The translations under genes were made by a program, and so were the position numbers. The notes under the pieces were generated by a model, which was given only the letters and a program-made list of their open reading frames with translations, made no database searches and was not told the DNA's origin. Shown in pieces: positions 1 through 64,000 of a DNA stretch of 64,000 nt (within the stretch, counting starts at the first letter, position 1; the number at the start of each line of letters is the position of its first letter). The DNA comes from a bacterium (lineage in GTDB: Bacteria; JAMCPX01), in NCBI GenBank assembly GCA_021787665.1, contig JAJYLN010000007.1:10135-74134 (forward strand), in the 5' to 3' direction.

Positions 1-1139
1 TGCTTGTCTACTTCATCATCTCGAAGGACCTCAAAAAAGGACTCGCCATCTCTGTCTATGGCGCGCTCGTCTTCTACGTCTTTTTTGTCCTGCTCCATTA
101 TCACCAGCTCCCCATCGACGTAGCGTCGAGGATGTATGCGCTTCATCATCCATCGACGTACCTGCTGTATGTCGTCATCTTTCTGGGCAACCTGATACCG
201 GGAGGCCATCCAACCGCCTTATGGATCCCCTGTGCCGCGGGTACTCTCCTCCTCATCCTAGCGATACAGGTCATCATCAGATACGTGCGGCAGAAGAGAG
301 AGCCGTTCCTGTTCTGCTCGATGCTGTTCATACTCGCAACGGCGGCGGCAGTCGGTCTGGACCGTGTGGGCTGGGGTATCAAAGAGGCGACCGTGTCCAG
401 ATACAGCGTGTATCCTCTCCTGCTTCTCGTGATCATCTTCGGCTATTACCTGACGACCTACCGTGAGAACAGGGCTATCTTCGCACGCCTGAACCTGCTG
501 GGAACCATCGTCCCCCTGGTCGTATTCGCTCTCTGGTTTAATCGGGCCTTCTACTACTTGAATTACATGGGGCTGATATCCTATCACTACGTCGCATACC
601 TATCGCCGAACACCACTCCCTACGCTCAGATACTCTCCGAATCCGAAAGGCTGCATGTGTTCGTACCAGGCCACATAATAATCCCAACCACAAACTATGG
701 AGACTTACCGAATACCCCGCTGCCGGCCTCCGTCGACATGGTATCCTCGCTGCCCCGGAGAGACTACCGCACAGCATTCGGTATCGATAGCATTAACGGC
801 TTCATGGTACCCTCAAGGAACCAGGACGGGGCGATCGTCCTGCACACCGACAGGATAGCCGTACAAGGGTGGGCCATCGACGAGAGGGCCCATGCGATTG
901 CGTCCGCTGTCTTTGCCGATGTCAACGGCAGTCTGTACCCCCTGACCTACGGCATCGTCAGGCCCGACGTGGCAGAGGCGTTCAAGAGCCCGGACTACGT
1001 CTACGCAGGGTTCCAGGGTAGTATACCAGCCCCCGGGCTCCGGAAGGGAGAAAACACTCTCAGCTTCAGGATAATCGACTTCAAAGAAACAGGGTACTAC
1101 CAGACCAAACCGATAAAAATCTGGTTTAGCCGCCGCTGA
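1..1139 (+). CDS. Integral membrane protein, 5'-truncated at window edge (multi-TM N-terminal half, soluble C-terminal ~160 aa domain); function unknown
   Basis: The reading frame of ORF 132..1139 stays open back to nt 3 with no stop. The translation has several hydrophobic helices followed by a hydrophilic C-terminal domain. No recognisable catalytic motif. Confidence 0.45.
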   Translation, partial: LVYFIISKDLKKGLAISVYGALVFYVFFVLLHYHQLPIDVASRMYALHHPSTYLLYVVIFLGNLIPGGHPTALWIPCAAGTLLLILAIQVIIRYVRQKREPFLFCSMLFILATAAAVGLDRVGWGIKEATVSRYSVYPLLLLVIIFGYYLTTYRENRAIFARLNLLGTIVPLVVFALWFNRAFYYLNYMGLISYHYVAYLSPNTTPYAQILSESERLHVFVPGHIIIPTTNYGDLPNTPLPASVDMVSSLPRRDYRTAFGIDSINGFMVPSRNQDGAIVLHTDRIAVQGWAIDERAHAIASAVFADVNGSLYPLTYGIVRPDVAEAFKSPDYVYAGFQGSIPAPGLRKGENTLSFRIIDFKETGYYQTKPIKIWFSRR

Positions 1140-1962
1140 TCTCCTCCAGCATTTTCTCGGACGCTTGCCGCGCCTCCTCATTGTCCGGGATCTGCCAGAT
1201 GCTCGACCAGAGCCGCTCCCCGCCATCGACGGGTAGTATCGCGCCGGTGATATAATCCCCGGCCGGCGATGCGAGAAACAGTACCATCTGGGCCACGTCC
1301 TCCGGCTTACCGAAGCGCTTCAGCGGGACTACGCTCCTCTGCAGCTCCACGACCTCCCTGGGATAGACGCGCAGCCCTTCCGTGGCAATCGTGCCCGGCG
1401 CAACAGCGTTCACCAGTATCCCGTGCCCGGCCCACTCCACCGCGAGCGTCATCGTTAGGTTCGCTACCCCTGCCCTTGCGGCACCGGTATGAGCGAGCCC
1501 GGGGAACCCCCGCCACATGTTTGCGACGATATTTATGATCCTGCCTCCTCCCTGTGGGATCATCCATTTGTTCGCTACGGTACTGGTAACATTGAATGTC
1601 CCGTTCAGGTTATTGTTGATCACGGTCGCCCAGCCCTTCGGGGTAATGCCCTCCGCAGGTGACGGGAATTGGCCGCCCGCGTTGTTCACGAGGACATCGA
1701 TCTTTCCGAGCCTCCGGATGACCGCGTCCACCATGGACTCCACCTCGCCGATCTCCCTGACATCGCACCTCAGCGCGAGACAGTCGATCCCTGCTTCCTT
1801 CAGTGCCTTTTCGGCGGGTAGAAAATGTTCCTCCTTCCTGCTCGCGATCGCCACCCGTGCGCCCAGCCGGCCGAAGGAGAGGGCGATCGCCTTCCCGATC
1901 CCGGTCCCGCCTCCGGTCACGACGACGACTTTGTCCTTAAACAGGTCCTGTCTGAATACCAT
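1126..1962 (-). CDS. Short-chain dehydrogenase/reductase (SDR) family oxidoreductase, 2,4-dienoyl-CoA reductase / trans-2-enoyl-CoA reductase-like
   Basis: Glycine-rich Rossmann motif VVVTGGGTGIGKAIA near the N-terminus and an NNAG motif. Length ~278 aa if it starts at the internal MVFRQDLFKDK. The ORF-track start is at 2055. Confidence 0.8.
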   Translation of the reverse strand: MVFRQDLFKDKVVVVTGGGTGIGKAIALSFGRLGARVAIASRKEEHFLPAEKALKEAGIDCLALRCDVREIGEVESMVDAVIRRLGKIDVLVNNAGGQFPSPAEGITPKGWATVINNNLNGTFNVTSTVANKWMIPQGGGRIINIVANMWRGFPGLAHTGAARAGVANLTMTLAVEWAGHGILVNAVAPGTIATEGLRVYPREVVELQRSVVPLKRFGKPEDVAQMVLFLASPAGDYITGAILPVDGGERLWSSIWQIPDNEEARQASEKMLEEISGG

Positions 1963-2159
1963 CGTCAGCCTCCTCAAAAGTCCAAGTGAGCTTAGCACAC
2001 CATGAGAGCCGCGGTAAAGAGGCACAGGCCACCCACAGGGTATCGTCTTTATCACGGTGCCATTTTTGCCATATGTTCTCCTAAAAATGGATATTAAACA
2101 TCAATATTAGGCCTAATTTTGACACTTTACTTTCATATTTATGGATATAGGGTACTTGT

Positions 2160-3331
2160 ATGATGTTATATAAAAGGCTTATACAGGAAAACATACTCAA
2201 AGAATTGAATGCGCCGGAAATAATCATTATCAACGGTCCAAGGCGTGTCGGTAAAACAACCCTTCTCAAAACTATAGGACAACAGGTTACCGACAAAAAA
2301 AATGCATATTTCGATTTCACCGACCCCGCTATTATAAAGCTATGGCAGGATTTCTCTCAGGAAAAGATCAAGGCAGTCCTTGACGATATCGGCATACGCA
2401 ATGAGAGTGGAATTATCTTTTTCGATGAGATACAGTATCTGAGAAATATCGGATTGCTTTTGAAATTGTTTTATGACCATTTCCCCAAAATCAAGGTACT
2501 AGCCACCGGCTCCTCTTCATTCCTGTTTTTACACGACATAGGCGACAGCCTCGCGGGCAGGAAGAAAATGTTTCCCCTCGACTCCTGTCGCTTGAGGAAA
2601 TAACGGACGTCGTATCCGATGATTTATGGCGGTTCGAAGATAAGCCTGTTCAGGCGGCCAGCCTGCAGGAGGCCCTCAGGAAGATACTGATCACCGGCTC
2701 GTATCCCGAGGTATTCGGTATGGACGCATTCCAGAACAAGACCGAGAAACTGAAGGAGATTGTAGATTCATACCTTTTCAAAGACCTGCTCATGATCGAG
2801 GGCATAAAAAAGCCGAGGCTCATTGTCGAACTTACAAAGTATCTGGCGCATCACCTGGGCAGCATGGTCAATCCGAATGAGATAGCGGCCACGCTCGGCG
2901 TGTCCCGCAATACCGTGCTCAGCTACATCGACCTCCTGGAACGGTTCTTTATCGTCTTCAGGGTATACCCGTACGGCAAGAATCTCAGAAATGTTATGAG
3001 AAAGAAGTTTAAGATCTACTTTTACGACCCGGGCATCCGCAATGCCGTCATCGGCAACTTCATCCCGCTCGATCAAAGGGAGGACAGAGGCTTCCTTCTC
3101 GAGAACGCCGTTGCCCTGGGACTAAAGCGAAGGATCGACTATGAGCGCAAGCCGTACGAGCTTTTCTATTGGAGGAATTACGAGGGCAGGGAAGTCGATA
3201 TCGTGCTGACAGACGGCACCCTCACCGGCATCGAGGTTGCGTGGAACAAAAAGAACCACAAACTCACTAAAAGCTATCCGGGCAAGGGAATGATAACCGA
3301 TATCGGGGATGCCTACAAGTTTTGTTTGTAG
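2160..3331 (+). pseudogene. DUF4143-family AAA+ ATPase, disrupted by a frameshift near nt 2566-2600 (ORFs 2160..2603 and 2720..3331 are the two halves)
   Basis: The N-terminal ORF has a Walker A motif (GPRRVGKTT) and Walker B (IIFFDEIQ). The downstream ORF continues the same family in another frame. Both frames are open across the junction near a CCCC homopolymer. The 5' part is markedly AT-rich compared with its neighbours. Confidence 0.55.
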
Positions 3332-3470
3332 GGAAAGAAATAAAATAATCAAATCCGGAGAAGATTAATGATGCTATTTGGAATGGATAGAACATTACAA
3401 AAGACGTTTAAAAGAATAGGACGGATGCTGGATCAATTATCAAGAAGAAAGATTTGACTCCTTTTTTCAT

Positions 3471-4955
3471 TCAGTACATGAAGCTCGAGAAATGGGCAAA
3501 ACTCTGGAGGGGCGTCCACCATACGCCGAACAGGATCGTCGGGACAAGCAAGCTGATGATGATAAGCGCTGGCACCAATCCCACTCTGACCGGCTGTACG
3601 CCCTCCGGCGGCGTCTCGAGGTACATCTTCTTGATGACCCTCGCATAGTAGTACAGCGATACCACCGTGTTCACAACCGCCACGATGACGAGCCAGTAGA
3701 GCCCCTTGTCTATGGCGGCGAGAAACACGACCACCTTGCCGATGAAACCTGCAAAGGGCGGTAAGCCCGTCAGGGAGAACAGGAACACGGTCATCGCTGC
3801 GGAAAGACCGGGAGAAACCTGCGCGAGGCCGCTGTAGTGATCGATGTCCTCGGAGTGGATGCTGTTGTCAACTATCATGACGATGAAGAATGCGCCCATG
3901 TTCATGAAGAAATAGACCGCGAGGTAGAGCAGTACGGCGCTCACCGCCGCCCGTGAGACGATGGACAGACCAATCAGCATGTACCCGGCGTGGGCGATAC
4001 TCGAGTACGCGAGCATTCTCTTGATGTTATTCTGCGGTATCGCAACGATATTCCCGATCGTCATCGTGAACGCGGCAACGACCGCGACGATCAGCAGCCA
4101 CCGGATCGGACTCACATTGGCATAGTAGTGGGTCACGCTTACCGAGCTGATGTAGGCCGTGTAGAAGAACCTCATGATCACAGCGAAGCCGGCTGCCTTC
4201 GAGGCGACCGCGAGCAGCGCGGTCACCGGCGTGGGTGCACCCTCATAGACGTCCGGCGCCCACATATGCATGGGAACCATGACTATCTTGAACCCGAAAC
4301 CCGTGAGGACGAAGAGCGTTGCGACATACACCGTAATGCGCGGGTAGCCGTGGTTGATAAAGGCTATGAGAATATCTCCGAGGCTGAGAGAATGCGCCAT
4401 ACCGTACAGGAGGGACATGCCGTACAGCATGAACCCGGACGCTATGGAGCCATAGATGATGTACTTCAGCCCGGCCTCCTTCGAGCGCCGTGCGCCCCTG
4501 GTGTACGACACGAGCAGGTACGACATGACGCTGAGCAGTTCCATCGAGAGGTATATCATCAGCAGGTTCGTCGAGCTCGCCATCAGGGACATACCGATAC
4601 CGAAGCCGGAGAGAATGGCCACCAGCTCCCAACTCCCCTGCGTATCCTTGAGCTCCCGGGAATCCATTGCCATGAGCAGGACGTAGAGCACGGACACGTA
4701 CGCGATGAGACTGAAAAAGAGGCTGAACGGGTCTATCGTCACCAGGGCATGAAACGCCGTGTTGAGCGTAAGCCGCTCGTACAGGATCACGGTTGCTGCA
4801 GCGGCCCCCAGCATGCCGATGATGCCTATGGAGAAGGCCTCCTTGGCGCCAGACCGCTTCGTCAGCATGGCGCCCATGAGCGCGATAAGCGCCGTAAGCG
4901 CTGCGATCAGTTCCGGCGCAATCAGGACGAGCGACCTGGTCAGTCCCGTCTGCAT
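3471..4955 (-). CDS. nuoN: NADH-quinone oxidoreductase subunit N
   Basis: 494 aa polytopic antiporter-like subunit. Last gene of a co-linear nuoA-N block. Typical NuoN N-terminus. Confidence 0.9.
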   Translation of the reverse strand: MQTGLTRSLVLIAPELIAALTALIALMGAMLTKRSGAKEAFSIGIIGMLGAAAATVILYERLTLNTAFHALVTIDPFSLFFSLIAYVSVLYVLLMAMDSRELKDTQGSWELVAILSGFGIGMSLMASSTNLLMIYLSMELLSVMSYLLVSYTRGARRSKEAGLKYIIYGSIASGFMLYGMSLLYGMAHSLSLGDILIAFINHGYPRITVYVATLFVLTGFGFKIVMVPMHMWAPDVYEGAPTPVTALLAVASKAAGFAVIMRFFYTAYISSVSVTHYYANVSPIRWLLIVAVVAAFTMTIGNIVAIPQNNIKRMLAYSSIAHAGYMLIGLSIVSRAAVSAVLLYLAVYFFMNMGAFFIVMIVDNSIHSEDIDHYSGLAQVSPGLSAAMTVFLFSLTGLPPFAGFIGKVVVFLAAIDKGLYWLVIVAVVNTVVSLYYYARVIKKMYLETPPEGVQPVRVGLVPALIIISLLVPTILFGVWWTPLQSFAHFSSFMY

Positions 4956-6454
4956 CAGTGCCCCACCATCATCAGCAGCTTCGAGAGCGAGGCGCCGACG
5001 AGGTTAAAGAAAGGCATCGGGTAGACGCCGAGGAATAGGGCGATCAGCACGAGCGGCACGAGGGTAAACAGCTCCCGGCCGTTTATCCGTGCGATGCCAC
5101 GGTACTTCTCGTTCGGCGGACCAAGGAACACCCTCTGGTACGCCCAGAGGAAATAGCCGGCCGTGAATATGACGCCCGTCGCAGAGACGATCACGATCAC
5201 CGGGTAGACCTTGAACGTACCGAGAAACACCAGCACTTCCCCGATAAACCCGCTCAGTCCGGGTAGCCCGAGCGATCCCATGAAGGCGAGGCTCGTGATG
5301 CCGGCGTACACGGGCATGTACGTGGCGATGCCCCCGAACCCGTTCAGGTCCCTGTGGTGTGCCCTATCGTAGATCACGCCCACCAGCAGGAAGAGCATCC
5401 CGGTGATGATGCCGTGGTTGAACATCTGCATGAGCGCACCGTTGAAGCCTATGAAGGTCATGGAGGCAAGGCCGAGTATCACGAAGCCCATGTGGCTCAC
5501 CGAGGAATAGGCAATCATCTTCTTGAAGTCCGTCTGTGCCATAGCAACGAGGGCGCCGTACACGATGTTGATGAGTCCGAGGATGGCAAGGCCGATGGCC
5601 GTATAGGCTGCCATGTCCGGGAGCAGCGGGTAACTGATCCTCATGAGACCGTAGGCACCCATCTTCAGCAACACCCCCGCGAGGATGACGCTGATGGCCG
5701 TCGGTGCCTCTACGTGGGCGTCAGGCAACCACGTGTGGAACGGGAACACCGGCACTTTGATGGCGAAGCCTATGAACAGCGCCACGTACATCGCGAGCCT
5801 CACCCAGAACTGCTTTATGAACATGCCCTGGTTCGCCTGGTTCATGAGCGTCACGATATTGAAGGTGTGGCTACCGGTCGCCGGGTCCGTGCTGTTGAAG
5901 TAGAAGGTGAGGATAACCACGAGCATAAGCACGCTGCCAGCGAGGGTGTACAGGAAGAACTTTATGGCCGCATACTCCCTTCTCGGGCCGCCCCATATGC
6001 CGATGAGAAAGTACATGGGAAAGAGCATCAGCTCCCAGAATATATAGAATAGAAAGAAGTCCAGGGCCATGAATACACCGAACATAGCCGTCACGAGCAA
6101 AAGGTACAGCGAGAAATAGGCCTTGTGCGCCTTGTTGATGTTCCACGACGCGAATACCGACAGGAAGCTCAGCAATCCGGTCAGGACAATCATGGGGGTG
6201 CTGATACCGTCCGCCCCGAGATAGTACTGTATATTGAACGCCGTTATCCACGGGTATTTCTCCACGAACTGAAAGCCGGCGGATGACGCGTCCATCGTAC
6301 CATACAGGTAGAAGGACAGGACCATGGGGATAAAGGTGAACACGGCCGCTGTCCATCTGATCCATGTCACCCTTTCCCGCGGCATCAGCAGGATCAGGAC
6401 GAACCCGATCATCGGTGTAAAGACTATCAAGCTCAACAAATAATTAGACAGCAT
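4955..6454 (-). CDS. nuoM: NADH-quinone oxidoreductase subunit M
   Basis: 499 aa antiporter-like subunit, positioned between nuoL and nuoN. Confidence 0.9.
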   Translation of the reverse strand: MLSNYLLSLIVFTPMIGFVLILLMPRERVTWIRWTAAVFTFIPMVLSFYLYGTMDASSAGFQFVEKYPWITAFNIQYYLGADGISTPMIVLTGLLSFLSVFASWNINKAHKAYFSLYLLLVTAMFGVFMALDFFLFYIFWELMLFPMYFLIGIWGGPRREYAAIKFFLYTLAGSVLMLVVILTFYFNSTDPATGSHTFNIVTLMNQANQGMFIKQFWVRLAMYVALFIGFAIKVPVFPFHTWLPDAHVEAPTAISVILAGVLLKMGAYGLMRISYPLLPDMAAYTAIGLAILGLINIVYGALVAMAQTDFKKMIAYSSVSHMGFVILGLASMTFIGFNGALMQMFNHGIITGMLFLLVGVIYDRAHHRDLNGFGGIATYMPVYAGITSLAFMGSLGLPGLSGFIGEVLVFLGTFKVYPVIVIVSATGVIFTAGYFLWAYQRVFLGPPNEKYRGIARINGRELFTLVPLVLIALFLGVYPMPFFNLVGASLSKLLMMVGH

Positions 6455-6463
6455 CTCTTCCTC

Positions 6464-8470
6464 CTATAATAGAACAAGCGAGAGTAGTATGGCCATACCT
6501 ATGACAGCGACGATAAGATAGTTCTGCACGAGGCCGTTCTGGAGCTTCCGCAGCACTGCACCGGCAGAAACGATACCGTCTCCAACCGCGTTCACCGCGC
6601 CGTCGACGACTACCCTGTCGAACGCGCCCTCAAAGTCCGCGAGCCTCCTGCCGAGCCGTGCCGTGCCGTTCACGGTACCATCTATGATGCGCGCATCGAA
6701 CACCCCCAGCAGGTCCTTGAGCCCCATGAGGCCACCCACGATATACTTCTGGTAGAACTCGTCCACGTAATACTTGTTCAGCAGCCACCGGTAGGCAGTG
6801 TTGTACTTCTCTGCCATTATGGCGGGCAACTCCGTCCTCACCCCGTACAAATAGTACGCGAAACCGATACCGGAGAAGGCGGCAAGCACGGAAACACCCA
6901 TGAGCGTCCACTCGAGCGATACCGAGCCCTCCGGCAGCCTCACCCCTGACGCAAACACCGGTGCCAGGAACTGTGCAAACACGTTGTGCACGCCAAAAAT
7001 CGCCGGCATACCGATATAGCCGCCGATCGCGGACAGGATGGCGAGTATGATGAGCGGTATCGTCATCGTCTTCGGAGATTCGTGCACGTGCTCCGCAGTA
7101 TGGTGGTCCATCCTGGGATTGCCGTAGAAAGTCAGTATCACGAGCCTCGTCATGTAGAACGCGGTGAGCACAGCCGCCACGACGCCGAGCAGCCATACGA
7201 ACGTGCCACCGTACGGGCTGATGTAGGCATGGTACAGGATGTCGTCCTTGCTGAAGAACCCCGCGAAACCGGGAACACCCATGATAGCGAGACTGGCTAT
7301 GACGAAGGTCGTGGTGGTGATGGGCATCTTGCTGGACAGCCCCCCCATCTTCCGTATGTCCTGCTCTCCGGACATCGCATGGATGACACTGCCGGAGCCC
7401 AGAAACAGGAGTGCCTTGAAAAAGGCGTGCGTCATGAGGTGAAATATGCCGGCACCAAACGCACCCACACCCACCCCGATGAACATGTACCCGAGCTGGC
7501 TGACCGTGGAGTATGCGAGTACCTTTTTTATGTCGTTCTGCACGAGCCCGATGGTGGCCGCGAAAAAGGCGGTCAGTGCACCGACGATGGCTATCACCCG
7601 AAGCGCGTCCGGCGCCAGGGCATACAGGAAGTTCATCCGCGCTACCATGTAGACGCCTGCGGTAACCATCGTGGCAGCATGGATAAGGGCGCTGACCGGT
7701 GTCGGGCCGGCCATGGCGTCCGGCAGCCACACGTAGAGGGGTATCTGTGCAGACTTCCCGGTAGCACCGACGAAGAGCATGATCCCGACTGCCGTCAGTA
7801 TCGCGGGAGAGACGAGACCTATGTTGGACTTTATCACGCCGAAGTCGAGCGACCATGTCCCGGTCCTGACACCGACCGCCGTGAACAGGAGCATGAAGCC
7901 TACGATAAAGCCGAAGTCGCCGATCCTGTTCACCACGAACGCCTTCATGCCGGCCTTCGCGTTTTCGATCTTCTCGAACCAGAACCCGATTAGAAGATAG
8001 GAGCAAAGCCCCACGCCTTCCCAGCCGACGAACATCAGGAGGATGCTGTTGGAGAGCACGAGCAGGAGCATCGCGAACGCAAACAAGTTCAGGAAGCCAA
8101 AGTACCTCGAATACCGCTTGTCCCCGTGCATATAGCCAACGGAGTAGAGGTGTATGACAGAGCCGACCCCGCTCACGATAAGGGCCATGACCACGGACAG
8201 TGGATCTACGAGGAATGACAGCCCCACCCTGAACCCCTGGAGTCCTATCCATGTATAGACCGTATCGATGAACTGCCGCTGACCTGGCGGCAGGGAAACG
8301 ATGTGCAGGTAAGCGATCACGGACAGGACGAACGAGGTCGCGATCGTGCCGATCGCAATCGTATGCGTGACAGGCCTCGGCAGTCTGCTCCCAATCAGGA
8401 GGTTTACCATTGCGCCGGTCAATGGCAGCAGGGGAATCAACCAAATACAATGCTCGATGCATGGATACAT
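6464..8470 (-). CDS. nuoL: NADH-quinone oxidoreductase subunit L
   Basis: 668 aa, the largest antiporter-like subunit with a long C-terminal extension. Position is conserved. Confidence 0.9.
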   Translation of the reverse strand: MYPCIEHCIWLIPLLPLTGAMVNLLIGSRLPRPVTHTIAIGTIATSFVLSVIAYLHIVSLPPGQRQFIDTVYTWIGLQGFRVGLSFLVDPLSVVMALIVSGVGSVIHLYSVGYMHGDKRYSRYFGFLNLFAFAMLLLVLSNSILLMFVGWEGVGLCSYLLIGFWFEKIENAKAGMKAFVVNRIGDFGFIVGFMLLFTAVGVRTGTWSLDFGVIKSNIGLVSPAILTAVGIMLFVGATGKSAQIPLYVWLPDAMAGPTPVSALIHAATMVTAGVYMVARMNFLYALAPDALRVIAIVGALTAFFAATIGLVQNDIKKVLAYSTVSQLGYMFIGVGVGAFGAGIFHLMTHAFFKALLFLGSGSVIHAMSGEQDIRKMGGLSSKMPITTTTFVIASLAIMGVPGFAGFFSKDDILYHAYISPYGGTFVWLLGVVAAVLTAFYMTRLVILTFYGNPRMDHHTAEHVHESPKTMTIPLIILAILSAIGGYIGMPAIFGVHNVFAQFLAPVFASGVRLPEGSVSLEWTLMGVSVLAAFSGIGFAYYLYGVRTELPAIMAEKYNTAYRWLLNKYYVDEFYQKYIVGGLMGLKDLLGVFDARIIDGTVNGTARLGRRLADFEGAFDRVVVDGAVNAVGDGIVSAGAVLRKLQNGLVQNYLIVAVIGMAILLSLVLL

Positions 8471-8483
8471 TGAAGCCTCCTCC

Positions 8484-8798
8484 CTAACCTTTCATGGTAT
8501 CTTCTTTGTCCAGGTCTATGGTCCTCGTGACCTTGTAGATCGAGATCACGATCGCGAGGGCCACGGCGACCTCTGCCGCTGCGATCACGATCGAGAACAG
8601 CGCAAAGACCTGGCCGACGACTCCAGCATCCGTGAACTTCGAGAACGCCACGAGGTTGATGTTCGCCGCGTTCAGCATGAGCTCCACGCCCATCAGCACG
8701 GCGATAGCGTTCTTCCTGGTCAGCACGCCAAAGACCCCGATGGAAAACAGTATGCCGGAAAGTATGAGGTAGTCCGTCAATGTTACAGCAGGGGCCAT
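8484..8798 (-). CDS. nuoK: NADH-quinone oxidoreductase subunit K
   Basis: 104 aa protein with three TM helices, between nuoJ and nuoL. Confidence 0.85.
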   Translation of the reverse strand: MAPAVTLTDYLILSGILFSIGVFGVLTRKNAIAVLMGVELMLNAANINLVAFSKFTDAGVVGQVFALFSIVIAAAEVAVALAIVISIYKVTRTIDLDKEDTMKG

Positions 8799-8801
8799 AG
8801 C

Positions 8802-9374
8802 CTATGCATCCTTCCTCTCAAGGCCGGCGCCACGCTTGTCCCGGTCCTTCCTTTCCTTCCCTACGCGTAGCTCGGACCTGATCAGATATGCCGCACCTAC
8901 CATGGCGAGGACCAGGAGCACGGACGCGAGCTCGAACGGGAGCAGATAGTCTGTCATGAGCAGGGTGCCGATCGGCCGGGTGGTGGGAATGCTTGCCTTG
9001 TATCCTATTAACCGCCACGGCACCTGCCTGATAGCGTAATAGATAATCGTGAAGGTGACGATCGCGCTGATGGTCCCCATCACCAGCGTACCGAGCCTGT
9101 TGAATATGTCCACGCTATAGGAGTTGTGCGTCAGCATGACCCCGAACACGATGAGGATCATCACCCCACCGATGTAGATGAGCACCTGCGTGACGCCGAC
9201 GAAGTCGGCCCCGAGCAGAATGTAGATGCCCGCAACGCCGAACAGCGTAAAAAACAGTGCGAACGCAGACTGCACGATGTTGCGGAGCAGAACGACGAGC
9301 AGCGCGGACGCTATCGTCATGGCTGCAAAGAAATAGAAGAACAGCAAATGTACCGTGGATGGTACGGCGCTCAT
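8802..9374 (-). CDS. nuoJ: NADH-quinone oxidoreductase subunit J
   Basis: 190 aa membrane subunit. Order is conserved. Confidence 0.85.
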   Translation of the reverse strand: MSAVPSTVHLLFFYFFAAMTIASALLVVLLRNIVQSAFALFFTLFGVAGIYILLGADFVGVTQVLIYIGGVMILIVFGVMLTHNSYSVDIFNRLGTLVMGTISAIVTFTIIYYAIRQVPWRLIGYKASIPTTRPIGTLLMTDYLLPFELASVLLVLAMVGAAYLIRSELRVGKERKDRDKRGAGLERKDA

Positions 9375-9853
9375 CCCACCGCTCCTTTCGTTTCTTTTCC
9401 CTCACTGGCTGCCGCCGGCTTCTTCTCTGCCGGCTTCGGCTCGCCAAGGCCGAAGTGCGAGACAAGACCCTCCCGTGAGTAGCTGGAGAACTCGTACTTT
9501 TTCTCGAAGTAGAGGCATTGATCGACCGGGCAGGCTTCGACACAGAGACCGCAGTAGATACACCTCGCGTTGTCGATATCGAAGACGACCGGCCTGAGCT
9601 TCTTGTTCTCGTCCCTTACCGTCTTGAGCACTATCGCATCGACCGGACATATCCTCGCACACGCCGTACAGCCGGTGCATATGTTGATGTCGACAAACAG
9701 CTTGCCCCTGAACCTGTCGGACGGCTCCCGCCTGACCTCTGGATACTGCTGCGTGACCTCGCTCCCGGGCTTCACGCCATATCGAAGCGTGATACGCATC
9801 CCGGCCAGGACGGACTTTACGGAGCTGAACATTCTTTTCATATACCCCCACAT
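9371..9853 (-). CDS. nuoI: NADH-quinone oxidoreductase subunit I (2x[4Fe-4S] ferredoxin)
   Basis: Two CxxCxxCxxxCP motifs: CTGCTACARICP and CIYCGLCVEACP. Confidence 0.9.
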   Translation of the reverse strand: MWGYMKRMFSSVKSVLAGMRITLRYGVKPGSEVTQQYPEVRREPSDRFRGKLFVDINICTGCTACARICPVDAIVLKTVRDENKKLRPVVFDIDNARCIYCGLCVEACPVDQCLYFEKKYEFSSYSREGLVSHFGLGEPKPAEKKPAAASEGKETKGAVG

Positions 9854-9863
9854 CGCCCGGCCC

Positions 9864-10982
9864 TCAATGCGCGTATAGTCCAGCGATAAGATCGTAGACG
9901 CCCTTGCCGTGGAACGCCAGCACCCATATGCTCGCGCCGATGAGGTTGAAGAACGCGATCGGCGTGAGGTATTTCCAGCATAGGTCCATAAGCTGGTCTA
10001 CGCGTAGCCTGGGGAGTGTCCACCTGATCCACATCATGACATAGATGAGAAGGAACACCTTCCCGAAGAAAACCGCTACCTCAAGCAGCTCCCTCAGCCA
10101 CACGGGCATCGCGAGCCCGCCTATGAACGGCACCTGCCAGCCCCCGAGGAAGAGTGTCGTAGCCAGGGCGCTCACGACAAACATGTCCCCGTACTCCGCC
10201 ATAAAGAAGAACGCGAAACGCATGCCGGTGTACTCCGTATGATAGCCTGCAACGATCTCGGACTCCGCCTCTGGAATATCGAAGGGCGTCCTGTTCACCT
10301 CGGCTATGGCGGCTATGAAGTACACGAAGAACGCGAGCAGCGTAAATGGGTTGTTGAACAACAGCCAGCGGAAAATGCCCAGGCCGCCAGCCTGGCAGCC
10401 GATGATGTCCTTCATATCGAGCGACGCCGGTACGATCACCGCGGCGAGCAGAGAAAGCACGATCGGTATCTCATAGCTGATAATCTGAGCGACCGCACGC
10501 ATACCTCCGAACAGCGACCACTTGTTGTTCGAGCCCCATGACCCCATAAGTATCGCCATGGAGACTACGGACGAGATAGCAATGATATAAAGGACCCCGA
10601 CGTTGAGGTCCGCCACGTACACATGCTCGCTGTACGACAGGGGCACGAACGCAGCGAATGATGCGGTAAAAACGATATACGGGGCCAAGACGAACAGCCA
10701 TCGGTCCGCATAGAAGGGAATGATGTCCTCCTTGAGCAACAGCTTCACGCCATCCGCCACGAACTGCAGGAGCCCGTACGGCCCTACCCTGTTAGGCCCT
10801 ATTCTGGCCTGGATGTCACCGGCCACCTTCCTCTCCGCGTACGTAGCGAACCCCTCGTACAGCAGCACGATGCCGAGTACGATCAGCGCGGACGCGAGCA
10901 TGATGGCGACGGTAACCAGCAGACGTACCAGCGGGCCCGCATTCCCGAGCGATGTCACTATATCTCTGACAAGACCTATCAT
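9864..10982 (-). CDS. nuoH: NADH-quinone oxidoreductase subunit H
   Basis: 372 aa polytopic protein. Conserved NuoH/ND1 architecture and position. Confidence 0.9.
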   Translation of the reverse strand: MIGLVRDIVTSLGNAGPLVRLLVTVAIMLASALIVLGIVLLYEGFATYAERKVAGDIQARIGPNRVGPYGLLQFVADGVKLLLKEDIIPFYADRWLFVLAPYIVFTASFAAFVPLSYSEHVYVADLNVGVLYIIAISSVVSMAILMGSWGSNNKWSLFGGMRAVAQIISYEIPIVLSLLAAVIVPASLDMKDIIGCQAGGLGIFRWLLFNNPFTLLAFFVYFIAAIAEVNRTPFDIPEAESEIVAGYHTEYTGMRFAFFFMAEYGDMFVVSALATTLFLGGWQVPFIGGLAMPVWLRELLEVAVFFGKVFLLIYVMMWIRWTLPRLRVDQLMDLCWKYLTPIAFFNLIGASIWVLAFHGKGVYDLIAGLYAH

Positions 10983-12097
10983 CTGTCGATCTCCGGCAGG
11001 ATGATATCCAAGCTCCCGATGATCGCGACAAGGTCTGCTATCATGACGCCCTTCCCGAGCTTCGGGACTATACTGAGGGTTGCGAACGACGGTGCCCTGA
11101 TCCTGAGTCGGTATGGCTTCGTAGAGCCATCGCTGATAAGATAGAACCCAAGTTCGCCCCGGGGGTTCTCCGCACGCACATAGACCTCCCCGGCCGGCGG
11201 CTTCAATACCTTCGGCACCTTCGCGGTATGGTCACCTGGCTCGAGCATTGCCAGACACTGCCTGACGATCTTTGCGGACTGCTCCATCTCGTATATGCGC
11301 ATCATGTACCGGTCCCACGCATCGCCGGTACTACCCATCTCGCCCCTGCCGACCGGGACTTCGAAGTCGAGCTCGCCGTAGACAAGATAGGGCTCATCCC
11401 TCCTGAGGTCCCATGGTATGCCGGATGCCCTGAGGTTCGGCCCGGTAATGCCGTAGTCGAAGGCATCCTCCGGACGTATGACGGCGATGTCCGCGAGCCT
11501 CTTGATAAAGATCGAGTTGTACGATATCAGATCGTTGTACTCTTTTATCTTCGGCGGGAAATAATCGAGAAACTCTCTCGCCTTTTCTATAAAGCCTCCC
11601 GGGATGTCCTGCGATACGCCGCCGATACGAATATAGTTGTACGTCAGCCTTGCGCCGCACGCCATCTCGAACAAGTCGTTGATAAATTCTCTCTCCCGTA
11701 TGCCGAACAGGAACGGCGTGAACGCACCCATGTCTGCCGATAGGGACCCGAACGCTATGAGGTGGCTCGAGATCCTGTTCAACTCGGCCATGATCACCCG
11801 TATGATCTGCGCCCTGCGGGGCACCTCAATACCGAGCAGCCTCTCTACGGTCATTGCATACGCCAGGTTGCAGTTCATGGAGGCCAGGTAGTCGAGCCTG
11901 TCCGTGAACGGCGTGAACTGCGGATAGGTGACCCTCTCCGCTATCTTCTCGAGCCCCCGGTGCAGATACCCGATGTACGGCTTTATGCTGCTCAACACCT
12001 CGCCGTCCGTCTTTACGAGCAGTCGGAGCACGCCGTGCGTGCTCGGGTGCTGGGGACCCATGCTTACCTGCATGAATTTTTCGTCGGCGCCGGCCAT
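10979..12097 (-). CDS. nuoD: NADH-quinone oxidoreductase subunit D (49 kDa)
   Basis: MGPQHPSTHGVLRL motif. The likely start is MAGADEKF, 1 nt after the nuoC stop. The ORF-track start is at 12136. Confidence 0.9.
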   Translation of the reverse strand: MAGADEKFMQVSMGPQHPSTHGVLRLLVKTDGEVLSSIKPYIGYLHRGLEKIAERVTYPQFTPFTDRLDYLASMNCNLAYAMTVERLLGIEVPRRAQIIRVIMAELNRISSHLIAFGSLSADMGAFTPFLFGIREREFINDLFEMACGARLTYNYIRIGGVSQDIPGGFIEKAREFLDYFPPKIKEYNDLISYNSIFIKRLADIAVIRPEDAFDYGITGPNLRASGIPWDLRRDEPYLVYGELDFEVPVGRGEMGSTGDAWDRYMMRIYEMEQSAKIVRQCLAMLEPGDHTAKVPKVLKPPAGEVYVRAENPRGELGFYLISDGSTKPYRLRIRAPSFATLSIVPKLGKGVMIADLVAIIGSLDIILPEIDR

Positions 12098-12098
12098 C

Positions 12099-12572
12099 CT
12101 AGACGTCCCACGTGTGGTAGCGCTTCGGATAAACATAATCCTTGCGCAGAGGGTATCCTTCCCAGTCCTCGGGCATGAGTATCCGCCTCAGGTCCGGGTG
12201 TCCGTCGAACACGACCCCGAGCAAATCGTAGGCCTCCCGTTCGTACCATGCCGCCACCGGCCAGACTGTCCCGACCGTCCGCACATGCGGGGAACCCCTA
12301 TCGAGCTCCACCTTGAGCACGATCGTGTGTCTCTGCCTCATCGAGCCGAGGTGATAGACGACAGCCATCTTACCCTTTTCCTGCATGTCCACAGCGCTGA
12401 GGCAGATGAGCGAAAGAAACTCCAGCTCTTCCGCTTTCTTGAGAAAATCGCACACCTCCACGATTGCTTGATGTCCCACGACGATGGATGGAGGTAAGGT
12501 GTTCTCCTGGAACTGCTGGATCGCGGAGCCGAACCTGCCGGACAATATCTCGTAGATCTTCTTCGCTTCCAT
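12099..12572 (-). CDS. nuoC: NADH-quinone oxidoreductase subunit C (30 kDa), not fused to NuoD
   Basis: NuoC-like sequence. The likely start is [10 protein letters not shown], overlapping the nuoB stop. The ORF-track start is at 12659. Confidence 0.85.
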   Translation of the reverse strand: MEAKKIYEILSGRFGSAIQQFQENTLPPSIVVGHQAIVEVCDFLKKAEELEFLSLICLSAVDMQEKGKMAVVYHLGSMRQRHTIVLKVELDRGSPHVRTVGTVWPVAAWYEREAYDLLGVVFDGHPDLRRILMPEDWEGYPLRKDYVYPKRYHTWDV

Positions 12573-13057
12573 CACTTCCTCACCAGGTTCTTCTTCTCCA
12601 TGATCTTTTCCTGGAGCTTCATGATGCCCTCTATCAGGGCCTCCGGCCTCGGCGGGCACCCCGGGACGTAGACATCCACCGGGATGATCCTGTCCACCCC
12701 CTTCAGCACCGCGTAGGAGTCTTTATAGAACGGGCCCCCGGTGTTCGCACAGCTCCCCATCGCGATAACATACTTGGGGGAGGGCATCTGGTCATACAGC
12801 CGCTTCACCCTGTCGGCCATCATGTGCGTGATCGTGCCTGCCACGATCATGAGATCGGACTGGCGTGGCGTAGCCCTGAACACGGCGCCGAAACGGTCGA
12901 GGTCATACCGGGACGCGCCGGTCTGCATGAGCTCTATGCCGCAGCACGCCGTGGCGAACAGCATGTACCACAGCGACGACTTCTGGGACCAGTTGAGAAA
13001 TTTATCAACGGTGGTGAAGAGTATATTGTCCGGTAACCTGTCTTCCAATGCGCCCAT
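12572..13057 (-). CDS. nuoB: NADH-quinone oxidoreductase subunit B (20 kDa, N2 cluster)
   Basis: Cys ligand motifs [18 protein letters not shown] and CPPRPEAL. Confidence 0.9.
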
Positions 13058-13455
13058 TACTCGTCCCCTTCACCTTCTTCCTGAAGATTACCGAGGTCCT
13101 TGATCCAGTCGAGGTCACCCATCTTCCACACATAGGCGAAGCCGACCAGCAGCACTCCCATAAAAATAAGGACGTCCCAGAAGGCTATCCAGCCCATAGA
13201 TCGAAACACCACGGCCCAGGGGAACAGGAACACCACCTCGACATCGAATATGACGAAGATAAGCGCTATCACATAGAAGCGGACGTTGAACGTGATCCAA
13301 CTGTGCCCGATCGGCTCTTCACCGCACTCGTAGTTGCTCATTTTTATAAGGTTCGGGTCTGCGGGCCGCACGAGCCTTCCCAGAAGCAGGGTGACTGCGA
13401 CAAAAACGGTGCCGAGCGTCAAAAAGACGAAAACATTCGAGAAATTAATCAACAT
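13057..13455 (-). CDS. nuoA: NADH-quinone oxidoreductase subunit A
   Basis: 132 aa, three TM helices. First gene of the block. Its stop and the nuoB start overlap (TAATG). Confidence 0.85.
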
Positions 13456-13961
13456 ACCTGTTTCACCTGTATACTGTATACGCTTGCTACATTAAACAAT
13501 AAAACCTTGTCAAGCATTGCGGTCAAAAAATGGGTTACCCTCACCTTGGTGATTATGGGGGGGGCACGCCTCCTGTTCGTTCTCTAGCAACCTCATAGAC
13601 GAAGTAGGACAGGTAAGTTGCAGCCGTATGAAATATATTATTTATTGTCTTCTGAATCTTCTCTCATGCGCTTCAAGGCGTTGTTGAAGGCTTCACCTCC
13701 ACGATCAAGCCATCAACATCCCTCGGCGTGCGTGACCTGACTGCATCCTTTCTTGCCTCACGAATCATACCATACCAAATGTTCTGTGTCAAAGGGCGAA
13801 TCGAATCTGTGTTATCGCCAACCAGTCTTGACTTGAGCCTATGAAAAGGGTGGCTAAGACGGTAAAGCCCCCATAGACACCATGGCCATCTGTGAGAAGC
13901 ATCGCATTGCCAAGGCTTTGGCTGAAAACATCACTATGAAGATCGAGCAGGTATGAGCTGG

Positions 13962-15149
13962 CTATTCGAGCATCATCACGGCCTGGTCTATCCTCTCGAG
14001 TCCTTTCTTGATCATCTCGAGCGATATGGCGTACGAGAGCCTGACATGCTCTTCCGCGCCGAACGGCGCGCCCGGCACGAGGGCCACCTTTGCCTGGTCG
14101 AGCAGGTAGTCCGCAAAGCCGAACGAGTCCTTGATGGCCTTTCCCTTGAACTTCTTCGTGTACAGGGCACTGACGTTCGGGAACGCATAGAACGCGCCCT
14201 TGGGCGTAATGCACCGTATGCCGTTTATCCTGTTCAACCCCTCGACGATGAACTTCCTTCTCCTGTCGAACTCCGTAACCATCTTCGATACGGATTCCTG
14301 CGGGCCGCTCAATGCCTCGACGCTTGCCTTCATCGCTATAGATGTCGGGTTGGACGTGCTCTGACTCTGGATGTTCTTCATGCCCTTTATGATGTCCTTG
14401 GGGCCGGCGGTGAAGCCAATCCTCCAGCCGGTCATCGCGTAGGTCTTCGACACGCCGTGCACGAGCAGGGTACGGGACTTCATGTCCTTCGCCTGGGCTA
14501 TCGTGAAGAACTTCTCGCCGTCGTAGATAAGCTTCTCGTATATGTCGTCGGTGACAACGAACAGGTTGTGCTTGCGGACGACCTCTGCAATCTCTTCCAG
14601 GACCTTTCTGGGGTATACGGCGCCGGACGGGTTCCCGGGGCTGTTTATCAGGAGCATCTTGGTCTTCTTCGTGATGGCCTTCTCCACCGCGGCAGGACCC
14701 AGCGCAAAATTGTCCTTCTCCGAGGTCTTCACGAAGACAGGCTTTCCGCCCGCAACGGCGAACATCTCGGGGTACGACACCCAGTAGGGCGTCGGGATGA
14801 TGACCTCATCGCCCGGGTCAATCATGGCGAGTGCTATGTTGAACAGGGCGTGCTTTGCGCCGACCGACACGATGATCTCGTCCCTGGCGTACTCGATGCC
14901 GTTGTCGCGCTTGAGCTTCAGTATAATAGCGTCCTTGAGCTCCGGTATGCCGTCAACCGGCATATACTTCGTAAAACCTTTGTTTATGGCATCTATCGCT
15001 GCCCGTTTTATATTGTCCGGCGTATCGAAATCCGGCTCGCCCGCTCCAAAGCCGACAACATCGACGCCCTGTGCCTTCAACTCTTTTGCCTTCGTATCGA
15101 TCGCCAATGTGGCAGACGGCTTGATACCTCTGGCCCTCTCAGATAACAT
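13962..15149 (-). CDS. Aspartate/aromatic/prephenate aminotransferase (class I PLP-dependent)
   Basis: 395 aa with GFGAGEPDFDTP near the N-terminus, a typical AspC/AspB-type fold signature, and a PLP-lysine region (SKTYAMTGWRIG). Confidence 0.85.
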   Translation of the reverse strand: MLSERARGIKPSATLAIDTKAKELKAQGVDVVGFGAGEPDFDTPDNIKRAAIDAINKGFTKYMPVDGIPELKDAIILKLKRDNGIEYARDEIIVSVGAKHALFNIALAMIDPGDEVIIPTPYWVSYPEMFAVAGGKPVFVKTSEKDNFALGPAAVEKAITKKTKMLLINSPGNPSGAVYPRKVLEEIAEVVRKHNLFVVTDDIYEKLIYDGEKFFTIAQAKDMKSRTLLVHGVSKTYAMTGWRIGFTAGPKDIIKGMKNIQSQSTSNPTSIAMKASVEALSGPQESVSKMVTEFDRRRKFIVEGLNRINGIRCITPKGAFYAFPNVSALYTKKFKGKAIKDSFGFADYLLDQAKVALVPGAPFGAEEHVRLSYAISLEMIKKGLERIDQAVMMLE

Positions 15150-15212
15150 AGAATCCTCCTTCTCTTTTATTATAACCCGCCAATGCGGGACATCGAGGCC
15201 CTTCCCCGGCGC

Positions 15213-15725
15213 TCATTCCCACGATACGATATCGGTCTTCCTTTCCTTCAGCCTGTCGCTGAAGCGTCGTATGACGACGTCCGGCACCAGCTCATCCGCC
15301 CTGCCCCCGAGCGATAGTATGTCCTTTATGATACTCGAGCTCAGGAACGAATACCTGTCCTCCGTCATCATAAAAACAGTCTCGATATTCCCGCTCATCT
15401 TTTTATTGGCGAGCGACATCTGCAGCTCGAACTCGAAGTCCGCGACCGTCCTCAGCCCGCGCAGCACGGTATCCACGTTCCTGGACTTAACGTAGTCCAC
15501 GAGCAGTCCCTTGAAAGGCTCCACGACCACCCTTCTCTCGCGCCTGAATATCTCTTTGATAATGCCCACCCGCTCCTCCATCGAAAAGAACGGTTTCTTG
15601 CCGGACTGGCTATAGGAGACGGCAACGATGACCTTCCGGAATATCTTCAGTGCCCTCTCAATGATATTAATATGGCCGTATGTGATGGGGTCGAATGACC
15701 CGGGATATATTACCACCTTGTCCAT
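15213..15725 (-). CDS. coaD: Phosphopantetheine adenylyltransferase
   Basis: VIYPGSFDPITYGH nucleotidyltransferase motif. ~170 aa from the MDKVV start. Conserved rsmD-coaD pairing. Confidence 0.9.
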   Translation of the reverse strand: MDKVVIYPGSFDPITYGHINIIERALKIFRKVIVAVSYSQSGKKPFFSMEERVGIIKEIFRRERRVVVEPFKGLLVDYVKSRNVDTVLRGLRTVADFEFELQMSLANKKMSGNIETVFMMTEDRYSFLSSSIIKDILSLGGRADELVPDVVIRRFSDRLKERKTDIVSWE

Positions 15726-15741
15726 ACTGTTACTCGCCCTA

Positions 15742-16323
15742 TCACCACCGCCTGACAACGGTCAGACACTTGTCTCCGTACCGATACACCGTGCTATGCA
15801 GGCCTTCGGACAGTACCTCCTCGGTGCCTCCGGGTGCATCCTTCTCGTGCGTGGTATGCTCGATGCCTATCAGGAGATCACCCGTCATTATCCCACTACG
15901 GATCAGGGAAGGCAACACACCAGTATACGCATGCACGTCCCCGTAAGGAGGGTCCACGTAAGCTATGTCCATCCTTGCGGCACTTTCCTTCAGGCGCACC
16001 AGTGCCCTTTTTGCATCCATCCGCATCACCGTATACGAGCCATTATCTAACAGATCCTCTTTTATTAAAGCAAGGTTTTTCAACAAAAATGTCGATGCCG
16101 GGTCGGAACGTTCGACAAAATAAACCATCCGCGCTCCCCTGCTCAAAGCCTCGATGCCCATGGCTCCGGTACCTGCAAAGAGGTCGAGGAACACGGCGTC
16201 CTCGATCCGGCGTCCCAGAATATCGAAAAATGCCTCCCGGACCTTGGCGAGCGTCGGACGGACAGCATGCCCGGCTGGCGACCTGAGACACATGCCCTTT
16301 AATCTGCCTCCGATTATCCTCAT
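15742..16323 (-). CDS. rsmD: 16S rRNA (guanine966-N2)-methyltransferase RsmD
   Basis: MRIIGGRLKG N-terminus, LDLFAGTGAMGIEALSRGA SAM-binding motif, and DPPY motif. Confidence 0.85.
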   Translation of the reverse strand: MRIIGGRLKGMCLRSPAGHAVRPTLAKVREAFFDILGRRIEDAVFLDLFAGTGAMGIEALSRGARMVYFVERSDPASTFLLKNLALIKEDLLDNGSYTVMRMDAKRALVRLKESAARMDIAYVDPPYGDVHAYTGVLPSLIRSGIMTGDLLIGIEHTTHEKDAPGGTEEVLSEGLHSTVYRYGDKCLTVVRRW

Positions 16324-16431
16324 ACAACAGCACAGGGACACCCCGCTATCGGCGGCATGCCCCTGCGCCCATGACTTCACCCTGATCAGGCCGGCCATCC
16401 ACTGACGTAACGGCCCGCCCTCCTGTCCCGA

Positions 16432-17955
16432 TCACTCCGCCGTCATCGCGACATATATGTTGGCGTTGCCGCGCGCTATAAGGAGGGACACCATCTGCCC
16501 CTTCTTGACGGTGGCCAGGACATTGCTGTATTCTTTCGCGCTCTTGATCTCCTTCTGATCCATCTGCTCTATCACATCACCCTTCTGAATACCGGCCATG
16601 TCCGCAGGGCTCCCCTGTATGACATCGGTCACCACGACCCCCTTGGCAGCCTGAAGGTTGTACTGCCGCTGGACATCCGGCGTGATGGTTTCGACGATAA
16701 TGCCGAGCTTCTTCTCGCTTATCTTCTTGACCTCCGGCGCAACGCTCGCCAGCTTTTCATTCGAGGGGAGCGTCCCGATCTTGACCTTGAATGTCTTCTC
16801 TTTGCCGTGCCGTATGACCGCGACATCCGCTGTACTGCCGATTGCTGTATTGGAAACGATCCACGGGAGGACGTCCGCACTCTTCACGACCTTGCCATTA
16901 AAGCGTACGATAACATCCCCCTCCTTGATGCCGGCCTTGTCCGCTGGTCCCCCTTTCACCACCTTCGTAACAACAGCGCCCTTCTGGTTTCTGTGCAGGT
17001 GGAACGATTCCGCAAGGTCCGGCGTAATATTCTGGATGTATACCCCGAGCCATCCCCGGATGACCTTGCCGTGCTCTATCAACTGAGGGATAATCGTTTT
17101 TGCCACGTTAATGGGTATGGCGAACCCTATGCCCTGCCCGATACTCGGCGCTATGATGGCGGTACTGATACCGATGACGTCGCCGTTCAGATCGAACACC
17201 GGTCCTCCGCTGTTCCCCCTGTTGATGGCGGCGTCCGTTTGCAGGAATTGGTCATAATTACTCGAATTTAGCCTCCTCCCCTCTGCGCTGATGATACCTG
17301 CGGTTACCGTATGGTCGAGACCAAAGGGATTACCGATGACAACGACCCAGTCGCCGACATTGACCTTCGAAGAATCCCCGAGATCTACAATCTGGAGCGG
17401 CTTCTTCGAGGACACTTTCAGAAGGGCGAGGTCCGTCTGCGGGTCCGCACCGACGACCTTTGCCGTATACTGGTCCCCGTTATCCGTTATTACCCGGATA
17501 TCGGTCATACCCGCTATCACATGGTTGTTCGTCAGGATGTACCCCTCTTTATTGATAATAAAGCCGGACCCAAGGGCATGCTCCTTGTACTCCTGGGGAC
17601 CACCGGGGCCCATAAACTGCTCAAAGAAATGGGGACCGAAGAACTGTTTGAACTGTTCTCCCATAGGTCCTAATGGCTGTGCCATCGGATTTGTCTTTAT
17701 GATCTTCGTCGTCGATATATTCACCACCGCTCCCTTTACCCTGTTGACGAGCGGAGCGAACGACGCCGGTACACAGCTCTGGGAAGTTCCCAGGGTCTGC
17801 GCAACGGCTGCGGTCGGCTTCTCGCTCCATATCTTTGTTTCTTTGGCATCGGTGGTAGTCGTGATATTCAGCCGCGCGGCAAGCAGCAGTCCTGCCACGA
17901 CTGACGCTATCACAAGGCAGCAGATACCAAGTATCGCATAACCTTTCTTTTTCAT
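16432..17955 (-). CDS. degP: Periplasmic serine endoprotease DegP/HtrA (Do family, two PDZ domains)
   Basis: Signal peptide, trypsin-like catalytic motifs (TNNHV, GNSGGP), and two C-terminal PDZ-like segments. Confidence 0.9.
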   Translation of the reverse strand: MKKKGYAILGICCLVIASVVAGLLLAARLNITTTTDAKETKIWSEKPTAAVAQTLGTSQSCVPASFAPLVNRVKGAVVNISTTKIIKTNPMAQPLGPMGEQFKQFFGPHFFEQFMGPGGPQEYKEHALGSGFIINKEGYILTNNHVIAGMTDIRVITDNGDQYTAKVVGADPQTDLALLKVSSKKPLQIVDLGDSSKVNVGDWVVVIGNPFGLDHTVTAGIISAEGRRLNSSNYDQFLQTDAAINRGNSGGPVFDLNGDVIGISTAIIAPSIGQGIGFAIPINVAKTIIPQLIEHGKVIRGWLGVYIQNITPDLAESFHLHRNQKGAVVTKVVKGGPADKAGIKEGDVIVRFNGKVVKSADVLPWIVSNTAIGSTADVAVIRHGKEKTFKVKIGTLPSNEKLASVAPEVKKISEKKLGIIVETITPDVQRQYNLQAAKGVVVTDVIQGSPADMAGIQKGDVIEQMDQKEIKSAKEYSNVLATVKKGQMVSLLIARGNANIYVAMTAE

Positions 17956-17964
17956 GTTTCCTCC

Positions 17965-18396
17965 TTATTTTTTGCCTTCATTCACCAGGACGTATCTCAT
18001 CCTGAGATCGAAAAGTACATTGTCGAGCATCATCGACTCCTCATTGGTCAGATTACCCGTGGTCTTGTCCTTGAGGAGCTCGAGAATATCTATGGTTTGG
18101 CCCGCGGCATTGACGTCCTTCTTGATGACGTTGGTCTGCGGGTCCGCTACGGCACCGAGCTGGATCAACGCGGTCCCGGCAAGCGAGTTTATCAAGTCTA
18201 TGAAGCCTATCTTGTCGCGCTCCTCTCCGATCCCACCAGATCCGTGGAGCGGCTCGTATGTCGATGTATCCCTGTCGTCCAGACCGTCTCCCGCGCCTTC
18301 TCCCTTTTCGCCGGAGCCCATGACCTCCCCATCTGCGTCCATCCGAAAACGTCTCTTATCGTTAACCTTGATGTCATCGTCTTCCCTGTCAGCCAT
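17965..18396 (-). CDS. Small acidic hypothetical protein (DUF1844-like)
   Basis: 143 aa with an acidic, glycine-rich N-terminus and a conserved C-terminal region. Assignment to DUF1844 is from memory and tentative. Confidence 0.35.
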   Translation of the reverse strand: MADREDDDIKVNDKRRFRMDADGEVMGSGEKGEGAGDGLDDRDTSTYEPLHGSGGIGEERDKIGFIDLINSLAGTALIQLGAVADPQTNVIKKDVNAAGQTIDILELLKDKTTGNLTNEESMMLDNVLFDLRMRYVLVNEGKK

Positions 18397-18413
18397 GTCC
18401 AGGTCCTCCTCCC

Positions 18414-19727
18414 CTATTGATAAATCTTCTTAATGCCCGATTCAAGGGCATCGAAGGCCTCGATCCCGAGCACGGCGACCCTTGGGTCGATGGAGGTCCT
18501 TGCATAGATTGTGACATTGTTTCTGCCTCCGATGGATATCGTCGTGGTGGTAGGCAGCATGGTACCGACAACCGTAAAGGTAATCGCCGCGTTCTCCGGC
18601 GGTGCCTTTGCGACAAAGCGACTCGCACCGACGGAGGTCAGCGTATTGATCATATTATTGACGCCCGCCGTGTTGGTAAAGGGAGCGCCGTCCTTAAGCC
18701 AGGCCGCATAGCCTTTCCTCGAAAGCGTGACCGTCTTGCCGTGCCATACGATCTCCACGGACGATATCGACCACTTGCTCTGTATCAGTAGCTTATCGTC
18801 GACCATCGAGCTCACGGACCTGTCGAACGTAGAGAGTATCCCTCTGTTCACCACATATACCGGGGTCTGTCCTGAAACCGCGGCGTACACATCGTTCGGG
18901 TCCGCTTCCTTCCCTATCTTCACGTCGTAGTGTCTGTTGTCAGTCGTCTCCATGCCGATGATAGCCGAGGGCCTTTTGAGCCCGGTCCCCTGCAGGCCCC
19001 GGGCGTCGTCGATGATATTAGTTGCCCTCAGACTGGTCAGCTTGAAGAGCATATCGTTTAAAAACGTCGTTCTGAGCCTGTTATACGCCGGCTTGGTGAA
19101 GTACCAGACGCCGTTGTTCTGCCTCAGTGTATAGATGGGCCGGTGCTCTTTCGAGAATGACATGCCCGCTATAGCGTTTCGGGGAACAGACAGGACGTCC
19201 TTGTTCCTCAAGTGGTACAGCGTGCTGTCGAGCTGGTTCCGTATCCATGCCGTTATCGTGAAGATGTCCTTGCGGCCGTTCACCGCCCTCGCGTAGTAGT
19301 CCTCCCCGACCGGCGTCTTTGAGCCGATCTCCACAGTATACGCCTTGTTGTCCGATGACACTACTGTTGCCGTTATGGACGCCGGACTCAGCCCGAACGC
19401 CGAAAGAGAACCCTCACCTATGTCCGTCGCATAGTCGAGTTTCCTGATCCCGTCGGCGATACCGTTGACCACACTCGTGTCGACCCCGGTATGGACCGGA
19501 GATACTATCGTCCAGAGTCCGGGAGCGCTCTGCCGGAGTACGAAGCTGCCGTACCCGTTCTCGATGGACATCCTGGCAAGACGGGCGTCGCCCATCTTGA
19601 ATACCTGTTTTGCCTCGATTTGCTCCTTTGTAATCCTGGTGCTGTTCCGCGGCTTCACCACGAAGAGTACGAGGACAAGGGCCGCAGCGAGGAGCGCGGT
19701 AAGATAGAGAGTCAGTTTGAAGTTCAT
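18414..19727 (-). CDS. DUF4340 domain protein (accessory to GldG-type ABC system)
   Basis: 437 aa with an N-terminal TM anchor. Sits directly downstream of the GldG-like gene, in the usual operon position for this family. Confidence 0.6.
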   Translation of the reverse strand: MNFKLTLYLTALLAAALVLVLFVVKPRNSTRITKEQIEAKQVFKMGDARLARMSIENGYGSFVLRQSAPGLWTIVSPVHTGVDTSVVNGIADGIRKLDYATDIGEGSLSAFGLSPASITATVVSSDNKAYTVEIGSKTPVGEDYYARAVNGRKDIFTITAWIRNQLDSTLYHLRNKDVLSVPRNAIAGMSFSKEHRPIYTLRQNNGVWYFTKPAYNRLRTTFLNDMLFKLTSLRATNIIDDARGLQGTGLKRPSAIIGMETTDNRHYDVKIGKEADPNDVYAAVSGQTPVYVVNRGILSTFDRSVSSMVDDKLLIQSKWSISSVEIVWHGKTVTLSRKGYAAWLKDGAPFTNTAGVNNMINTLTSVGASRFVAKAPPENAAITFTVVGTMLPTTTTISIGGRNNVTIYARTSIDPRVAVLGIEAFDALESGIKKIYQ

Positions 19728-19746
19728 CCGTATCTCTCCTGTAGGC

Positions 19747-21267
19747 CTACAGCCTCTTCATCCTCAGGTATGCGAGCACACCGAAGAAAAAGAGCAGGGC
19801 CGGAATCAGAACCACGGTCATGTAGAAGATCAGCTTCCCCTGCACGACGGTCAGGAACATCTGCTGCCCGCCGTTGGGCCTCGTCCGTATGGTCACGAGG
19901 TTCCCCTCTTTTACGAGCCAGCTCACCGTGTTCATGATAAGGTCCCTGTTGAACAGCGCCGTAAGGTACTTGTTTGTGGCGATCGATGAAGTACCGAACA
20001 CCGCGATGCGCGCGATCCTGTCCCCGATCGTCAGGGGGCCCGCGACGGCGACGCTGATCGGGCCTTTCACGTCTCCTGGACCGAATTTGGCGATTCCCTT
20101 GCTGAACAACGTCTTCAGGTGCACGTCCGTCCAGCTCGAGTTGCTTGTCTTCGCGATGGAAGTGACGCCGGGGGCCGTACCTTCCTTCCGCTTTACCACC
20201 TCGACCGACCGCACCATCGGGAAGATCGTCGTACCTTTGAAGTCCTTCGTTATGTCGCTTCCCTTGCTGTACTGGGTCACCACAGGCTCTACCCCGAGGG
20301 TCGGGCCCTGGAACAGCCTCACGACCTGATCGAGGACGACGTCGTTCCCCACGGTTATCCCGTACTTCGAGAGGAACTTCGGTATCCCGGTCCTGGTCCG
20401 TGGGTCTATCATGAGCAAGAGGTATCCGCCGTCCCTGAGGTAGCCCGCGATCGAATCCAGCTCCTGGGGCAGGAGCGGCTTCACGGCCCCGGCGTCGACC
20501 ACGAGCGTGCAGGACGTCGGTATGGACGCAACGGCAGGGAGCAGGAGCTGTGTAACGGTATAATCCTGATCGATGAGCGCTCGTCTGAACAGTCCGTACC
20601 CATTCACGCCTGAGGCGTCCGACAGGTCCCTCTCCCCGTTGCCGGTAATGTAGCACACGTTGATGACACGCGTCGAGAGCAGCTTTAAGATCGCATTCGT
20701 TACATCGTTCTCCGTGGCCTGCCCTATTTTTACGGTCTTACCGTTGTACTGTAGGACGATCGTCCCGCTCGTGGTTATGCCGTAACTCCTGGCGATTGTC
20801 GGCTCCTTGTCCGGATCAATGACCTGGTAGTGCACATACCTGCTCAGGTACGCGTACTCAGCAAGCAGGTCCCTTGCTTTCATGCTCGTGCCTTCCTGAA
20901 AAAAGGCCGTGATCTTCAGGTCTTTCTTGAGCCCTTTAAGGATCTGCCGTGTCTCCTGGGAAAGGGTATACTGACCGTTGGCGGTCATGTCCCATCGTTT
21001 ATAATAGTTGCTGGAGACATAGTTTATAACAGAAACTATCCCCAGGACGACCACCACGAGCACGATCGTGTTGAAGCCGTACAGGGCCTTCTTCACGCTA
21101 AAGGCGCTCTTTATCTCCCTCCTGTACAGAAGAAACCACAGTACGACGAGAAGCAGTCCGGCCGACAGAAACAGTATCGTCCACGCGTTCAGCAGCGACG
21201 TCACGAGGTACACGAACATGCCCGTGACGATAAACAGTACACCAGCGATCCATAATGCTATCTTCAT
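19747..21267 (-). CDS. GldG-like ABC-type uncharacterized transport system, periplasmic/auxiliary component
   Basis: 506 aa with N- and C-terminal TM helices and a large periplasmic domain. Lies between an ABC-2 permease and DUF4340. Confidence 0.7.
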   Translation of the reverse strand: MKIALWIAGVLFIVTGMFVYLVTSLLNAWTILFLSAGLLLVVLWFLLYRREIKSAFSVKKALYGFNTIVLVVVVLGIVSVINYVSSNYYKRWDMTANGQYTLSQETRQILKGLKKDLKITAFFQEGTSMKARDLLAEYAYLSRYVHYQVIDPDKEPTIARSYGITTSGTIVLQYNGKTVKIGQATENDVTNAILKLLSTRVINVCYITGNGERDLSDASGVNGYGLFRRALIDQDYTVTQLLLPAVASIPTSCTLVVDAGAVKPLLPQELDSIAGYLRDGGYLLLMIDPRTRTGIPKFLSKYGITVGNDVVLDQVVRLFQGPTLGVEPVVTQYSKGSDITKDFKGTTIFPMVRSVEVVKRKEGTAPGVTSIAKTSNSSWTDVHLKTLFSKGIAKFGPGDVKGPISVAVAGPLTIGDRIARIAVFGTSSIATNKYLTALFNRDLIMNTVSWLVKEGNLVTIRTRPNGGQQMFLTVVQGKLIFYMTVVLIPALLFFFGVLAYLRMKRL

Positions 21268-21271
21268 GCCA

Positions 21272-22048
21272 TCACCTCCATCTCTCTGATTCGAGCACTC
21301 TGTGCGTTAGGAAAAGGAAGAAAAAAATGCCGCTCAGGTAGTACACGATGTCCCTCGTATCTATAATCCCCTTTATCATGTTCTGGAAATGGATGTCTAT
21401 GAGCGAGAGATAGCTCAGGAAGGCCGACAGTCCCGGGCTGACTCCGTGCGACACCCACCCTATCGCCCAGAACAGGAGCAGGAGCCCGAAGGTTATGACT
21501 GCGGCGACTATCTGGTTCTCCGTAATGCTCGAGGCGAACATGCCGATGGCGATCATCATCGAGCCCATGAGGAACATGCCGAGGTACGTCGAAAGGATGA
21601 TACCCATGTCCGGCGACCCGTAGATTACCAGGAACACGGGGATCGACAGCGTGAGGACGAGCATGACGCCGAAGACAAGGCATGCGGAGACGAACTTCCC
21701 GATCAAGATATCGGTCAGCGTCACCGGCGAAGTCATGAGGAGTTCCTTTGTCCCGTTCCTCTTCTCTTCGGCAAAGGTCTTCATGGTGACGATCGGCATA
21801 ATCAGAAGGAGGATCACAGCGATGTTCGCGTACATGGGCTTCACGATATAGTCGTTGATGTTCAGCGATGTAATATATCCCTGGTACTTCATGTACTGGA
21901 GGCTCACGAAGTTGTAGAGCTGTATCCTCACGTAGAAGAAGTAGCCCCCTAGGAGCGTGAATATACCCAGGATCACGTAGGCGATGGGCGACGCAAAGTA
22001 AGAGACCAATTCCTTTTTCACTATCGACCAGATCTTTCCCGGGTTCAT
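21272..22048 (-). CDS. ABC-2 family transporter permease (GldF-like)
   Basis: 258 aa six-TM protein, 4-nt overlap with the upstream ATPase gene. Confidence 0.75.
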   Translation of the reverse strand: MNPGKIWSIVKKELVSYFASPIAYVILGIFTLLGGYFFYVRIQLYNFVSLQYMKYQGYITSLNINDYIVKPMYANIAVILLLIMPIVTMKTFAEEKRNGTKELLMTSPVTLTDILIGKFVSACLVFGVMLVLTLSIPVFLVIYGSPDMGIILSTYLGMFLMGSMMIAIGMFASSITENQIVAAVITFGLLLLFWAIGWVSHGVSPGLSAFLSYLSLIDIHFQNMIKGIIDTRDIVYYLSGIFFFLFLTHRVLESERWR

Positions 22049-22986
22049 TGTATACCTCCTCTGTCCTGCGAGAGCAGCTTTATATACACCTCTTCGAGGC
22101 TGACGACCTTTGAGGAGAACTCCACGATGGGATACCCCGCCTTTAAAACTGCGTCCGTGATACGCTCAGGCCCCTTGAAGCCGGTGTCCACCGTAATCGC
22201 GAGTCCGTCGTCCTGCCTCTCCACGTCCTTTATACCGTCTATGGACTTGAGCAGTCGGACGACTCCATCGTCCTGTTTGCCCGTCACGAGGCGGTACGTT
22301 CTCTCCCGGTAGATATCGTCCGAGAGCATATTATAGTCCCCACCAGCGAGCAGCCTGCCGTCGTTTATCACGAGGACCCTGTTGCAGGTAACAGTGACCT
22401 CAGGGAGCACGTGGGTGCTCAGGATGATGGTGTGGTCCTTCCCGAGCTCCCTGATAAGGTTTCGTATTTCAATGATCTGCTCCGGATCGAGTCCCACCGT
22501 TGGCTCATCGAGTATCAGGATGGAGGGGTTACTCAGAAGGGCCTGGGCAATACCGACCCTCTGCCGGTAACCCCGGGAGAGGTTGCCAACGAGCCTGTCC
22601 TTCACCCGTTCAAGACCGATCTGCTGCACGACGCGGTCGATGGCATTCTTGCCGTACTGGCCTGACAGACCCTTGATCCCTGCCATAAACTTCAGGTACC
22701 CGAGTACCGTCATTTCCGGATAGGCAGGCGCGAGTTCCGGGAGATAGCCAATGATGCTTCTCACACGGACAGGCTCCTTCCGCAGATCGTACCCGTCGAC
22801 CACCACCTCGCCCGACGTGGGCGATAAATAGCCTGTGATGATGCGCATTGTCGTGGTCTTTCCTGCACCATTCGGACCGAGGAAGCCCAACACCTCACCC
22901 TTCTCCACGGTGAAGGAAATGCCGTTCAGCACCGTCCTATCGCCGTATTTCTTCGTTATGTTCTTTAGCTCAATCATACGATACAC
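22045..22986 (-). CDS. ABC transporter ATP-binding protein (GldA-like)
   Basis: Walker A GPNGAGKTT, signature LSRGYRQR, and Walker B ILILDEPT. Confidence 0.9.
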   Translation of the reverse strand: MYRMIELKNITKKYGDRTVLNGISFTVEKGEVLGFLGPNGAGKTTTMRIITGYLSPTSGEVVVDGYDLRKEPVRVRSIIGYLPELAPAYPEMTVLGYLKFMAGIKGLSGQYGKNAIDRVVQQIGLERVKDRLVGNLSRGYRQRVGIAQALLSNPSILILDEPTVGLDPEQIIEIRNLIRELGKDHTIILSTHVLPEVTVTCNRVLVINDGRLLAGGDYNMLSDDIYRERTYRLVTGKQDDGVVRLLKSIDGIKDVERQDDGLAITVDTGFKGPERITDAVLKAGYPIVEFSSKVVSLEEVYIKLLSQDRGGIQ

Positions 22987-23011
22987 CCCTTTTTTGCACT
23001 GGTATGGTATT

Positions 23012-23041
23012 GTTATAACAAAATAAAAGAAGCAATTTCAA
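23012..23041 (-). promoter_or_regulatory. Putative sigma70 promoter for the ABC/GldG/DUF4340 operon (-35 TTGAAA, 18-nt spacer, -10 TATAAC)
   Basis: The minus strand reads TTGAAATTGCTTCTTTTATTTTGTTATAAC about 40 nt upstream of the ABC ATPase start, which itself has an AAGGGGTG RBS. Confidence 0.35.
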
Positions 23042-23051
23042 GGCGCTGTCG

Positions 23052-25352
23052 TCACGTCACTACCGATGCGAGCGTTGCATCCGAAACGACGTCCTCGGCA
23101 CTGATCTTCACGTCAATGGCGCCATTGTTTATATAGAGGTCGAACTTCTTGGCACTGTCCCAGTTGGCGGTCAGGGGGATCTTGACGAGTTGGTCTATCG
23201 TCCTTTTCAGCAGTCTCGCTCCGTACTTCTGGCTATAGCCGTTGGCAACGATATAATCTATGGCCTCTTCCGTTACGGACAGGTACCTGTCCTGCCTCTC
23301 CATCTGCTTCATGATCTGGCCAATGTATCTGCGCGCGATGTCCTTTACCGTCTCATACTCCAGCGGGTTGAAGACGATCACCTCGTCTATCCTGTTCAGG
23401 AACTCCGGCGAGAATATCCTCTCAGCTTCGGCGATAACGGACTTCCTCATAGGGCCGAGCCCTTCCCGGGAGTCCTTCAGGAAACCGAGCGGCTGCATGA
23501 ACTTCTTGAACTGGTCCGCGCCAAGGTTGCTCGTCATGACGATGATAGTGTCGCTGAAATATATCTTTTTGCCCCTCCCGTCGGTGAGCCAGCCCTCGTC
23601 GAAGACCTGGAGCAGGAGGTTATGAATGAAGCCGTTGGCCTTCTCGATCTCGTCGAGGAGGACCACCGAAGACGGGTTGTCCCTCACCATATTGGTGAGT
23701 ATCCCTCCCCTCTCGGAGCCCACGATGCCCCTGGGCATGCCTATGAGCTTGTCGATGGCTATAGACGAATCGGAATACTCCGACATGTCGATCCGTACGA
23801 TCTTACGCTCGTCCTCATAGAAGAACTCCGCCAGTGCCTTGGCCAGCTCCGTCTTGCCTACGCCGGTCGGCCCCAGGAACAGGAGCACCGCATCCGGCCT
23901 ATTGTAGTTCTCCTTCAGGGGGCCTTTGTTCAATCTGATGTAGTCCGTCACGGTCTTAATGGCTTCCGGCTGTCCCCTGACCCTGCGGGAGAGTATCTCC
24001 TCGATATGCAGGAAGCGCTGGGCTACGTCCCTCGACACCATATCGAGCGGTATCTGGGATTCCTGCGCAACGACCTCTTTCACCGTTTCGACCGTGACGA
24101 CCTCCTCGTTCTTGATCTCGGTCTTGACCGACGAGGTATCGAGCCATCCAATCACCTTGTCCGGCAGCCGGACGGACTTGTTGTACCGCTGGCTCATCTC
24201 GACGGCGACGTCCACTGCCTCCTGCGGTATCGTCACCGAGTACAGCTTTTCGAGCCGCGGGATCACTCCCTCGAGGATCGTCTTCGCCTCACCGAATGAC
24301 GGCTCCTTGACATGGACCAGCCTGAACCTTCGTGCAAGCGCCTCGTCTTCCGCTATGAACTCCTTATACTCGGTGTATGTCGTCGCGCCGATGATCTGGA
24401 CCTCGCCCCTCGCGAGACTGGACTTGAATATGTTTGCGGCGTCGCTCGGAACGCCCATCGCGGAGCCCGCTCCCACGAGACTGTGCGCCTCATCGACGAA
24501 CAGGATGATGTTCTGGCGTTCCTTCAGCTCCTTAATGATGCGCTCTATCCTGTCCTCGAACATTCCCCGGAACATCGTCCCGGCAACGATGGTATTCATC
24601 TGCAGGTTGACGATCTGCTTATCCTCAAGCCTATGAGGGATCCGGTCAGGTTCGAGCTCTATAAGCCGAGCAAGGCCTTCCACGATCGCCGTCTTGCCCA
24701 CGCCGGCCTCCCCCACGAGCATGACGGAGTTGCTCCTCTCCCGGTGCGAGAGGATCTCCATGATCTGATCCAGCTCCTTCTCTCGCCCTATCAGGGGCGG
24801 CAGCTTGTCCAGCCGCGCCAGCTTGTTGAGGTTGGTCCCGAACTGCTTCAAGTACGGCGGAAGCTCGTACTTCTTCTTGAGCTCCTTCTCTTTTTCTTCG
24901 CGTTTCCTCACGAGCCGCTCTATCTCTATGATGACGGTTCTCGGGTCGTACCCGAAACCACGCAGGAGCTGTACCGGATAGCAGTGCCCCTCCTCGAACA
25001 TCGCCACCAGAAGGTCCACCGGCATGATGACCTGTTTGCCCTCGCGGCGTATATTTTCCAGCGCGATCTGTATGATGGTATTCGTGTCGGGAAGAAACTT
25101 GACTCCCCTCGTAACGAAGTACTTGGAGTTGTTCAGGTGTTCCTTCAGGAGATCCTCTATCAGTCTCCTCTCGATGCCCAGTGCATTGGTGAGGTCGTTG
25201 TAAAACTCCTTCTCGAGCGTAATGAACGCAAGGAACAGGTGCTCTACACCAACATAGAACTGCTGCCGTTTCTTGGAGTCGTCGATCGCGAGGTTGATCA
25301 CTGCCTGGGTCCGCTCCGCAAGCCTATCCTTATAGTTGGTCAAATCGAACAT
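23052..25352 (-). CDS. clpA: ClpA-like AAA+ chaperone/ATPase (Clp_N domain + two AAA modules, no ClpB middle domain)
   Basis: 766 aa. D1 Walker A GEAGVGKTA, D2 Walker A GPTGVGKTE, N-terminal Clp_N repeats. Confidence 0.8.
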   Translation of the reverse strand: MFDLTNYKDRLAERTQAVINLAIDDSKKRQQFYVGVEHLFLAFITLEKEFYNDLTNALGIERRLIEDLLKEHLNNSKYFVTRGVKFLPDTNTIIQIALENIRREGKQVIMPVDLLVAMFEEGHCYPVQLLRGFGYDPRTVIIEIERLVRKREEKEKELKKKYELPPYLKQFGTNLNKLARLDKLPPLIGREKELDQIMEILSHRERSNSVMLVGEAGVGKTAIVEGLARLIELEPDRIPHRLEDKQIVNLQMNTIVAGTMFRGMFEDRIERIIKELKERQNIILFVDEAHSLVGAGSAMGVPSDAANIFKSSLARGEVQIIGATTYTEYKEFIAEDEALARRFRLVHVKEPSFGEAKTILEGVIPRLEKLYSVTIPQEAVDVAVEMSQRYNKSVRLPDKVIGWLDTSSVKTEIKNEEVVTVETVKEVVAQESQIPLDMVSRDVAQRFLHIEEILSRRVRGQPEAIKTVTDYIRLNKGPLKENYNRPDAVLLFLGPTGVGKTELAKALAEFFYEDERKIVRIDMSEYSDSSIAIDKLIGMPRGIVGSERGGILTNMVRDNPSSVVLLDEIEKANGFIHNLLLQVFDEGWLTDGRGKKIYFSDTIIVMTSNLGADQFKKFMQPLGFLKDSREGLGPMRKSVIAEAERIFSPEFLNRIDEVIVFNPLEYETVKDIARRYIGQIMKQMERQDRYLSVTEEAIDYIVANGYSQKYGARLLKRTIDQLVKIPLTANWDSAKKFDLYINNGAIDVKISAEDVVSDATLASVVT

Positions 25353-25367
25353 CTGTCGCTCTCTCCA

Positions 25368-26210
25368 TTACTTAGTATAGATCATTTTCTCCAATCTATC
25401 AATCCTAGCCTCAAGGGGCGGATGCGTGCTGAAGAGAGACACCATTCCTTTTCCCAGGAACGGCGATACGATAAACAGGTGTGCTGTCGAAGGATTTGTC
25501 TGCATCGGCATTCTCTGGTTCCCGTACTCGAGCTTTTTCAGGGCCGAGATAAGCCCGCTCGGGCTTCCCGTGAGCTTCGCGCTGCCCTCGTCGGCGTAGA
25601 ACTCCCTGGATCGCGATATCGCGAGCTGTATGATGCTCGCGGCGATGGGCGCGAGAATGGCGAAAAAGAGCATCACGAACACATTGTTTCTGTTCCTGCT
25701 GTTGAATCCGCCGAACAGGTCGGCAAACATCGCCATCCGTGCGAGCAGGATGATAGCGCCGGCTATCGTCGCGGATATGCTGCTGATAAGAATGTCCCGA
25801 TGAGCGACATGCGAGAGCTCGTGACCGAGCACACCCTCCATCTCTTCCTCGTTCATACTATCGAGCAGGCCCTGCGTGACAGCCACCGCGGCATGCTCGG
25901 CACTGCGGCCCGTCGCAAACGCGTTCGGGGTCGGACTCTGAATAAGGTACACCCTCGGCATCGGCAGGCCTGCCTTCGTCGTCAGTTTTCTGATGATAAA
26001 GAACAGCCGCGTTGCCTCTGATTCCGAGAGCTCGCGTGCCTTGTACATCGCCAGAATGATCCTATCTGAAAACCAGTAGCTGAAAAAGTTCATCGCCACA
26101 GCAATAAAGAACGCTATCAGCATACCGTTCTCGCCTCCGAGTGCTCCCCCAATCAATACCAGCAGGCCCGTGAGCGTACCGAGCAGTAACACCGTTTTTA
26201 GTTGGTTCAT
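25368..26210 (-). CDS. htpX: Zinc metalloprotease HtpX
   Basis: HELSHVAHRD (HExxH) motif between TM helices. The likely start is MNQLKTVLL. The ORF-track start is at 26276. Confidence 0.85.
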   Translation of the reverse strand: MNQLKTVLLLGTLTGLLVLIGGALGGENGMLIAFFIAVAMNFFSYWFSDRIILAMYKARELSESEATRLFFIIRKLTTKAGLPMPRVYLIQSPTPNAFATGRSAEHAAVAVTQGLLDSMNEEEMEGVLGHELSHVAHRDILISSISATIAGAIILLARMAMFADLFGGFNSRNRNNVFVMLFFAILAPIAASIIQLAISRSREFYADEGSAKLTGSPSGLISALKKLEYGNQRMPMQTNPSTAHLFIVSPFLGKGMVSLFSTHPPLEARIDRLEKMIYTK

Positions 26211-26229
26211 ACGTTCGAACTCCTTTCGC

Positions 26230-27171
26230 CTAATTTTCGCTTTTGAAAAATTTAAGCCGCTTGTCTGAGAAGTCAATACGCCTTCCTCCCAGCAGACTGA
26301 TCAGCATGCCGTGCAGCAGGCCTTTCGATGACAGGTAGCACCGGCCCATGCCCAACGATTCCATGATCCGTAAAAGGATCATGAGTCCCGGGAGAAGGAT
26401 GTCGGCCTTGTCTTCCTCGAGGCTGGTGAGAGACCGTATCTGACCGATGGTCATCGCGGAAAGCTTTCCGTAAAACGTCCTGAGGTCCTCTAAGGCGAGC
26501 CCATCAGACGGCTTCAGCATATTGTAGATGGTGCCTATATTGCCTGGCACGCCTATCTGTATGTCCGGCCTCAACGTCCGAATCTTCACGAACGTGTCTT
26601 TAAAATCGCCTTCGACAGATGATACCACCGCCGCGAGCTCTCGGCGTGTCGGCGGATCGTGGTGCAGGAAGGCCTCCCTCAATCGTACCGCGCCGGTTTC
26701 TACGGCCAGAGCGACCTGAATGCTCTCACGATCGCCCACGGACAGTTCCGTGCTGCCTCCGCCGATATCGACCACGAACGCCAGCCTACCGGCAACGTCG
26801 ATACCGTTCACCGCGCCGGTATGAATAAGCATCGCCTCGTCTGTACCCGCTATTATCTCCACGTGAAAGCCTGTCTTTTGTCTGACAAGATCCACGAACT
26901 GCCTCGCGTTCTTGGCCGTTCTTAAAACGCTCGTGGACACGACGCGCAGCGTGTCTATATGATACCCCCCGATGATCGATCGCACGTCATCGAACGCCTC
27001 CAGCGTCCGCTCTATAGCATGTCGCTTCAGCATCCCGTCGGAAAACATGCCCTGACTGAGCCTGTTGGGGTAGCGGACATACTTTACGAGCGTGTAACTC
27101 TGCGGATCTCCCTCCCCTATAGCGAGCCTCATGGCATTCGTCCCCAGATCAACGACGGCTACCTGTCTCAT
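26230..27171 (-). CDS. ppx: Ppx/GppA family phosphatase (exopolyphosphatase / pppGpp phosphohydrolase)
   Basis: Actin-like ATPase fold motifs: VDLGTNAMRL at the N-terminus and DIGGGSTE. Confidence 0.8.
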   Translation of the reverse strand: MRQVAVVDLGTNAMRLAIGEGDPQSYTLVKYVRYPNRLSQGMFSDGMLKRHAIERTLEAFDDVRSIIGGYHIDTLRVVSTSVLRTAKNARQFVDLVRQKTGFHVEIIAGTDEAMLIHTGAVNGIDVAGRLAFVVDIGGGSTELSVGDRESIQVALAVETGAVRLREAFLHHDPPTRRELAAVVSSVEGDFKDTFVKIRTLRPDIQIGVPGNIGTIYNMLKPSDGLALEDLRTFYGKLSAMTIGQIRSLTSLEEDKADILLPGLMILLRIMESLGMGRCYLSSKGLLHGMLISLLGGRRIDFSDKRLKFFKSEN

Positions 27172-27241
27172 ATCAAAAGATAGTATCTATCACCAAGCCG
27201 GTACAGTCAAGGACCGCCCAGGGCATCTCGCAACGGCTACT

Positions 27242-27892
27242 CTAAAACAGGAATCTGTACCCGGCCATGACTTCATAGCCTCCCACGTTCACCGTGGAAC
27301 CGGGGAAGACTGAGTACTGATCTATCGGGACTGAGAGCTCGGCGGTGACTGCGCCGTTGCCCCCGACCACGAAGTCCGAGCCTACGACCGCCTCCAGGCC
27401 GAGGCCGTACGCGGTAACGCTGCCGTAACCATAGTAGCCCTGGCCCGTCGACGTATCGAATGCAGAGCTGTTGTATACGAGACCGACGCCCAGAAACGGT
27501 ATTATGTTGTTCAACGGGAATCTACCGAGCGCGTCCAGCTTGAGCGCTACGTTGCTGAAGTCCATGGTATAGGAATAATAGGTAGCCGTTTGTGTATCGT
27601 AGTTTGTTCCGCTCCAGCTCGAAACGCCGGTATAGTCGAGCTCGACTCCCAAGGCGAAGTAGTCCCCGAAATTGAAGCGGCTGTCCACCCCGATCCCGAT
27701 CCCCGTGCTAAAATCCTTCAGGCCGTCTGAATCCTGGTTCGGGAAAAACCCGATAAGCTTGACACCGACGGACCCGTTATGCCCCCTTGTACCGTACTGA
27801 TACGGATACGGATACTGTGCAACGGCAGTACCGCAAAGGACAAGCACCAATCCTCCTACCATCACGCCAGCTTTACTCATACTCTTTTTCAT
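27242..27892 (-). CDS. Outer-membrane beta-barrel protein (OmpA-like N-terminal barrel / OMP_b-brl family)
   Basis: Signal peptide ending AVAQ, alternating amphipathic beta-strands, and a C-terminal aromatic residue (F). Confidence 0.6.
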   Translation of the reverse strand: MKKSMSKAGVMVGGLVLVLCGTAVAQYPYPYQYGTRGHNGSVGVKLIGFFPNQDSDGLKDFSTGIGIGVDSRFNFGDYFALGVELDYTGVSSWSGTNYDTQTATYYSYTMDFSNVALKLDALGRFPLNNIIPFLGVGLVYNSSAFDTSTGQGYYGYGSVTAYGLGLEAVVGSDFVVGGNGAVTAELSVPIDQYSVFPGSTVNVGGYEVMAGYRFLF

Positions 27893-27919
27893 GTTCTCCC
27901 CCACCTCCATGTAGAGTAA

Positions 27920-30004
<2,085 letters not shown>

Positions 30005-30085
30005 TTACCATCCTTCTATGAACAGTACAAAGCGCGTCTCGCATTTGACAATTTGAATAAAATAAGTACACTCTAACATATCTAA

Positions 30086-33000
30086 TTGATTCATTTATTA
30101 AATACAACCATGAAATTTAATAAATCGTACAGAACATGCGACATCTATCATGGCGTCTATAAAATCAGTAAGCCCGAGGTGGGCGACGTAGTCATGAGGA
30201 GACGACTCTTCCGAATACTGGATAGCTTCAGGTCAAAGCCCGTCATCTGGCTGTCCGGCGTGCCGGGTGCCGGCAAGACGATACTCGCGGTCAGCTACTT
30301 GAACAGCCGCAAAATTCCGTACCTGTACTATCGCATGGAGGGGAGCGACACGGACCTTGCCACGTTCTTCTATTATCTGGGTATGGCGCTGGGGAATGCC
30401 CGATCCGGCAAGACACCTTTTGGACGATATAGCGGAACACGCGCCGGACAACTCGCCAGTCTGCCGCTCCTCACGCCCGAATACCGACTGGACGTCCCTG
30501 CATTCACCCGGTGGTTCTTTAACGAGTTCTACGGCATGATAGGGCACGAGAAAAGACTGGTTATCGTCTTCGACAATTATCAGGAAGTGCCCGCAGACTC
30601 CATGCTCCACGCCGTGATCGGCGAAGGGCTCTCGATGCTCCCCGAGGACGTGCACGCTGTCATAATAAGCAAAGGCGATCCGCCCCCGGCGTTTACGCCG
30701 CTGCGCATGGGCAACAAGATGGGGTTCGTCACGGACAAAGAGGTCCGGTTCACCCTGCCCGAGACCGTGGGCCTGCTGCACCGCATGGGGATAGTCCGTC
30801 CCGGTACGTCCGGATCGAAACAATTCCACGAGATGGCCGAGGGATGGGCGGCGGGTCTGGTTCTGCTGACGGAGGAATACAGAAGGGTGCCGGCCCAGCA
30901 AAAGCCATCGCTGCCCGACAAGGCGCTCCTATCGGAAAGATTGTTCGGCTACTTTGCGGACCACATCTTCGGCCGGCTGGACAAAGAATTGCAGGACTTT
31001 CTGCTGAGGACGTCTTTTCTGACGAAGGTAACGGCCGCGGCGGCCAGGGAGATGACCGGCGCAAAGCACCCGGAAGACATACTCGGCTATCTTCACCGGA
31101 ACAACTACTTCACGGTCAAGCTCGCGTCCCCGGAGCCCGCATACCACTACCACTCGCTCTTCCGGGAATTCTTGCTGTCACACGCGAGAGCGACTTTTAC
31201 CGAAGACGAGCTCCGCTCCGTCATGGCGCAGGCGGCCCGGCTCCTCGCCCAGTCTGGAGAGTTCGAAGAGGCGGCGAAGCTACTGGCGCGCGCGGGCGCA
31301 TGGCCCGATTTCACAAGTCTCGTCGTTGCCCATGCGCCTTCACTGCTCGCGCAGGGACGCAACCAGGTCCTGATACAATGGTTCAAACAAATGGATCAGA
31401 AGGCGGTTGCAGGAAATCCGTGGCTGCTGTACTGGTACGGTCTTTCGATATTCCCCTTCTCGCTGCCGGAGAGCCGCGCGTACCTCGAAAAGGCCTTTGC
31501 ATTGTTCAAAGAGCAGTCCGATGAAAACGGCATCTACCTGTCCTGGGCGAACGTCGTAAGGACGTACTGTATCGAATGGAACAGCTTTAAGCCGATCGAC
31601 AGCTGGCTCGACACGATAAACGGCTTCCTCGAACGCGTACCGCTGCCCCCGGGTGAGTCGGGGACCTACTTTATCTCGGTTATGCTTCTTGCACTGCTCT
31701 ATCGCAGGCCAAAATACGAAGACATAGCGCCGTGGCTCCTGCGTGCAGAGGAGATCGTGCTGTCCGGCAAAGGCACAGACATGCGTACCAGGATTATGAT
31801 CGGCAGCTACCTGATGCTATATTACTCGTGGACCGGGGATATCTCTAAAATGGAAGTCCTGATGAACACGCTCAGACCGCCGTTCAGGCATTACGACACG
31901 CGGAAGGACACGGCAAGGTCCACCGCAGACGGGCAGGGAACCATAACGCCACTCGATATGATCCAGTGGCAGATCGTCGAGTCTATATATGCATGGCAGA
32001 CGCTCTCCGCGGAAATCTCCTCTGCCATCGAAACGGGCATCGGCATAGCGAATAGCTACGGCCTGCACCTGTGGGACCACATACTGTATTCGCAGGGCGT
32101 ATATTATGCCCTCAGCGTCAACGACATGCCTGCCGCGGGCATGTATTTAGACAAGATGTCGAAGGGGGTAAACGTCAATAGTCTGGTGGACTGCTCGCAT
32201 TTTTATTATCTGAAGAGCTGGTACAGCCACGCGCAGGGCAAGCTGCCCCTGGCGATCGAATATGGAGAGAGCGCCCTGCGGAACGCAGTTCAGGCGGGCG
32301 CTGTCTTCCCGGAGATCCTATGCAGGCTCGGACTTGCACGGGTACAAACTGCGGCCGGCAATTACGGAAAGGCGCGCGAAAACGCCGCGCGTGCGGAAAG
32401 GCTCTCGCGCGACATGCGGTGCATCATGGGACAATGCTATTACCATTTGCTGGAAGCCCAGATCGCGTTCGAGCGGGGCGATGAAGAGCGTGGCATCGAG
32501 TCACTGCGGCAGGGCATGAAGATAGGGAGGGAACAGGGATACATCAACAACTGGCGCTGGATGCACGAACCCATGCTCTTCCTGTGTCTGCGAGCACTCC
32601 GGTACAGCATCGAAGTACCGTATGTGCGCATGCTCATCAAGAGGCGCGGCCTCTTGCCGGACCCCCGCTCACTCGACAGGTACGGCATCGATTCCCTGTC
32701 CGATGTAGAAAACTGGCCGTGGACGCTGGACATACGTACCCTCGGCGGCTTCGAGCTTATCAAAGAGGACGACGACGGCAAGCCTGTCGAGTCCCCTGTC
32801 CAGGGCAAGGTGCAAAAGATGCCGCTCGCCTTGCTCAAGGTGGTGATCGCCTCCGGCGGCACGGATGTACGGGAAGAGTCCGTCGTGGACGCACTTTGGC
32901 CCGAGGCGGAAGGCGATAGGACGCACACCGCCTTCTCCACGACCTTGCAGCGTCTCAGGCAGCTTATGGGCAGCGAGAGATGCATCAGGCTCAAAGAAGG

Positions 33001-33481
33001 CCGATTGTCCCTCGACCCGCTGGAGTGCAGGCTCGACGTATGGGAATTCGACCGCCTTCTCGACAAGGCCGACGCGCTGTGGAAGCACGACAGGGACAAG
33101 GCCGTCGGGCTGATAGACAAGGCCGTCGGGCTTTACCGAGGAGGCTTTTTGCCTGAAGACGTCGGCGCGGGGTGGACTACCTCCATGAGGGAGCGCATGA
33201 GGAGCAAGTTCATTCGCGCCCTCCACAGACTTGGGCATTACTGTGAAGAGCAGGGCGCATACGACAAAGCAGCAGGGGACTACACAAAGGGGCTCGAAGC
33301 GGACGACCTGTCCGAGGAGTTCTACCAGTCCCTCATGTTGTGCTACCATGCGATGGGCAGAGACGCGGAGGCTCTCTCGGTCTACCGCACGTGCCGACGT
33401 ATCCTGCATGACGTTCTGAACATAGCGCCTTCCTCGAAGACCGAGTCCATCTACCGGGACATCAAGAGCGCCCCCCAATAA
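30086..33481 (+). CDS. STAND-type transcriptional regulator: MalT-like NTPase + helical/TPR-like sensor region + C-terminal OmpR-type winged helix and BTAD (inverted SARP architecture)
   Basis: Walker A GVPGAGKT and Walker B VIVFDNY at the N-terminus, then an EGWAAGLVL MalT-like motif. The C-terminal ~260 aa match the SARP wHTH plus BTAD pattern (ALLKVVIASGG...DALWPE...TLQRLRQ...WEFDRLL...LYRGGFLPE...EAL.VYR.CR..L...L...P). Alternative start at 30110 (MKFNKS). Confidence 0.7.
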   Translation: MIHLLNTTMKFNKSYRTCDIYHGVYKISKPEVGDVVMRRRLFRILDSFRSKPVIWLSGVPGAGKTILAVSYLNSRKIPYLYYRMEGSDTDLATFFYYLGMALGNARSGKTPFGRYSGTRAGQLASLPLLTPEYRLDVPAFTRWFFNEFYGMIGHEKRLVIVFDNYQEVPADSMLHAVIGEGLSMLPEDVHAVIISKGDPPPAFTPLRMGNKMGFVTDKEVRFTLPETVGLLHRMGIVRPGTSGSKQFHEMAEGWAAGLVLLTEEYRRVPAQQKPSLPDKALLSERLFGYFADHIFGRLDKELQDFLLRTSFLTKVTAAAAREMTGAKHPEDILGYLHRNNYFTVKLASPEPAYHYHSLFREFLLSHARATFTEDELRSVMAQAARLLAQSGEFEEAAKLLARAGAWPDFTSLVVAHAPSLLAQGRNQVLIQWFKQMDQKAVAGNPWLLYWYGLSIFPFSLPESRAYLEKAFALFKEQSDENGIYLSWANVVRTYCIEWNSFKPIDSWLDTINGFLERVPLPPGESGTYFISVMLLALLYRRPKYEDIAPWLLRAEEIVLSGKGTDMRTRIMIGSYLMLYYSWTGDISKMEVLMNTLRPPFRHYDTRKDTARSTADGQGTITPLDMIQWQIVESIYAWQTLSAEISSAIETGIGIANSYGLHLWDHILYSQGVYYALSVNDMPAAGMYLDKMSKGVNVNSLVDCSHFYYLKSWYSHAQGKLPLAIEYGESALRNAVQAGAVFPEILCRLGLARVQTAAGNYGKARENAARAERLSRDMRCIMGQCYYHLLEAQIAFERGDEERGIESLRQGMKIGREQGYINNWRWMHEPMLFLCLRALRYSIEVPYVRMLIKRRGLLPDPRSLDRYGIDSLSDVENWPWTLDIRTLGGFELIKEDDDGKPVESPVQGKVQKMPLALLKVVIASGGTDVREESVVDALWPEAEGDRTHTAFSTTLQRLRQLMGSERCIRLKEGRLSLDPLECRLDVWEFDRLLDKADALWKHDRDKAVGLIDKAVGLYRGGFLPEDVGAGWTTSMRERMRSKFIRALHRLGHYCEEQGAYDKAAGDYTKGLEADDLSEEFYQSLMLCYHAMGRDAEALSVYRTCRRILHDVLNIAPSSKTESIYRDIKSAPQ

Positions 33482-33569
33482 CACACCTCAAGACGCGAAG
33501 ATTGCGGTTTAGGTTGAAATCCGTGTCCGATTCACTATGTTCTGGTACATAGTTTCCGGGTAAACACAC

Positions 33570-35156
33570 ATGGTCACAACAAACAACGACAAAGCATATA
33601 AATGGTGGGTCCTCGCCATCGTGATTATCGGCAGCTTCATGAGCGTACTTGACAGCTCCGGTATGAACATCGCCCTGCCCCATTTCATGGTCGCGTTCGG
33701 CATCAACATGGACCAGGTAGAATGGATATCGACGGTGTACATGCTTGCCTTCGCCATATTCATCCTGTTCGCCACGTGGATGAAGAACGTGATCGGCCTC
33801 AAACAGACGTTCCTCTGGGGCTTGTCCCTGTTCACGGCCGGTTCTTTCTTATGCAGCTTTTCGTGGAGCCTCGACTCCCTGATTTTCTTCAGGGTGATCC
33901 AGGCGATAGGCGCGGGCGCCATTACCCCGTTGAGCGTCACCATGATATCCGAAGTGTTTCCAAAAGAAGAGCGGGGGTTCGCGCTCGGCATGTGGGGCGC
34001 GGGTACCACCGTTGCACCTGCCGTGGGGCCTACGATGTTCGGCTATCTTATAGACCACGTGGGCTGGCGCGCACTGTTCTACGTGAACATACCTATCGGC
34101 ATGCTGACGCTGTTCTGGAGCATCACGGTACTGCGGCCGTCGAAAGGCAACCTGAAGTATTTCCGGTCTTTCGATTCCGCCGGCTTTCTGACGTTCTCGC
34201 TGTTCGTCTGCACACTCATGGTCGCCCTCCAGAAGGGACAGGAATGGGGGTGGATGTCGAAGGACATCATAACGCTGTTCGCTGTGGCCTACTTCTCGTT
34301 CCTCCTGTTCATTATGACCGAGTTTGTAGTCAAGAAGCCCATCATGGACCTCTCCATCTTCAAGAATTATAATTTCGCACTATCCAACGTCATGCAGTTA
34401 ACGAGGTCCGTTGCACTGGTTGGGAGCGTCTTCCTTATGAGCATGTTCTTCCAGAACCTCATGAACTATTCCGCCACGACGACGGGCGTCATGCTGATCC
34501 CGCAGGCGATCGCCCTCAGTATCAGCATGCCGATAGCGGGCAAGCTTTCCGATCATTTCGGCGCGAAAAGGCCGCTGGTAGCCGGTACCCTGCTGACGGC
34601 GTACTCGCTGTACTATTTCTCGAACCTCTCCATCTTTTCGAGCTACGGCTTCATCGTGGCGGGCATGCTGATGAGAGGGTGCGGGATCAGCTTCATCATG
34701 GCGCCCTTGACCATATCCGCTATCAACGCGCTGGAGCCCGAGCAGGTGAACCTCGGGTCGGGCGTACTGAACCTTATCATGAGGATCGGGAGCTCGTTCA
34801 GCATAGCCGTCATGGGCGTCATCGTGGAGAACCGTACGGACTTTCATATGTCCACGTATGCGGACAGCGCGGCGTATCGCTCACCGCTTTGGCACGGGGC
34901 TTTGAACAAGACCATGGCATACGCCCTCAGCAAAGGGGCGAGCTTCTATAACGCGGCAATCGCCGGGCGGGGCATCTATGTCGGGTATTATCTGAAACGG
35001 TGGGCGAATGCCAATGCTTATGATGATGCATTCTTTATTGGAGCCCTGTTCGTTCTGGCAAGCATAGTCCCGGCACTCATGCTGAAAGACATAATCTATA
35101 AGAAGACCAAGGGGCCCCAAAAGGCCGCCGTGGTCGGGTCGGAACAGGCCGACTGA
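33570..35156 (+). CDS. MFS transporter, DHA2 (EmrB/QacA) drug:H+ antiporter family, 14 TMS
   Basis: 528 aa with ~14 hydrophobic segments and MFS signature regions. Confidence 0.8.
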
Positions 35157-35245
35157 TCCGCCTCTGCACCGAAATCTCCGATCTGTGACCGATTTGTGAC
35201 TTTTCGCGTGGTAGACTCGAGTCCTTTAAAAAAAAGGAGAAAACT

Positions 35246-37075
35246 ATGAACAAGACAATTACCTTGATTATCGCAAGTGTGCTTGCCATGGGTATCATGG
35301 CGGGATGCAGCAGTACAAACGGCAAGAACGGCGCTACCGGCCCGCAGGGCCCGGCAGGACCTATTGGTCCGAGCGGACCGACAGGCGTAACGGGACCAAC
35401 AGGGACTACCGGAGGCATCGGCCCCACGGGCCCCACCATGCCGGTTATCCAGAGTCTTTCGGTGTATGGCCAACCGGCGAATCCAAGTGCGAGCTTTACG
35501 GCTGATGTCGTCGCACAGAGCGCACAGGGGCTTGCGCTGACCTATACGTGGACGGCAACAAGCCCGTGGGCTATATCGCCGTCCAGTGTAAACAGCCAGA
35601 CTGCAACCATTACCGCGCCTTCGAGCTACTCCGCTTCCGGCACGGCCACGATCGAAGTCAGCGATGCAAGCGGCAGGTACGCGATGGGCACGATTGCTCT
35701 GAGCACACAGGGTAACACTGCGCCCGTCATCGACAGCATTGCCATCGGTCCCCAGCCGGTTTATTCGGCGGCGAACCTCGAGTGTTATGCTCAGGACCCG
35801 GACGGCGATCTGCTAAACTTTTCATGGTTTATCGGAGCGTATTTGACAACGACGGGCTTTGAAAATAATACCGTGTGGAATTCACCGGGCATACCCGGCC
35901 TTTACAGGCTAATCGTCGAGGTGTACGACGGCCATGGTAATCTTTCAGAAGGAAGCAGCTATATGAACGTGAGCAGCGCCTCGCCCTGGCCCACGTTTCA
36001 CAGGGACATACAGGGAACAGGACTGAGTAATATAAATACAAGCTCTATAACAACACCGACACTAAAATGGAGCTATACAGACCCAAGCATGACGGGATAC
36101 CAGCTATTGGCATCACCGGTCATTAGTGCGGATGGAACGGTCTACGTAGGCACAACAAACTGGACAAACGGCGCACTGTACGCCATCAATCCGATTGATC
36201 AAGCACTCGACTGGAGCTTTACGACTGGGGGAGGAGGAATATGGGGAACGCCGACCATTGTCTCAAACGGAACCATCTATCTTCCCTCGGCGGATGATCA
36301 TCTTTATGCCCTCAACGCAACGAACGGAACGGTTGCCTGGAGCTTTACAACAGGGGGAACCATACACGCGACCCCGGCGATCGGAGCGGATGGCACGATC
36401 TATATCGGGTCGTACGATCAAAATTTCTATGCCATTAGTCCACAGGGGAAAGAAATATGGTATCATTGGACCGGCGGTCTCATTGATTCCGGGGCGTCAA
36501 TGGCTCCGGACGGAACTATCTACATCGGAGCAACATTTACTTCGCCTACGCCGAATCAGGGGATGTTATATGCGTTCTACCCGGACGGGACGGTTAAGTG
36601 GAGTCACCTGATATTCAGCGCAAGCTACAGCGCCGCTATAGATTCCAGTCCGGCAATCGGAGCGGACGGTACCATCTATGTCGGTTCGGAGGACCATGAT
36701 CTTTATGCAATCACACCAGCCGGATGGAACAAATGGGCCGCTGCAACGGGAGGTGGCATAGCCACTTCACCGTCAATCGGTCCTGACGGCACGATCTATG
36801 TGAGCTCCTTGGATGGCTACCTTTATGCGTTTAACCAGGATGGTACGGAGAAATGGTCCGTGCTGACAGGCTCGGTCTATTCATCACCTGCGATCGGAGC
36901 GGACGGTACCATCTATGTCGGTACACAGAATGGTTATCTTTATGCAATCTCACCTGCAGGAAACATAAAATGGGAATATTACGCAGGCAGTAGATTATAC
37001 TGTTCACCGTCAATCGGTTCTGATGGAAGCATATACATCGGAAACTATATTGGCTCCTTGAGCGTGGTACACTGA
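35246..37075 (+). CDS. Lipoprotein with collagen-like G-X-Y triple-helix segment, two Ig-like domains and an 8-bladed PQQ-like beta-propeller
   Basis: Lipobox IMAGC after a signal peptide. 13 consecutive G-X-Y triplets ([36 protein letters not shown]). Two homologous ~90-aa domains. Eight repeats of the motif GxDGTIYxGS..[DN]..LYA[IF]. Good RBS (AAGGAGA). Confidence 0.8.
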
Positions 37076-37143
37076 GTTGGAGTACGGGCAAAAAGAATCA
37101 ACGGAGCGTGCATCGGTGTAAGAGATAATAGCGTTGATAGAAA

Positions 37144-37177
37144 GAGAGTAGATGGGGTGTCCCGCCGCCGGCAGGAC
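37144..37177 (+). terminator. Rho-independent terminator after the propeller lipoprotein gene
   Basis: GGGGTGTCC-(11 nt loop)-GGACACCCC followed by TTTTT, about 70 nt after the stop codon. Confidence 0.6.
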
Positions 37178-37191
37178 ACCCCTTTTTCATG

Positions 37192-37252
37192 CTCCCGCGA
37201 CGGTACGGTCTACGTCGGCTCGAACGACAAACATCTCTATGCGATACACTGA
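37192..37252 (+). pseudogene. 3'-terminal gene remnant of a PQQ-propeller lipoprotein paralog (last ~20 codons only)
   Basis: An alternative frame reads SRDGTVYVGSNDKHLYAIH-stop. This matches the blade motif [16 protein letters not shown] of the upstream gene. No upstream coding continuation. Confidence 0.5.
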
Positions 37253-37258
37253 TTAAGC

Positions 37259-37400
37259 GTAAGGGCAGGTTTCAAACCTGCCCTTACACCGGGAAATTTC
37301 CCCTGCCCCTCTTTCCCAAAGAGTGGGTCTCGCTGTCTCTCCCCTTTGGGAAAGGGGGACTGAGGGGAATTTTGGGGTTGCGGCTGAAAGCAGTCGCTGG
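37259..37400 (+). repeat. Cluster of perfect hairpins/palindromes (candidate structured ncRNA or REP/MITE-like element)
   Basis: Hairpin GTAAGGGCAGG-TTTCAAA-CCTGCCCTTAC (11 bp stem). The perfect 12-nt palindrome GGGAAATTTCCC. A long stem CCCCTCTTTCCCAAAG / CTTTGGGAAAGGGGG (11-15 bp). A further GACTG...CAGTC stem. Confidence 0.45.
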
Positions 37401-37578
37401 GGCTTACAGCTCCCTCCGCGTGGTTGACTGATACGAACAAAGGCTGTAAATATGGATGAGGAGGCAGATATGAAAGATAATCTCTTCAAAGACCGCGCAG
37501 GGCACAGATCAGCTCGACCGGTACGCCCTCGCCCTGCATGGAGACAGCCCATGAAGCATTCCGTGGACACAGCAGGCA

Positions 37579-38184
37579 ATGCGTAGGACAGGGGCCGCCA
37601 CCCTCTTCCCGATCCTCCTCGTCTGTACCCTCGTGCAAGCAGGCCCTATCTGCGCCGCGGGCAGGGAGCGCACCGCGTACGAAGGCGTACAGACAGCAGA
37701 AGGCCGGGGCATCGACCTTCTCATGGATCAGGCGTACTACAGGTCCCTGACGGCGGATCTGGCCCGAGCAAAGCATGAAATCACGATCGTCATGTACCTG
37801 TTCAAGCTCACCGGACACGAATCAGCCCTGCCCAACCGTATCGCGGGCATGCTCATGGACAGTCATCGGCGGGGCGTGGACGTGACGGTTGTCCTGAATT
37901 TGGACCAGAAGAACAATCTGTACAAAGAAGAAGACGACCTGAATAGGACGAATCTGAAGACGGCAAAGGAGCTGGAGCACCGTGGTATAAAGGTCTCATT
38001 CGACTCCCTGCACAGGATAACGCACGAAAAGGTCATCATCATCGACCGCAGGATCATCTACATCGGCAGTCACAACCTTACGCAGAGCGCGCTGAAGTAT
38101 AACCACGAGGTGAGCGTACGGATCGTCTCTCCGGCCCTTGCTGGAGAACTCTTACCGTACGTGAAGACACTGATTCAGGAATAG
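37579..38184 (+). CDS. Secreted phospholipase D-family protein with a single HKD motif (Nuc-like endonuclease / PLD)
   Basis: Signal peptide MRRTGAATLFPILLVCTLVQAG and an HxKxxxxD motif (HEKVIIIDRRIIYIGSHNLT). 201 aa with only one HKD, so presumably active as a dimer like Nuc. Confidence 0.75.
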   Translation: MRRTGAATLFPILLVCTLVQAGPICAAGRERTAYEGVQTAEGRGIDLLMDQAYYRSLTADLARAKHEITIVMYLFKLTGHESALPNRIAGMLMDSHRRGVDVTVVLNLDQKNNLYKEEDDLNRTNLKTAKELEHRGIKVSFDSLHRITHEKVIIIDRRIIYIGSHNLTQSALKYNHEVSVRIVSPALAGELLPYVKTLIQE

Positions 38185-38255
38185 GGACAGAACAGCACGA
38201 TCCTTTCTATTGTTACGAACCCTAAAATGGGCTATTCTCGGTCTGAGACAAGCAT

Positions 38256-39779
38256 ATGAAACAAGCAATACAACACAGCGTGCGTCGGATCGGGACGGCG
38301 GTCGGCTCTTCCCTGAGATGGATCGGACGGAAGTTCATCAACCTGCCGCTCAAGTTCAAGCTCACGATCGCCATGCTCATGATCATGATCCTTATGGTGG
38401 GACTGCTCTCGCTGCTCCACTACCAGACCGAGAACATGCTCCTCAAGAACGTCATGGAAGATACGATCGAGCTCTCATCAGCCATTCAGATCGGCGTACA
38501 GCAGCTCACCATGGGGCCGGGCAAGACGGACCAGGCGCGCCTGCAGTCGTACATAAAAAGCCTCCAGGAGAAGGGCGTCAAGGAGATATCCATCGTGAAC
38601 AACGAGAACCAGGTCATCGCGAGTTCGAACCCCAGACACAAGGGCAAGCTCATCTCGATCATCCATCCCAGAAGGGAGTTCGTGATTACGGCGAATCTCG
38701 GAGAGAAGCACGCGAGAGTGCCGCAGAAGTCCTACAACATCATTGTCCCTATCATCGTCGGGAACGTCCAGCTCGGGTACGCGCACATCGTCATGCACCT
38801 CGACGACATCCAGCAGATACTCGAGGCGACATTCTTCGAGAGGATACTCCTCACGGTGATCATCCTGAGCCTTGGCATAGCCGCGATTATGTACGTGTCG
38901 AACATCTACTCGAAGCCCATTTACAACGTCATCGAGGCGGAGAGGACGGTATCCGACGGGGACTTGTCAGTAAAGCTTCCGGAAGACAGGAGCGACGAGA
39001 TCGGTACCCTCAACAAGGGGTTCAACAGTATGATAAGAAGTCTGTCCGAGAAGAAAGAACTCGAGAACAAGCTGCACAAAGCCGAAGAGCTCTCCCGGCT
39101 CGGGCAGCTCTCAGCCGGACTTGCACACGAGATCAGAAATCCGCTGAATCTCATAAACCTCAGCATAGATCACCTCAAGGCAAAGGCGTCCGGGTTTGAC
39201 GAGAAGACAAGGGACGAGTTCATCGGCACGGCCGATACTATTAAAGCAGAGCTCTACCGTCTCAACAAGCTCACGGATCAGTTTCTGAACCACGGGAAGG
39301 CAGTCATAGAAAACAGGGAGGTCCTCAGCGTGAATACGCTCCTCAAACACCTCGCCGATCTGGTCAAGAACAAGTCCGAGACACAGGGCATCAGGCTCGG
39401 CATCGCCCTGCCCGAAGAGCAGGCGTACATCTCCGGAGAGAGGGAACAGCTCAACACGGCATTCCTCAACATCATGCTCAACGCGATCGATGCCATGCCC
39501 TACGGCGGCTCACTCGAGGTAGGCTTGTCAGTCGCGGGCGACGGATGCACCGTGTCGTTCCACGACAGCGGCCAGGGCATCCCCGCCGACATCATCGACA
39601 GGATTTTCGAACCGTTCTTTACCACGAAGGAGACCGGTATTGGACTGGGACTCGCCATCAGCAAGGACATTATCACACAGCACAGCGGCAGCATCGCGGT
39701 GAAGACCGCCCGGGACAGAGGGACCGAGTTCATCGTCAGCCTGCCGCTTGCTAAGACCGGGACTCCCGATGCAGTATAG
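38256..39779 (+). CDS. Sensor histidine kinase (TM - periplasmic sensor - TM - HAMP - HisKA - HATPase_c)
   Basis: H-box LAHEIRNPL and N/G boxes (LNAIDAM, DSGQGIP, GLGLAI). Two N-terminal TM segments. Confidence 0.85.
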   Translation: MKQAIQHSVRRIGTAVGSSLRWIGRKFINLPLKFKLTIAMLMIMILMVGLLSLLHYQTENMLLKNVMEDTIELSSAIQIGVQQLTMGPGKTDQARLQSYIKSLQEKGVKEISIVNNENQVIASSNPRHKGKLISIIHPRREFVITANLGEKHARVPQKSYNIIVPIIVGNVQLGYAHIVMHLDDIQQILEATFFERILLTVIILSLGIAAIMYVSNIYSKPIYNVIEAERTVSDGDLSVKLPEDRSDEIGTLNKGFNSMIRSLSEKKELENKLHKAEELSRLGQLSAGLAHEIRNPLNLINLSIDHLKAKASGFDEKTRDEFIGTADTIKAELYRLNKLTDQFLNHGKAVIENREVLSVNTLLKHLADLVKNKSETQGIRLGIALPEEQAYISGEREQLNTAFLNIMLNAIDAMPYGGSLEVGLSVAGDGCTVSFHDSGQGIPADIIDRIFEPFFTTKETGIGLGLAISKDIITQHSGSIAVKTARDRGTEFIVSLPLAKTGTPDAV

Positions 39780-41142
39780 CATAGTCGTCGTCGACGACGA
39801 GATAAAGCAGGCAGAGATTACCGCAAAGATTCTCGAGGATCACGGGTATAGCACCAAGGCTACGAACAGACCAGGCGAGGTCATAGACATCGCGAAGAAC
39901 AGCCCTCTGGACCTCGTCATCACGGACCAGGCGATGCCCGGGATGGACGGGATAAGATTGCTCGAAGCACTCTCCTCCCTCCAGCGCCCGCCGCTGGTCG
40001 TCATACTTACAGGATACGGGACGATATCGAAGGCCGTAGAAGCGATGAAGAAGAAGGCCTTTGACTATATGACGAAGCCGATCGACATGGAGCGGCTTCT
40101 CCTTATGGTAAAGAACGCCCTGGAGCTGAAAAGGCTCGATCGGGAGAACAGGGAGCTGAAGGCGATAATCAAGGGGGAAGGACTCGACAGCATCGTGGGC
40201 AGCAGCGGCGTCTTAGAGGACATCAAGAAGACCATACGGAAAATAGCGCCCACCAATTCCACGATTCTGATCACCGGGGAGAGCGGTACCGGTAAAGAGC
40301 TGGTGGCGCGTGCCATCCACAGCCTGAGCCTCAGGAGAAACGCACCCTTCGAGGCCGTGAACTGTGCGGCCATACCGGACACCCTGATCGAGAGCGAGCT
40401 GTTCGGCTATGAAAAGGGGGCCTTTACCGGGGCGAACACGGCCAAGCAGGGCGTGATTGGTGCCAGCAACGGAGGGACGCTCTTCCTCGACGAGATAAGC
40501 GAGCTCAGCCTCGCGGTCCAGGCCAAACTGCTGCGCCTGATACAGAACAAGGAGATCAAGCCGCTCGGCAGTTCCGAGACGGTGCCCGTGGACATACGTA
40601 TCATAGCGGCCACCAACAAGATCGTAGAGCAGGAAATCAAGAACGGCAGATTCAGGGAGGACCTCTACTACAGGCTGAATGTCATCCCGATCCAGCTCCC
40701 GCCTCTCCGTGAGAGGAAGACTGACATTCCCATACTCATCGAATATTTCCTCAAAAAATACGACTCCGTCAACTCGAAGCACACGGAGAAGATCGACGAT
40801 GACTCACTCGCCCTTCTGCTCGAGTACGACTGGCCCGGCAATGTCCGGCAACTCGAGTCAGTCATCGAGAGGACCATCCTCCTGAATGATAACAGCGTCG
40901 TATCGAAAGACGACCTGCCGCTCGAGATAAAGACAAAACGGATAGACCTCGATAAGTACGAGTTCGAGCTGCCGGAGAGCGGTATTAACTTCTCCGAGCT
41001 CGAGAGGGAGATACTCGTGAAGGCCATGAAGAAGTCGGACGGCGTTATCACGAAGGCCGCCAGCCTGCTCGGTATGAGCTACCGGACGCTCCAGTACCGG
41101 CTCGAGAAATTCAAGATCAGCAAAAAGTCCGGTGAGGTATAG
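39769..41142 (+). CDS. Sigma54-dependent response regulator (NtrC family: REC + AAA+ sigma54 activator + Fis-type HTH)
   Basis: REC domain (VVVDDE...D...K), Walker A GESGTGKE, GAFTGA sigma54-interaction motif, and a C-terminal HTH. Start overlaps the HK stop by 11 nt. Confidence 0.85.
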   Translation: MQYSIVVVDDEIKQAEITAKILEDHGYSTKATNRPGEVIDIAKNSPLDLVITDQAMPGMDGIRLLEALSSLQRPPLVVILTGYGTISKAVEAMKKKAFDYMTKPIDMERLLLMVKNALELKRLDRENRELKAIIKGEGLDSIVGSSGVLEDIKKTIRKIAPTNSTILITGESGTGKELVARAIHSLSLRRNAPFEAVNCAAIPDTLIESELFGYEKGAFTGANTAKQGVIGASNGGTLFLDEISELSLAVQAKLLRLIQNKEIKPLGSSETVPVDIRIIAATNKIVEQEIKNGRFREDLYYRLNVIPIQLPPLRERKTDIPILIEYFLKKYDSVNSKHTEKIDDDSLALLLEYDWPGNVRQLESVIERTILLNDNSVVSKDDLPLEIKTKRIDLDKYEFELPESGINFSELEREILVKAMKKSDGVITKAASLLGMSYRTLQYRLEKFKISKKSGEV

Positions 41143-41148
41143 CAGGAC

Positions 41149-43917
41149 CTATCTTTTTCCCCTCGCCGCCTCATGCGATGCCAGCGCCGCCTGCGCCGCC
41201 GCGAGTCGGGCGACCGGAATCCTGTACGGAGAGCAACTCACATAGTTGAGGCCTGCGCTGTGGCAGAAATGTATCGTCATCGGGTCTCCTCCATGCTCGC
41301 CGCATATGCCGAGCTTTATGTCAGACCTCGTCTTCCTGCCCTTCGCTGCTGCCATTTTGACCATTTCTCCGACACCCTTGACGTCAATGGTCGCGAAGGG
41401 ATCGAACGAGAGTATGTTCTGCGGCTTGACCATGACACGGTACCCACACTCCTCGCACACGCCCTCTTTATTCAGTCTGCCGCCACACACCGGGCAGTGC
41501 TCGGAATACGACCGGTAGAAGCTAATGAACCTGCCAGCATCGTCCCGGGAGAACCCATAGGTCGTCTGGGTAAGGTCGTTGGTACCGAATGAAAAGAACT
41601 CGGCCTCCGCAGCAATCTCGTCGGCCGTCACGGCGGCCCTGGGCAGCTCTATCATCGTGCCCACGAGGAACCTGAGCTTCCTGCCCCTGTCCTTCATCAC
41701 CTCGTTCGCCGTCTGGATGACGATCTCCTTCTGTGCCCGCATCTCTTCTACCATGCTTATTACCGGGAGCATAATCTCCGGGTAGACCTTGATGCCCTTG
41801 TCCATGAGTCCGCACGCAGCCTCTATGATCGCCCTGACCTGCATCCTCGTGATGTCCGGCATGATGATGCCGAGCCGCGCACCTCGCAGGCCGAGCATCG
41901 GGTTGAACTCGTGCAACTCTTCGACCCTTGCGAGGAGCTTCTTCTTCTCGGCCAGGACGGCACCGTTCACTCCCTGCATCTCCAGCCTCGCTATCTCGAC
42001 CAACAGCTCTTCTCTCCGGGGAAGGAACTCGTGCAGCGGGGGGTCCAGCAGCCGTATCGTTACCGGCAGCCCCTGCATCTCCTTAAGGATGCCGGAAAAA
42101 TCCTGCCGCTGCATCTCGAGGAGCATGTCGAGGTATTTGAGCCTCTCTTCCCTTTTCACGGAGAGTATCATCTTCTGCATGATACCTATCCTGTCCTCCG
42201 CAAAGAACATGTGCTCGGTCCTGCACAACCCCACGCCTTGAGCGCCGAACGCTCTCGCCCTGCTCGCGTCCCTCGGCGTGTCGGCATTCGCCCTTACCCC
42301 GAGCCTCCTGATATTGTCCGCCCATGTCATAATGGTCTTGAAATCGCCGGTCAGGCCAGGGTCCACGAACGGTATCCTGCCGATAATCACGTCCCCGGTG
42401 CTACCGTTTATCGAGATAGCGTCGCCCTCCTTGAGGAGCTTGTCCCCCATCTTTACGGAGCGTGTCTTCTCGTCTATCTCGAGCGCCTCGCACCCCACCA
42501 CCGCGGGCTTGCCGTACTGCCTCGCAACGACAGCGGCGTGCGACGTCATGCCTCCGTGTCTGGTAAGGATGCCCTTCGATGCGTCCATGCCGTGTATATC
42601 GTCCGGAGACGTCTCCTCTCTCAGGAGAACGACCGCTTCCCCTTTCTGGGACCACTCCACGGCCTTGTTCGCATCGAGCACCACCTTGCCGGACGCCGCC
42701 CCCGGCGAAGCAGCGAGCCCCTTTGCGATTACTTCGTACTTCGCCTTCGGATCGAAGACAGGATGCAGGAGCTGTTCGAGCTTGTCCGGCTCTATCCTCC
42801 GTATCGCCTGCTCCTTCGTTATGAGCCTCTCTTTGACGAGATCAACGGCTATCTTCAGGGCAGCCTGCGGTGTCCTTTTTCCGGTCCTGGTCTGGAGCAT
42901 GTATAGCTTCTCGTTCTCGACGGTGAACTCGAAGTCCTGGACGTCCCGATAGTGCCTCTCGAGCCGTGTCGTTATGTTTCTGAGCTGCTTGAACACGGCC
43001 GGCATCTCCTTTGCAAGCTCAGAGATCTGCTTGGGGGTCCTGATGCCCGCGACTACGTCCTCTCCCTGGGCATTGGTCAGGTACTCGCCGTAGAACATCT
43101 TTTCTCCGGTGGCGGGGTTGCGCGTAAAACCCACGCCGGTGGCAGACTTGTCGCCGGTATTGCCGAACACCATCGTCTGGATGTTGACCGCAGTGCCCAG
43201 GTTTTCCGGGATATTGTTCTGCTTCCGGTAGTATATCGCCCGGTCATTATTCCACGATTTGAATACGGCCTCCATCGCCATGAACAACTGTTGGTAGGGG
43301 TCCTGCGGGAATTCCGTCTTCGTCTTCGACTTTATGATGCTCTTGAAGTCCTCCACCACGGACTTCAGTGCTGTCGGAGATACCGCCGTATCGTCCTCAG
43401 CGTTCATCTTTTTTTTGTATCCCTCGAAGACCTCCTCAAAAACCTTCTTCCCCATGCCGAGCACCACGTCGCCGAACATATAGATAAATCGCCGGTAGCT
43501 GTCATAGGCGAATCGCTGATTACCCGTCTTGTCAGCAAGCCCGGCAACGGCCTGGTCGTTCAGACCGAGATTGAGGATCGTGTCCATCATGCCCGGCATG
43601 GAAAACTTGGCGCCGGAGCGTACCGACACGAGCAGAGGGTTGTCCTTGTTACCGAATGTCTTGCCGGTGGCTGACTCGAGCCTTTTTATCGACTGCTTGA
43701 CGTCCTCTCTGAGGGTCTGCGGCAGTTTCATCCCCCTTTTGAAATATTCCAGACATACCGTCGTTGGGATCGTAAAGCCCGGCGGGACCGGGATGCCTGC
43801 CCTGGTCATCTCGGCAAGACCGGCGCCCTTGCCACCCAGCAGGTCCTTCATCTCGGCCTTGCCGTCGGCCTTCCCCTTTGCAAAAAAGTATATACGCTTT
43901 ATCTTCTGTGCCATCAA
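41149..43917 (-). CDS. ppdK: Pyruvate, phosphate dikinase (with a Cys4 insertion in the C-terminal PEP/pyruvate domain)
   Basis: N-terminal GGKGAGLAEMTRAGIPVPPGF, central phospho-His domain (GGMTSHAAVVAR), and C-terminal GICGEHGGDP...SCSPYRIPVARLAAAQAAL. Confidence 0.9.
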   Translation of the reverse strand: MMAQKIKRIYFFAKGKADGKAEMKDLLGGKGAGLAEMTRAGIPVPPGFTIPTTVCLEYFKRGMKLPQTLREDVKQSIKRLESATGKTFGNKDNPLLVSVRSGAKFSMPGMMDTILNLGLNDQAVAGLADKTGNQRFAYDSYRRFIYMFGDVVLGMGKKVFEEVFEGYKKKMNAEDDTAVSPTALKSVVEDFKSIIKSKTKTEFPQDPYQQLFMAMEAVFKSWNNDRAIYYRKQNNIPENLGTAVNIQTMVFGNTGDKSATGVGFTRNPATGEKMFYGEYLTNAQGEDVVAGIRTPKQISELAKEMPAVFKQLRNITTRLERHYRDVQDFEFTVENEKLYMLQTRTGKRTPQAALKIAVDLVKERLITKEQAIRRIEPDKLEQLLHPVFDPKAKYEVIAKGLAASPGAASGKVVLDANKAVEWSQKGEAVVLLREETSPDDIHGMDASKGILTRHGGMTSHAAVVARQYGKPAVVGCEALEIDEKTRSVKMGDKLLKEGDAISINGSTGDVIIGRIPFVDPGLTGDFKTIMTWADNIRRLGVRANADTPRDASRARAFGAQGVGLCRTEHMFFAEDRIGIMQKMILSVKREERLKYLDMLLEMQRQDFSGILKEMQGLPVTIRLLDPPLHEFLPRREELLVEIARLEMQGVNGAVLAEKKKLLARVEELHEFNPMLGLRGARLGIIMPDITRMQVRAIIEAACGLMDKGIKVYPEIMLPVISMVEEMRAQKEIVIQTANEVMKDRGRKLRFLVGTMIELPRAAVTADEIAAEAEFFSFGTNDLTQTTYGFSRDDAGRFISFYRSYSEHCPVCGGRLNKEGVCEECGYRVMVKPQNILSFDPFATIDVKGVGEMVKMAAAKGRKTRSDIKLGICGEHGGDPMTIHFCHSAGLNYVSCSPYRIPVARLAAAQAALASHEAARGKR

Positions 43918-43923
43918 AACCCC

Positions 43924-46017
43924 CTATAGCAATTTTGTTATGTCCAAGACCTGCGTAACAAGGCCCTTCATCTTTGCAAGCAGATTCAACCTGTTGGTCC
44001 TTATACCCGCGTCGTCGCTCATCACGAGCACCTTCTCGAAAAAGCTATTTATCGGCCCTACCAGATTTTTGACCAGATCTATATACTTAATATATTCCTT
44101 CTTTGCAAGCGCTAATTGAATTTTGGGCTCAAGCTCCAAGTAACTGTCATATAAGGACTTTTCTGATTGCTCGACCAGCAGGCCTGTATTGACTTCCCCG
44201 GCTGGATGGCTTTTGGATATGTTTATGACCCGCTTGAAGGCAAGAAAGACTGGCTCGAAATCCGGGTTTAAGCCAAAGGACTTATCAGCATTAGCTGAGA
44301 ACACTACATCTTTAAGGAAGTTTATACGCCGGTCGGCCTCAAGAATGTCGTCGGGCTCGGTTGCGATAACCGCGTCGATAAGCTTTCTTATGTTCGTGTA
44401 GCGTTCCGCCAGTATACCTTCGAGCCTTGTATAGAAGAAGCTGAGCAAAGAAGCCTGTAAGGTACCCTTATTATTGATATGGTTATACTGTCCGATACTA
44501 AAATCTATCAATGCCTTTATGTCTAATGTGATCTGTATCTGTGGGCCCGACACAGCGGACAACACTATATTTAAAATACCGATTGCAGCCCGCCGCAGCC
44601 CATAGGGATCCTGTGTGCTCGTCGGGGCCTCCCCTATGCTGAAGAACCCGACAAGCGAGTCGATCTTATCAGCAATATAAACAAGAGAGCCTGGTATTGA
44701 CATTGGCTGGCTATACTGTTCGGCAACTACAAGCGCCGTTGTTTTGTCCGATGGGTCTTTCAGCAATATATAATGGTGCCCAATAAGGCCCTGTAATTCC
44801 GGAAACTCCGAGACGAGCCGCGTAGCAAGATCAGCCTTACAGAGTCGTGCCGCCTGAAGGGTGATTGTTCTGAGGCTTTCATCGAGTTTAATTGTGTCGC
44901 AAAGGTATTTGGAAATCGCTACAATCCGCTCTGTCTTGTCGTAGAGGCTACCAAGCTGCGGGAAAAACACCATGCCCTTCAACAGATCGACATAGGATTC
45001 AAGGGGCTGTTTCATGTCCTGATTATAGTAGAACTCGGCATCCTCGAGCCGTGCGCGTAGCACCCTTTCGTATCCTTTTCTTATAATTTTTTTATCGCCG
45101 TAAGGATTATTACTTATACCAATGAAATAGGGCATCAATTTACCCCTGTCATCTGTAACGGGTATGTATTTCTGCTGGGTTTCCATAACACTCCTGATGA
45201 CCTCTTCCGGCATCTTCATGAACCTTGGGTCAAAGCTCCCCTGTATTGCGGTTGGCGATTCGACAAGGTTTGTAATGGCATTATGCAGATAGTAATCAAT
45301 AACTTCACCCCCCCCTACCTTCCTTGCCAATGTATTCGCCTGTTCCCTTATGTCTCTTATTCTTTCAGCAAACTCCGGCAGGATCTTTTCTCTTTTCATT
45401 GCCTTGCGCCATGAAGCAAGGCCGCTGATCTTTATCTTCCTCCCGCTGCCGGTCCTCAGTCCGTAGGTAAACGACGATGCCTTTACCGTACCTATCGAAA
45501 CCGGGACGACCGTGCCGTCGTACAGTACAATAAGCCATCGTATGGGCCGTATAAAACGTACACTTTCGCTGCCCCATCTCATGGACTTCCTGAACGGAGT
45601 GCCGAGTATCAGGCTTGCGAGTTTTTCTTTTATGAGAGATTTTGTGGATACGCCGGGCTTTTTGATCTCCACCTGAACAAACTCGCCCTTGTCGAGCTTA
45701 ACCATCCGTAGTGTTTTAACATCGACACCTTTTGACCGTGCAAAGCCGATTGCGGCCGGTGTCGGATTGCCGTCTTTATCGAAGGCCGCTTCCCTTCTCG
45801 GACCAGTATAAGTCGCCGTGCTCTGCTCGCCTTTGTCCGAGAGCCTCTCGACGCAGAGGACCAGCCGTCTCGGCGTAAAATAAGTTATTATTTCTGTGAA
45901 GGCTATGTGCTCCGAATCAAACAACTGCTTTATGCTGTTCGACAGGTGCTCTATCGCAGGGCTTATCTCTGCGACAGGTACTTCTTCGACGCCGATCTCG
46001 ATAAACAATTCCGCCAT
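43924..46017 (-). CDS. glyS: Glycine--tRNA ligase beta subunit
   Basis: 697 aa. N-terminus MAELFIEIGVEEVP is typical of GlyS. Immediately downstream of glyQ. Confidence 0.9.
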   Translation of the reverse strand: MAELFIEIGVEEVPVAEISPAIEHLSNSIKQLFDSEHIAFTEIITYFTPRRLVLCVERLSDKGEQSTATYTGPRREAAFDKDGNPTPAAIGFARSKGVDVKTLRMVKLDKGEFVQVEIKKPGVSTKSLIKEKLASLILGTPFRKSMRWGSESVRFIRPIRWLIVLYDGTVVPVSIGTVKASSFTYGLRTGSGRKIKISGLASWRKAMKREKILPEFAERIRDIREQANTLARKVGGGEVIDYYLHNAITNLVESPTAIQGSFDPRFMKMPEEVIRSVMETQQKYIPVTDDRGKLMPYFIGISNNPYGDKKIIRKGYERVLRARLEDAEFYYNQDMKQPLESYVDLLKGMVFFPQLGSLYDKTERIVAISKYLCDTIKLDESLRTITLQAARLCKADLATRLVSEFPELQGLIGHHYILLKDPSDKTTALVVAEQYSQPMSIPGSLVYIADKIDSLVGFFSIGEAPTSTQDPYGLRRAAIGILNIVLSAVSGPQIQITLDIKALIDFSIGQYNHINNKGTLQASLLSFFYTRLEGILAERYTNIRKLIDAVIATEPDDILEADRRINFLKDVVFSANADKSFGLNPDFEPVFLAFKRVINISKSHPAGEVNTGLLVEQSEKSLYDSYLELEPKIQLALAKKEYIKYIDLVKNLVGPINSFFEKVLVMSDDAGIRTNRLNLLAKMKGLVTQVLDITKLL

Positions 46018-46019
46018 GG

Positions 46020-46895
46020 CTATGTTTTCTCAAGTTCTTTTATTGCTTTTGAATCCCTGTAGGTCTGTGCAACGCCCTTTGCCATCGTCCGTACCCTTCC
46101 GATGTACCGAGCCCGCTCAGCGACCGAAATGGCGCGTCGCGCATCGAGCAGGTTGAAGATGTGTGAGCACTTCAGCGTGCAGTCGTAGGCAGGGAGGTAG
46201 AGTTTCTCTCCGATAAGCCGCAGAGACTCTTTCTCGTATTCGTTAAACAGGGAGAGGAGTCTGTCGATGTCCGCAGACTCGAAATTGTAAACGGATTGCT
46301 GGCGCTCGTTCTCCCGAAAGAGCTCACCATAGTTTATCCTATTGTTCCATGCGAGGTCGTAGACGTTCTCAATGCCCTGAAGGTACATGGCGATGCGCTC
46401 GATGCCATAGGTAACCTCGACCGGGACAGGGCTGAGGTCGAAACCACCGACCTGCTGAAAATAGGTAAACTGGGTGATCTCCATACCGTCGAGCCATACT
46501 TCCCAGCCGAGCCCCCATGCGCCGAGGGTCGGAGACTCCCAGTCGTCCTCGACAAACCGTATATCGTGTTCCTTTGCCTTTATGCCGAGTGCGGCGAGGC
46601 TTTTCAGGTAAAGATCCTGAACAGCGGACGGTGAAGGCTTGATGATAACCTGATACTGAAAATATCGCTGCATCCTGTTCGGGTTCTCGCCGTACCTGCC
46701 ATCCGCAGGCCTCCTTGATGGCTGGACATAGGCGGCTGACCACGGGTCCGGATCCAGGACCCTCAAAAAGGTAGAGGGGTGGAATGTGCCGGCGCCGACC
46801 TCCACATCGTACGGCTGGTCTATCACGCACCCCTGGTCTCTCCAGAACCTGTTCAAGGTAACTATGACATCCTGAACATCCATAACAGAAGGCAT
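46020..46895 (-). CDS. glyQ: Glycine--tRNA ligase alpha subunit
   Basis: [27 protein letters not shown] class II aaRS alpha-subunit signature. Confidence 0.9.
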
Positions 46896-47037
46896 GGTAT
46901 CCAGAAACCGGCAGCTTTGTCAATCAGACACCGTGACGGAACTCTAGGGCAAAAGCTCACAACAAAATAGTTGAATTTATCTCAAACCTACCCTACTATA
47001 TATGAACAGAAGTACAAAATACATGAGGAGGAGCATT

Positions 47038-47571
47038 ATGAATATCCGGATAACCTTCAGACACATCCCTTCATCGAGTGCTTTGAAACAATACGCCGTA
47101 GAAAAGGTCACGAAGCTCATCAAGACACTGAAGGAGCCCGTTGAGGTCCATATCATCTTTACGCAGGAAAAGAAGGCCAACACCGTCGAGATGACGCTCA
47201 CTTCCGCAGGCAAAGAGCTCTACGCAAAAGAACGAGGCCTGGATATGTATGCAGCCATCGATCTCATATATGACAAGCTCGACAAACAGCTTACAAAATT
47301 GAAAGAGAAGAAAAAGAAGCATACCGGGAATACCTCGATGAAGCACCTGCAGCAGGAAGAGACAACGGAGGAAGAAGACGAGGTCAAGGTAATACCGGAA
47401 AAGGACTACTTCGTAAGGCCCATGACGACAGAGGAGGCCGTGCTGCAGCTCGATCTGTCGGAGAACCCCTTCATCGTCTATCTCGATGCCGGGGACGAGC
47501 GGATCAATGTGGTTTTCAAGAGGAGCGACGGCCACTACGGGCTCATCGAAACAGGTGCCAAGTACAGGTAG
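47038..47571 (+). CDS. hpf: Ribosome hibernation promoting factor (long form, sigma54 modulation protein family)
   Basis: MNIRITFRHI N-terminus, 177 aa with a C-terminal dimerisation extension. RBS GAGGAGG 7 nt upstream of the ATG at 47038. Confidence 0.85.
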   Translation: MNIRITFRHIPSSSALKQYAVEKVTKLIKTLKEPVEVHIIFTQEKKANTVEMTLTSAGKELYAKERGLDMYAAIDLIYDKLDKQLTKLKEKKKKHTGNTSMKHLQQEETTEEEDEVKVIPEKDYFVRPMTTEEAVLQLDLSENPFIVYLDAGDERINVVFKRSDGHYGLIETGAKYR

Positions 47572-48103
47572 AAAGAGAGTCTCCGAACGTATACACGGCG
47601 TCCTCGTGTCGGTAAAGGACGTCGGCGTTCTTATAACCGGGAAGAGCGGCATCGGCAAGAGCGAGTGTGCCCTGGAGCTCATCATACGGGGGCACAAGCT
47701 CGTTGCTGATGACCTCGTGGTTGTAACAAGGCGCGGACACATGCTGTTCGGGAGGTCCGATCCGCTCATCAGCGGTTACCTCGAGCTGCACGGCCTCGGC
47801 GTGATCAAGGTGAGCTCGCACTTCGGCAAAGGGGCAACGCGCCCGCAGAAGCGGGTGGATATGGTCGTCGATTTCATCGAGTGGGGCGAGTCGAGCCACG
47901 CCCGGGGCTTCCTGAAATCCTTTACCTATGACCTCCTGGGACAAAGGCTGCCGTTGATCACACTGCCGGTACGGCCTGCACGCAACATGGCATCGCTCGT
48001 CGAGGTTGCCGTTACGAGTTTCCTGCTGAGGAAACGCGGCATGAACGAGTCGAAAGATCTTGAACAGAGAGTCTCGAAGAGTATAAGAAGGGACCATGGA
48101 TAG
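47486..48103 (+). CDS. hprK: HPr kinase/phosphorylase, short form (C-terminal kinase domain only); start uncertain
   Basis: HGVLVSVKDVGVLITGKSGIGKSE P-loop and the ELHGLGVI motif. The ORF-track ATG start lies inside hpf. Alternative starts are ATG 47507 or GTG 47606. Confidence 0.75.
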   Translation: MPGTSGSMWFSRGATATTGSSKQVPSTGRKRVSERIHGVLVSVKDVGVLITGKSGIGKSECALELIIRGHKLVADDLVVVTRRGHMLFGRSDPLISGYLELHGLGVIKVSSHFGKGATRPQKRVDMVVDFIEWGESSHARGFLKSFTYDLLGQRLPLITLPVRPARNMASLVEVAVTSFLLRKRGMNESKDLEQRVSKSIRRDHG

Positions 48104-48971
48104 CAAACAGCCGCTGAACATCATTATTGTCACGGGCATGTCCGGCTCAGGCAAGACGACCGCCATGGCCGTGCTCGAAGACATGGGCTTCTTCTGCATT
48201 GACAACATCCCGGTCCAGCTCATGCAGAAGTTTATCGAGCTGGTAGCCGACTCGAAGGACGACATCCACAACCTTGCCTTCTCCGTGGACGTGCGCGGGA
48301 GGGGGTTCCTTGCCGGACTTTCCGACGCTCTGGGCGTTCTGAGGGCCGCACAGAACAAGGTCACCATTATCTTCCTCGATTCCAGCGATAGCGTGCTCCT
48401 GAAACGTTATAGCGAGACGCGCAGGAGGCACCCGCTTGCACACGACATCACCATCGAGGAGGGCGTCACGCTCGAGAGGAAGTACCTCGAGGAACTCAAG
48501 GCGCAGGCAGACCGCATCATAGACACTTCCAGCTTCACGGTACACGACCTGAAGAATGAAATGAAGCTCTTCCTCCGTGAATCCGCAAAGGCCAGACCCA
48601 TGACCATCATACTCCAGTCCTTCGGCTACCGGTTCGGCGTACCGGCAGACTCAGATATCGTGTTCGACGTACGGTTCCTGAAGAACCCGTACTTCGTACC
48701 GGAACTGAAACATTTTACAGGACTGGACCAATGTGTCATCGATTATGTGAGGAACGATAGCATGACTGCCCGGTTCATCGACATCGTCAGGACGTTCATG
48801 GAGTTTACCGTGCCCCTCTACTACGCCGAGGGCAAGAGCTATCTGACCATATCATTCGGGTGCACGGGCGGGAAGCACAGGTCGGTAACGATCGTGGAGG
48901 AAGCGAAAAAAATCATATCTGCCCTGGGCTATACGCCGGTCATCAAGCACAGGGACATCGAAAAGGAGTAG
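48096..48971 (+). CDS. rapZ: RNase adapter protein RapZ (YhbJ/YvcJ P-loop ATPase)
   Basis: LNIIIVTGMSGSGKTTA Walker A. Conserved position after hprK. Confidence 0.85.
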   Translation: MDSKQPLNIIIVTGMSGSGKTTAMAVLEDMGFFCIDNIPVQLMQKFIELVADSKDDIHNLAFSVDVRGRGFLAGLSDALGVLRAAQNKVTIIFLDSSDSVLLKRYSETRRRHPLAHDITIEEGVTLERKYLEELKAQADRIIDTSSFTVHDLKNEMKLFLRESAKARPMTIILQSFGYRFGVPADSDIVFDVRFLKNPYFVPELKHFTGLDQCVIDYVRNDSMTARFIDIVRTFMEFTVPLYYAEGKSYLTISFGCTGGKHRSVTIVEEAKKIISALGYTPVIKHRDIEKE

Positions 48972-48974
48972 ACC

Positions 48975-49382
48975 ATGGTTGGAATCGTTATCGTGGCCCA
49001 CGGACAGTTCGCGAGCGAACTGCTGGCAACGACCGAGTTCATTGTCGGCAAGAAGGACTATATTACATCGGTCATGACGGACCCCAAGCAATCCGTGGAG
49101 GACCTGCGGGAATCGATATCTGCCGCAATCAAGAGGGTAGACAGGGGCAAAGGCACCCTCATCCTCACGGACATGTTCGGAGGCACGCCATCGAACATAA
49201 GTCTCTCCTTCCTTAACGAAGGAAAGGTGGAGGTCCTTGCCGGCGTCAACCTTCCGATGCTCATAAAGCTCGCGTCCATGAACACCAGAATACCCGTCAA
49301 AGATCTCGCCAATATGATAAAAGAGTACGGCAAGCAAAACATCATCCTCGCCGGGGACGTCCTCAACAGAGCGGACCAATGA
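48975..49382 (+). CDS. PTS EIIA component, mannose/fructose/sorbose family
   Basis: 135 aa. MVGIVIVAHGQFASEL with the phosphorylatable His in the AHG motif. Confidence 0.8.
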   Translation: MVGIVIVAHGQFASELLATTEFIVGKKDYITSVMTDPKQSVEDLRESISAAIKRVDRGKGTLILTDMFGGTPSNISLSFLNEGKVEVLAGVNLPMLIKLASMNTRIPVKDLANMIKEYGKQNIILAGDVLNRADQ

Positions 49383-49648
49383 AAAAGGGCGACTTCGTCA
49401 TCAGTAACAAACTGGGCTTTCATGCAAGGGCGGCAGCGAAATTCGTGAAGGTAGCGAACGCGTACGAGTCAGAAATCTTTGTCTACAAGAATGGCGAGAG
49501 GGCGAACGGCAAGAGCATACTCGGTCTGCTGACGCTCGCGGCGAGAAACGGGACCGTGTTCACGATAACCGTGGATGGCAGGGACGAGGGTAAGGCGCTC
49601 ATCGCCTTGAAATGCCTGATTGAAGACAAGTTCGGCGAAGGCCAATGA
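49379..49648 (+). CDS. ptsH: Phosphocarrier protein HPr
   Basis: 89 aa. The GFHARAA motif contains His15. Regulatory Ser region GKSILG. Confidence 0.85.
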   Translation: MKKGDFVISNKLGFHARAAAKFVKVANAYESEIFVYKNGERANGKSILGLLTLAARNGTVFTITVDGRDEGKALIALKCLIEDKFGEGQ

Positions 49649-51366
49649 CGACTTATCTCAAGGGCATTGCTATTTCACCAGGCTGGGCGAGCGGCAGGGC
49701 GATCGTGCCGATCGGAAGCTTCGACGTCCTCCGATACCATGTCACAGCGGACATGGTACCGGCAGAGATAAACAGGTTCCTTGCCGCCTTAGAGAAATCC
49801 AAGGCGGAGATCAAGGCGCTGTCGGAGAAGATCGATCCGGTGACCGGCAAAGAAGCGCTCCTGATACTCGACATGCACACCATGATTCTCGAGGACAAGA
49901 CCTTCATCGAGAACGTCGTGAGCAAGATAAGGACCAACGCGGTCAATACCGAATGGGCACTCACGGAGATCCTGAACGCCATTGAAAAAGCCTTCGACAG
50001 GATAGACGATGAGTACCTGAAAGAGAGAAAGTTCGACGTGACGCACGAGGGACGCAGGATCCTCAAGAACCTTTCCGGCCAGAAAGCAAGCGACGAGTCC
50101 GGAGAGCCCGGCATCATCGTCCTGTCCGCCTTCGCCATGCTCAACATGCCCTACCTGATGAAGGACAACATCAGGGGAATCGCACTCGAGACCGGCGGAC
50201 CAATATCACATCATGCCATCATCGCGCGTTCCCTGGGCATACCGGCCGTGGCGGGCATCAGGGGACTCACCGACAAAGTGGAGGACGGACGGAGCCTCTT
50301 GATTGACGGAGATAACGGCATTTTGATCATCGATCCTGAAATCGAGATCCTCAGCAAGTATCAGAAGACACGGACAAAGACGCAGGAGCCCGTGATAGTG
50401 CCAACGGCCCAGAACGGGGTACACACGAAAGACGGAGCGCCCGTCAGGATCATGGCAAACATAGAGTTTCTCGATGAAGCGCAGGACGCTTACGACGTGG
50501 GCGCGCAAGGCATAGGGCTCGTACGGACGGAGTATCTCTATACCGAAGGGGGGGCCCTTCCATCGGAGGAAGTGAGCTTTGCGAGCTATGCAACAATGGT
50601 GAAGCTCTTCAGGGGCTCTCCGGTCATCATACGGACCCTCGATATGGGGGGAGACAAGCTCTTCTCTACGACCTACAGGAGATCGGACAACCCCGCTCTC
50701 GGTCTGCGCGGCATACGGCTCTGCCTGAAGGAGCAGCATCTCTTCAGGGCACAGGTTCGGGCGCTGCTGCGCGCGAGCTCCCACGGCGAGATAGGCGTGT
50801 TGCTCCCGATGGTGTCCTCTCTCGGCGAGGTCCGGGAAGCGAAGAAGATTATAGAGGAGGAAAGGAGTGCACTCAGGGCGCAGGGTACGGCGATTGGCAC
50901 GATAAAACTCGGGGTACTCGTAGAGACTCCGGGAGCGGCAATGATCGTGGACATCCTGTCACGGGAGGTGGACTTTATCAGCGTCGGCACGAACGATCTG
51001 ATCCAGTACATCATGGCCATCGACCGCGGGGACGAGGACGTCCTGTACCTCTATCAGCCGATGCATCCGGCCGTCCTCAAAGCGCTCTCCCTTATAGCGG
51101 ACCAGGCGGTACAGCGCGGACTTCCTGTTCATATATGCGGCGAGATGGCAGGCGTGCCGCTCTACATTCCCCTGCTGATAGGCATGGGGTTCAGGGACCT
51201 GAGCATGGGCATATCAGCCATCAGCAGGGTACGGCGGTTCATATACCTGATCGACAGCCGAAATGCACGGAACCTTGCTGACGCCGCCCTCAAGCTCTCG
51301 ACCGCCGAAGAGGTGGAGAACCTGATCTTGGACAGCTACGCGCGGGAGCTATCGTATGAAGCTTGA
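49645..51366 (+). CDS. ptsI: Phosphoenolpyruvate-protein phosphotransferase (Enzyme I)
   Basis: 573 aa. Phospho-His motif GGPISHHAIIARSLGIPAV and a C-terminal PEP-utilising TIM barrel (GTNDLIQY). Confidence 0.9.
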   Translation: MTTYLKGIAISPGWASGRAIVPIGSFDVLRYHVTADMVPAEINRFLAALEKSKAEIKALSEKIDPVTGKEALLILDMHTMILEDKTFIENVVSKIRTNAVNTEWALTEILNAIEKAFDRIDDEYLKERKFDVTHEGRRILKNLSGQKASDESGEPGIIVLSAFAMLNMPYLMKDNIRGIALETGGPISHHAIIARSLGIPAVAGIRGLTDKVEDGRSLLIDGDNGILIIDPEIEILSKYQKTRTKTQEPVIVPTAQNGVHTKDGAPVRIMANIEFLDEAQDAYDVGAQGIGLVRTEYLYTEGGALPSEEVSFASYATMVKLFRGSPVIIRTLDMGGDKLFSTTYRRSDNPALGLRGIRLCLKEQHLFRAQVRALLRASSHGEIGVLLPMVSSLGEVREAKKIIEEERSALRAQGTAIGTIKLGVLVETPGAAMIVDILSREVDFISVGTNDLIQYIMAIDRGDEDVLYLYQPMHPAVLKALSLIADQAVQRGLPVHICGEMAGVPLYIPLLIGMGFRDLSMGISAISRVRRFIYLIDSRNARNLADAALKLSTAEEVENLILDSYARELSYEA

Positions 51367-51751
51367 GCATGTCGCGATAGTCGTCAGGGACCTGGACCAG
51401 GCCGTTTCCGTATATAAAGAGAAGCTCGGCCTGCGTCTGGAATCGAGGCAGGTCGTAGACACGGAATCGGTCGAAATAGCCGTTATGGCACTCGACAACA
51501 CGCGCATAGAGCTCGTACGGCCTCTGGATAGCACGGCCGGGGTGGCCCGTTTCCTCGACAAACGGGGTGAAGGACTGCACCACATCTGCCTCGAGGTGGA
51601 GAACCTGGATACGCTGGTCCAATCACTTCATGCGTCCGGCGTGCGGCTCATCGATGCCGCCCCGAGGAAAGGATACCGGGGCAACCGGGCGGTCTTCGTC
51701 CATCCGACCTCGACGGATGGAGTGCTCATAGAATTCTATGAGAAGAGATAG
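51356..51751 (+). CDS. VOC/glyoxalase-family protein, methylmalonyl-CoA epimerase-like
   Basis: 131 aa. MKLEHVAIVVRDLDQAV N-terminus and two beta-alpha-beta-beta-beta modules. Confidence 0.7.
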   Translation: MKLEHVAIVVRDLDQAVSVYKEKLGLRLESRQVVDTESVEIAVMALDNTRIELVRPLDSTAGVARFLDKRGEGLHHICLEVENLDTLVQSLHASGVRLIDAAPRKGYRGNRAVFVHPTSTDGVLIEFYEKR

Positions 51752-51885
51752 CCCGCTCAGCCTCGGGTCCTTTTTCTGGTATAGAGCTTCGTCAACCCTA
51801 CAATCAGACCCAGTGCTGCCGCCGAAAAAACGAGATCGGCAAAGCTAAAGCCGTACAGGCCGACGTACTTCAGAATTTCGACTAT

Positions 51886-51922
51886 CATAGTAAGTCCTAT
51901 ACGTCTTATAGGACTTACTATG
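51886..51922 (+). promoter_or_regulatory. 16-bp perfect inverted repeat (CATAGTAAGTCCTATA-cgtct-TATAGGACTTACTATG) overlapping the annotated start codon of the downstream methyltransferase gene
   Basis: Read directly from the sequence. AT-rich, 5-nt loop, no downstream T-run. The 3' arm ends in the ATG at 51920. Confidence 0.4.
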
Positions 51923-52549
51923 CAACAAATTTCTCAAAGGGTAATGCAAACAAGTGTAGACATGACCCTCAAAATAATATACCATAGGATGATGAAAATA
52001 AACGAACTCGTGTCCCGCTACAGAACGAAGCTCGGCTTTGTCTTTGCAGCGCTATTCATCATCATGGCAAGACCCACCGTTCTGGGTATGACCGTGGGTA
52101 TGCCCATAGGCATCGCCGGACTCCTCATACGGCTGTGGGCATCCGGGTATATCCGAAAGAACAAGGAACTCTCTATGGACGGCCCTTATTCGTACACCCG
52201 CAACCCGCTCTACGTCGGCAGCTTCTTTATCGGTCTGGGCGTTTCTATCATGGGGAGCTGTATTATCTTCATCGTGCTTTTCCTGACAGGCTTCTACTTT
52301 GTCTACGCGAGTGTCATCCGGGACGAGGAGAAGGGCCTCATCGAGCTCTTCGGAGGCTCCTTCCTCGACTATAAATCGAAGGTGCCCGCGTTCTTCCCGC
52401 GGGTAAAGCCTGTACGTCTATCGAAGGATTTCGACCTCAGGCTCGTCGTGAAACATGAGGAGTATAACGCGTGGCTCGGGTTTGCCGCCATGGTCGTCCT
52501 GCTGTACCTCAAATACCATTTTCATCTGTACTCCCTTTGTCCCTTATGA
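51920..52549 (+). CDS. Isoprenylcysteine carboxyl methyltransferase (ICMT)/phospholipid methyltransferase-family membrane protein
   Basis: TRNPLYVGSFFIGLG and EEKGLIELFGGSFLDYKSKVPAFFP signature of the ICMT/PEMT family. The true start may lie at an internal Met. Confidence 0.7.
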   Translation: MQQISQRVMQTSVDMTLKIIYHRMMKINELVSRYRTKLGFVFAALFIIMARPTVLGMTVGMPIGIAGLLIRLWASGYIRKNKELSMDGPYSYTRNPLYVGSFFIGLGVSIMGSCIIFIVLFLTGFYFVYASVIRDEEKGLIELFGGSFLDYKSKVPAFFPRVKPVRLSKDFDLRLVVKHEEYNAWLGFAAMVVLLYLKYHFHLYSLCPL

Positions 52550-54030
52550 AAAGACAGCGCACCATAGCATACCTTGCCATACTGGTGGCATTTGTTCTCA
52601 ACGCCTTCTACATAAAGACCACCCACCTCCTCCTGTCCCCGGACGAGGCCTACTACTGGGACTGGGCACGACATCCGTCCCTGAGCTATCTCGATATGGG
52701 GCCGATGATCGCATGGATCAACATGCTCATGGTCCGTATCATGGGGTCGACGGCCTTTGCCCTGAGGATGGGAGCAGACATCTTCGCTTCTCTCTCTGCG
52801 CTGCTGTTTTTCGAGATCTACAACCGCTTCTTCTCTCACGCGACCGCACTGCTGGCCACGCTCCTCTACCTGCTCAACCCGCTCGTTGCCGCTGGAGCTT
52901 TCATCGAGACATACTACGTGCCCCAGATCCTATTCATGACGGCCCTGCTCTTCCTGCTCTTCGAGCTCAACGAGACCCAGAAACCGTGGCTGTGGTACCC
53001 GATAGGTTTCGTGCTCGGTCTCGGTATCCTGAGTCACCACATGTTTTTCTTCTTCAGTCTCGAGGTCGTACTGTTCGTTGTCATATCCGCCAGAAACAGG
53101 CACTGGCTCTGGAAAAAGGAGCCTTACCTGGGCGCCCTGATAACGGTAGCGACAGCGAGTCCGGTGTTCATATGGAACCTTACCCACGGACTCGGCATGT
53201 TCAAGAGGGCGCTGTCGCTGATGCCGGCCCACTACAATCCCTGGTTCGTCTTTACCAACTTCTTTTTCGGCGACATGGGGCTTGTAACCCCGTTCGTCTT
53301 TATCCTTCTCATCTACGTCATGGTCTACTCCATACGGAGGGGTCTGTTCCATCACGACGAGAGGTTCAACGTCATTCTCGCTACCTCCCTGCCCACCTTC
53401 GTCTTCATATGCTTTCTCGCATTCCGGGGCAGGGCCGAGGTCAACTGGCCTTCGGCCGGATTCATCGCACCGTTCATCGGCGGTGTGTACCTGCTCGAAG
53501 AGACATACAGGGCCGGCCACAGGAAGTTCGTCTTTCTATCGTTCGCCCTGATGTTCCTGACGATGCTGCCAGTCTTCTACTTCGAGCATTACCCATCATG
53601 GATATACAAGCGGCTGCATCTGCCTCCTCAGAACCAATTCACCAGGAGGCTGCGGGGGTGGAACAGGCTCGCCGGACAGGTGGAGGGCCTCATACAACCC
53701 GGGGAATACGTCGGCGCGACGGACTACGGCATCACAGCCGAGCTCGCTTTTTACCTCAAGGGACAGCCGGCGGTCTACTTCCTCAAGGTTAACGATACGG
53801 CGAAGAACGCCTACTGGTTTTTCCAGGACCGGAGCGTGCTCAAAGGCAAGGATATGATCATCGTAGACCGTGGCAACGGTACGCTGAACCCTGTGACACG
53901 GTCCCTGTTCTCCCGAGTCAAGCGGCTGGGCACATTCGATCTCACGGAAAGATCATCGGGTACACCCTGGGCCAGCTTCACCTTCTACCGTGGCTACGAC
54001 TATCGAGGAGGTACGTCGTGGACGAGATAG
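52546..54030 (+). CDS. Glycosyltransferase family 39/83 (ArnT/PMT-like membrane glycosyltransferase)
   Basis: ~495 aa polytopic protein with an N-terminal DE..YY motif (SPDEAYYWDWARHP). Start overlaps the upstream stop (ATGA). Confidence 0.75.
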   Translation: MKRQRTIAYLAILVAFVLNAFYIKTTHLLLSPDEAYYWDWARHPSLSYLDMGPMIAWINMLMVRIMGSTAFALRMGADIFASLSALLFFEIYNRFFSHATALLATLLYLLNPLVAAGAFIETYYVPQILFMTALLFLLFELNETQKPWLWYPIGFVLGLGILSHHMFFFFSLEVVLFVVISARNRHWLWKKEPYLGALITVATASPVFIWNLTHGLGMFKRALSLMPAHYNPWFVFTNFFFGDMGLVTPFVFILLIYVMVYSIRRGLFHHDERFNVILATSLPTFVFICFLAFRGRAEVNWPSAGFIAPFIGGVYLLEETYRAGHRKFVFLSFALMFLTMLPVFYFEHYPSWIYKRLHLPPQNQFTRRLRGWNRLAGQVEGLIQPGEYVGATDYGITAELAFYLKGQPAVYFLKVNDTAKNAYWFFQDRSVLKGKDMIIVDRGNGTLNPVTRSLFSRVKRLGTFDLTERSSGTPWASFTFYRGYDYRGGTSWTR

Positions 54031-54032
54031 AG

Positions 54033-54614
54033 ATGATAAAATCTGAGCTCAGGGCGAGCGCCGAACTCAAGCTCAGGCTCATGGACACGCACGCCCCGAT
54101 AATCCAGAAGGCTGCCGATGTTATCTGCCGAGCGGTCACGACCGGGTCGGTGTTGTTCCTGTTCGGCAACGGCGGCTCCGCAGCGGACGCACAGCATATC
54201 GCCGCGGAGTTCGTGAACAGGTTCAAGGTCGAGAGAAGGCCGTTGCCTGCGGTCGCGCTCTCGACGGATACCTCCGTCATCACGAGCATAGGGAACGACT
54301 ACTCGTTCGACGATATATTCTCGAAACAGATAGCCGCACTCGGCAGAATGGGGGACATAGCCCTGGGGATCTCCACGTCCGGCAATTCCAGGAACATCGT
54401 AAACGCCTTCGGGGCAGCCCGGGACAGGGGTCTCTTTACCATCGGCCTGCTCGGCAGGGACGGCGGCAAGGCACGTACCGTTGTGGACCTTGCCATCATT
54501 ATCGATCATCCTGACACACCGCGCATCCAGGAAGCGCACATAACGATAGGTCACGCCCTCTGCTCGATCATCGATCAGAGGATCAAAGCGATGGGGGTCA
54601 AGGGAGCTTCTTGA
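54033..54614 (+). CDS. gmhA: D-sedoheptulose 7-phosphate isomerase (phosphoheptose isomerase, SIS domain)
   Basis: LFLFGNGGSAADAQHIAAEF and ALGISTSGNSRN SIS motifs. Alternative GTG start at 54018. Confidence 0.85.
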   Translation: MIKSELRASAELKLRLMDTHAPIIQKAADVICRAVTTGSVLFLFGNGGSAADAQHIAAEFVNRFKVERRPLPAVALSTDTSVITSIGNDYSFDDIFSKQIAALGRMGDIALGISTSGNSRNIVNAFGAARDRGLFTIGLLGRDGGKARTVVDLAIIIDHPDTPRIQEAHITIGHALCSIIDQRIKAMGVKGAS

Positions 54615-55492
54615 AGGTATTCGTGGCCGGAGGCACCGGGTATATAGGCAGACACGTTATCAGGCGTCTCCTCAGGGACGGTCACAGCGTAAGGGCGCTC
54701 ATCAGGGGAGGATCCGAGGCAAAACTCCGCGACTTCAGCATAGAGACGGTACACGGCGACATATCGGACCCATCCTCCCTGAACGGCGCTCTGGAGGGAT
54801 GCGGCGCAGTCATCTACCTGATAGGCCTCATCAGGGAGCTGCCCTCGAAGGGAGCGACCTTCGAGCACACCCACGTCCGGGGCGTAAGGCATGTATACGA
54901 GAGGGCCTCCCAAGCCGGCATACGGCGATGGATCCACATCAGCTCAAACGGCGTAAAGCCGGACACCAAGGACGGCTATATAAGGACAAAGTACAGGGCA
55001 GAAGAGTTCATTAAGGCGCAGGACCTCGACTATACCATACTCAGGCCATCCATCGTATTCGGCGACGAGACCGACGGCACCGTCAATTTCGTCACGACGA
55101 TAAAGAGACTGCTTACCCTTTTTCCCTTGATCGTGCCGATCATAGGGAACGGCGGTTACAGACTCCAGCCTGTGCACGTGGATGACCTTGCACAGGTCCT
55201 ATCCAGGATACTCGACAGGCCGTCCACATTCAATCACACCTACAGCTTGTGCGGTGCCCGCAGCACCACGTACAACGATATGCTGGACACCGTCGCTGCA
55301 CGGTTCGGTATCAAGAAGAAGATGAAGGTACATCTGCCGACCGTCCTGATAAAATCCGCGGCCCTGCTTTTCCAGAAGATAGAATCCTTTCCGTTAACCG
55401 CTGAGCAGACAGATATACTCGTGGCCGGGAACACCTGCAGCGACTCGGACCTCTTCGACGAACTCGGCATCGTGCCCAAGGCATTCTCCTGA
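54611..55492 (+). CDS. NAD(P)-dependent epimerase/dehydratase family protein (atypical SDR, NmrA-like)
   Basis: VFVAGGTGYIGRHV Rossmann motif. The apparent TTG start overlaps the gmhA stop. Confidence 0.7.
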   Translation: MKVFVAGGTGYIGRHVIRRLLRDGHSVRALIRGGSEAKLRDFSIETVHGDISDPSSLNGALEGCGAVIYLIGLIRELPSKGATFEHTHVRGVRHVYERASQAGIRRWIHISSNGVKPDTKDGYIRTKYRAEEFIKAQDLDYTILRPSIVFGDETDGTVNFVTTIKRLLTLFPLIVPIIGNGGYRLQPVHVDDLAQVLSRILDRPSTFNHTYSLCGARSTTYNDMLDTVAARFGIKKKMKVHLPTVLIKSAALLFQKIESFPLTAEQTDILVAGNTCSDSDLFDELGIVPKAFS

Positions 55493-55553
55493 AGCTGCAG
55501 GACTACCTTGGTGTCGGCAACGCCCGGACGCTGAAAGGGCTGCTCTCGAACGA

Positions 55554-56261
55554 CTAACCGGCGTACATCCGAATCTGCTCCGCAAGCCGGTCCACCGGCA
55601 TCTGCCCGTCCGCCTTCGGCCTTCCGATGTACCCGTAGGTGATGAGCGAGCCGAAGAGGGGATTCACCACCCTGGAGATCATGCCGACACTGCCAAGGGA
55701 TATGGTGATAAGCCGCCCCTTCCGGTGGTCCATCGTAAAGCGCAGAAGGCGCGCAACATCTCCGATGCCGCGCGCCATGAGCGCAAACTTGATTATGTCC
55801 GCGGACTTGCGCTCTGCCATCGACATCATCTTCAGCAGGCTATCGTCAGCAGGGGTCTTTTTCAAATCATGATATGAGGCGATAACGGTCCTTTTGTATC
55901 TGTGTGCCAGGGCAACGACGCTCGGAAATATCCGAGACTCTATCTCTATGTCCACCAAATCAGCGTTGACGACGATCGCCTCGAACAAGGTGTACCTGGT
56001 CTCTTCGTCCATCACTGCCCTGCCCCCTTCCTTCTTCAGCCGTACGGTGGCAATCACGGGCCTTGACAGCTTGTCCCTTGCCCTGGCAAAGACCCCTGCC
56101 ACGTACTCCGGCGACAGCCGCCGAAACAGATCGACCCGCAGCTCTACGAGGTCTATGCGGCGCACCTGTGCCGACGACGCGCGATCGACGTCCCTGTCCG
56201 TCATTGCACATGCTATGAGGGGCCCGGTCCCGGCCATGATGTTACGGAGCATCGTTTTCAT
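55554..56261 (-). CDS. aroD: 3-dehydroquinate dehydratase, type I
   Basis: DLVELRVDLF motif and ~235 aa TIM-barrel length. Confidence 0.75.
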   Translation of the reverse strand: MKTMLRNIMAGTGPLIACAMTDRDVDRASSAQVRRIDLVELRVDLFRRLSPEYVAGVFARARDKLSRPVIATVRLKKEGGRAVMDEETRYTLFEAIVVNADLVDIEIESRIFPSVVALAHRYKRTVIASYHDLKKTPADDSLLKMMSMAERKSADIIKFALMARGIGDVARLLRFTMDHRKGRLITISLGSVGMISRVVNPLFGSLITYGYIGRPKADGQMPVDRLAEQIRMYAG

Positions 56262-56384
56262 GCATTCCTTTTATTCCATTCAGGGGTAAAATGCAAAGCG
56301 GACGAAAATTAATGACAAATCCGACAGAAGGGCATATGGAATATATTTGTTTTAAAAATACAGGACCGAAGGGGACAATACCGA

Positions 56385-57179
56385 ATGGACGACAAGATCA
56401 CTTTCTGGGACCATCTCGATGAACTCAGGAAGCGCCTGATACTATCCATCATATTCATAGCTGTCGGCGCATGCGGCGGCTTTTACTTTGCCGCTGAGCT
56501 GCTGAATATCATGGAATTCCCGCTGCGCTCGAGGCTCAGGGTGTCCCTCCACAGCCCCTATATCAGTCTCATAACATCGCACGCGCCCATAAAGCTCGTG
56601 TTCATCCAGCCCATCGAGGCCATATGGACGTACCTCAAACTCGGGCTGATAGCAGGCCTCGTTTTGGCACTACCGCTCGTGCTCTACGAGCTGTGGCTGT
56701 TCATAAAGCCGGGCCTCTACCCTTCCGAGAGGAACTATGTCAGGGTGTTCGTGATCACCGGCGGGGTGTTTTTCTTATTTGGGGGTGCATTCAGCTTCTT
56801 CGTCATACTGCCGTTCGCCATGAAGTTCCTGTTGAGCGTCGGAACAGGGAAACTCATTCCCATGCTCAGCGTGGAACAGTACGTGGACTTCTGTCTCCAG
56901 TTCATCCTTTCATTCGGACTCGTATTTGAGCTCCCATTCGTGCTTCTGATCCTCTCCGCAATGGGGATCGTGAACCCTCGTGGACTCGCAGAGAAGAGGA
57001 GATACGCGATCGTGGGGGCGTTCATACTCGGCGCTATACTCAGTCCCAGCCCGGACGTATTCAACCAGACGCTCGTGGCAGTGCCGCTGATAGTTCTCTA
57101 CGAGGTTGGTATACTCCTCTCTTCCCTGTACATGAAGAGGAAGGGAGCAAGATCCGGGAAAGAGGATCCTGTCGCATAA
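56385..57179 (+). CDS. tatC: Sec-independent protein translocase TatC
   Basis: 264 aa, six TM helices. N-terminus FWDHLDELRKRL is typical of TatC. Confidence 0.9.
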   Translation: MDDKITFWDHLDELRKRLILSIIFIAVGACGGFYFAAELLNIMEFPLRSRLRVSLHSPYISLITSHAPIKLVFIQPIEAIWTYLKLGLIAGLVLALPLVLYELWLFIKPGLYPSERNYVRVFVITGGVFFLFGGAFSFFVILPFAMKFLLSVGTGKLIPMLSVEQYVDFCLQFILSFGLVFELPFVLLILSAMGIVNPRGLAEKRRYAIVGAFILGAILSPSPDVFNQTLVAVPLIVLYEVGILLSSLYMKRKGARSGKEDPVA

Positions 57180-57338
57180 ATGGTTATAACCGGCAAGACG
57201 AATTCAGTTACAGCCCCATTCGATATTGCGTACGATAGGATCTCCGAAGTCCACACAGGGCTACCGCCGAATCTGCTCAACGTCCTTTGCCAAGGGTGAC
57301 CCCATAGCCGGTCGCCCGCTCTATCCTGTCCTCGGATT

Positions 57339-57884
57339 TTACGACGGTGTTGTTGTTAAATAATATTTTATATCGTAAGCCATGTTATACAGGGAATTCG
57401 AAAGCTGTCCGGAAAAAGACATATTGGAAAAACCGCCATAGGGGTTGTATGAAATGGGCGACGGTTCTTCGAGCCTCCGGTAGAGCAGTTTTTTTGTCCC
57501 TCCGTCATAGAAGCTCATCTCGCACTGAAGCTGGTTCCCGATTAATGACACTTTAGAGAACACTATGACCAAGGTATGAGGAGCCCATGGAATGCGTGCA
57601 TATCTTGAGGCCGCGCCGATAACGTTCCACCCTTTCATATAGCTTCTGGTATATGACTGGAGCGAGTCGATGTTCTGCGTTTTTATTTCATCTAACCATT
57701 CTCCTTTTGTCCCGTAACCGAATTTCATCCAATGTTGCTCTCCGAGATCGAGCCAGCCCACATAAATTTTGTTGAATTTCTGATATTGCTCGCTGACTCG
57801 GACAGGCCCGCACCCAGCCGTCATACTTGTCAAAACCATTCCGATAATCCCAAAGGCCACATACCTGTTAAATCTGCTCTTCAT
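57339..57884 (-). CDS. Hypothetical lipoprotein (low-GC gene), divergent from the ACP operon
   Basis: Lipobox MTAGC after a signal peptide. No recognisable domain. Markedly AT-rich compared with its neighbours. Internal start MKSRFNRY preferred. Confidence 0.5.
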   Translation of the reverse strand: MKSRFNRYVAFGIIGMVLTSMTAGCGPVRVSEQYQKFNKIYVGWLDLGEQHWMKFGYGTKGEWLDEIKTQNIDSLQSYTRSYMKGWNVIGAASRYARIPWAPHTLVIVFSKVSLIGNQLQCEMSFYDGGTKKLLYRRLEEPSPISYNPYGGFSNMSFSGQLSNSLYNMAYDIKYYLTTTPS

Positions 57885-58163
57885 GCTTACCTCCTTTTCT
57901 TGTTGTTTCACATGGTTAAACCCTGTAAACTTATTACATACAATACTATCAGTAACTTATGGTACCCGGTTCTCCGGGCTAAAGAGACCCCCTTCAGGGA
58001 TTACATGCACTATTAGCACAGTGGCTTTATAAGGAAAAGAAAAAAGTTTGAAACCTAAAACAGAGATCAACCGATGAAGCGGTCTCTCCTTTGTGCCACT
58101 TGACAAGGCATGGTATTTTTAATAGAAACTGCTCATACAAGCTTGTAACAATGAGGAGATAGC

Positions 58164-58454
58164 ATGGTATCAAACACCAAAAGCGTGACCGTTCAGGACA
58201 TCGAGAGAAGGGTCAGCGAGATATTTATCAATGAGCTCAAGCTCGAGGATGTGACCCCGGAGACGTTGGACACGGAACTACATCTTATGGAAGAACTGGG
58301 AATAGACAGCATGGACCTCATAACCGTGGTACTGGTACTGAAGGACGAATTCTCCGTCAGCATAGAAGAGGCGGATTACCCCAAACTGACCAATATCCGG
58401 CTCATAGCCGAGTACATCAAGGAGAAAATGGAACATGGAAGAAGTGCGGCCTGA
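58164..58454 (+). CDS. Acyl carrier protein 1
   Basis: 96 aa. LGIDSMDL phosphopantetheine attachment motif (DS*) in a four-helix-sized protein. Confidence 0.8.
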   Translation: MVSNTKSVTVQDIERRVSEIFINELKLEDVTPETLDTELHLMEELGIDSMDLITVVLVLKDEFSVSIEEADYPKLTNIRLIAEYIKEKMEHGRSAA

Positions 58455-58767
58455 AAAAGCCTCAATCGGAAAATCATCGAACGGGAAAGCGTCGATCGGA
58501 TCATCACCAATCGAAAAATTGATCGATGAGCTGAAAAAAAAGGTCCTCGATATCCTCAATATCCAGGACGTGAGTCTCAGTGATATAGACAGCAACGCAC
58601 CGATGGTGGGGAACGAGCTCGGCATAGATTCCATCGACATTCTGGAACTGGTCACCGTCATCGAGCAGGATTATGGCGTGAGGATCGACAACAAAGAGTT
58701 GGGCCGGAAGGTGTTTGCCTCATTTACTTCTCTCGCACAATATATAGCTGACCACAGAACCAGTTGA
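58435..58767 (+). CDS. Acyl carrier protein 2 (tandem ACP) with a short KASIG tandem duplication at the N-terminus
   Basis: LGIDSIDILEL attachment motif. The N-terminus contains the repeat KASIGKSSNG/KASIGSSPIE. Confidence 0.75.
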   Translation: MEEVRPEKASIGKSSNGKASIGSSPIEKLIDELKKKVLDILNIQDVSLSDIDSNAPMVGNELGIDSIDILELVTVIEQDYGVRIDNKELGRKVFASFTSLAQYIADHRTS

Positions 58768-58778
58768 ATGTGCCTGTA

Positions 58779-60968
58779 ATGTCGTCTGAAGGCATTTTCA
58801 TCACGGGCCTCGGCATCATCAGTCCTCTGGGGAGAGGACTCCCTTCGACGATCCATGCGCTAAAAAATCCGGTTTCGGGTATCCACAGCGCCGACCTTTT
58901 CAACGTTGCCGTCGATCAGATCATGCCGGTGGCCGATGTCACGGTACCGTTTCCGACCGAGCCCGGCGTCCCGAGGACGCATGCATTGGCGCTCGTTGCG
59001 GCACGCGATGCGATGGAAGGTCGAAAAGCCCCTCCGGATGCTATCGTTATCGGGGTCACCACCGGGGGCATGCCGAAGAGCGAGCAATTGCTCGGCTCGA
59101 AGATCGTGTCGCCGCAGGAATATGTGTACCATGGGGCCGGGACCGTGGCGACATACCTCGCAGAGCACGTATCGTGTACCGGACCGGCCTTCACCCTATC
59201 GACCGCGTGTTCAAGCGGTACCGCGGCCATCAAGATCGCCCTGGAGATGCTCAGGCGGGGAAAGGCAAAGAGCGTGCTCGTCGGAGGAGCAGATGCGTTG
59301 TGCAGGTTTACCTACTTTGGCTTTTTCTCGCTCCAGCTCATAGACCCCAAGGGCGCACGGCCTCTCGACAGGGACAGAGCCGGCATATCACTCGGCGAAG
59401 GAGCGGCAATGCTCCTGCTCGAGAGTGCACCGACGCCCCCCCAGGGCTCCATCGCTCAGATCCTGGGCGGTGGCATCTCCTGCGATGCGTACCATCCGAC
59501 AGCACCGCATCCGAAAGGAGAAGGTGCCCTGAAGGCCATGCAGGACGCCATAGCAGACGCGGGCATCCGGGCAGTTGATATCGGCTATATAAACCTTCAC
59601 GGCACGGCAACACTGGACAATGACGCGTCCGAAGCAACAGCACTCAGGACATTGTATCTCGACCGTATCCCCTCGGTGTCATCCACCAAAGGGATGACCG
59701 GCCATTCGCTCGGTGCAGCAGGCGCGGTCGAATGCGCGATAAGTGCATTGTCCGTTTCCGAGGAACTGATCCCGGCCAATACCGGGTGCGTGAACCCGGA
59801 CGCTTCACTGGGGCTGCCCGTCGTATTGAAACCGGAAAGCCGTCCTGTGAAGATTGCACTGTCGAACTCCTTCGGCTTCGGCGGCAATAATGCTGCCGTG
59901 GTGATCGGTTCCGTGGACCTACCGGTGCCGGTCCGTCAGAGGACATGCCCCATGAGCCTGCAGGTCACGGGTCTTGCCTGCCTGACCGGCAGCGGTGGCA
60001 CGGATGACTCTTTCCAGAAATTCTCACAGGGCGTTCATGTTACCGGCGTCCTGAGCGATGAGGAGGTCTCAAAGGACCTGCCCCAGCGTCAGGTACGCCG
60101 CCTCAAGAGGACCTCCCGCATGGCACTCGCCCTGGCCACGGCGGCACGCAAGGACGCCGGAGGAAGTGATTGTCCGTCCTCGGTCTTCTTCGGGACAGGA
60201 TGGGGCCCCCTGACCGAGACATACGATTTCCTTACCAAGCTCTTCGGGTCCGATATGAAATTTTCCAGTCCTACGGACTTCATCAATTCCGTGCACAATG
60301 CACCCGCAGGACAGGTCGCCATGGAGCTCAAGGCACACGGCGCCAATATCACGGCAACAGGCGGCGATTATTCCTTCGAGCAGGCCCTGTTTATTGCGAG
60401 CCTCCTGACGTCCGAAAAAGATAATCTGCTCCTCCTCGGCGCGGACGAGATGCATCCGGAACTGTCTCTTCTGTTCGATCCATCGTCGGCAGGCGACACC
60501 ACCCCTTCGGACGGCGGCGGCGCGATTATGGCGGTGGCGACAGACTCCCCGGAAGGTCCTGCGATCACGCCGGTCGCGTACCGGATGGCGCCGGGGAATA
60601 CCGGCTCTGCACCCATGATTGACCCCGGGATCATAAAAGATATCGACAGGCGTTATGGCGCGCTCTTTGTCGGAATCCCCCTTGCATACGAAGTGGCGGC
60701 AAGGGCCCAGGTAAAAAGTTTCCTTACGTACTCCAAGTTCAGCGGGCCTGTAGTCGATTACAGAAAGTACACGGGACAGTATGCTACGTCCGCCGCCGTT
60801 GCGACCGTCCTTGCTGTGAAAGCGATCAAACGGGGATCCCTTCCCGCGATCCTGACCGGTAAACAAGAAGTTTCCCTCAGCGGGAAAGGCATCCTGGTCA
60901 TGGGCTTCGGTCCTTATTGTACTGCTATCGATGTCCGTAACCATAACCGAGGTGTGCATGCCCCCTGA
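58779..60968 (+). CDS. Didomain beta-ketoacyl synthase: N-terminal KS (Cys-His-His triad) fused to a C-terminal KS-like/chain-length-factor-like domain lacking the nucleophilic Cys
   Basis: N-terminal domain has TACSSG (active Cys), CDAYHPTAP and NLHGTAT (catalytic His residues), and SFGFGGNNAAVV (KS C-terminus). The C-terminal ~340 aa are KS-fold-like, with ATGGDY at the position equivalent to the Cys. The ATG at 58779 overlaps the ACP2 stop. The ORF-track start is TTG 58764. Confidence 0.75.
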   Translation: MSSEGIFITGLGIISPLGRGLPSTIHALKNPVSGIHSADLFNVAVDQIMPVADVTVPFPTEPGVPRTHALALVAARDAMEGRKAPPDAIVIGVTTGGMPKSEQLLGSKIVSPQEYVYHGAGTVATYLAEHVSCTGPAFTLSTACSSGTAAIKIALEMLRRGKAKSVLVGGADALCRFTYFGFFSLQLIDPKGARPLDRDRAGISLGEGAAMLLLESAPTPPQGSIAQILGGGISCDAYHPTAPHPKGEGALKAMQDAIADAGIRAVDIGYINLHGTATLDNDASEATALRTLYLDRIPSVSSTKGMTGHSLGAAGAVECAISALSVSEELIPANTGCVNPDASLGLPVVLKPESRPVKIALSNSFGFGGNNAAVVIGSVDLPVPVRQRTCPMSLQVTGLACLTGSGGTDDSFQKFSQGVHVTGVLSDEEVSKDLPQRQVRRLKRTSRMALALATAARKDAGGSDCPSSVFFGTGWGPLTETYDFLTKLFGSDMKFSSPTDFINSVHNAPAGQVAMELKAHGANITATGGDYSFEQALFIASLLTSEKDNLLLLGADEMHPELSLLFDPSSAGDTTPSDGGGAIMAVATDSPEGPAITPVAYRMAPGNTGSAPMIDPGIIKDIDRRYGALFVGIPLAYEVAARAQVKSFLTYSKFSGPVVDYRKYTGQYATSAAVATVLAVKAIKRGSLPAILTGKQEVSLSGKGILVMGFGPYCTAIDVRNHNRGVHAP

Positions 60969-62433
60969 AGATCCTATAGTCATTATAGGTTCCGGTATCG
61001 GCGGCCTGACCGCTGCTATCATCCTCGCAAAGCTGGGCCATCGTGTGACTGTTGTGGAAAAGAACAAGCTGCCCGGCGGCCTGATGAGGAGCTATACCAG
61101 AAAGGGGATCGAATGCGAAGTAGGGATCCACTACATGGGCGCCCTAGACAAGGGTCAGCCTTTGCGCCAGATCTTCGACTTTATCGGGGTATCCGATCGT
61201 ATACCCCTCACGCGCATGGGCGAAGACGGGGTCGTCGATAAATACATCCTGCCCGGGATGGAGTTCGATTTCCCCGCGAGCATCGATCGATACGGAGAGA
61301 ACCTCCGTGAGGCCTTTCCGGATGAGGGCCGTCAAATAGCCGCAATTATCGCTGTTCTTCACGATGCGATCGGCCGGTTCGACAGCATGTCTATATTTTT
61401 GAAGGGGGAAACAAATTTCGACTTTGCCCGGGAACTGCGGCCCGCGGGCGATTATTTCAATGAACTGGGATGCTCCCTGGGGCTGCGCAGCATCCTGAGT
61501 GTTCCCCTGTCATTGATCGGCGTAGGACCCGATGAATGCCCCGTATATCTATGGAGTTCCTCGGTCTCTTCCTATCTGATGTCCTCGTGGAGGCTGACAC
61601 GCGGGGGCGCACATATGGCGGATACCTTCGCAGAGAGGCTGCGTGAGCTCGGTGGAGAAATCATCTGCAATGACGGGGTATCGAAGATCCTCGTACAGAA
61701 CCGCGCTGTCCGTGGCGTAGCCTTGAAGTCCGGAAGGGAGCTTGTCTCTCCCACGATCATATCGGCCATCCATCCAAAGCTGATGCTCGGTCTGCTATCC
61801 GACGATTCTTATAAGCCTTCCTTTAAAAACAGGATCCTATCTCTCCAGGAAACGCCCGGGATTTTCGCAACCCATGTAGCGGTCCCCGAAGATGAGCTTC
61901 CTTTAAGGCCGTACAATATCTTCATCCTGAACGAGGCCGCGGACAAGTACGAGGTAGTGACATTTCTTAACATGAAGAAATCACCCGAACCCGGCTGGAA
62001 CACACTGTCCATCCTGGGAGGGAGCCCGTACGAGCAATGGCGCACATGGGAGCACACGACGAGAGGGCAGCGACCCCGTGAATACAAAGAGGCGAAGGCC
62101 CGCGAGGCCGCTGTTCTCTTTGATAGGGCCCTAAAGCTTTTCGGGCCCCTCCACCGGGCACGGGTCGTAGACTCCTTTACGCCCCTGTCGTTTGTAGACT
62201 GGATGGGGAGTCCGGAAGGTGGCGCCTATGGCGTACGCCGATCGACGACACAGAAGTTCAAGACCGCTGCACTGCACCGTACGCCGCTAACAGGGCTGCA
62301 TGCAGTCGGGCAGAGCGTCTTCGCCCCGGGCATACTGGGTACGGCGCTGGGGACCCTGCGGGTACTCGCCCCTCTGGTGGGATATGAAACGCTCCGTCAG
62401 AAATTTATTGACTCAGGTATAGAAGGAATTTAA
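60958..62433 (+). CDS. FAD-dependent oxidoreductase, phytoene desaturase (CrtI)/amine-oxidase-like family
   Basis: N-terminal dinucleotide-binding motif IVIIGSGIGGLTAAIILAKLGHRVTVVEKN...GG. ~490 aa. Start overlaps the KS stop by 11 nt. Confidence 0.7.
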   Translation: MPPEDPIVIIGSGIGGLTAAIILAKLGHRVTVVEKNKLPGGLMRSYTRKGIECEVGIHYMGALDKGQPLRQIFDFIGVSDRIPLTRMGEDGVVDKYILPGMEFDFPASIDRYGENLREAFPDEGRQIAAIIAVLHDAIGRFDSMSIFLKGETNFDFARELRPAGDYFNELGCSLGLRSILSVPLSLIGVGPDECPVYLWSSSVSSYLMSSWRLTRGGAHMADTFAERLRELGGEIICNDGVSKILVQNRAVRGVALKSGRELVSPTIISAIHPKLMLGLLSDDSYKPSFKNRILSLQETPGIFATHVAVPEDELPLRPYNIFILNEAADKYEVVTFLNMKKSPEPGWNTLSILGGSPYEQWRTWEHTTRGQRPREYKEAKAREAAVLFDRALKLFGPLHRARVVDSFTPLSFVDWMGSPEGGAYGVRRSTTQKFKTAALHRTPLTGLHAVGQSVFAPGILGTALGTLRVLAPLVGYETLRQKFIDSGIEGI

Positions 62434-62450
62434 AAGATGAAAGGATTGTC

Positions 62451-64000
62451 ATGACGAAGAAACATACACGAAACACGTCGTCACAAAAGCCGGTTGTCAT
62501 AGGAGAAGGCGATCTTACGCCGGCGCAGGTCGTCGCCATCGCCCGTGGCAAGGAGAGGGTACGCATCAGCACGAACAAGGACTTTACCGGCAGGATGAAG
62601 CGGTCGCAAAAGATACTCCAGCACGCGCTCGACGCCGGCGAGCCGGTTTATGGAGTAACCACCGGGTACGGAGCTGCGTGTGGCAATAGGATCCAGAAGC
62701 ATAAAACCGAGGAACTCGGGAGCAACCTCATCAAGTACCACGGATGCGGCACCGGTGAGCCGTTGGGCGTAGAAGAGGTGCGTGCGTCCCTGATGTGCAG
62801 GCTCGCGTGCTTCGCACAGGGACATTCCGGGGTGTCCGTCAACCTGCTGCAAGCCCTTGCGGACTTCCTCAACAAAGGCATAACACCGGTCGTACCTTCC
62901 CTCGGCTCTGTCGGCGCATCCGGGGACCTCACCCCTATGTCATACATCGCCGCCTGCCTGTCCGGAGACAGGGAGGTCCTGTATAAAGGACGGCGAATGC
63001 ACTCCCGGAACGCTCTGTCTCTGGCAGGCCTGTCTCCCTACCGCTTTCTTCCGAAAGAGCCGCTCGGCATGATGAATGGAACTTCCGTTATGACCGGGAT
63101 CGCGGCCCTTGTTCTGGACAAAAGTAGGGTCATAGCAGATGCTGCACTCGCAGCTACGGCACTCTCGCTCCATGCCATCATAGGACACGAGCGGCACTTC
63201 CATTCGGCGGTGGTCAACTCGAAGCCCCATCCCGGACAGCACAGCACCGGCGAGCGGCTGCGGGGCCTTCTGGCCTGCGTGGACTGTCCTCCGGAATCCG
63301 GCAGGGAAAATGATCTGCAAGACCCTTATTCCACACGCTGCGCCCCGCAGATCCTCGGCGTCGTGTACGATGCCTTCGAATGGATCGGGCAATGGGTCCA
63401 CCGGGAGATAAACAGCTCCAACGACAATCCGCTGTCCGACGGCGACAACGAAGAGGTCTTCATGGGCGGCAATTTTTACGGCGGTCACATAGCATACGCC
63501 ATGGACGCCCTGAAGAGCGCGCTGGCATCGGTCGCAGACATGGCTGACCGACAGATGGCCCTGCTGGTCGATCCCCGGTACAACCGGGGTCTCCCGGCAA
63601 ACCTCGTGAAGGTGAAGGGTGACAAACAGCCCCTGCACCACGGGTTCAAGGGTATGCAGATCACCGCCTCGGCACTTACGGCAGAAGCCCTGAAGAACAC
63701 CATGCCCGCGGCATCGTTCTCCAGATCAACCGAGTCCCATAACCAGGACAAGGTGAGCATGGGCACGATCGCCGCACGGGACGCTTCGCGGCAATGCGAC
63801 CTCGTCAGCAGGGCTGTGGCCATCCATCTCATGGCAGCGGTCCAGGCATGCGAGCTGCGCGGTAATCTGGACAGGAGACCTGCACTGGCGTCCCTGGTAA
63901 AAGAGGTCAGAAAGGTGGTAAAGGAGACGGTCTTCGACCGCCCCATGGACAGGGACATCGAGGCCCTCGTAGGCGCGCTGCCGGACGTGGTACGATCCGT
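62451..64000 (+). CDS. Aromatic amino acid ammonia-lyase (HAL/PAL/TAL family, MIO cofactor), 3'-truncated by window end
   Basis: Not in the ORF track because there is no stop before the window end. Manual translation from ATG 62451 gives ...GVTTGYGA...GSVGASGDLTPMSYIAA... with the Ala-Ser-Gly MIO-forming triad, and continues ...NDNPL...FYGGHIAYAMD... for 516 aa. Confidence 0.8.
   Translation, partial: MTKKHTRNTSSQKPVVIGEGDLTPAQVVAIARGKERVRISTNKDFTGRMKRSQKILQHALDAGEPVYGVTTGYGAACGNRIQKHKTEELGSNLIKYHGCGTGEPLGVEEVRASLMCRLACFAQGHSGVSVNLLQALADFLNKGITPVVPSLGSVGASGDLTPMSYIAACLSGDREVLYKGRRMHSRNALSLAGLSPYRFLPKEPLGMMNGTSVMTGIAALVLDKSRVIADAALAATALSLHAIIGHERHFHSAVVNSKPHPGQHSTGERLRGLLACVDCPPESGRENDLQDPYSTRCAPQILGVVYDAFEWIGQWVHREINSSNDNPLSDGDNEEVFMGGNFYGGHIAYAMDALKSALASVADMADRQMALLVDPRYNRGLPANLVKVKGDKQPLHHGFKGMQITASALTAEALKNTMPAASFSRSTESHNQDKVSMGTIAARDASRQCDLVSRAVAIHLMAAVQACELRGNLDRRPALASLVKEVRKVVKETVFDRPMDRDIEALVGALPDVVRS

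Follow-up and report, generated by a model that had tools for sequence, protein, structure and literature searches.

The large regulator encoded in the window (the whole stretch of 64,000 nucleotides of bacterial DNA that was analysed) is probably a signal-gated STAND activator of the MalT branch in which a SARP module replaces the LuxR HTH, with a predicted box at 35184-35205. Its domain order is the normal MalT/LAL order of NOD, sensor and DNA-binding domain, with the LuxR output exchanged for a SARP. The coordinates of all features are listed in Table 1 and residues are numbered from the ATG at 30110 throughout.

Table 1. Features of the regulator gene and its downstream region in the window.
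Feature	Coordinates	Strand	Basis
Sigma-70-like promoter of regulator gene, TTGACA-16-TACACT, 10/12 matches	30045..30072	+	Consensus scan
Regulator CDS, 1123 aa from ATG	30110..33481	+	Identical database protein P0001
MalT-type NOD, residues 28-362: P-loop NBD, helical domain and winged-helix domain	30191..31195	+	
Walker A GVPGAGKT, residues 50-57	30257..30280	+	Sequence and conservation
Walker B VIVFDNY, residues 151-157	30560..30580	+	D155 invariant
EGWAAGL motif of helical domain, residues 244-250	30839..30859	+	Aligns with MalT 'sGWAtaL'
All-helical repeat region, residues 365-858: presumed arm and sensor	31202..32683	+	AF2 model
OmpR-type winged helix, residues 873-975	32726..33034	+	AF2 topology, AfsR alignment
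Recognition helix, residues 936-953	32915-32968	+	AF2 topology
BTAD, residues 976-1120	33035..33469	+	Pfam PF03704, AfsR and EmbR Foldseek matches
MFS gene promoter, TTGAAA-16-TATGTT	33514-33541	+	-35/-10 scan
MFS efflux gene, DHA2/EmrB-type	33570..35156	+	TIGR00711, 358.7 bits, above cut-off
Predicted operator, two 11-bp direct repeats, TGTGACCGATT + TGTGACTTTTC	35184..35205	+	
Putative extended -10, TG-G-TAGACT (TGGTAGACT)	35209..35217	+	TG and TA conservation
Predicted target, PQQ-like beta-propeller lipoprotein gene	35246..37075	+	Box upstream and orthologue boxes
PLD-like protein	37579-38184	+	Below every curated cut-off, signal peptide

Domain architecture of the regulator

The ORF that the initial annotation had placed at 30086-33481 on the plus strand was present, with 1131 codons counted from the TTG at 30086. 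The identical database protein P0001 has 1123 aa and starts at the ATG at 30110, and a second gene call, P0265, has 1131 aa with the alternative TTG start. The ATG is the more likely start since the sigma-70-like promoter at 30045-30072 favours it. No TGTGAC box was found at this promoter in the PWM scan of the 64-kb window described below and there is therefore no sign of autoregulation.

The NCBIfam MalT model matched residues 23-437 with an E value of 1.4e-39, with a whole-protein score of 135.9 bits against an equivalog cut-off of 537 bits. A PDB sequence search matched the MalT NOD (8bob_C) to residues 18-437, and Foldseek matched the same chain to the AlphaFold model of the regulator (mean pLDDT 86.8) with an E value of 5.5e-13. 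Weak Pfam matches to AAA_22, AAA_16 and NPHP3_N were also found at the N-terminus, and PF25873 (WHD_MalT) was present in the precomputed annotation of homologues. A P-loop NBD followed by helical and winged-helix domains homologous to the MalT NOD places the regulator in the MalT clade of the STAND NTPases. The motifs GVPGAGKT, VIVFDNY and EGWAAGL, which had been read from the sequence beforehand, were all present with invariant key residues; in a family alignment of 50 sequences G53, G55, K56 and T57 of Walker A and G245 and W246 of the EGWAAGL motif did not vary. Walker B contained DNY in 45 of the 50 homologues and DDY in three. The family therefore carries D-N where MalT has D-D ('viddyh' in the MalT alignment), and ATP hydrolysis may differ from that of MalT for this reason. 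The subsequent helical region spans approximately 490 residues with about 27 helices (pLDDT mostly >90) and was matched in Pfam by TPR_12, TPR_19 and, weakly, by TPR_MalT (18.7 bits against a cut-off of 45 bits).

At the extreme C-terminus, the BTAD model PF03704 matched with an E value of 1.3e-25 and 90.9 bits (cut-off 22.1) over model positions 1-145 of 146. Positions 55-265 of the NCBIfam AfsR model matched residues 905-1116 (E 4.4e-17), and AfsR matched at residues 906-1116 only in the PDB sequence search. The module was also matched by Foldseek to the AfsR SARP domain (8k60_I; target TM 0.75 over 256 columns) and to EmbR (2ff4). The alignment with AfsR was ungapped in the winged helix and paired the base-contacting residues T88 and R92 of AfsR (PMC10936776) with T944 and R948, the latter being invariant in 50/50 homologues. 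An OmpR-type winged helix followed immediately by a BTAD, as found with Pfam, NCBIfam and Foldseek, is the hallmark of the SARP family, and here it occupies residues 873-1120 of 1123, which is C-terminal and not N-terminal. No match to a LuxR/GerE HTH was found in the regulator with Pfam, NCBIfam or Foldseek, which separates it from MalT proper and the LAL regulators.

Overall, the Pfam and NCBIfam scans placed a P-loop NTPase match at the N-terminus and a BTAD match at the C-terminus and, together with the PDB search and AlphaFold/Foldseek, bore out the proposed order of a MalT-like NTPase, a long helical region and a wHTH with BTAD. The label of inverted SARP architecture given to this order was misleading, as the NTPase is MalT-type and AfsR matches in the SARP module only. 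The AfsR NOD had no sequence match, with the full-length chains 8jke_I and 8k60_I aligning only at AfsR residues 50-260, and no NB-ARC match was found in the regulator with Pfam. For these two reasons the regulator was not classified as an AfsR-like large SARP, and a circular permutation of AfsR was ruled out by the unmatched AfsR NOD.

Many STAND NTPases of bacteria act in defence, and the regulator showed a weak Foldseek match to Avs4 (rank 29) while the PLD-like protein nearby has DrmC-like similarity. An antiviral (Avs-like) sensor in place of a housekeeping transcription factor is nevertheless extremely improbable. PADLOC assigned the regulator to no defence family and gave only a 14.5-bit TPR match, no curated defence model matched, and the effector is a C-terminal DNA-binding module of the transcription-activator type, with a conserved predicted operator before lipoprotein genes. 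In addition, the PLD-like protein scored below every curated cut-off and carries a signal peptide.

Predicted operator and target gene in the window

A search for tandem repeats near the -35 regions of the downstream promoters, as the initial annotation had suggested, was successful at 35157-35245, where two 11-bp direct repeats with SARP geometry were identified. TGTGAC-N5-TGTGAC (35184-35200) occurred exactly once in the window, and approximately 0.007 exact occurrences per 64 kb were expected from base composition. Scanning the 64 kb with a PWM derived from 10 sites produced one site at 55 bits and nothing else above 12 bits, while single 9-mers of the box with at most one mismatch were scattered through the window. 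A third repeat unit, TTCGTGTGGTA, was considered and rejected; it does not share the register of the other two units and is better read as a TRTGn extended -10.

The 11-bp units start at distances of 17 and 28 nt before the predicted -10 hexamer. In SARP target promoters, direct repeats spaced by 11 or 22 bp overlap the -35, with a fixed short distance between the 3' repeat and the -10, and by computation the predicted site shows this arrangement. No -35 hexamer was present at the promoter of 35246-37075, where CCGATT occupies that position, and the -35/-10 consensus scan misses this promoter. If TAGACT is the -10, with the transcription start placed from it, the operator would lie at -40 to -19. 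The afs box of AfsR has the same position, about -40 to -19, in a promoter whose -35 is poor or absent (PMC10936776).

A protein bound from -35 to -19 could also block RNA polymerase, in which case the same regulator at the same site would act as a repressor or dual regulator. The box does overlap the core promoter, and in mutant studies the Geobacter regulator GSU1771, which has a C-terminal SARP module, acts mostly as a repressor, since biofilms become thicker and more electroactive when it is deleted (PMC10599522). However, all 10 non-redundant box sites lacked a -35 and showed a fixed 17-nt offset from box to extended -10, an arrangement typical of SARP and PhoB promoters that depend on their activator (PMC10936776), and the BTAD is present and well conserved. 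Repression is thus unlikely and activation is the preferred reading.

The MFS pump, propeller lipoprotein and PLD genes were present on the same strand as initially described, but the proposed control of this whole block was not supported, since only the propeller gene has a box. This box is 1.7 kb away from the regulator, and the unrelated MFS gene separates the two. The MFS gene is preceded by a promoter of its own and was absent from the orthologous loci examined. A 14-nt partial match upstream of it (ATCCGTGTCCGATT, within 33482-33569) with a local score of 18 was rejected as chance because the same probe scored 20-23 in other 88-nt windows of the 64 kb, and there is no evidence that the MFS gene belongs to the regulon. 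The PLD gene is found approximately 500 nt beyond the propeller gene, past a decayed gene fragment, and no box was found upstream of it in the PWM scan of the 64 kb. A rare 'inverted AfsR' governing the entire block would agree with the common strand of the genes and with the box of the propeller gene. The MalT-type NOD, the confinement of the AfsR match to the SARP module, a family of roughly 3,100 50%-identity clusters and the findings for the MFS and PLD genes make it very unlikely, and it is largely refuted. Within the window, the likely target of the MalT-branch activator is narrowed from the block to one lipoprotein gene.

The product of this gene carries a lipobox (AGCSS) and a collagen-like run of G-X-Y, together with Ig/PKD-like repeats and a PQQ-like beta-propeller. 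The best NCBIfam match of the propeller was the PQQ-like domain of AfsK, which was considered as a link to AfsR signalling and treated as generic repeat similarity. Two proteins encoded beside orthologues of the regulator were not found in the window, namely a small 'YIVRIYR' protein (tblastn and motif search) and a 465-aa lipoprotein (tblastn).

Conservation of the box and co-variation with the recognition helix

The box was found in front of downstream genes at every orthologue examined. A total of 13 exact matches, nine of them non-redundant, were identified in seven orthologue loci, all on the coding strand, intergenic and just upstream of genes after the regulator, with the consensus atcTGTGACCAATCTGTGACTTTTCgTGTGGTAtnnn. 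At the non-redundant sites the extended -10 retained TG in nine of 10 and TA in all 10. In locus L001, a 73%-identical propeller lipoprotein orthologue lies directly behind the regulator with the same box, and propeller lipoprotein orthologues in L002, L004 and L084 likewise have boxes. A further 53 metagenome loci carry the box, and in many relatives the first predicted target is the gene that encodes the small protein immediately 3' of the regulator.

Distant relatives (26-37% identity) showed 11-bp-spaced repeats of other sequence at 35-125 nt past the stop codon (L008, L010, L012, L017, L028, L089 and L091) or variant repeats nearby, at 441 nt past the stop in L019 and in a divergent intergenic region in L090. 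For the first 18 distant loci, the 150 nt after the stop codon contained five repeats against approximately 0.3 expected (calculated from a per-position probability of ~1.1e-4), and two of four further distant loci also had an 11-bp-spaced repeat. No recognisable repeat was present at L088 and several other distant loci. A comparison of 17 regulator-box pairs, several of which are close relatives, showed that residue 943 is S, T or V where the box ends in AC (11/11) and E or D where it ends in AG or GG (6/6). Regulators that are 34-45% identical overall and share the helix H-[ST]-A-F-[ST]-T-T-L keep the TGTGAC box. In these comparisons, box sequence changes together with the recognition-helix residue in distant relatives.

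PhoB has an OmpR-type winged helix and uses two direct repeats 11 bp apart that replace the -35 at promoters with a good -10. The Pho box, CTGTCAT-N4-CTGTCAT, is close to the predicted core CTGTGAC, and therefore another OmpR-type protein could read the TGTGAC repeats, with the adjacent STAND gene merely sharing the regulon. In line with this, an OmpR-type regulator and kinase pair adjoins the regulator in L001, one metagenome box target is a TAT-exported PhoD-like metallophosphatase, and TGTGA is also a CRP half-site. However, conservation of the pair does not extend to L002, L004 or L007, no pst/pho genes were found among the 53 box-bearing metagenome loci, and CRP-type binding is excluded by repeats that are direct and not palindromic. 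The box also varies with the recognition helix of the adjacent STAND protein, which is unexpected for a conserved housekeeping regulator. The regulator itself differs from PhoB in having a BTAD and no receiver domain, and it is predicted to control genes for lipoproteins and for a small cytoplasmic protein, whereas the targets of PhoB are pst/pho genes. Recognition by another factor is accordingly improbable, and the STAND regulator is the favoured reader of the box.

For this activator we infer DNA binding, a positive sign of regulation, ATP dependence, a ligand and the transcription start from the features above. In the resting state, the NOD and helical sensor would keep the regulator off. 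A ligand on the helical repeats would allow the regulator to self-associate in an ATP-dependent way, like MalT and AfsR, and two SARP modules would then sit side by side on the computed TGTGACnnnnn repeats. Given the -10 assignment, these repeats would cover a promoter with an extended -10 and without a -35, and the bound dimer could substitute for the -35 contact and recruit sigma-70 RNA polymerase. The lipoprotein gene would be turned on as the outcome.

Distribution of the architecture and comparison with known systems

The domain order had been called uncommon, but 3,133 representatives of 50%-identity clusters matched the sensor-plus-SARP half at E<=1e-30. The best 150 of these were mostly about 1000-1120 aa with a match start near residue 413, and approximately one fifth were shorter and apparently truncated. 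The 120 best 90%-identity clusters had 981-1140 aa; all but one partial protein covered at least 96% of the query, and BTAD and WHD_MalT were combined in all except one partial protein and P0066. The hosts of the sensor-plus-SARP family were Desulfobacterota, Nitrospira, Beta- and Gammaproteobacteria. Only the characterised SARP classes lack the order of MalT NOD and C-terminal SARP; in the current classification the SARP module is N-terminal in every class, whether small, medium or large (PMC10936776; bioRxiv 10.64898/2026.09.02.748808). A full-text literature search yielded no paper on a MalT NOD with a C-terminal SARP, and a prior description in a domain catalogue is possible. The STAND survey of Leipe et al. 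2004 may list such a fusion. The family is abundant and its members are apparently without characterisation in the literature searched.

SARP research has dealt almost solely with actinomycete antibiotic regulators, in which the DNA-binding module is always N-terminal. The SARP module as output of a MalT-type ATP switch occurs in thousands of proteins of anaerobic and nitrifying Gram-negative lineages. The chances are evenly balanced that a very large class of bacterial transcription factors is built like the regulator and has all of the following properties. The class may extend over thousands of clusters at 50% identity from Desulfobacterota, Nitrospirota, Beta- and Gammaproteobacteria, and may couple a MalT-type ATP switch to SARP-style -35 replacement at promoters with only an extended -10. 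Its recognition code may be partly readable, with residue 943 corresponding to the last bases of the 9-bp core. It may control sets of surface lipoproteins, with propellers on collagen-like stalks, and may also control the conserved small 'YIVRIYR' protein, which in some cases is fused to PilZ, in parallel to AfsR-AfsS. If true, SARP-type activation would be a general bacterial mechanism and no actinomycete speciality, and for annotation, targets would become predictable from sequence. The family becomes directly testable through the predicted 22-bp operator with its promoter geometry, together with candidates for the specificity residue and for the regulon.

Among known systems, MalT of Escherichia coli and the LAL regulators share with the regulator a NOD homologous over approximately 420 residues and the order of NOD, helical sensor and C-terminal DNA-binding domain, and MalT also shares the GWAxxL motif of the helical domain. 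By analogy, the regulator is expected to self-associate in a ligand- and ATP-dependent manner ahead of DNA binding. MalT differs in its LuxR-type HTH output, where the regulator has a wHTH and BTAD, and the sensor regions are barely similar.

AfsR of Streptomyces coelicolor, a large SARP, has a homologous and structurally superposable SARP module with the same base-contacting T and R residues, and its two 11-bp direct repeats correspond in position and weak -35 to those predicted here (PMC10936776). Its SARP module is N-terminal, its NOD is of the NB-ARC type and its hosts are actinomycetes, whereas the regulator has a C-terminal module and a MalT-type NOD in a family of Gram-negative lineages. 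The gene afsS adjoins afsR, comparable to the gene of the small protein that follows the regulator in many relatives, but AfsS is unrelated to this small protein, which is absent from the window.

Finally, GSU1771 of Geobacter sulfurreducens (REC-wHTH-BTAD; PMC10599522) has an N-terminal receiver and a C-terminal SARP/BTAD output, and DnrS of Thermus thermophilus (GAF ... BTAD; PMC5748679) an N-terminal sensor and a C-terminal BTAD output. Both are much smaller, have a receiver or GAF input and are likened to the regulator by domain layout alone; they are characterised, non-actinomycete proteins that share with it a C-terminal SARP/BTAD output.

Domain architecture and start of the regulator

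The open reading frame of the regulator at 30086-33481 (+) is real: an identical public protein (P0001, 1123 aa) was called from ATG 30110, and a second gene call (P0265, 1131 aa) used a TTG start. ATG 30110 was taken as the start, and residues are numbered from it, because just 6 nt separate the sigma-70-like promoter from the TTG. The Walker A, Walker B and EGWAAGL motifs quoted in the initial annotation were all found, and their key residues are invariant across a 50-sequence family alignment. Walker B of MalT has D-D, whereas this family mostly has D-N; at the second acidic residue (window 30572-30577, D155-N156), 47 of the 50 members carry D-N (DNY in 45, DNF in 2) and three carry DDY, so that ATP hydrolysis may be slow or altered.

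The order of NTPase, helical region and winged helix plus BTAD, as first proposed, was correct by Pfam, NCBIfam, solved structures and AlphaFold/Foldseek. Pfam placed a full-length BTAD at the extreme C-terminus (E 1.3e-25) and gave weak P-loop matches at the N-terminus. The NCBIfam MalT model matched residues 23-437 at E 1.4e-39, a score short of the equivalog cut-off, and positions 55-265 of the AfsR model matched residues 905-1116. Sequence comparison with solved structures showed that the N-terminal 420 residues resembled the MalT NOD (8bob_C) and residues 906-1116 the SARP part of AfsR only, full-length AfsR chains included. The AlphaFold model, built from the 50-sequence alignment, was confident (mean pLDDT 86.8), and Foldseek returned MalT (E 5.5e-13), EmbR and the SARP domain of AfsR (target TM 0.74-0.75, with an rmsd of about 4 Å across 256 columns). 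The reading as an inverted SARP, a permuted AfsR, did not hold, since the NTPase is of the MalT type and that of AfsR is of the NB-ARC type. The regulator is best described as a MalT with its LuxR output swapped for a SARP output; with that output at its C-terminus, a role as an antiviral STAND is extremely improbable.

Coordinates of features of the regulator, the predicted operator and database loci carrying relatives of either (L numbers); residues are those of the regulator unless stated
Feature	Position	Sequence	Basis
Sigma-70-like promoter of regulator	30045-30072	TTGACA-16-TACACT	
Walker A	residues 50-57	GVPGAGKT	
Walker B	residues 151-157	VIVFDNY	
EGWAAGL motif	residues 244-250	EGWAAGL	
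NBD, helical domain and WHD (NOD)	residues 28-362		AlphaFold model
Helical repeats, about 27 helices	residues 365-858		AlphaFold model
Winged helix	residues 873-975		AlphaFold model
BTAD	residues 976-1120		AlphaFold model
Upstream repeat unit	35184-35194		
Downstream repeat unit	35195-35205		
TG of extended -10	35209-35210	TG	
-10 hexamer	35212-35217	TAGACT	
Ribosome-binding site	35234-35239	AAGGAG	
Start of propeller lipoprotein gene	35246	ATG	
L008 repeat	after regulator stop	ATCCGTGAG twice	
L010 repeat	after regulator stop	ATCTGTAGG and ATCTGTGGG	
L012 repeat	after regulator stop		
L017 repeat	after regulator stop	ATCTGTTAC and TTCTGTTAC	
L028 repeat	after regulator stop	ATCTCTAAG and ATCTCTAGG	
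L089 repeat	after regulator stop	CTGTAAG twice	
L091 repeat	after regulator stop	ATCCGTTAC and ATCTGTTAC, then TGTGGTA	
L019 repeat	441 nt past regulator stop		
L090 repeat	divergent upstream intergenic region		
L013 similar repeat	upstream of small gene that precedes regulator		
L016 similar repeat	just upstream of regulator		
Small 'YIVRIYR' protein	L002 10830-11042; L004 6940-7182; L007 8954-9178; L008 9270; L009 9417; L010 9327; L013 2456; L014 456; L016 12465; L024 5249; L056 6706		
Lipobox and G-X-Y start	window 35315-35434 (lipoprotein residues 24-63); L004 9159-10544; L001 13510-15309; L084		

Predicted operator and its proposed reader

Comparison of the DNA upstream of the propeller lipoprotein genes of the window and of the orthologous locus L001 showed a shared tandem repeat. 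The tandem repeats that the initial annotation had suggested looking for in the downstream promoter region were thus present as two 11-bp direct repeats in front of the propeller gene. The exact box, TGTGAC-N5-TGTGAC, was found once in the 64-kb window (35184-35200, +), with about 0.007 occurrences expected from base composition (own calculation), and 13 times in seven orthologue loci, always on the coding strand, intergenic and just upstream of a gene located downstream of the regulator. The consensus from ten non-redundant sites, atcTGTGACCAATCTGTGACTTTTCgTGTGGTAtnnn, consists of two 11-bp units followed by TRTGn and TAnnnn (an extended -10) without a -35. A position weight matrix built from these sites gave the window site 55 bits and the rest of the window at most 12 bits. 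With TAGACT as the -10, the box would lie at -40 to -19, coordinates identical to those of the afs box of AfsR. In the cryo-EM complex of AfsR on that box, the two protomers of the SARP dimer read one 11-bp repeat each, and the -35 is overlapped by the upstream repeat (PMC10936776). The analysis adds a specific, testable candidate operator and target.

Three lines of evidence, all computational, bear on whether the regulator reads the box. The base-contacting T88 and R92 of AfsR correspond to T944 and R948 in a gapless alignment, and R948 is invariant in 50/50 homologues. In relatives at 26-37% identity, repeats (9-mers spaced 11 bp and agreeing at 8 or 9 positions) lay 35-125 nt past the regulator stop codon (L008, L010, L012, L017, L028, L089 and L091). 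The chance of an 11-bp-spaced repeat was about 1.1e-4 per position (own calculation), matching the repeat density elsewhere in the loci, and the 150-nt stretches that follow the regulator stop in the first 18 distant loci contained five repeats against about 0.3 expected. Finally, all nine TGTGAC-associated regulators, including ones only 34-45% identical overall, had the recognition helix H-[ST]-A-F-[ST]-T-T-L. At residue 943, S, T or V accompanied boxes ending ..AC (11/11), and E or D accompanied boxes ending ..AG or ..GG (6/6); residue 940 followed no simple rule across all pairs. Co-variation of box sequence with the recognition helix is graded as suggestive because the sample was small and partly related. 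Set beside this pairing, it is improbable that the box is read by a different factor, for example a regulator of the PhoB type.

On the model of MalT and AfsR, a ligand on the helical repeats of the regulator would free the NOD for ATP-dependent self-association, placing two C-terminal SARP modules adjacent on the two repeats. The paired modules would substitute for the absent -35 contact and bring sigma-70 RNA polymerase to the extended -10 promoter. The domains, the box and the box/helix co-variation are the computationally shown part of this mechanism. Repression from the same box is unlikely, and activation of the promoter without a -35 is the preferred reading.

Candidate regulon and the remaining genes of the block

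The upstream contexts of the orthologues at 50-53% identity were quite different, and all had genes for exported proteins downstream on the same strand. One such gene encodes an orthologue of the window propeller lipoprotein, which in L001 is 73% identical and lies directly behind the regulator. The genes behind the orthologues also included those for a 465-aa lipoprotein without family assignment, a small OMP beta-barrel, a Big_5/NHL propeller with the same collagen-like run as the window lipoprotein, and a 77-91-aa cytoplasmic protein. When metagenomes were scanned with a 21-base form of the box, 53 loci matched; a regulator, where on the contig, was upstream or divergent (L056, L065, L069, L071, L080 and L085). 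In at least 11 loci a gene preceded by the box encoded a small 'YIVRIYR' protein, which in L056, L057 and L081 had a C-terminal extension (that of L056, the sole one tested, scored as a PilZ domain). Others encoded numerous lipoproteins and proteins with signal peptides, a TAT-exported metallophosphatase, a CHASE2 cyclase, an FHA protein and, by sequence resemblance, a LemA-like protein and a protein with the first part of an AAA+ ATPase domain like that of sigma-54-type activators. The propeller lipoprotein gene was the sole box-bearing gene in the window.

The small cytoplasmic protein (60-93 aa, core 'xYIVRIYRr..D...vGxVEeVg....F....ELw.IL') adjoined the regulator in 11/22 loci, and its gene usually came first behind the box. 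Neither Pfam nor NCBIfam gave a match, and no copy was found in the window. Its layout with the regulator is similar to that of AfsR and its target afsS, although the sequences are unrelated. Several lipoproteins predicted to be box-controlled had a common start, a lipobox and collagen-like G-X-Y run, before differing globular domains (PQQ-like propeller or Big_5/NHL), which suggests a putative common stalk for surface display. A 222-aa ORF at 27242-27910 (-), which follows ligA at a distance of 9 nt and lies on the opposite side of the regulator, was 48-53% identical to the box-carrying OMP beta-barrel gene of L007 (and L084); it had no Pfam hit and no box.

Control of the whole MFS-propeller-PLD block, as initially proposed from its same-strand arrangement, was not supported, because the MFS gene has its own promoter (TTGAAA-16-TATGTT), is absent from all orthologous loci and has a half-box at chance level (a 14-nt resemblance upstream of the gene), and the PLD gene has no box in the 500 nt separating it from the propeller gene. 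Such control is very unlikely. A weak hairpin lies just past the regulator's stop, the MFS gene encodes a DHA2/EmrB-type efflux permease, and the PLD protein has a signal peptide and a single HKD and scored below all curated cut-offs.

The 500-nt gap contains a decayed propeller-blade fragment: a short ORF just past the intact gene (37157-37252, +), ending '...DGTVYVGSNDKHLYAIH', is the degenerate final blade of another propeller gene. L001 likewise has blade fragments of this sort (15540-15806), together with a disrupted copy of the small gene (15431). Translations with 'GRFQTCPY' and 'GRFETCPYA' on opposite strands of 37189-37579 suggest a possible repetitive element in inverted orientation in the gap that separates the propeller gene from the PLD gene. 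The secreted PLD-like protein (37579-38184, +) was most like DISARM DrmC and NucT models, and no other DISARM genes were seen near it. Two G+C dips were observed in the window, at 2001-4000 and 44001-46000 (0.48 vs about 0.56 elsewhere).

Abundance of the family and comparison with known regulators

A word-indexed search, capped at 8,000 scored candidates, produced at least 1,462 clusters at 90% identity (E<=1e-5). The best 120 were 981-1140 aa long with query coverage of at least 96% except for one partial protein, and all had BTAD plus WHD_MalT except that protein and the database protein P0066. An exhaustive HMMER search of 1.84 billion representatives with residues 440-1123 (sensor plus SARP) gave 3,133 at E<=1e-30; among the top 150, most were about 1000-1120 aa with the match starting near residue 413, and about a fifth were shorter, apparently truncated sequences. 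Full-length members were found in Nitrospira, Ca. Sulfobium, Deltaproteobacteria, Desulforapulum, Deferrisomatales, Burkholderiales, other Beta- and Gammaproteobacteria, Aquisalimonas and Ca. Muproteobacteria. Two winged-helix matches each in L016 (8407-8736, 11683-12003) and L024 (1090-1437, 4377-4718) indicate tandem regulator paralogues in some Betaproteobacteria.

Given these cluster counts and the many lineages, the domain order, initially called uncommon, is not so in nature and is uncommon only among characterised SARPs. Overall, the initial observation was confirmed and its interpretation partly supported: the order stood, rarity and the inverted AfsR fell, and block control was not supported. 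Among the source names of homologues are 'MalT/DNA-binding SARP family transcriptional activator' and 'BTAD domain-containing putative transcriptional regulator'. The regulator is typical of its family, which is very large, has been annotated automatically and appears to be uncharacterised. Full-text literature searches found no paper on a MalT-type NTPase with a C-terminal SARP module. Characterised SARPs fall into small, medium or large classes with the SARP module N-terminal (PMC10936776; 10.64898/2026.09.02.748808). A SARP/BTAD output at the C-terminus, after a different type of sensor, has precedents in GSU1771 of Geobacter, with the order REC-wHTH-BTAD (PMC10599522), and in DnrS of Thermus thermophilus, where a GAF domain comes ahead of the BTAD (PMC5748679). 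The present family is a variant of two known kinds, the MalT/LAL regulators and the SARPs.

Follow-up and report, generated by a model that had tools for sequence, protein, structure and literature searches.

A translationally coupled operon that may encode the core of an aryl-polyene-like type II PKS/FAS lipid pathway

Several described systems share parts with the operon analysed here. The aryl-polyene (APE) clusters, such as those of E. coli CFT073 (apeA-R), Xenorhabdus doucetiae and Acinetobacter baumannii, have two dedicated ACPs, a KS with a short CLF of the ApeO/ApeC type that lacks the catalytic Cys, and the 4HBT thioesterase ApeK, which in the APE model frees the acid that acyltransferases attach afterwards (PMC8253772). 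The flexirubin pathway of Bacteroidota encodes a tyrosine ammonia-lyase (FlxA), a reductase (FlxB) and LolA2. The anammox 'Cluster I' (kustE3603-3608) and the syntenic FASII-like clusters of Desulfotalea, Geobacter and Pelobacter (Rattray 2009; Granatino et al. 2026 preprint) combine ACP(s), a KS/CLF-type FabF pair and a 'phytoene dehydrogenase' homologue. Single proteins of the operon also recall FakA/FakB of Firmicutes and the PfaC KS-CLF didomain of PUFA synthases. The stretch of DNA that we analysed, 64 kb in length and hereafter called the window, ends in what appears to be an unusual and unstudied APE-related version, known mainly from anaerobic relatives of sulfate reducers, for which a pigment-like lipid pathway is predicted.

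The end of the window (58164-64000, + strand) holds five coupled open reading frames, encoding two ACPs, a KS-CLF, a CrtI/CrtISO-like flavoenzyme and a MIO ammonia-lyase, and each domain was confirmed by Pfam. The features are as follows.

58100..58163, + strand: putative promoter with ribosome-binding region, identified by inspection of the sequence
58164-58454, + strand: ACP1, 96 aa; PF00550, 32.3 bits
58435-58767, + strand: ACP2, 110 aa; PF00550, 30.9 bits; overlaps ACP1 by 20 nt
58779-60968 (alternative TTG start 58764), + strand: single-chain KS-CLF (ApeO~ApeC-like), 729 aa; PF00109, PF02801 and PF13723
60958-62433, + strand: FAD-dependent oxidoreductase, 491 aa; PF13450 and PF01593; shares 11 nt with the end of the KS-CLF gene
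62451-64000 (codons 1-516 of 517), + strand: MIO-dependent aromatic amino-acid ammonia-lyase (or aminomutase); PF00221, 523 bits

All five genes of the preliminary description were recovered at their positions and on one strand, and its overlaps between the two ACP genes and between the KS stop and the flavoenzyme start were borne out, as was the lyase start 17 nt past the flavoenzyme stop (62451 versus 62433). The ACP2 stop had also been said to overlap the KS start, but public gene calls and the alignment of homologues (consensus MxxxRVFITG) make the ATG at 58779 the likelier start; it lies 11 nt past the ACP2 stop. Ahead of ACP1, a perfect TTGACA (58100-58105), a TAGAAA that could serve as a weak -10 (58123-58128; spacer of 17 nt) and a GAGGAG Shine-Dalgarno sequence (58153-58158) give a weak indication of a putative operon promoter; a consensus promoter scan called no + strand promoter at 58100-58163.

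The same contig in the public assembly (locus L001) continues with two further operon genes, a 4HBT thioesterase and a fused FakA-FakB (Dak2-DegV) kinase, here called FAK, and ends after FAK in a transposase fragment. Lyase, 4HBT and FAK genes are joined by 4-nt overlaps, and the translationally coupled operon has seven genes in all, of which 58164-64000 comprises the first five. The cluster had been described as cut by the window edge, and two genes do lie beyond it, although the lyase is essentially complete within the window. From the expected downstream set of KR, DH, CoA-ligase, thioesterase and export genes, the thioesterase is present and the others are not on the contig, which continues with the 4HBT-FAK pair only and not with genes of primary fatty-acid synthesis. 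CoA-ligase and export genes are likewise absent elsewhere in the window. Neither the window nor its contig contains a KR, DH, ApeR-like KS, acyltransferase, LolA or radical-SAM gene; the pathway as seen is incomplete, and its completion needs the rest of the genome. The gene order of the operon recurs in other genomes amid unrelated flanking contexts, so the arrangement is not due to chance.

As in APE clusters, two dedicated ACPs are present. ACP1, with its phosphopantetheine attachment site at Ser49 (LGIDSMDL), is kept as the first ACP in L003, L008, L011 and L012 at 81-86% identity. In ACP2 the corresponding residue is Ser66 (LGIDSIDI), preceded by an N-terminal extension of 25 aa with a repeated KASIG motif, and the protein scores just above the cutoff of NCBIfam PRK09184 (70.6 versus 70 bits). 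Both parts of the KS/CLF pair that had been reported are present, but as one fused polypeptide of 729 aa and not as a pair, which sets the operon apart from the APE and the anammox clusters. The KS half (residues 1-383) carries Cys144, His274 and His309, a triad invariant in 57 homologues, and the CLF half (approximately 386-729) lacks the catalytic Cys, with ATGGDYSFEQ where TACSSG is expected. The proposed kinship with Ape proteins was upheld in sequence searches, by which ApeO and ApeC are the closest identified solved relatives of the two halves: the KS half matched ApeO best (6qsp_A, 190.8 bits; 7f28_B, 179.2 bits), and the CLF half matched ApeC (6qsp_B) as well as its best PDB hit, the unlabelled FabF-like heterodimer 9s5h_C. 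An AF2 model of the whole protein (pLDDT 91.8, pTM 0.94) is a compact didomain, and its sole full-length fold match is the PfaC didomain (6riw; TM 0.82 on the query), the sole solved single-chain KS-CLF. Sequence identity to PfaC is 16%, however, and the two differ in setting: PfaC belongs to a multidomain megasynthase, and the present KS-CLF is a free-standing type II component.

The flavoenzyme belongs, judging from its sequence, to the CrtI/CrtD/CrtISO/RetSat-like amine-oxidase superfamily ('phytoene dehydrogenase-like'). It gave only weak NCBIfam matches to CrtD and carotenoid isomerase, far below their cutoffs, and its PDB matches were confined to the N-terminal FAD motif. Its homologues in Desulfobacterota co-localise with KS-CLF or thioesterase-kinase genes.

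The lyase has the ASG triad that forms MIO, the catalytic Tyr in PVYGV and a Tyr-His selectivity pair in NLIKYHGCGTG. Across 40 syntenic orthologues these catalytic motifs do not vary, and the selectivity pair is [Y/F]-H, which is neither of the canonical pairs, His-Leu (HL) in TAL and FL in PAL. The second residue aligns with His93 of the tyrosine aminomutase SgTAM, which presumably contacts the phenol hydroxyl of the substrate, and tyrosine is our best guess for the substrate here. The protein scores below the cutoff of every curated NCBIfam equivalog, including hutH (TIGR01225; 425.9 versus 539 bits), BagA/FevW (BagA also about 426), FlxA (314 versus 700) and the PAL/TAM models, and its best PDB matches are cyanobacterial PAL and SgTAM (for the whole lyase, PAL 2nyn 286 versus SgTAM 266 bits), not P. 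putida HAL. Sequence comparison places it in a conserved, distinct MIO clade. An assignment as HutH was rejected: the score is below the family cutoff, hutU and hutI neighbours are absent, and synteny with PKS genes is conserved. The pathway had been called flexirubin-like; the lyase is indeed a MIO lyase encoded within an APE-type cluster, which by analogy suggests an amino-acid-derived aryl-acrylate starter, but it fails the FlxA model and lacks the His-Leu pair. Moreover, 4-coumarate-CoA ligase is absent and no dialkylresorcinol genes were seen in comparison with flexirubin clusters.

Close relatives supply much of the APE gene set that is only partly encoded within the window. L011 and L008 carry in addition a B12 radical-SAM gene, a PlsC-like (LPLAT) acyltransferase, a KS, a LolA and a KR. 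The best solved relatives of this KS are 4ewg (386 bits) and ApeR (7f27, 377 bits), with FabF scoring about 100 bits lower, the LolA has flexirubin LolA2 as its best NCBIfam match, and the KR reaches 314 against a FlxB cutoff of 340. ApeI/ApeP-like dehydratase genes are found in L015 and an MMPL gene in L009, and in relatives, as in APE clusters, the LolA-like protein adjoins a lipoprotein. These findings bear out the APE-like context that had been proposed. Unlike APE clusters, the operon has no ApeB methyltransferase or ApeG; it adds the flavoenzyme, the lyase and FAK, and its relatives also B12 radical-SAM enzymes. Most of its hosts are uncultured Desulfobacterota, with some Spirochaetota as well; the clade of the window itself is unclassified. 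The anticipated CoA ligase is missing: no CoA/AMP ligase occurs in the window-type clusters L001, L003, L008, L009, L011 and L015. The window's clade has no ApeH-type (aryl-acid:ACP) or coumarate ligase to bring an aryl acid onto the ACP, which counts against the aryl-starter reading.

The 4HBT gene, whose product resembles ApeK and has an invariant Asp21, lies directly upstream of FAK in 68 of 75 species loci. FAK keeps the FakA_N nucleotide-site motifs and the FakA_L Cys/His/His (PMC9136124), and has a bona fide DegV/FakB domain that scores above its own cutoff. It differs from FakA/FakB in being one polypeptide with DegV in place of the FakB-docking FakA_C, in falling far short of the equivalog cutoffs for FakA and FakB1, and in its position inside a biosynthetic cluster beside a thioesterase in Gram-negative anaerobes. 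In the window's clade FAK is followed by an acyltransferase; the order FAK-AT-PlsY is found in L065, and the clusters of L022 and L005 also have PlsY. Judged by sequence and context, the two enzymes probably act in turn, the thioesterase freeing the completed acid and FAK re-activating it as acyl-phosphate for lipid attachment.

From this we propose, with about even confidence, that the operon forms the core of an APE-type type II PKS/FAS lipid pathway, in a variant found mainly in Desulfobacterota-like anaerobes. The lyase would act on an aromatic amino acid, with tyrosine the likeliest, and yield an aryl-acrylic acid starter, which would be carried with malonyl extender units on the two ACPs. 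The KS-CLF would extend the chain, with initiation by a KS (ApeR-like in relatives), ketoreduction (ApeQ/FlxB-like KR) and dehydration (ApeI/ApeP-like) supplied from outside the window. The flavoenzyme may then desaturate, isomerise or saturate the chain and so tune its pattern of double bonds. The 4HBT thioesterase would free the finished acid, FAK would bind it and form the acyl-phosphate, PlsY- or PlsC-type acyltransferases would join this to a lipid anchor, and export of the lipid would fall to LolA-like proteins.

The aryl-polyene/flexirubin-like pathway first suggested thus holds up as APE-like, but the flavoenzyme and gene order tie the operon equally to the anammox 'Cluster I'/Desulfotalea-type clusters, and no cluster of the operon's type has a linked product. 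It is possible, though rather unlikely, that the product is a non-aromatic specialised fatty acid or polyene lipid, with a self-priming KS-CLF, chain remodelling by the flavoenzyme (in relatives with B12 radical-SAM) and a lyase that is accessory, for example in head-group or nitrogen handling. The ACP, KS/CLF, phytoene-dehydrogenase homologue and B12 radical-SAM are the parts of kustE3603-3608 and of the D. psychrophila synteny (PMC2649909; bioRxiv 10.64898/2026.05.19.726425), and according to a 2026 preprint the anammox KS/CLF with the same neighbours primes itself by malonyl-ACP decarboxylation, which counts against an aryl starter. The 9s5h_C match of the CLF half also fits, as does the B12 radical-SAM gene directly upstream of the lyase in 25 of 33 loci. 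Furthermore, the close relative L009 and about half of the FAK loci have no lyase, so an aromatic starter is not obligatory. However, the window has no radical-SAM gene, and the ApeR-, FlxB- and LolA2-like genes of relatives indicate APE/flexirubin logic. The window also differs from the anammox-type clusters in having no FabZ-like gene and in the extra lyase and thioesterase-kinase module of its operon. To our knowledge all MIO enzymes use aryl- or imidazolyl-alanines, and the acrylates they release are classic starters of polyenes, as in flexirubin.

FAK might instead act at the start, turning the lyase product into an aryl-acryloyl phosphate for transfer to ACP by PlsX or directly, and so replace the missing ApeH/coumarate ligase. 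The lack of an AMP-binding enzyme in the window-type clusters, the coupling of lyase, 4HBT and FAK, and the established PlsX route from acyl-phosphate to acyl-ACP in Fak systems (PMC9136124) would agree with this, yet we consider it improbable. About half of the loci have FAK without a lyase, an AMP-ligase stands alongside FAK in 16 of 34 fully flanked loci, and DegV proteins characterised to date bind long acyl chains. Since the near-invariant partner is a thioesterase, often with an acyltransferase or PlsY next, release and re-activation fits better. More doubtful still is that the MIO enzyme acts as an aminomutase whose beta-amino acid product, for instance beta-tyrosine, is the starter or head group: the N-terminal region does match SgTAM best (72 bits; PAL 61), SgTAM likewise has His as its second selectivity residue, and NCBIfam Tyr_2_3_mutase gives 331 bits, but the whole-protein scores given above favour lyase models, and a beta-amino-acid ligase or adenylation enzyme is absent. 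Housekeeping fatty-acid synthesis beside a histidine-degrading HutH by coincidence is already contradicted and has next to no likelihood, for although hutH and FabF models match the lyase and the KS half, both scores are below the cutoffs (fabF 494), hutU/hutI, fabD/G/Z/I/H and plsX are all absent, the KS shares one chain with a CLF that lacks the Cys, and the order is conserved in many species despite differing flanks.

At the 3' end of the window, direct reading of the ORF listing together with Pfam and NCBIfam domain assignments gives five consecutive genes on the + strand, as the preliminary description had proposed from the sequence. An exact-protein look-up retrieved the identical contig from ENA assembly ERZ27233565 (L001), which allowed us to follow the genes past the window. 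The features are listed here in window coordinates, except for the last two, which are in those of L001.

58164-58454, + strand: carrier protein ACP1, 96 aa
58435-58767, + strand: carrier protein ACP2, 110 aa, overlapping ACP1 by 20 nt
58779-60968, + strand: fused ketosynthase / chain-length factor (KS-CLF), ATG start, 729 aa
60958-62433, + strand: FAD oxidoreductase (the flavoenzyme), with an 11-nt overlap with the KS stop
62451 to window end, + strand: MIO ammonia-lyase, after a 17-nt gap from the FAD oxidoreductase gene
L001 15645-17372: FAK, 575 aa, with Dak2, FakA-middle and DegV domains
L001 17480-17795, about 3.4-3.8 kb past the window end, - strand: C-terminal end of a DDE/rve-type transposase (...WIEDYNTVCPHERLGGMSAREYYENWYKIG, then stop)

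Three details differ from that description. The ACP2 stop had been said to overlap the KS start, but the ATG at 58779, favoured by public gene calls as well as by the consensus of homologues, puts the KS 11 nt past the ACP2 stop; the KS and CLF functions are both present, not as a pair of proteins but in a single fused one; and the lyase in the window is complete except for its last codon. The cluster had also been thought to be cut by the window edge, and two genes do follow. On L001 the lyase gene is followed by genes for a 141-aa 4HBT-family thioesterase and then for FAK, each with a 4-nt overlap, and these two coupled genes together with the five in the window make a seven-gene operon.

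Downstream of FAK there is non-coding DNA and then the transposase end on the opposite strand, and the contig stops 423 nt past FAK. Of the KR, DH, CoA-ligase, thioesterase and export genes that had been anticipated here, the thioesterase is therefore the one found before the contig ends. A tblastn search of the whole 64-kb window with KR, LolA, acyltransferase, ApeR-like KS, radical-SAM, ApeI/P, MMPL and PlsY queries returned only an SDR at 1126-2055, which is 34% identical to the cluster KR of related loci and was rejected as unrelated. In those loci an acyltransferase and an ApeR-like KS occupy the position of the transposase, so an IS element may have interrupted the cluster or caused the assembly to break here. 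Only part of the cluster lies in the window.

Upstream of the operon are genes for TatC, a dehydroquinase, an SIS protein, an epimerase, a PMT_2 protein and PTS enzyme I. These are unrelated housekeeping genes, so the operon begins at 58164. A 190-aa ORF divergent from it (57339-57911, - strand) was considered as a cluster member and rejected, having no Pfam match and no homologue in related loci; it is a predicted lipoprotein with a signal peptide (...TAGC). The remaining window is core chromosome, with NuoLMN-like subunits, a ClpB-like protein, LigA, PPDK and GlyQS, and scans for Rfam families, tRNAs and promoters were uninformative for the operon locus. Both ACPs are PP-binding ORFs in Pfam with the DS(M/I) serine, and ACP2 passes NCBIfam PRK09184. 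ACP2 also carries a 25-residue N-terminal extension (58435-58510) with a short internal repeat (EKASIGKSSNGKASIGSSP), which is unusual for a carrier protein.

Pfam places PF00109/PF02801 over residues 1-383 of the KS-CLF and PF13723 in its C-terminal half. Among PDB chain sequences the KS half matches best 6qsp_A (ApeO of X. doucetiae, 190.8 bits), followed by the unlabelled entry 9s5h and by 7f28_B (ApeO of A. baumannii, 179.2 bits), and the top two matches of the CLF half include 9s5h_C and 6qsp_B (ApeC); the identities of 6QSP, 7F28 and 7F27 are those of PMC8358021. In an alignment of 57 homologues Cys144, His274 and His309 are invariant, this triad lies in the KS half only, and a catalytic Cys is lacking from the CLF half. 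The AlphaFold model is compact (pLDDT 91.8, pTM 0.94), and the one structure that matches its fold over the full length is the KS-CLF didomain of PfaC, itself a single chain (6riw, TM 0.82), which supports the prediction of an intramolecular pseudo-heterodimer. The KS half was rejected as the FabF of primary type II FAS, scoring 268.6 against a TIGR03150 cutoff of 493.75. The best 120 matches of the KS-CLF are all 695-743 aa long and 48-73% identical, and their named hosts are Desulfobacterota/Deltaproteobacteria and Spirochaetota; the fused form has thousands of matches among database proteins. The entries 9s5h and 9s5i contain two different FabF-like chains of 413 and 412 aa; among solved structures, 9s5h ranks first for the CLF half and second for the KS half. 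They may represent the anammox amxFabF2/amxFabFmut heterodimer of a 2026 preprint; our literature search did not find the identity of 9s5h.

The best-supported reading of the operon is an aryl polyene (APE)-type type II PKS/FAS lipid pathway. The ApeO/ApeC-type KS with its short Cys-less partner is matched by the KS-CLF, the fusion being a variation, and the operon has two ACPs as APE clusters have two dedicated ones (ApeE/ApeF). A candidate counterpart of ApeK is the 4HBT thioesterase, which the contig carries just past the 3' edge of the window. Other APE parts are found only in relatives. There is no second KS, corresponding to the initiating ApeR, in the window or contig, whereas relatives have one. 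The KR (ApeQ) and dehydratases (ApeI/ApeP) are absent from the operon, but a KR is present in L008-L011 and L015, and ApeI/ApeP-like genes in L015 and L005 (the L numbers denote related loci from other genomes). The ApeD acyltransferase, LolA and lipoprotein were likewise found in relatives only. Together the relatives hold nearly the full APE parts list of PMC8253772, the exception being the ApeH ligase: an AMP-binding gene is absent from clusters of the window type and present in the Syntrophales versions. The aryl polyene or flexirubin-like pathway first proposed for this locus thus stands in part, supported by the ApeO/ApeC-like KS-CLF and the two ACPs; the CoA-ligase does not follow, and the lyase falls far under the cutoff of the flexirubin family FlxA (NF053541; 314.4 bits against 700).

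Relatives of the KS-CLF in the clade of 60-75% identity have the same operon, and in GCA_023487665.1 it lies between wholly different flanking genes, which indicates that it is a discrete unit. In L008, L009, L010/L015 and L011 the order is B12 radical-SAM, ACP, ACP, KS-CLF, FAD enzyme, lyase, 4HBT, FAK, PlsC-like acyltransferase, second KS, small membrane protein, lipoprotein, LolA and KR; in L009 the lyase is absent from the larger cluster and an MMPL protein is added, and L015 has both ApeI- and ApeP-like dehydratases. The second KS of L011 has its best PDB matches in 4ewg (386 bits) and 7f27 (AbApeR, 377 bits), about 100 bits over FabF, and by these matches the relatives' second KS is ApeR-like. 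Their LolA scores best with the flexirubin LolA2 model, and their KR, at 314, stays under the FlxB cutoff of 340. More distant KS-CLF homologues, about 50% identical, in L005 (Desulfobacteraceae) and L006 (Spirochaetes) lie in large clusters with several B12 radical-SAM genes, 4-5 ACPs, ApeP/ApeI-like dehydratases, KR, LolA, PS-DH, PlsY, a polysaccharide deacetylase and an AMP-ligase and ACP pair. These have no lyase or kinase and look like a second, more elaborate cluster type. The Syntrophales layout is represented by the Smithellaceae chromosome OY820932.1 (L078, 1-12500), with acyltransferase, KS, KS, AMP-binding enzyme, acyl-CoA dehydrogenase, B12 radical-SAM, lyase, 4HBT, FAK and GT2 glycosyltransferase; in this layout the CrtI-like flavoenzyme is replaced by the acyl-CoA dehydrogenase.

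The lyase matches PF00221 over the full-length domain (523 bits, profile positions 1-466), and GSVGASGDLTP (with the ASG MIO triad), PVYGV (with the catalytic Tyr) and HNQDKVSMG are invariant in 40 syntenic orthologues. It scores under the curated NCBIfam cutoffs of the hutH, BagA/FevW, FlxA, PAL and aminomutase models. A histidine-degrading HutH was rejected, as TIGR01225 gives 425.9 bits, below its cutoff of 539.15, and the adjoining genes encode the flavoenzyme and the 4HBT protein and not hutU/hutI. Among PDB sequences the lyase is about equidistant from PAL, TAM and TAL, with HAL farther away:

cyanobacterial PAL structure: 286 bits
SgTAM structure: 266 bits
RsTAL structure: 250 bits
P. 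putida HAL structure: 211 bits

These comparisons suggest that it belongs to a distinct MIO clade. At the substrate-selectivity pair the window lyase has Tyr-His and the Syntrophales versions Phe-His; the same alignment positions hold Phe-Leu in AvPAL and Ser-His in SgTAM. Canonical TALs have His-Leu and HALs Ser-His at this pair, and in the motif farther on HALs have NQE rather than NQD. From the conserved His and the NQD, tyrosine is our best guess for the substrate. We also keep the alternative that the enzyme has mutase activity.

The flavoenzyme is CrtI/CrtD/CrtISO/RetSat-like, and named families match it weakly. A "phytoene dehydrogenase homologue" together with an ACP, a KS/CLF-type FabF pair and a B12 radical-SAM protein constitutes the anammox "Cluster I" (kustE3603-3608), with which clusters of Desulfotalea, Geobacter and Pelobacter are syntenic (PMC2649909; bioRxiv 10.64898/2026.05.19.726425). 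No product has been assigned since 2009 to these anammox and Desulfotalea clusters of ACP, KS-CLF, phytoene-dehydrogenase-like and B12 radical-SAM genes (same sources). Compared by gene content, this cluster type has the ACPs, KS-CLF and phytoene dehydrogenase-like enzyme in common with the window operon. Cluster I has in addition the B12 radical-SAM and a FabZ-like dehydratase, whereas tblastn found no radical-SAM or dehydratase gene in the window. In L008, L009 and L011 a B12 radical-SAM gene lies directly 5' of the ACPs.

The thioesterase keeps the YbgC-type catalytic Asp, invariant in 72/73 orthologues. FAK residues 5-286 match the FakA N and middle domains (7w7h, 7rm7) and residues 296-571 match DegV/FakB proteins; DGDTG, RGNSG and Cys216/His253/His255 are invariant, as are Ser356, Arg463 and His560 of the DegV domain. 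The catalytic FakA_L residues of S. aureus, Cys240/His282/His284 (PMC9136124), are the counterparts of Cys216/His253/His255. The DegV domain passes its cutoff (148 bits against 99.7), and neither equivalog is reached (FakA_VfrB 101 against 975, FakB1 44 against 350). In superpositions, the predicted structure (pLDDT 87.7, pTM 0.90) reaches TM 0.80-0.85 for FakB/DegV and TM 0.77 for FakA_N. The FakA motifs, the DegV match and this model lead us to predict that FAK is a single-chain fatty-acid kinase. FakA/FakB systems have a separate FakA_C docking domain and a separate FakB, whereas in FAK a fused DegV binding domain replaces FakA_C.

FAK belongs to a large family. At E<1e-10 it matches 5306 database proteins, and a relative is encoded in at least 589 GTDB species genomes, with hosts in Syntrophales, Smithellaceae, Desulfobacterales, NaphS2, Desulfosudis oleivorans and some Spirochaetota. 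Conservation of the module was counted in the best 80 species loci (L011-L090) of these at least 589.

Conservation of genes around FAK (arrangement, count, loci counted)
4HBT directly 5' of FAK: 68/75, best 80 species loci
Lyase directly upstream: 35/69, best 80 species loci
B12 radical-SAM directly 5' of lyase: 25/33, best 80 species loci
Flavoenzyme directly 5' of lyase, as in the window: 3/33, best 80 species loci
KS present: 27/34, loci with 8 kb on both sides
Radical-SAM gene present: 30/34, loci with 8 kb on both sides
AMP-ligase present: 16/34, loci with 8 kb on both sides

In the window's clade an acyltransferase lies 3' of FAK, and in L065 (10001-13219) the next two genes after FAK encode a PlsC-like acyltransferase and a PlsY homologue. 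The acyl donor of PlsY is acyl-phosphate, so this arrangement fits an acyl-phosphate intermediate. Our literature search found no paper describing the Dak2-FakA_L-DegV fusion family, and a search that included Fak fusions in Deltaproteobacteria found the thioesterase-kinase module described nowhere. Neither the distinct MIO lyase clade nor the thioesterase-coupled single-chain kinase was found discussed in the papers that the search covered.

Under the APE-type reading, by analogy with flexirubin, the lyase would supply an aryl-acrylate starter, probably p-coumarate, and the KS-CLF would elongate the chain on the dedicated ACPs, with reduction and dehydration provided by genes outside the window. 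The flavoenzyme may edit double bonds, the thioesterase would free the acid, and FAK would phosphorylate it, giving an acyl-phosphate for acyltransferases of the PlsY/PlsC type. The release and re-activation steps are drawn from the near-invariant thioesterase-kinase coupling, the adjacent acyltransferase or PlsY, the well-established Fak chemistry and the APE model, in which ApeK frees the acid before attachment (PMC8253772). However, a ligase that could load an aryl acid is missing from the clade, some relatives do without the lyase, and the anammox KS/CLF self-primes from malonyl-ACP (bioRxiv 10.64898/2026.05.19.726425). For these reasons we keep two rivals besides the aminomutase. One is that the operon makes a non-aromatic lipid of the Cluster I type. 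The other is that FAK is the priming enzyme, replacing the AMP ligase missing here; this is weakened by the co-occurrence of FAK and AMP-ligase in many Syntrophales clusters. Housekeeping fatty acid synthesis beside a HutH was rejected, since the fabF and hutH scores are below cutoff, the lyase is in a different context, and what follows it is the thioesterase and FAK, with no fabD/G/Z/I/H or plsX in the operon.

The locus thus reads as an anaerobe-lineage version of an APE-type cluster, with a fused ApeO~ApeC, a Cluster-I-style flavoenzyme, a putatively distinct MIO lyase clade, and a thioesterase with a predicted single-chain kinase. Should the APE-type model hold, strict anaerobes would be expected to make a polyene lipid derived from tyrosine and to attach it by a new route through acyl-phosphate. 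It is possible, although we consider it rather doubtful, that thioesterase, single-chain FakA-FakB and acyltransferase form an unrecognised acid/acyl-phosphate route to a membrane lipid and that the fused core links APE to the ladderane-associated Cluster I. In that case an ACP-bound polyketide or fatty acid would pass through free acid to acyl-phosphate, fatty-acid-kinase chemistry having been recruited into a biosynthetic cluster of Gram-negative anaerobes; the thioesterase-kinase-acyltransferase module would provide the re-activation step that is missing from the assembly of aryl-polyene lipids; and the fused ApeO~ApeC and phytoene dehydrogenase-like core would be a tractable non-anammox model for the unsolved ladderane-cluster chemistry. 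Nothing here is categorically new, but the family is large, unstudied and linked to the ladderane-cluster question.

Elsewhere in the window, about 25 kb upstream of the operon, a 1131-aa protein (30086-33481) combines TPR repeats with a BTAD domain (SARP-type transcriptional activator) at its C terminus. The G+C content dips to 0.48, against about 0.56 elsewhere, at 2001-4000 and 44001-46000; the first dip falls at the 3' end of a row of NuoL/M/N-like antiporter-subunit genes (3471-8470), and the second covers glyS/glyQ.

Follow-up and report, generated by a model that had tools for sequence, protein, structure and literature searches.

A predicted single-chain ketosynthase-chain length factor protein conserved among anaerobic Desulfobacterota and Spirochaetota

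Within the window, the whole 64-kb stretch of DNA analysed here (64,000 nucleotides), one open reading frame joins a ketosynthase (KS) to a second, KS-like half that resembles a chain length factor (CLF), and this frame most likely encodes a natural KS/CLF heterodimer in one chain, belonging to a type II PKS/FAS of the highly reducing, aryl-polyene-like sort. Hundreds of anaerobic bacteria share the fusion. We found more than 100 full-length fused homologues with 48-74% identity, and the 120 top database relatives range from 695 to 743 aa and carry the same three Pfam domains. Across GTDB species genomes, at least 585 loci encode the fused protein, their carriers belonging to many orders of two phyla, Desulfobacterota and Spirochaetota, and in all close relatives the orthologues are fused rather than split. 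The cultivated species Desulfosudis (Desulfococcus) oleivorans is among the carriers. When the C-terminal half alone was searched against 1.84 billion representatives, the strong matches comprised 48 full fused proteins, the rest being fragments; below these the score drops sharply to stand-alone CLFs of 313-357 aa with 25-31% identity, one of which is named "beta-ketoacyl synthase chain length factor". The gene is already abundant in public databases under generic names, and a search of the open-access literature for the fused KS-CLF family found no description of it.

The gene and its parts, all on the forward strand, are:

58779..60968, + strand, fused KS-CLF gene, 729 aa plus stop (from the open reading frame list and translation)
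58779..59912, + strand, N-terminal KS half, residues 1-378 (Pfam PF00109 and PF02801)
59913..59954, + strand, inter-domain linker, about residues 379-392 (alignment columns about 401-420)
59955..60965, + strand, C-terminal CLF-like half, residues 393-729 (Pfam PF13723, E = 4e-13)

Translation gave a frame with no internal stops that ends in the stop codon at 60966-60968, and it contains the motifs TACSSG (Cys144), AYHPT (His239), HGTAT (His274) and ATGGDY (residues 526-531). The original prediction of one polypeptide uniting a KS with a Cys-less KS-like half is borne out by this single uninterrupted frame, by domain scans and by the conservation of the fusion. It had, however, given a length of 734 aa for 58779-60968; the ATG at 58779 yields 729 aa, and 734 aa results only from an upstream TTG at 58764. 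The ATG is the start in database gene calls and in all homologues.

Because described type II and APE (aryl polyene) systems have KS and CLF as adjacent separate genes, the long frame might in principle be an artefact in which a frameshift introduced by sequencing or assembly, or the loss of a stop, had joined two genes. Short gene calls that start from the linker do exist, namely P0133 (335 aa) and P0148 (324 aa), but these share 90%-identity clusters with fused members of 724 aa and 711 aa and are therefore most likely mis-called starts. An identical 729-aa protein (P0001) is present in the databases and the same fused frame, again with no in-frame stop, occurs in two assemblies of the organism. 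Moreover, the length of the linker is conserved across 115 aligned homologues, and the loci that carry the fusion, at least 585 of them, span many orders and two phyla. On the strength of the conserved fused homologues, the two assemblies and these loci, assembly error was ruled out, and we consider a merged-gene artefact vanishingly improbable.

In the N-terminal half, the Pfam ketoacyl-synthase N and C domains span residues 67-335, and the best PDB sequence matches are the ApeO-type KS chains 6qsp_A (E = 9.5e-56), 9s5h_B and 7f28_B; matches to the NCBIfam PRK09185 and fabF models fell under their cutoffs. The half is of FabF/ApeO type and holds the full FabF-type set of catalytic residues, comprising Cys144 (codon 59208-59210), His274 (59598-59600), Lys304 (59688-59690) and His309 (59703-59705), all of which are invariant across the 115 aligned homologues. 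A full Cys-His-His triad had been predicted with the His of the YHPT motif as one of its members. That residue is His239, whereas the catalytic histidines are His274 and His309, the latter within TGHSLG, so the assignment of YHPT fails; the triad is nonetheless complete because His309 is invariant. From these residues we read the N-terminal half as an active chain-extending ketosynthase.

The PF13723 match to the C-terminal half covers residues 432-562, and in the AlphaFold model residues 393-722 adopt a full thiolase-type alpha/beta fold. A profile search of the PDB with this half returned as its top three matches 6kxd_B (E = 1.1e-14), 6qsp_B (7.8e-14) and 9s5h_C (7.2e-13), all of them CLF chains: one from the ishigamide (Iga) system, one from the aryl polyene (ApeC) system and one from an unnamed KS-like heterodimer, 9S5H, on which nothing relevant was found in the open-access literature. 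Further profile matches included 7f28_A and 6smo_C. A single-sequence phmmer comparison with the ApeC-type chain reached an E value of only 6.7e-5, at low identity. The domain scans, the model and the likeness of the two halves to the KS and CLF chains of ApeO/ApeC-like heterodimers all support the suspected KS fold of the second half.

We paired residues of the two halves by hhalign profile-profile and MAFFT alignments. The triad is absent from the C-terminal half, where Asp530 (codon 60366-60368) aligns with Cys144, about Gly632 with His274 and Gln667 with His309, while Arg662 aligns with Lys304. A Gly-Gly pair had been proposed to occupy the nucleophile site, but both methods place Gly528-Gly529 opposite Thr142-Ala143 and put Asp530 at the site instead. 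Taken with the model, these alignments indicate that the C-terminal half is a complete KS fold that is catalytically dead; it is a homologue of the CLFs that occur as proteins of their own in ishigamide, APE and flexirubin-type systems.

Conserved motifs of the C-terminal half comprise VRRLKR, SPTDFxxSVHNAPAGQ, NxT...SFEQAL, GADE and SDGGGA. Among close relatives Asp530 is at least 90% conserved, and the alignment shows no variation in Arg662 or in the SVHN and SFE motifs. This conservation would fit a tandem-KS enzyme whose second domain has its own chemistry, with Asp530 serving in malonyl-ACP decarboxylation or priming (compare KSQ loading domains and the Gln of aromatic CLFs), or with the domain acting in acyl transfer or docking. 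Such a role would also suit a cluster in which we found neither a starter-loading AMP-ligase gene nor a FabH-type KS III gene, and prodiginine tandem-KS proteins with one Cys-less domain exist, with the PigJ model weakly matched here. On the other hand, in the wider fused family the nucleophile-equivalent site is Asp in only 26 of 48 proteins, the rest having Asn, His, Glu or Ala; both histidines used in decarboxylation are missing; and the nearest solved relatives of this half are non-catalytic CLFs. The PigJ/RedX match (NF053555) amounts to 73.9 bits against a cutoff of 900 with the domain order reversed, the active KS half aligning to profile positions 474-755 in the C-terminal half of PigJ. 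Although a half bearing Asp530 could be catalytic beyond tunnel shaping, for example in malonyl decarboxylation, we judge a second domain with its own chemistry to be unlikely.

We turn now to the arrangement of the two halves, which in our preferred reading form a KS/CLF pair within one chain. AlphaFold from the single sequence gave a pLDDT of 33, so the 115-sequence alignment was used, with which the full chain was modelled at a pLDDT of 93 and a pTM of 0.95. The linker of about 14 residues is variable in sequence and conserved in length among the homologues, and pLDDT falls to 75 in the block containing residues 381-390. The best PDB match by Foldseek is the single-chain PfaC KS-CLF didomain 6riw, whose TM score across the entire chain is 0.80; Iga11 ranks second among the fold matches, and ordinary KSs match only half of the model (TM 0.49). 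A confident model thus accords with the suggestion of a pseudo-dimeric chain, the halves being predicted to pack as a pseudo-heterodimer. This model is of a monomer, in which intramolecular and domain-swapped packing look alike, and a KS:KS homodimer with the C-terminal halves packed in trans would be as compatible with it as packing within one chain.

The match to PfaC bears on how new the architecture is. A fused KS-CLF has been solved in PfaC, which belongs to the PUFA synthase of Moritella marina (6RIW; Santin et al. 2020, cited in PMC12895367), and this is the only solved structure with KS and CLF in one chain and in the same KS-then-CLF order. Because PfaC has it, the architecture is not new in principle. 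The original prediction of an unusual architecture accordingly holds against the type II PKS and APE systems described so far and does not hold for the Desulfobacterota/Spirochaetota family, in which fusion is the rule, nor in view of the PfaC precedent.

This whole-chain likeness also raises the question of whether the protein is not a type II enzyme but a fragment, or a relative, of a type I iterative PUFA synthase, and Rattray et al. tied such deltaproteobacterial clusters to polyunsaturated hydrocarbons (PMC2649909). However, identity to 6riw is 16%, the PfaC didomain has about 920 residues against 729 here, and PfaC belongs to a type I-like megasynthase with DH domains, whereas this protein ends after its CLF half. 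Its ACPs, thioesterase and other enzymes are discrete, and no pfaA, pfaB or pfaD-like genes occur in the window. The C-terminal half finds type II CLFs, with PfaC absent from both its sequence and its profile matches. Derivation from PfaC was rejected because the C-terminal half carries no sequence signal of it, and membership of a PfaC-like type I system seems to us very unlikely. Since the PfaC CLF is undetectable by sequence from the C-terminal half, the fusion probably arose independently of that in PUFA synthases.

Type II systems supply the closer comparisons in sequence. The N-terminal half resembles the KS chains and the C-terminal half the CLF chains of 6QSP (ApeO/ApeC of Xenorhabdus doucetiae), 9S5H and 7F28, the last of which we take to be Acinetobacter ApeO/ApeC. 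A Cys-less partner and discrete ACPs are shared with ApeO/ApeC, which are, however, two proteins where here there is a single polypeptide. The CLF half also differs in size, its complete thiolase fold taking up about 337 aa, against about 211-239 aa for ApeC (PMC12664062). The ishigamide pair Iga11/Iga12 (6KXD), whose Iga12 is the best profile match of the C-terminal half, follows the same highly reducing type II logic, one subunit being an inactive partner. It consists of two separate actinomycete proteins, and the Iga12 alignment is limited to the N-terminal part of the C-terminal half (profile positions 37-222). Stand-alone PF13723 CLFs of about 313-357 aa, such as Xanthocytophaga WP_314509696, are homologous to this half along their entire length; in one of them (P0250), residues 4-303 align with positions 4-306 of the half. 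The two groups share the RR, SxHN and NxT..SFExAL motifs, but the stand-alone CLFs are encoded by separate genes and have Tyr-x-Gln/His-Arg where the fused family has Thr-Gly-Gly-Asp. Aromatic CLFs of the actinorhodin type have Gln at the nucleophile site, unlike the Asp530 found here; no such CLF appeared in the PDB profile matches of the C-terminal half at E <= 0.01, and the sole aromatic-polyketide CLF in that list is AntE (6smo_C, 6.1e-7).

The gene lies in a compact operon of two ACPs, the KS-CLF, a CrtI-like flavoenzyme and a PAL/TAL-like ammonia-lyase, with the downstream genes translationally coupled:

58164..58454, + strand, ACP 1, 96 aa, phosphopantetheine-site motif GIDSMD (Pfam PP-binding, E = 1.2e-7)
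58435..58767, + strand, ACP 2, 110 aa, motif GIDSID (Pfam PP-binding, E = 3.2e-7)
60958..62433, + strand, FAD-dependent oxidoreductase of the phytoene-desaturase/CrtD/CrtISO superfamily, 491 aa (Pfam NAD_binding_8 and Amino_oxidase)
62451..64000, + strand, MIO-type aromatic amino-acid ammonia-lyase, 517 aa (Pfam PF00221)

Both ACP genes lie directly 5' of the KS-CLF and overlap each other by 20 nt; ACP 1 matched the NCBIfam ACP models under their cutoffs, and ACP 2 scored 70.6 bits against NF006617 (PRK09184), for which the cutoff is 70. The flavoenzyme gene overlaps the 3' end of the KS-CLF by 11 nt and has GAGG before its start; the protein scored far under the cutoffs of the NCBIfam CrtD and carotenoid-isomerase models. 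The ammonia-lyase gene is cut by the window edge 4 nt short of the end of its stop codon. Its product fell under the cutoffs of all the NCBIfam TAL, HAL and PAL models, and its best PDB matches were cyanobacterial PAL, SgTAM and RsTAL, all ranking above P. putida HAL. Just past the window lie genes for a 4HBT thioesterase and a FakA-DegV fusion, bringing the operon to seven genes, and right after the latter the contig ends. A scan of base composition gave no signal of foreign DNA at the locus, and a promoter and terminator scan 5' of the operon returned nothing exceeding shuffled expectation.

APE clusters carry KR, DH, LolA and MMPL genes and load their starter via an AMP-ligase. None of these genes was found near the KS-CLF in the window's clade, which has the ammonia-lyase instead. 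KR and DH genes, including dedicated ApeQ-type KR and ApeI/ApeP-type DH genes, occurred neither in the window or elsewhere on its contig nor in the orthologous loci at 72% identity, and LolA and MMPL genes were absent from the loci of the clade. The remainder of the 64-kb window, scanned for KR, DH and other PKS genes, held housekeeping genes and one unrelated SDR (1126-2055). Since this clade's cluster has no KR, DH or AMP-ligase, its chemistry may not be polyene-like.

If the protein works as a single-chain KS/CLF heterodimer, the linker would let the halves pack just like the paired subunits of a KS dimer. One polypeptide would thus amount to an obligate 1:1 pseudo-heterodimer that has a single active site, and the dead half is predicted to complete, at the interface, the tunnel for the substrate. 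The primer, acyl or aryl-acyl, would be taken on one of the two adjacent ACPs; in the window's clade it would probably come from the arylacrylic acid of the co-transcribed ammonia-lyase. Extension would then proceed by decarboxylative Claisen condensation with malonyl-ACP, with the CLF half capping chain growth. Because there is no KR or DH gene in the cluster, beta-keto processing would have to come from elsewhere, conceivably from housekeeping FAS enzymes or the CrtI-like flavoenzyme. The 4HBT thioesterase may release the finished acid, the FakA-DegV fusion may re-activate it, and attachment to lipid could fall to the PlsC-type acyltransferase (LPLAT, a kind of enzyme that APE clusters also encode) that lies downstream in the closely related loci L065 and L086.

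Relatives at about 50% identity have other neighbours, adjoining genes for ApeP-like and ApeI-like dehydratases, KR, LolA and extra KSs, and 35 of 56 related loci have LolA. In Kuenenia stuttgartiensis, Desulfotalea psychrophila and Geobacter, Rattray et al. (2009) described "ladderane-like" FASII clusters that include radical-SAM and phytoene-dehydrogenase-like genes; they treated the Cys-less FabF paralogues as separate proteins and mentioned no fusion (PMC2649909). The gene vocabulary of those clusters matches the surroundings of the 50%-identity relatives, and in part those of the window; the common types are extra ACPs, Cys-less FabF paralogues, B12/radical-SAM and polysaccharide-deacetylase-like proteins and a phytoene-dehydrogenase-like flavoenzyme. 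The likeness is one of gene content, and the window's clade does not share the radical-SAM genes of the ladderane-like clusters. It is possible, if doubtful, that the fused KS-CLF is the signature of a large lipid or polyene pathway family in anaerobic Desulfobacterota and Spirochaetota, kin to the ladderane-like clusters. In this tentative scheme the window would hold a compact variant that makes an aryl-terminated acyl chain from PAL/TAL arylacrylate without dedicated KR or DH, the CrtI-like flavoenzyme setting unsaturation and FakA-DegV making an acyl-phosphate for loading or lipid installation. To our knowledge, such an acyl-phosphate route is undescribed for type II PKS products.

KS/CLF pairs are a bottleneck of type II PKS engineering. 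A recent review counts only three KS/CLF structures and puts this down to the difficulty of expressing and purifying the heterodimers (PMC12664062). A natural and widespread single chain in which about 14 residues link KS and CLF offers a ready design for covalently joined pairs, and it is likely to be a well-behaved target for studying the structure and mechanism by which an inactive half sets chain length. An APE-type KS/CLF as the core condensing enzyme narrows the search for the product, and the gene itself marks a very common cluster family in the sulfate reducers, syntrophs and spirochaetes of anoxic sediments.

The gene at 58779-60968 on the forward strand, referred to here as KS-CLF (KS, ketosynthase; CLF, chain length factor), translates into 729 residues closed by a stop codon, with no stop inside the frame, and the strand opposite it is stop-rich in translation. 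The original prediction had described a single reading frame of 734 aa. The frame is indeed uninterrupted, but that length fits the ORF listed for the window from a TTG codon at 58764 to 60968; coordinates 58779-60968 fit the ATG start and 729 aa, and every alignment of KS-CLF homologues begins at ATG, not TTG. A database copy (P0001, 729 aa, 100% identical) is present on two assemblies. The quoted motifs are all found in the translation, with TACSSG (holding Cys144), AYHPT (holding His239 within YHPT) and HGTAT (holding His274) in the N half (residues 1-378) and ATGGDY (residues 526-531) in the C half (residues 393-729). The possibility that two genes had been merged by error is ruled out by full-length fused homologues across many genomes. 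Domains, partner-chain matches, a structural model and conservation all indicate that the feature is real, and the central idea of an active KS and a CLF-like domain in one chain was right.

In a Pfam scan, residues 67-335 hold the ketoacyl-synthase N and C domains, and PF13723 (Ketoacyl-synt_2) spans residues 432-562. In an NCBIfam scan no model claims the protein; the top model, the PRK09185 KS subfamily, scores 307 bits against a cutoff of 407 and covers residues 6-378 only. Among solved structures, the nearest matches of the N half are 6qsp_A (9.5e-56), 9s5h_B and 7f28_B, and the C half alone matches 9s5h_C (1.5e-6), 6qsp_B (6.7e-5) and 7f28_A, each half thus matching one chain of the same heterodimers. 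When a profile built from C halves and stand-alone relatives (A3) was searched against solved structures, the top three hits were all partner chains, namely 6kxd_B of the ishigamide KS/CLF entry (1.1e-14), 6qsp_B (7.8e-14) and 9s5h_C (7.2e-13); ordinary FabF proteins rank below these, and 7f28_A and the AntE chain 6smo_C are also listed. Because partner chains rank first, the C half is, on profile evidence, homologous to the CLF subunits of highly reducing type II PKSs. The CLF in the aryl polyene (APE) KS/CLF structure from Xenorhabdus doucetiae is described as very short in PMC12664062, which cites that structure. Entry 9s5h is a heterodimer, deposited recently, whose two chains of 412/413 aa are named "3-oxoacyl-ACP synthase"; in single-sequence searches of solved structures its chain C ranks first for the C half and its chain B second for the N half.

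The catalytic triad of FabF consists of Cys163, His303 and His340, joined by Lys335. Their counterparts in the N half are Cys144, His274 (HGTAT), His309 (TGHSLG) and Lys304, respectively, and all four are invariant across 115 homologues. The full triad predicted for the N half is therefore present, though not with the YHPT histidine as a member, since His239 is conserved yet lies outside it. In the C half, Cys163 is replaced by Asp530, Lys335 by Arg662 and His340 by Gln667, while His303 corresponds to approximately Gly632, a low-confidence region in which the reading also leans on the predicted strand-helix pattern. When the family's two halves were aligned to each other with hhalign and MAFFT, both methods aligned GPAFTLSTACSSG with GANITATGGDYSF, so that Cys144 equates to Asp530 and Thr142-Ala143 to Gly528-Gly529. 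The nucleophile position is thus occupied by Asp530 and not by the Gly-Gly originally proposed, and the Gln typical of aromatic CLFs is absent there. Asp530 is kept in at least 90% of relatives at 48% identity or more, and Asp stands at this position in just 26 of 48 members of the wider fused family (50%-clustered). One chain accordingly holds an intact KS active site in its N half, with discrete acyl carrier proteins (ACPs) encoded alongside, and in its C half a KS fold that is dead and shares homology with type II CLFs.

An AlphaFold model from a 115-sequence alignment (pLDDT 93, pTM 0.95) has, in both halves, strands and helices that alternate as in the thiolase fold, with confidence falling only at the linker (approximately residues 381-390) and a loop near 601-620. 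The top Foldseek match in the PDB, 6riw ("PfaC Keto synthase-Chain length factor"), covers the whole chain (TM 0.80, query-normalised; E 2.4e-43; 16% identity), whereas the remaining matches (Iga11, many FabFs and 7f28_B) cover one half only, with TM of about 0.49 on the query and 0.85 on the target. Since only 6riw is matched across the whole chain, the model adopts a KS/CLF dimer arrangement within one chain, as originally proposed, and as a monomer model it is compatible with a domain-swapped dimer too.

PfaC resembles KS-CLF in this one-chain arrangement; PMC12895367 cites its didomain as the unit that carries out the last round of elongation in the Moritella PUFA synthase. Membership of the PfaC family was nevertheless rejected on the basis of the 16% identity, a CLF half that gives no sequence signal, and the absence of following DH domains and of a pfa operon, and the two fusions most likely arose independently. 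Tandem KS proteins of the PigJ/RedX type also set a precedent for two KS folds per chain, but KS-CLF matches the NCBIfam PigJ model far under its cutoff and with the domain order reversed. KS-CLF would work like the ApeO/ApeC and Iga11/Iga12 pairs, but lacks the two discrete subunits that define type II systems.

The original prediction considered a fused KS-CLF to be an unusual architecture and raised the question of whether relatives are fused or split. In the best 120 database relatives (695-743 aa, 48-74% identity, query coverage 94-100%), PF00109, PF02801 and PF13723 are present without exception. With each GTDB species represented by a single genome, a scan yielded at least 585 confirmed KS-CLF loci, the best 80 of which fall in Desulfobacterales, Syntrophales, Desulfocapsaceae, Desulfosudis oleivorans, Desulfatiglandales, Desulfomonilia, Spirochaetota and Leptospirales. 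The C half alone, searched against 1.84 billion cluster representatives, gave 2345 matches at E <= 0.001, of which 99 reached E <= 1e-30. Among the best 150 of these 2345, analyzed by score together with five cluster members, matches above approximately 100 bits are full fused proteins (n=48) or obvious fragments and nothing else; scores then drop abruptly to 91 bits or less, where stand-alone full-length proteins of 313-357 aa and 25-31% identity start. One of these, from Xanthocytophaga, bears the NCBI name "beta-ketoacyl synthase chain length factor". Two short database proteins that start at the linker (P0133 and P0148) are most likely mis-called starts because they share 90% clusters with fused members of 724 and 711 aa. 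From this two-level pattern, fusion is the rule within the family and the split state is confined to distant relatives. KS-CLF is not rare: the fused form is the norm in a large family listed under generic database names, and a fused KS-CLF has a solved precedent. We found no description of a fused type II-like KS-CLF family in the open-access literature searched.

KS-CLF is the third gene of a tight forward-strand operon, which continues past the window on the same contig (locus L001):

58164-58454, +, ACP1
58435-58767, +, ACP2
58779-60968, +, KS-CLF
60958-62433, +, CrtD/CrtISO-like FAD oxidoreductase (11-nt overlap with KS-CLF, GAGG upstream)
62451-64000 in the window, +, MIO ammonia-lyase (extends 4 nt beyond the window, whose edge falls 4 nt short of the end of the stop codon)
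3' of the ammonia-lyase in L001, outside the window, 4HBT thioesterase
L001:15645-17372, approximately 1.6 kb past the window end, after 4HBT, Dak2/FakA-like/DegV fusion of 575 aa (the contig ends next)

The same seven genes occur in two orthologous loci at 72% identity (L002 and L086), and a PlsC-type acyltransferase gene lies slightly further downstream in L086 and in L065. The CrtD/CrtISO/phytoene-desaturase-like FAD oxidoreductase is translationally coupled to KS-CLF and scores far under every curated cutoff; it could act as a desaturase or saturase on the acyl chain. Its gene follows KS-CLF in L012, L024, L035, L036 and L055 and lies approximately 1.6 kb downstream in L074. Compared with solved structures, the ammonia-lyase is nearer to cyanobacterial PAL, SgTAM and RsTAL than to the HAL of P. 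putida, and it falls under the cutoff of every NCBIfam model, HAL, TAL, PAL and aminomutase alike. Its substrate-selectivity switch reads Tyr-His (NLIKYHGCG), which fits none of the patterns HL, FL and SH. The 575-aa protein joins a Dak2/FakA-like kinase part to a bona fide DegV (FakB-like) domain (TIGR00762, 148 bits against a cutoff of 99.7) and would effectively be a single-chain fatty-acid kinase. No ketoreductase (KR), dehydratase (DH), enoyl reductase (ER), AMP-ligase, LolA or MMPL genes were found in the 64-kb window. A divergent ORF at 57339-57911 (-), of 181-190 aa and with no Pfam match, lies immediately upstream of the ACP genes, separated from them by an AT-rich (48% GC) intergenic region; it is gene-called in the database copy and may encode a regulator or accessory protein of the operon.

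Relatives at 50% identity have as neighbors ApeP-like and ApeI-like dehydratases, KR, LolA, several ACPs and B12/radical-SAM enzymes, as well as a polysaccharide-deacetylase-like protein, more KSs, PS-DH and sometimes PlsY. A tblastn survey of 56 loci of at least 14 kb detected B12-rSAM in 46, ApeI-like dehydratase in 40, KR in 36, LolA in 35, ApeP-like dehydratase in 32, 4HBT thioesterase in 25, Dak2-DegV and the polysaccharide-deacetylase-like protein in 17 each, the FAD oxidoreductase in 9 and the ammonia-lyase in 6. As in most relatives, one to several B12-binding radical-SAM genes, a polysaccharide-deacetylase-like gene and genes for conserved proteins without a Pfam match surround KS-CLF in L003, L004 and L087; in L003 these conserved proteins measure 366 and 246 aa. 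L087 (60% identity) bridges the window-type operon to these larger clusters, with a B12-rSAM gene, ACP, KS-CLF, FAD oxidoreductase, 4HBT, Dak2-DegV, LPLAT and a second KS; close by, LolA and KR are encoded on the opposite strand, and upstream there is an MMPL gene. The sub-module of ammonia-lyase, 4HBT and Dak2-DegV, sometimes with LPLAT (PlsC-type), recurs in separate lineages (L019, L039 and L049), and the Dak2/FakA-DegV fusion is found in these loci and in L002, L065, L086 and L087. This recurrence suggests acyl-phosphate activation of the pathway's acid.

In Kuenenia stuttgartiensis, Desulfotalea psychrophila, Geobacter and Pelobacter, Rattray et al. reported FASII-like clusters that contain SAM-radical enzymes, phytoene-dehydrogenase-like proteins and FabF paralogues lacking the Cys; they tentatively tied these clusters to polyunsaturated hydrocarbons and ladderanes and did not mention a fusion (PMC2649909). 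The neighborhoods of KS-CLF relatives match the "ladderane-like" Kuenenia/Desulfotalea clusters at the level of gene vocabulary.

We propose that the N and C halves, predicted to pack as a KS dimer does, would extend an ACP-bound primer iteratively through decarboxylative condensation with malonyl-ACP, with the dead C half completing the acyl tunnel and limiting its length. Fusion would force 1:1 stoichiometry and prevent KS homodimers. In the window's clade the primer plausibly comes from the ammonia-lyase product. Because KR and DH genes are absent from the cluster, reductions might be supplied by housekeeping FAS enzymes, or saturation adjusted by the CrtI-like flavoenzyme. The presence of the thioesterase, the FakA-DegV fusion and LPLAT (PlsY in L003) leads us to conjecture that the product could be released as a free acid, re-activated as an acyl-phosphate and esterified to a glycerolipid. 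If true, it would be of greater interest that a compact cluster makes an aryl-terminated lipid by this acyl-phosphate route, sketched from gene content.

Elsewhere the window holds housekeeping genes (complex I, DegP, ABC transporters, Clp ATPase, LigA, PPDK, GlyQS, a PTS/HPrK/RapZ set and TatC). Approximately 25 kb from the cluster, 30086-33481 (+) encodes a large signal-transduction regulator of 1131 aa that combines TPR repeats with a BTAD (bacterial transcriptional activator) domain at its C terminus. Contiguous genes at 47002-51366 (+) encode hpf, a short HPr-kinase C-domain protein, RapZ, EIIA-Man, HPr and Enzyme I, a regulatory PTS-type set typical of Desulfobacterota-like genomes.
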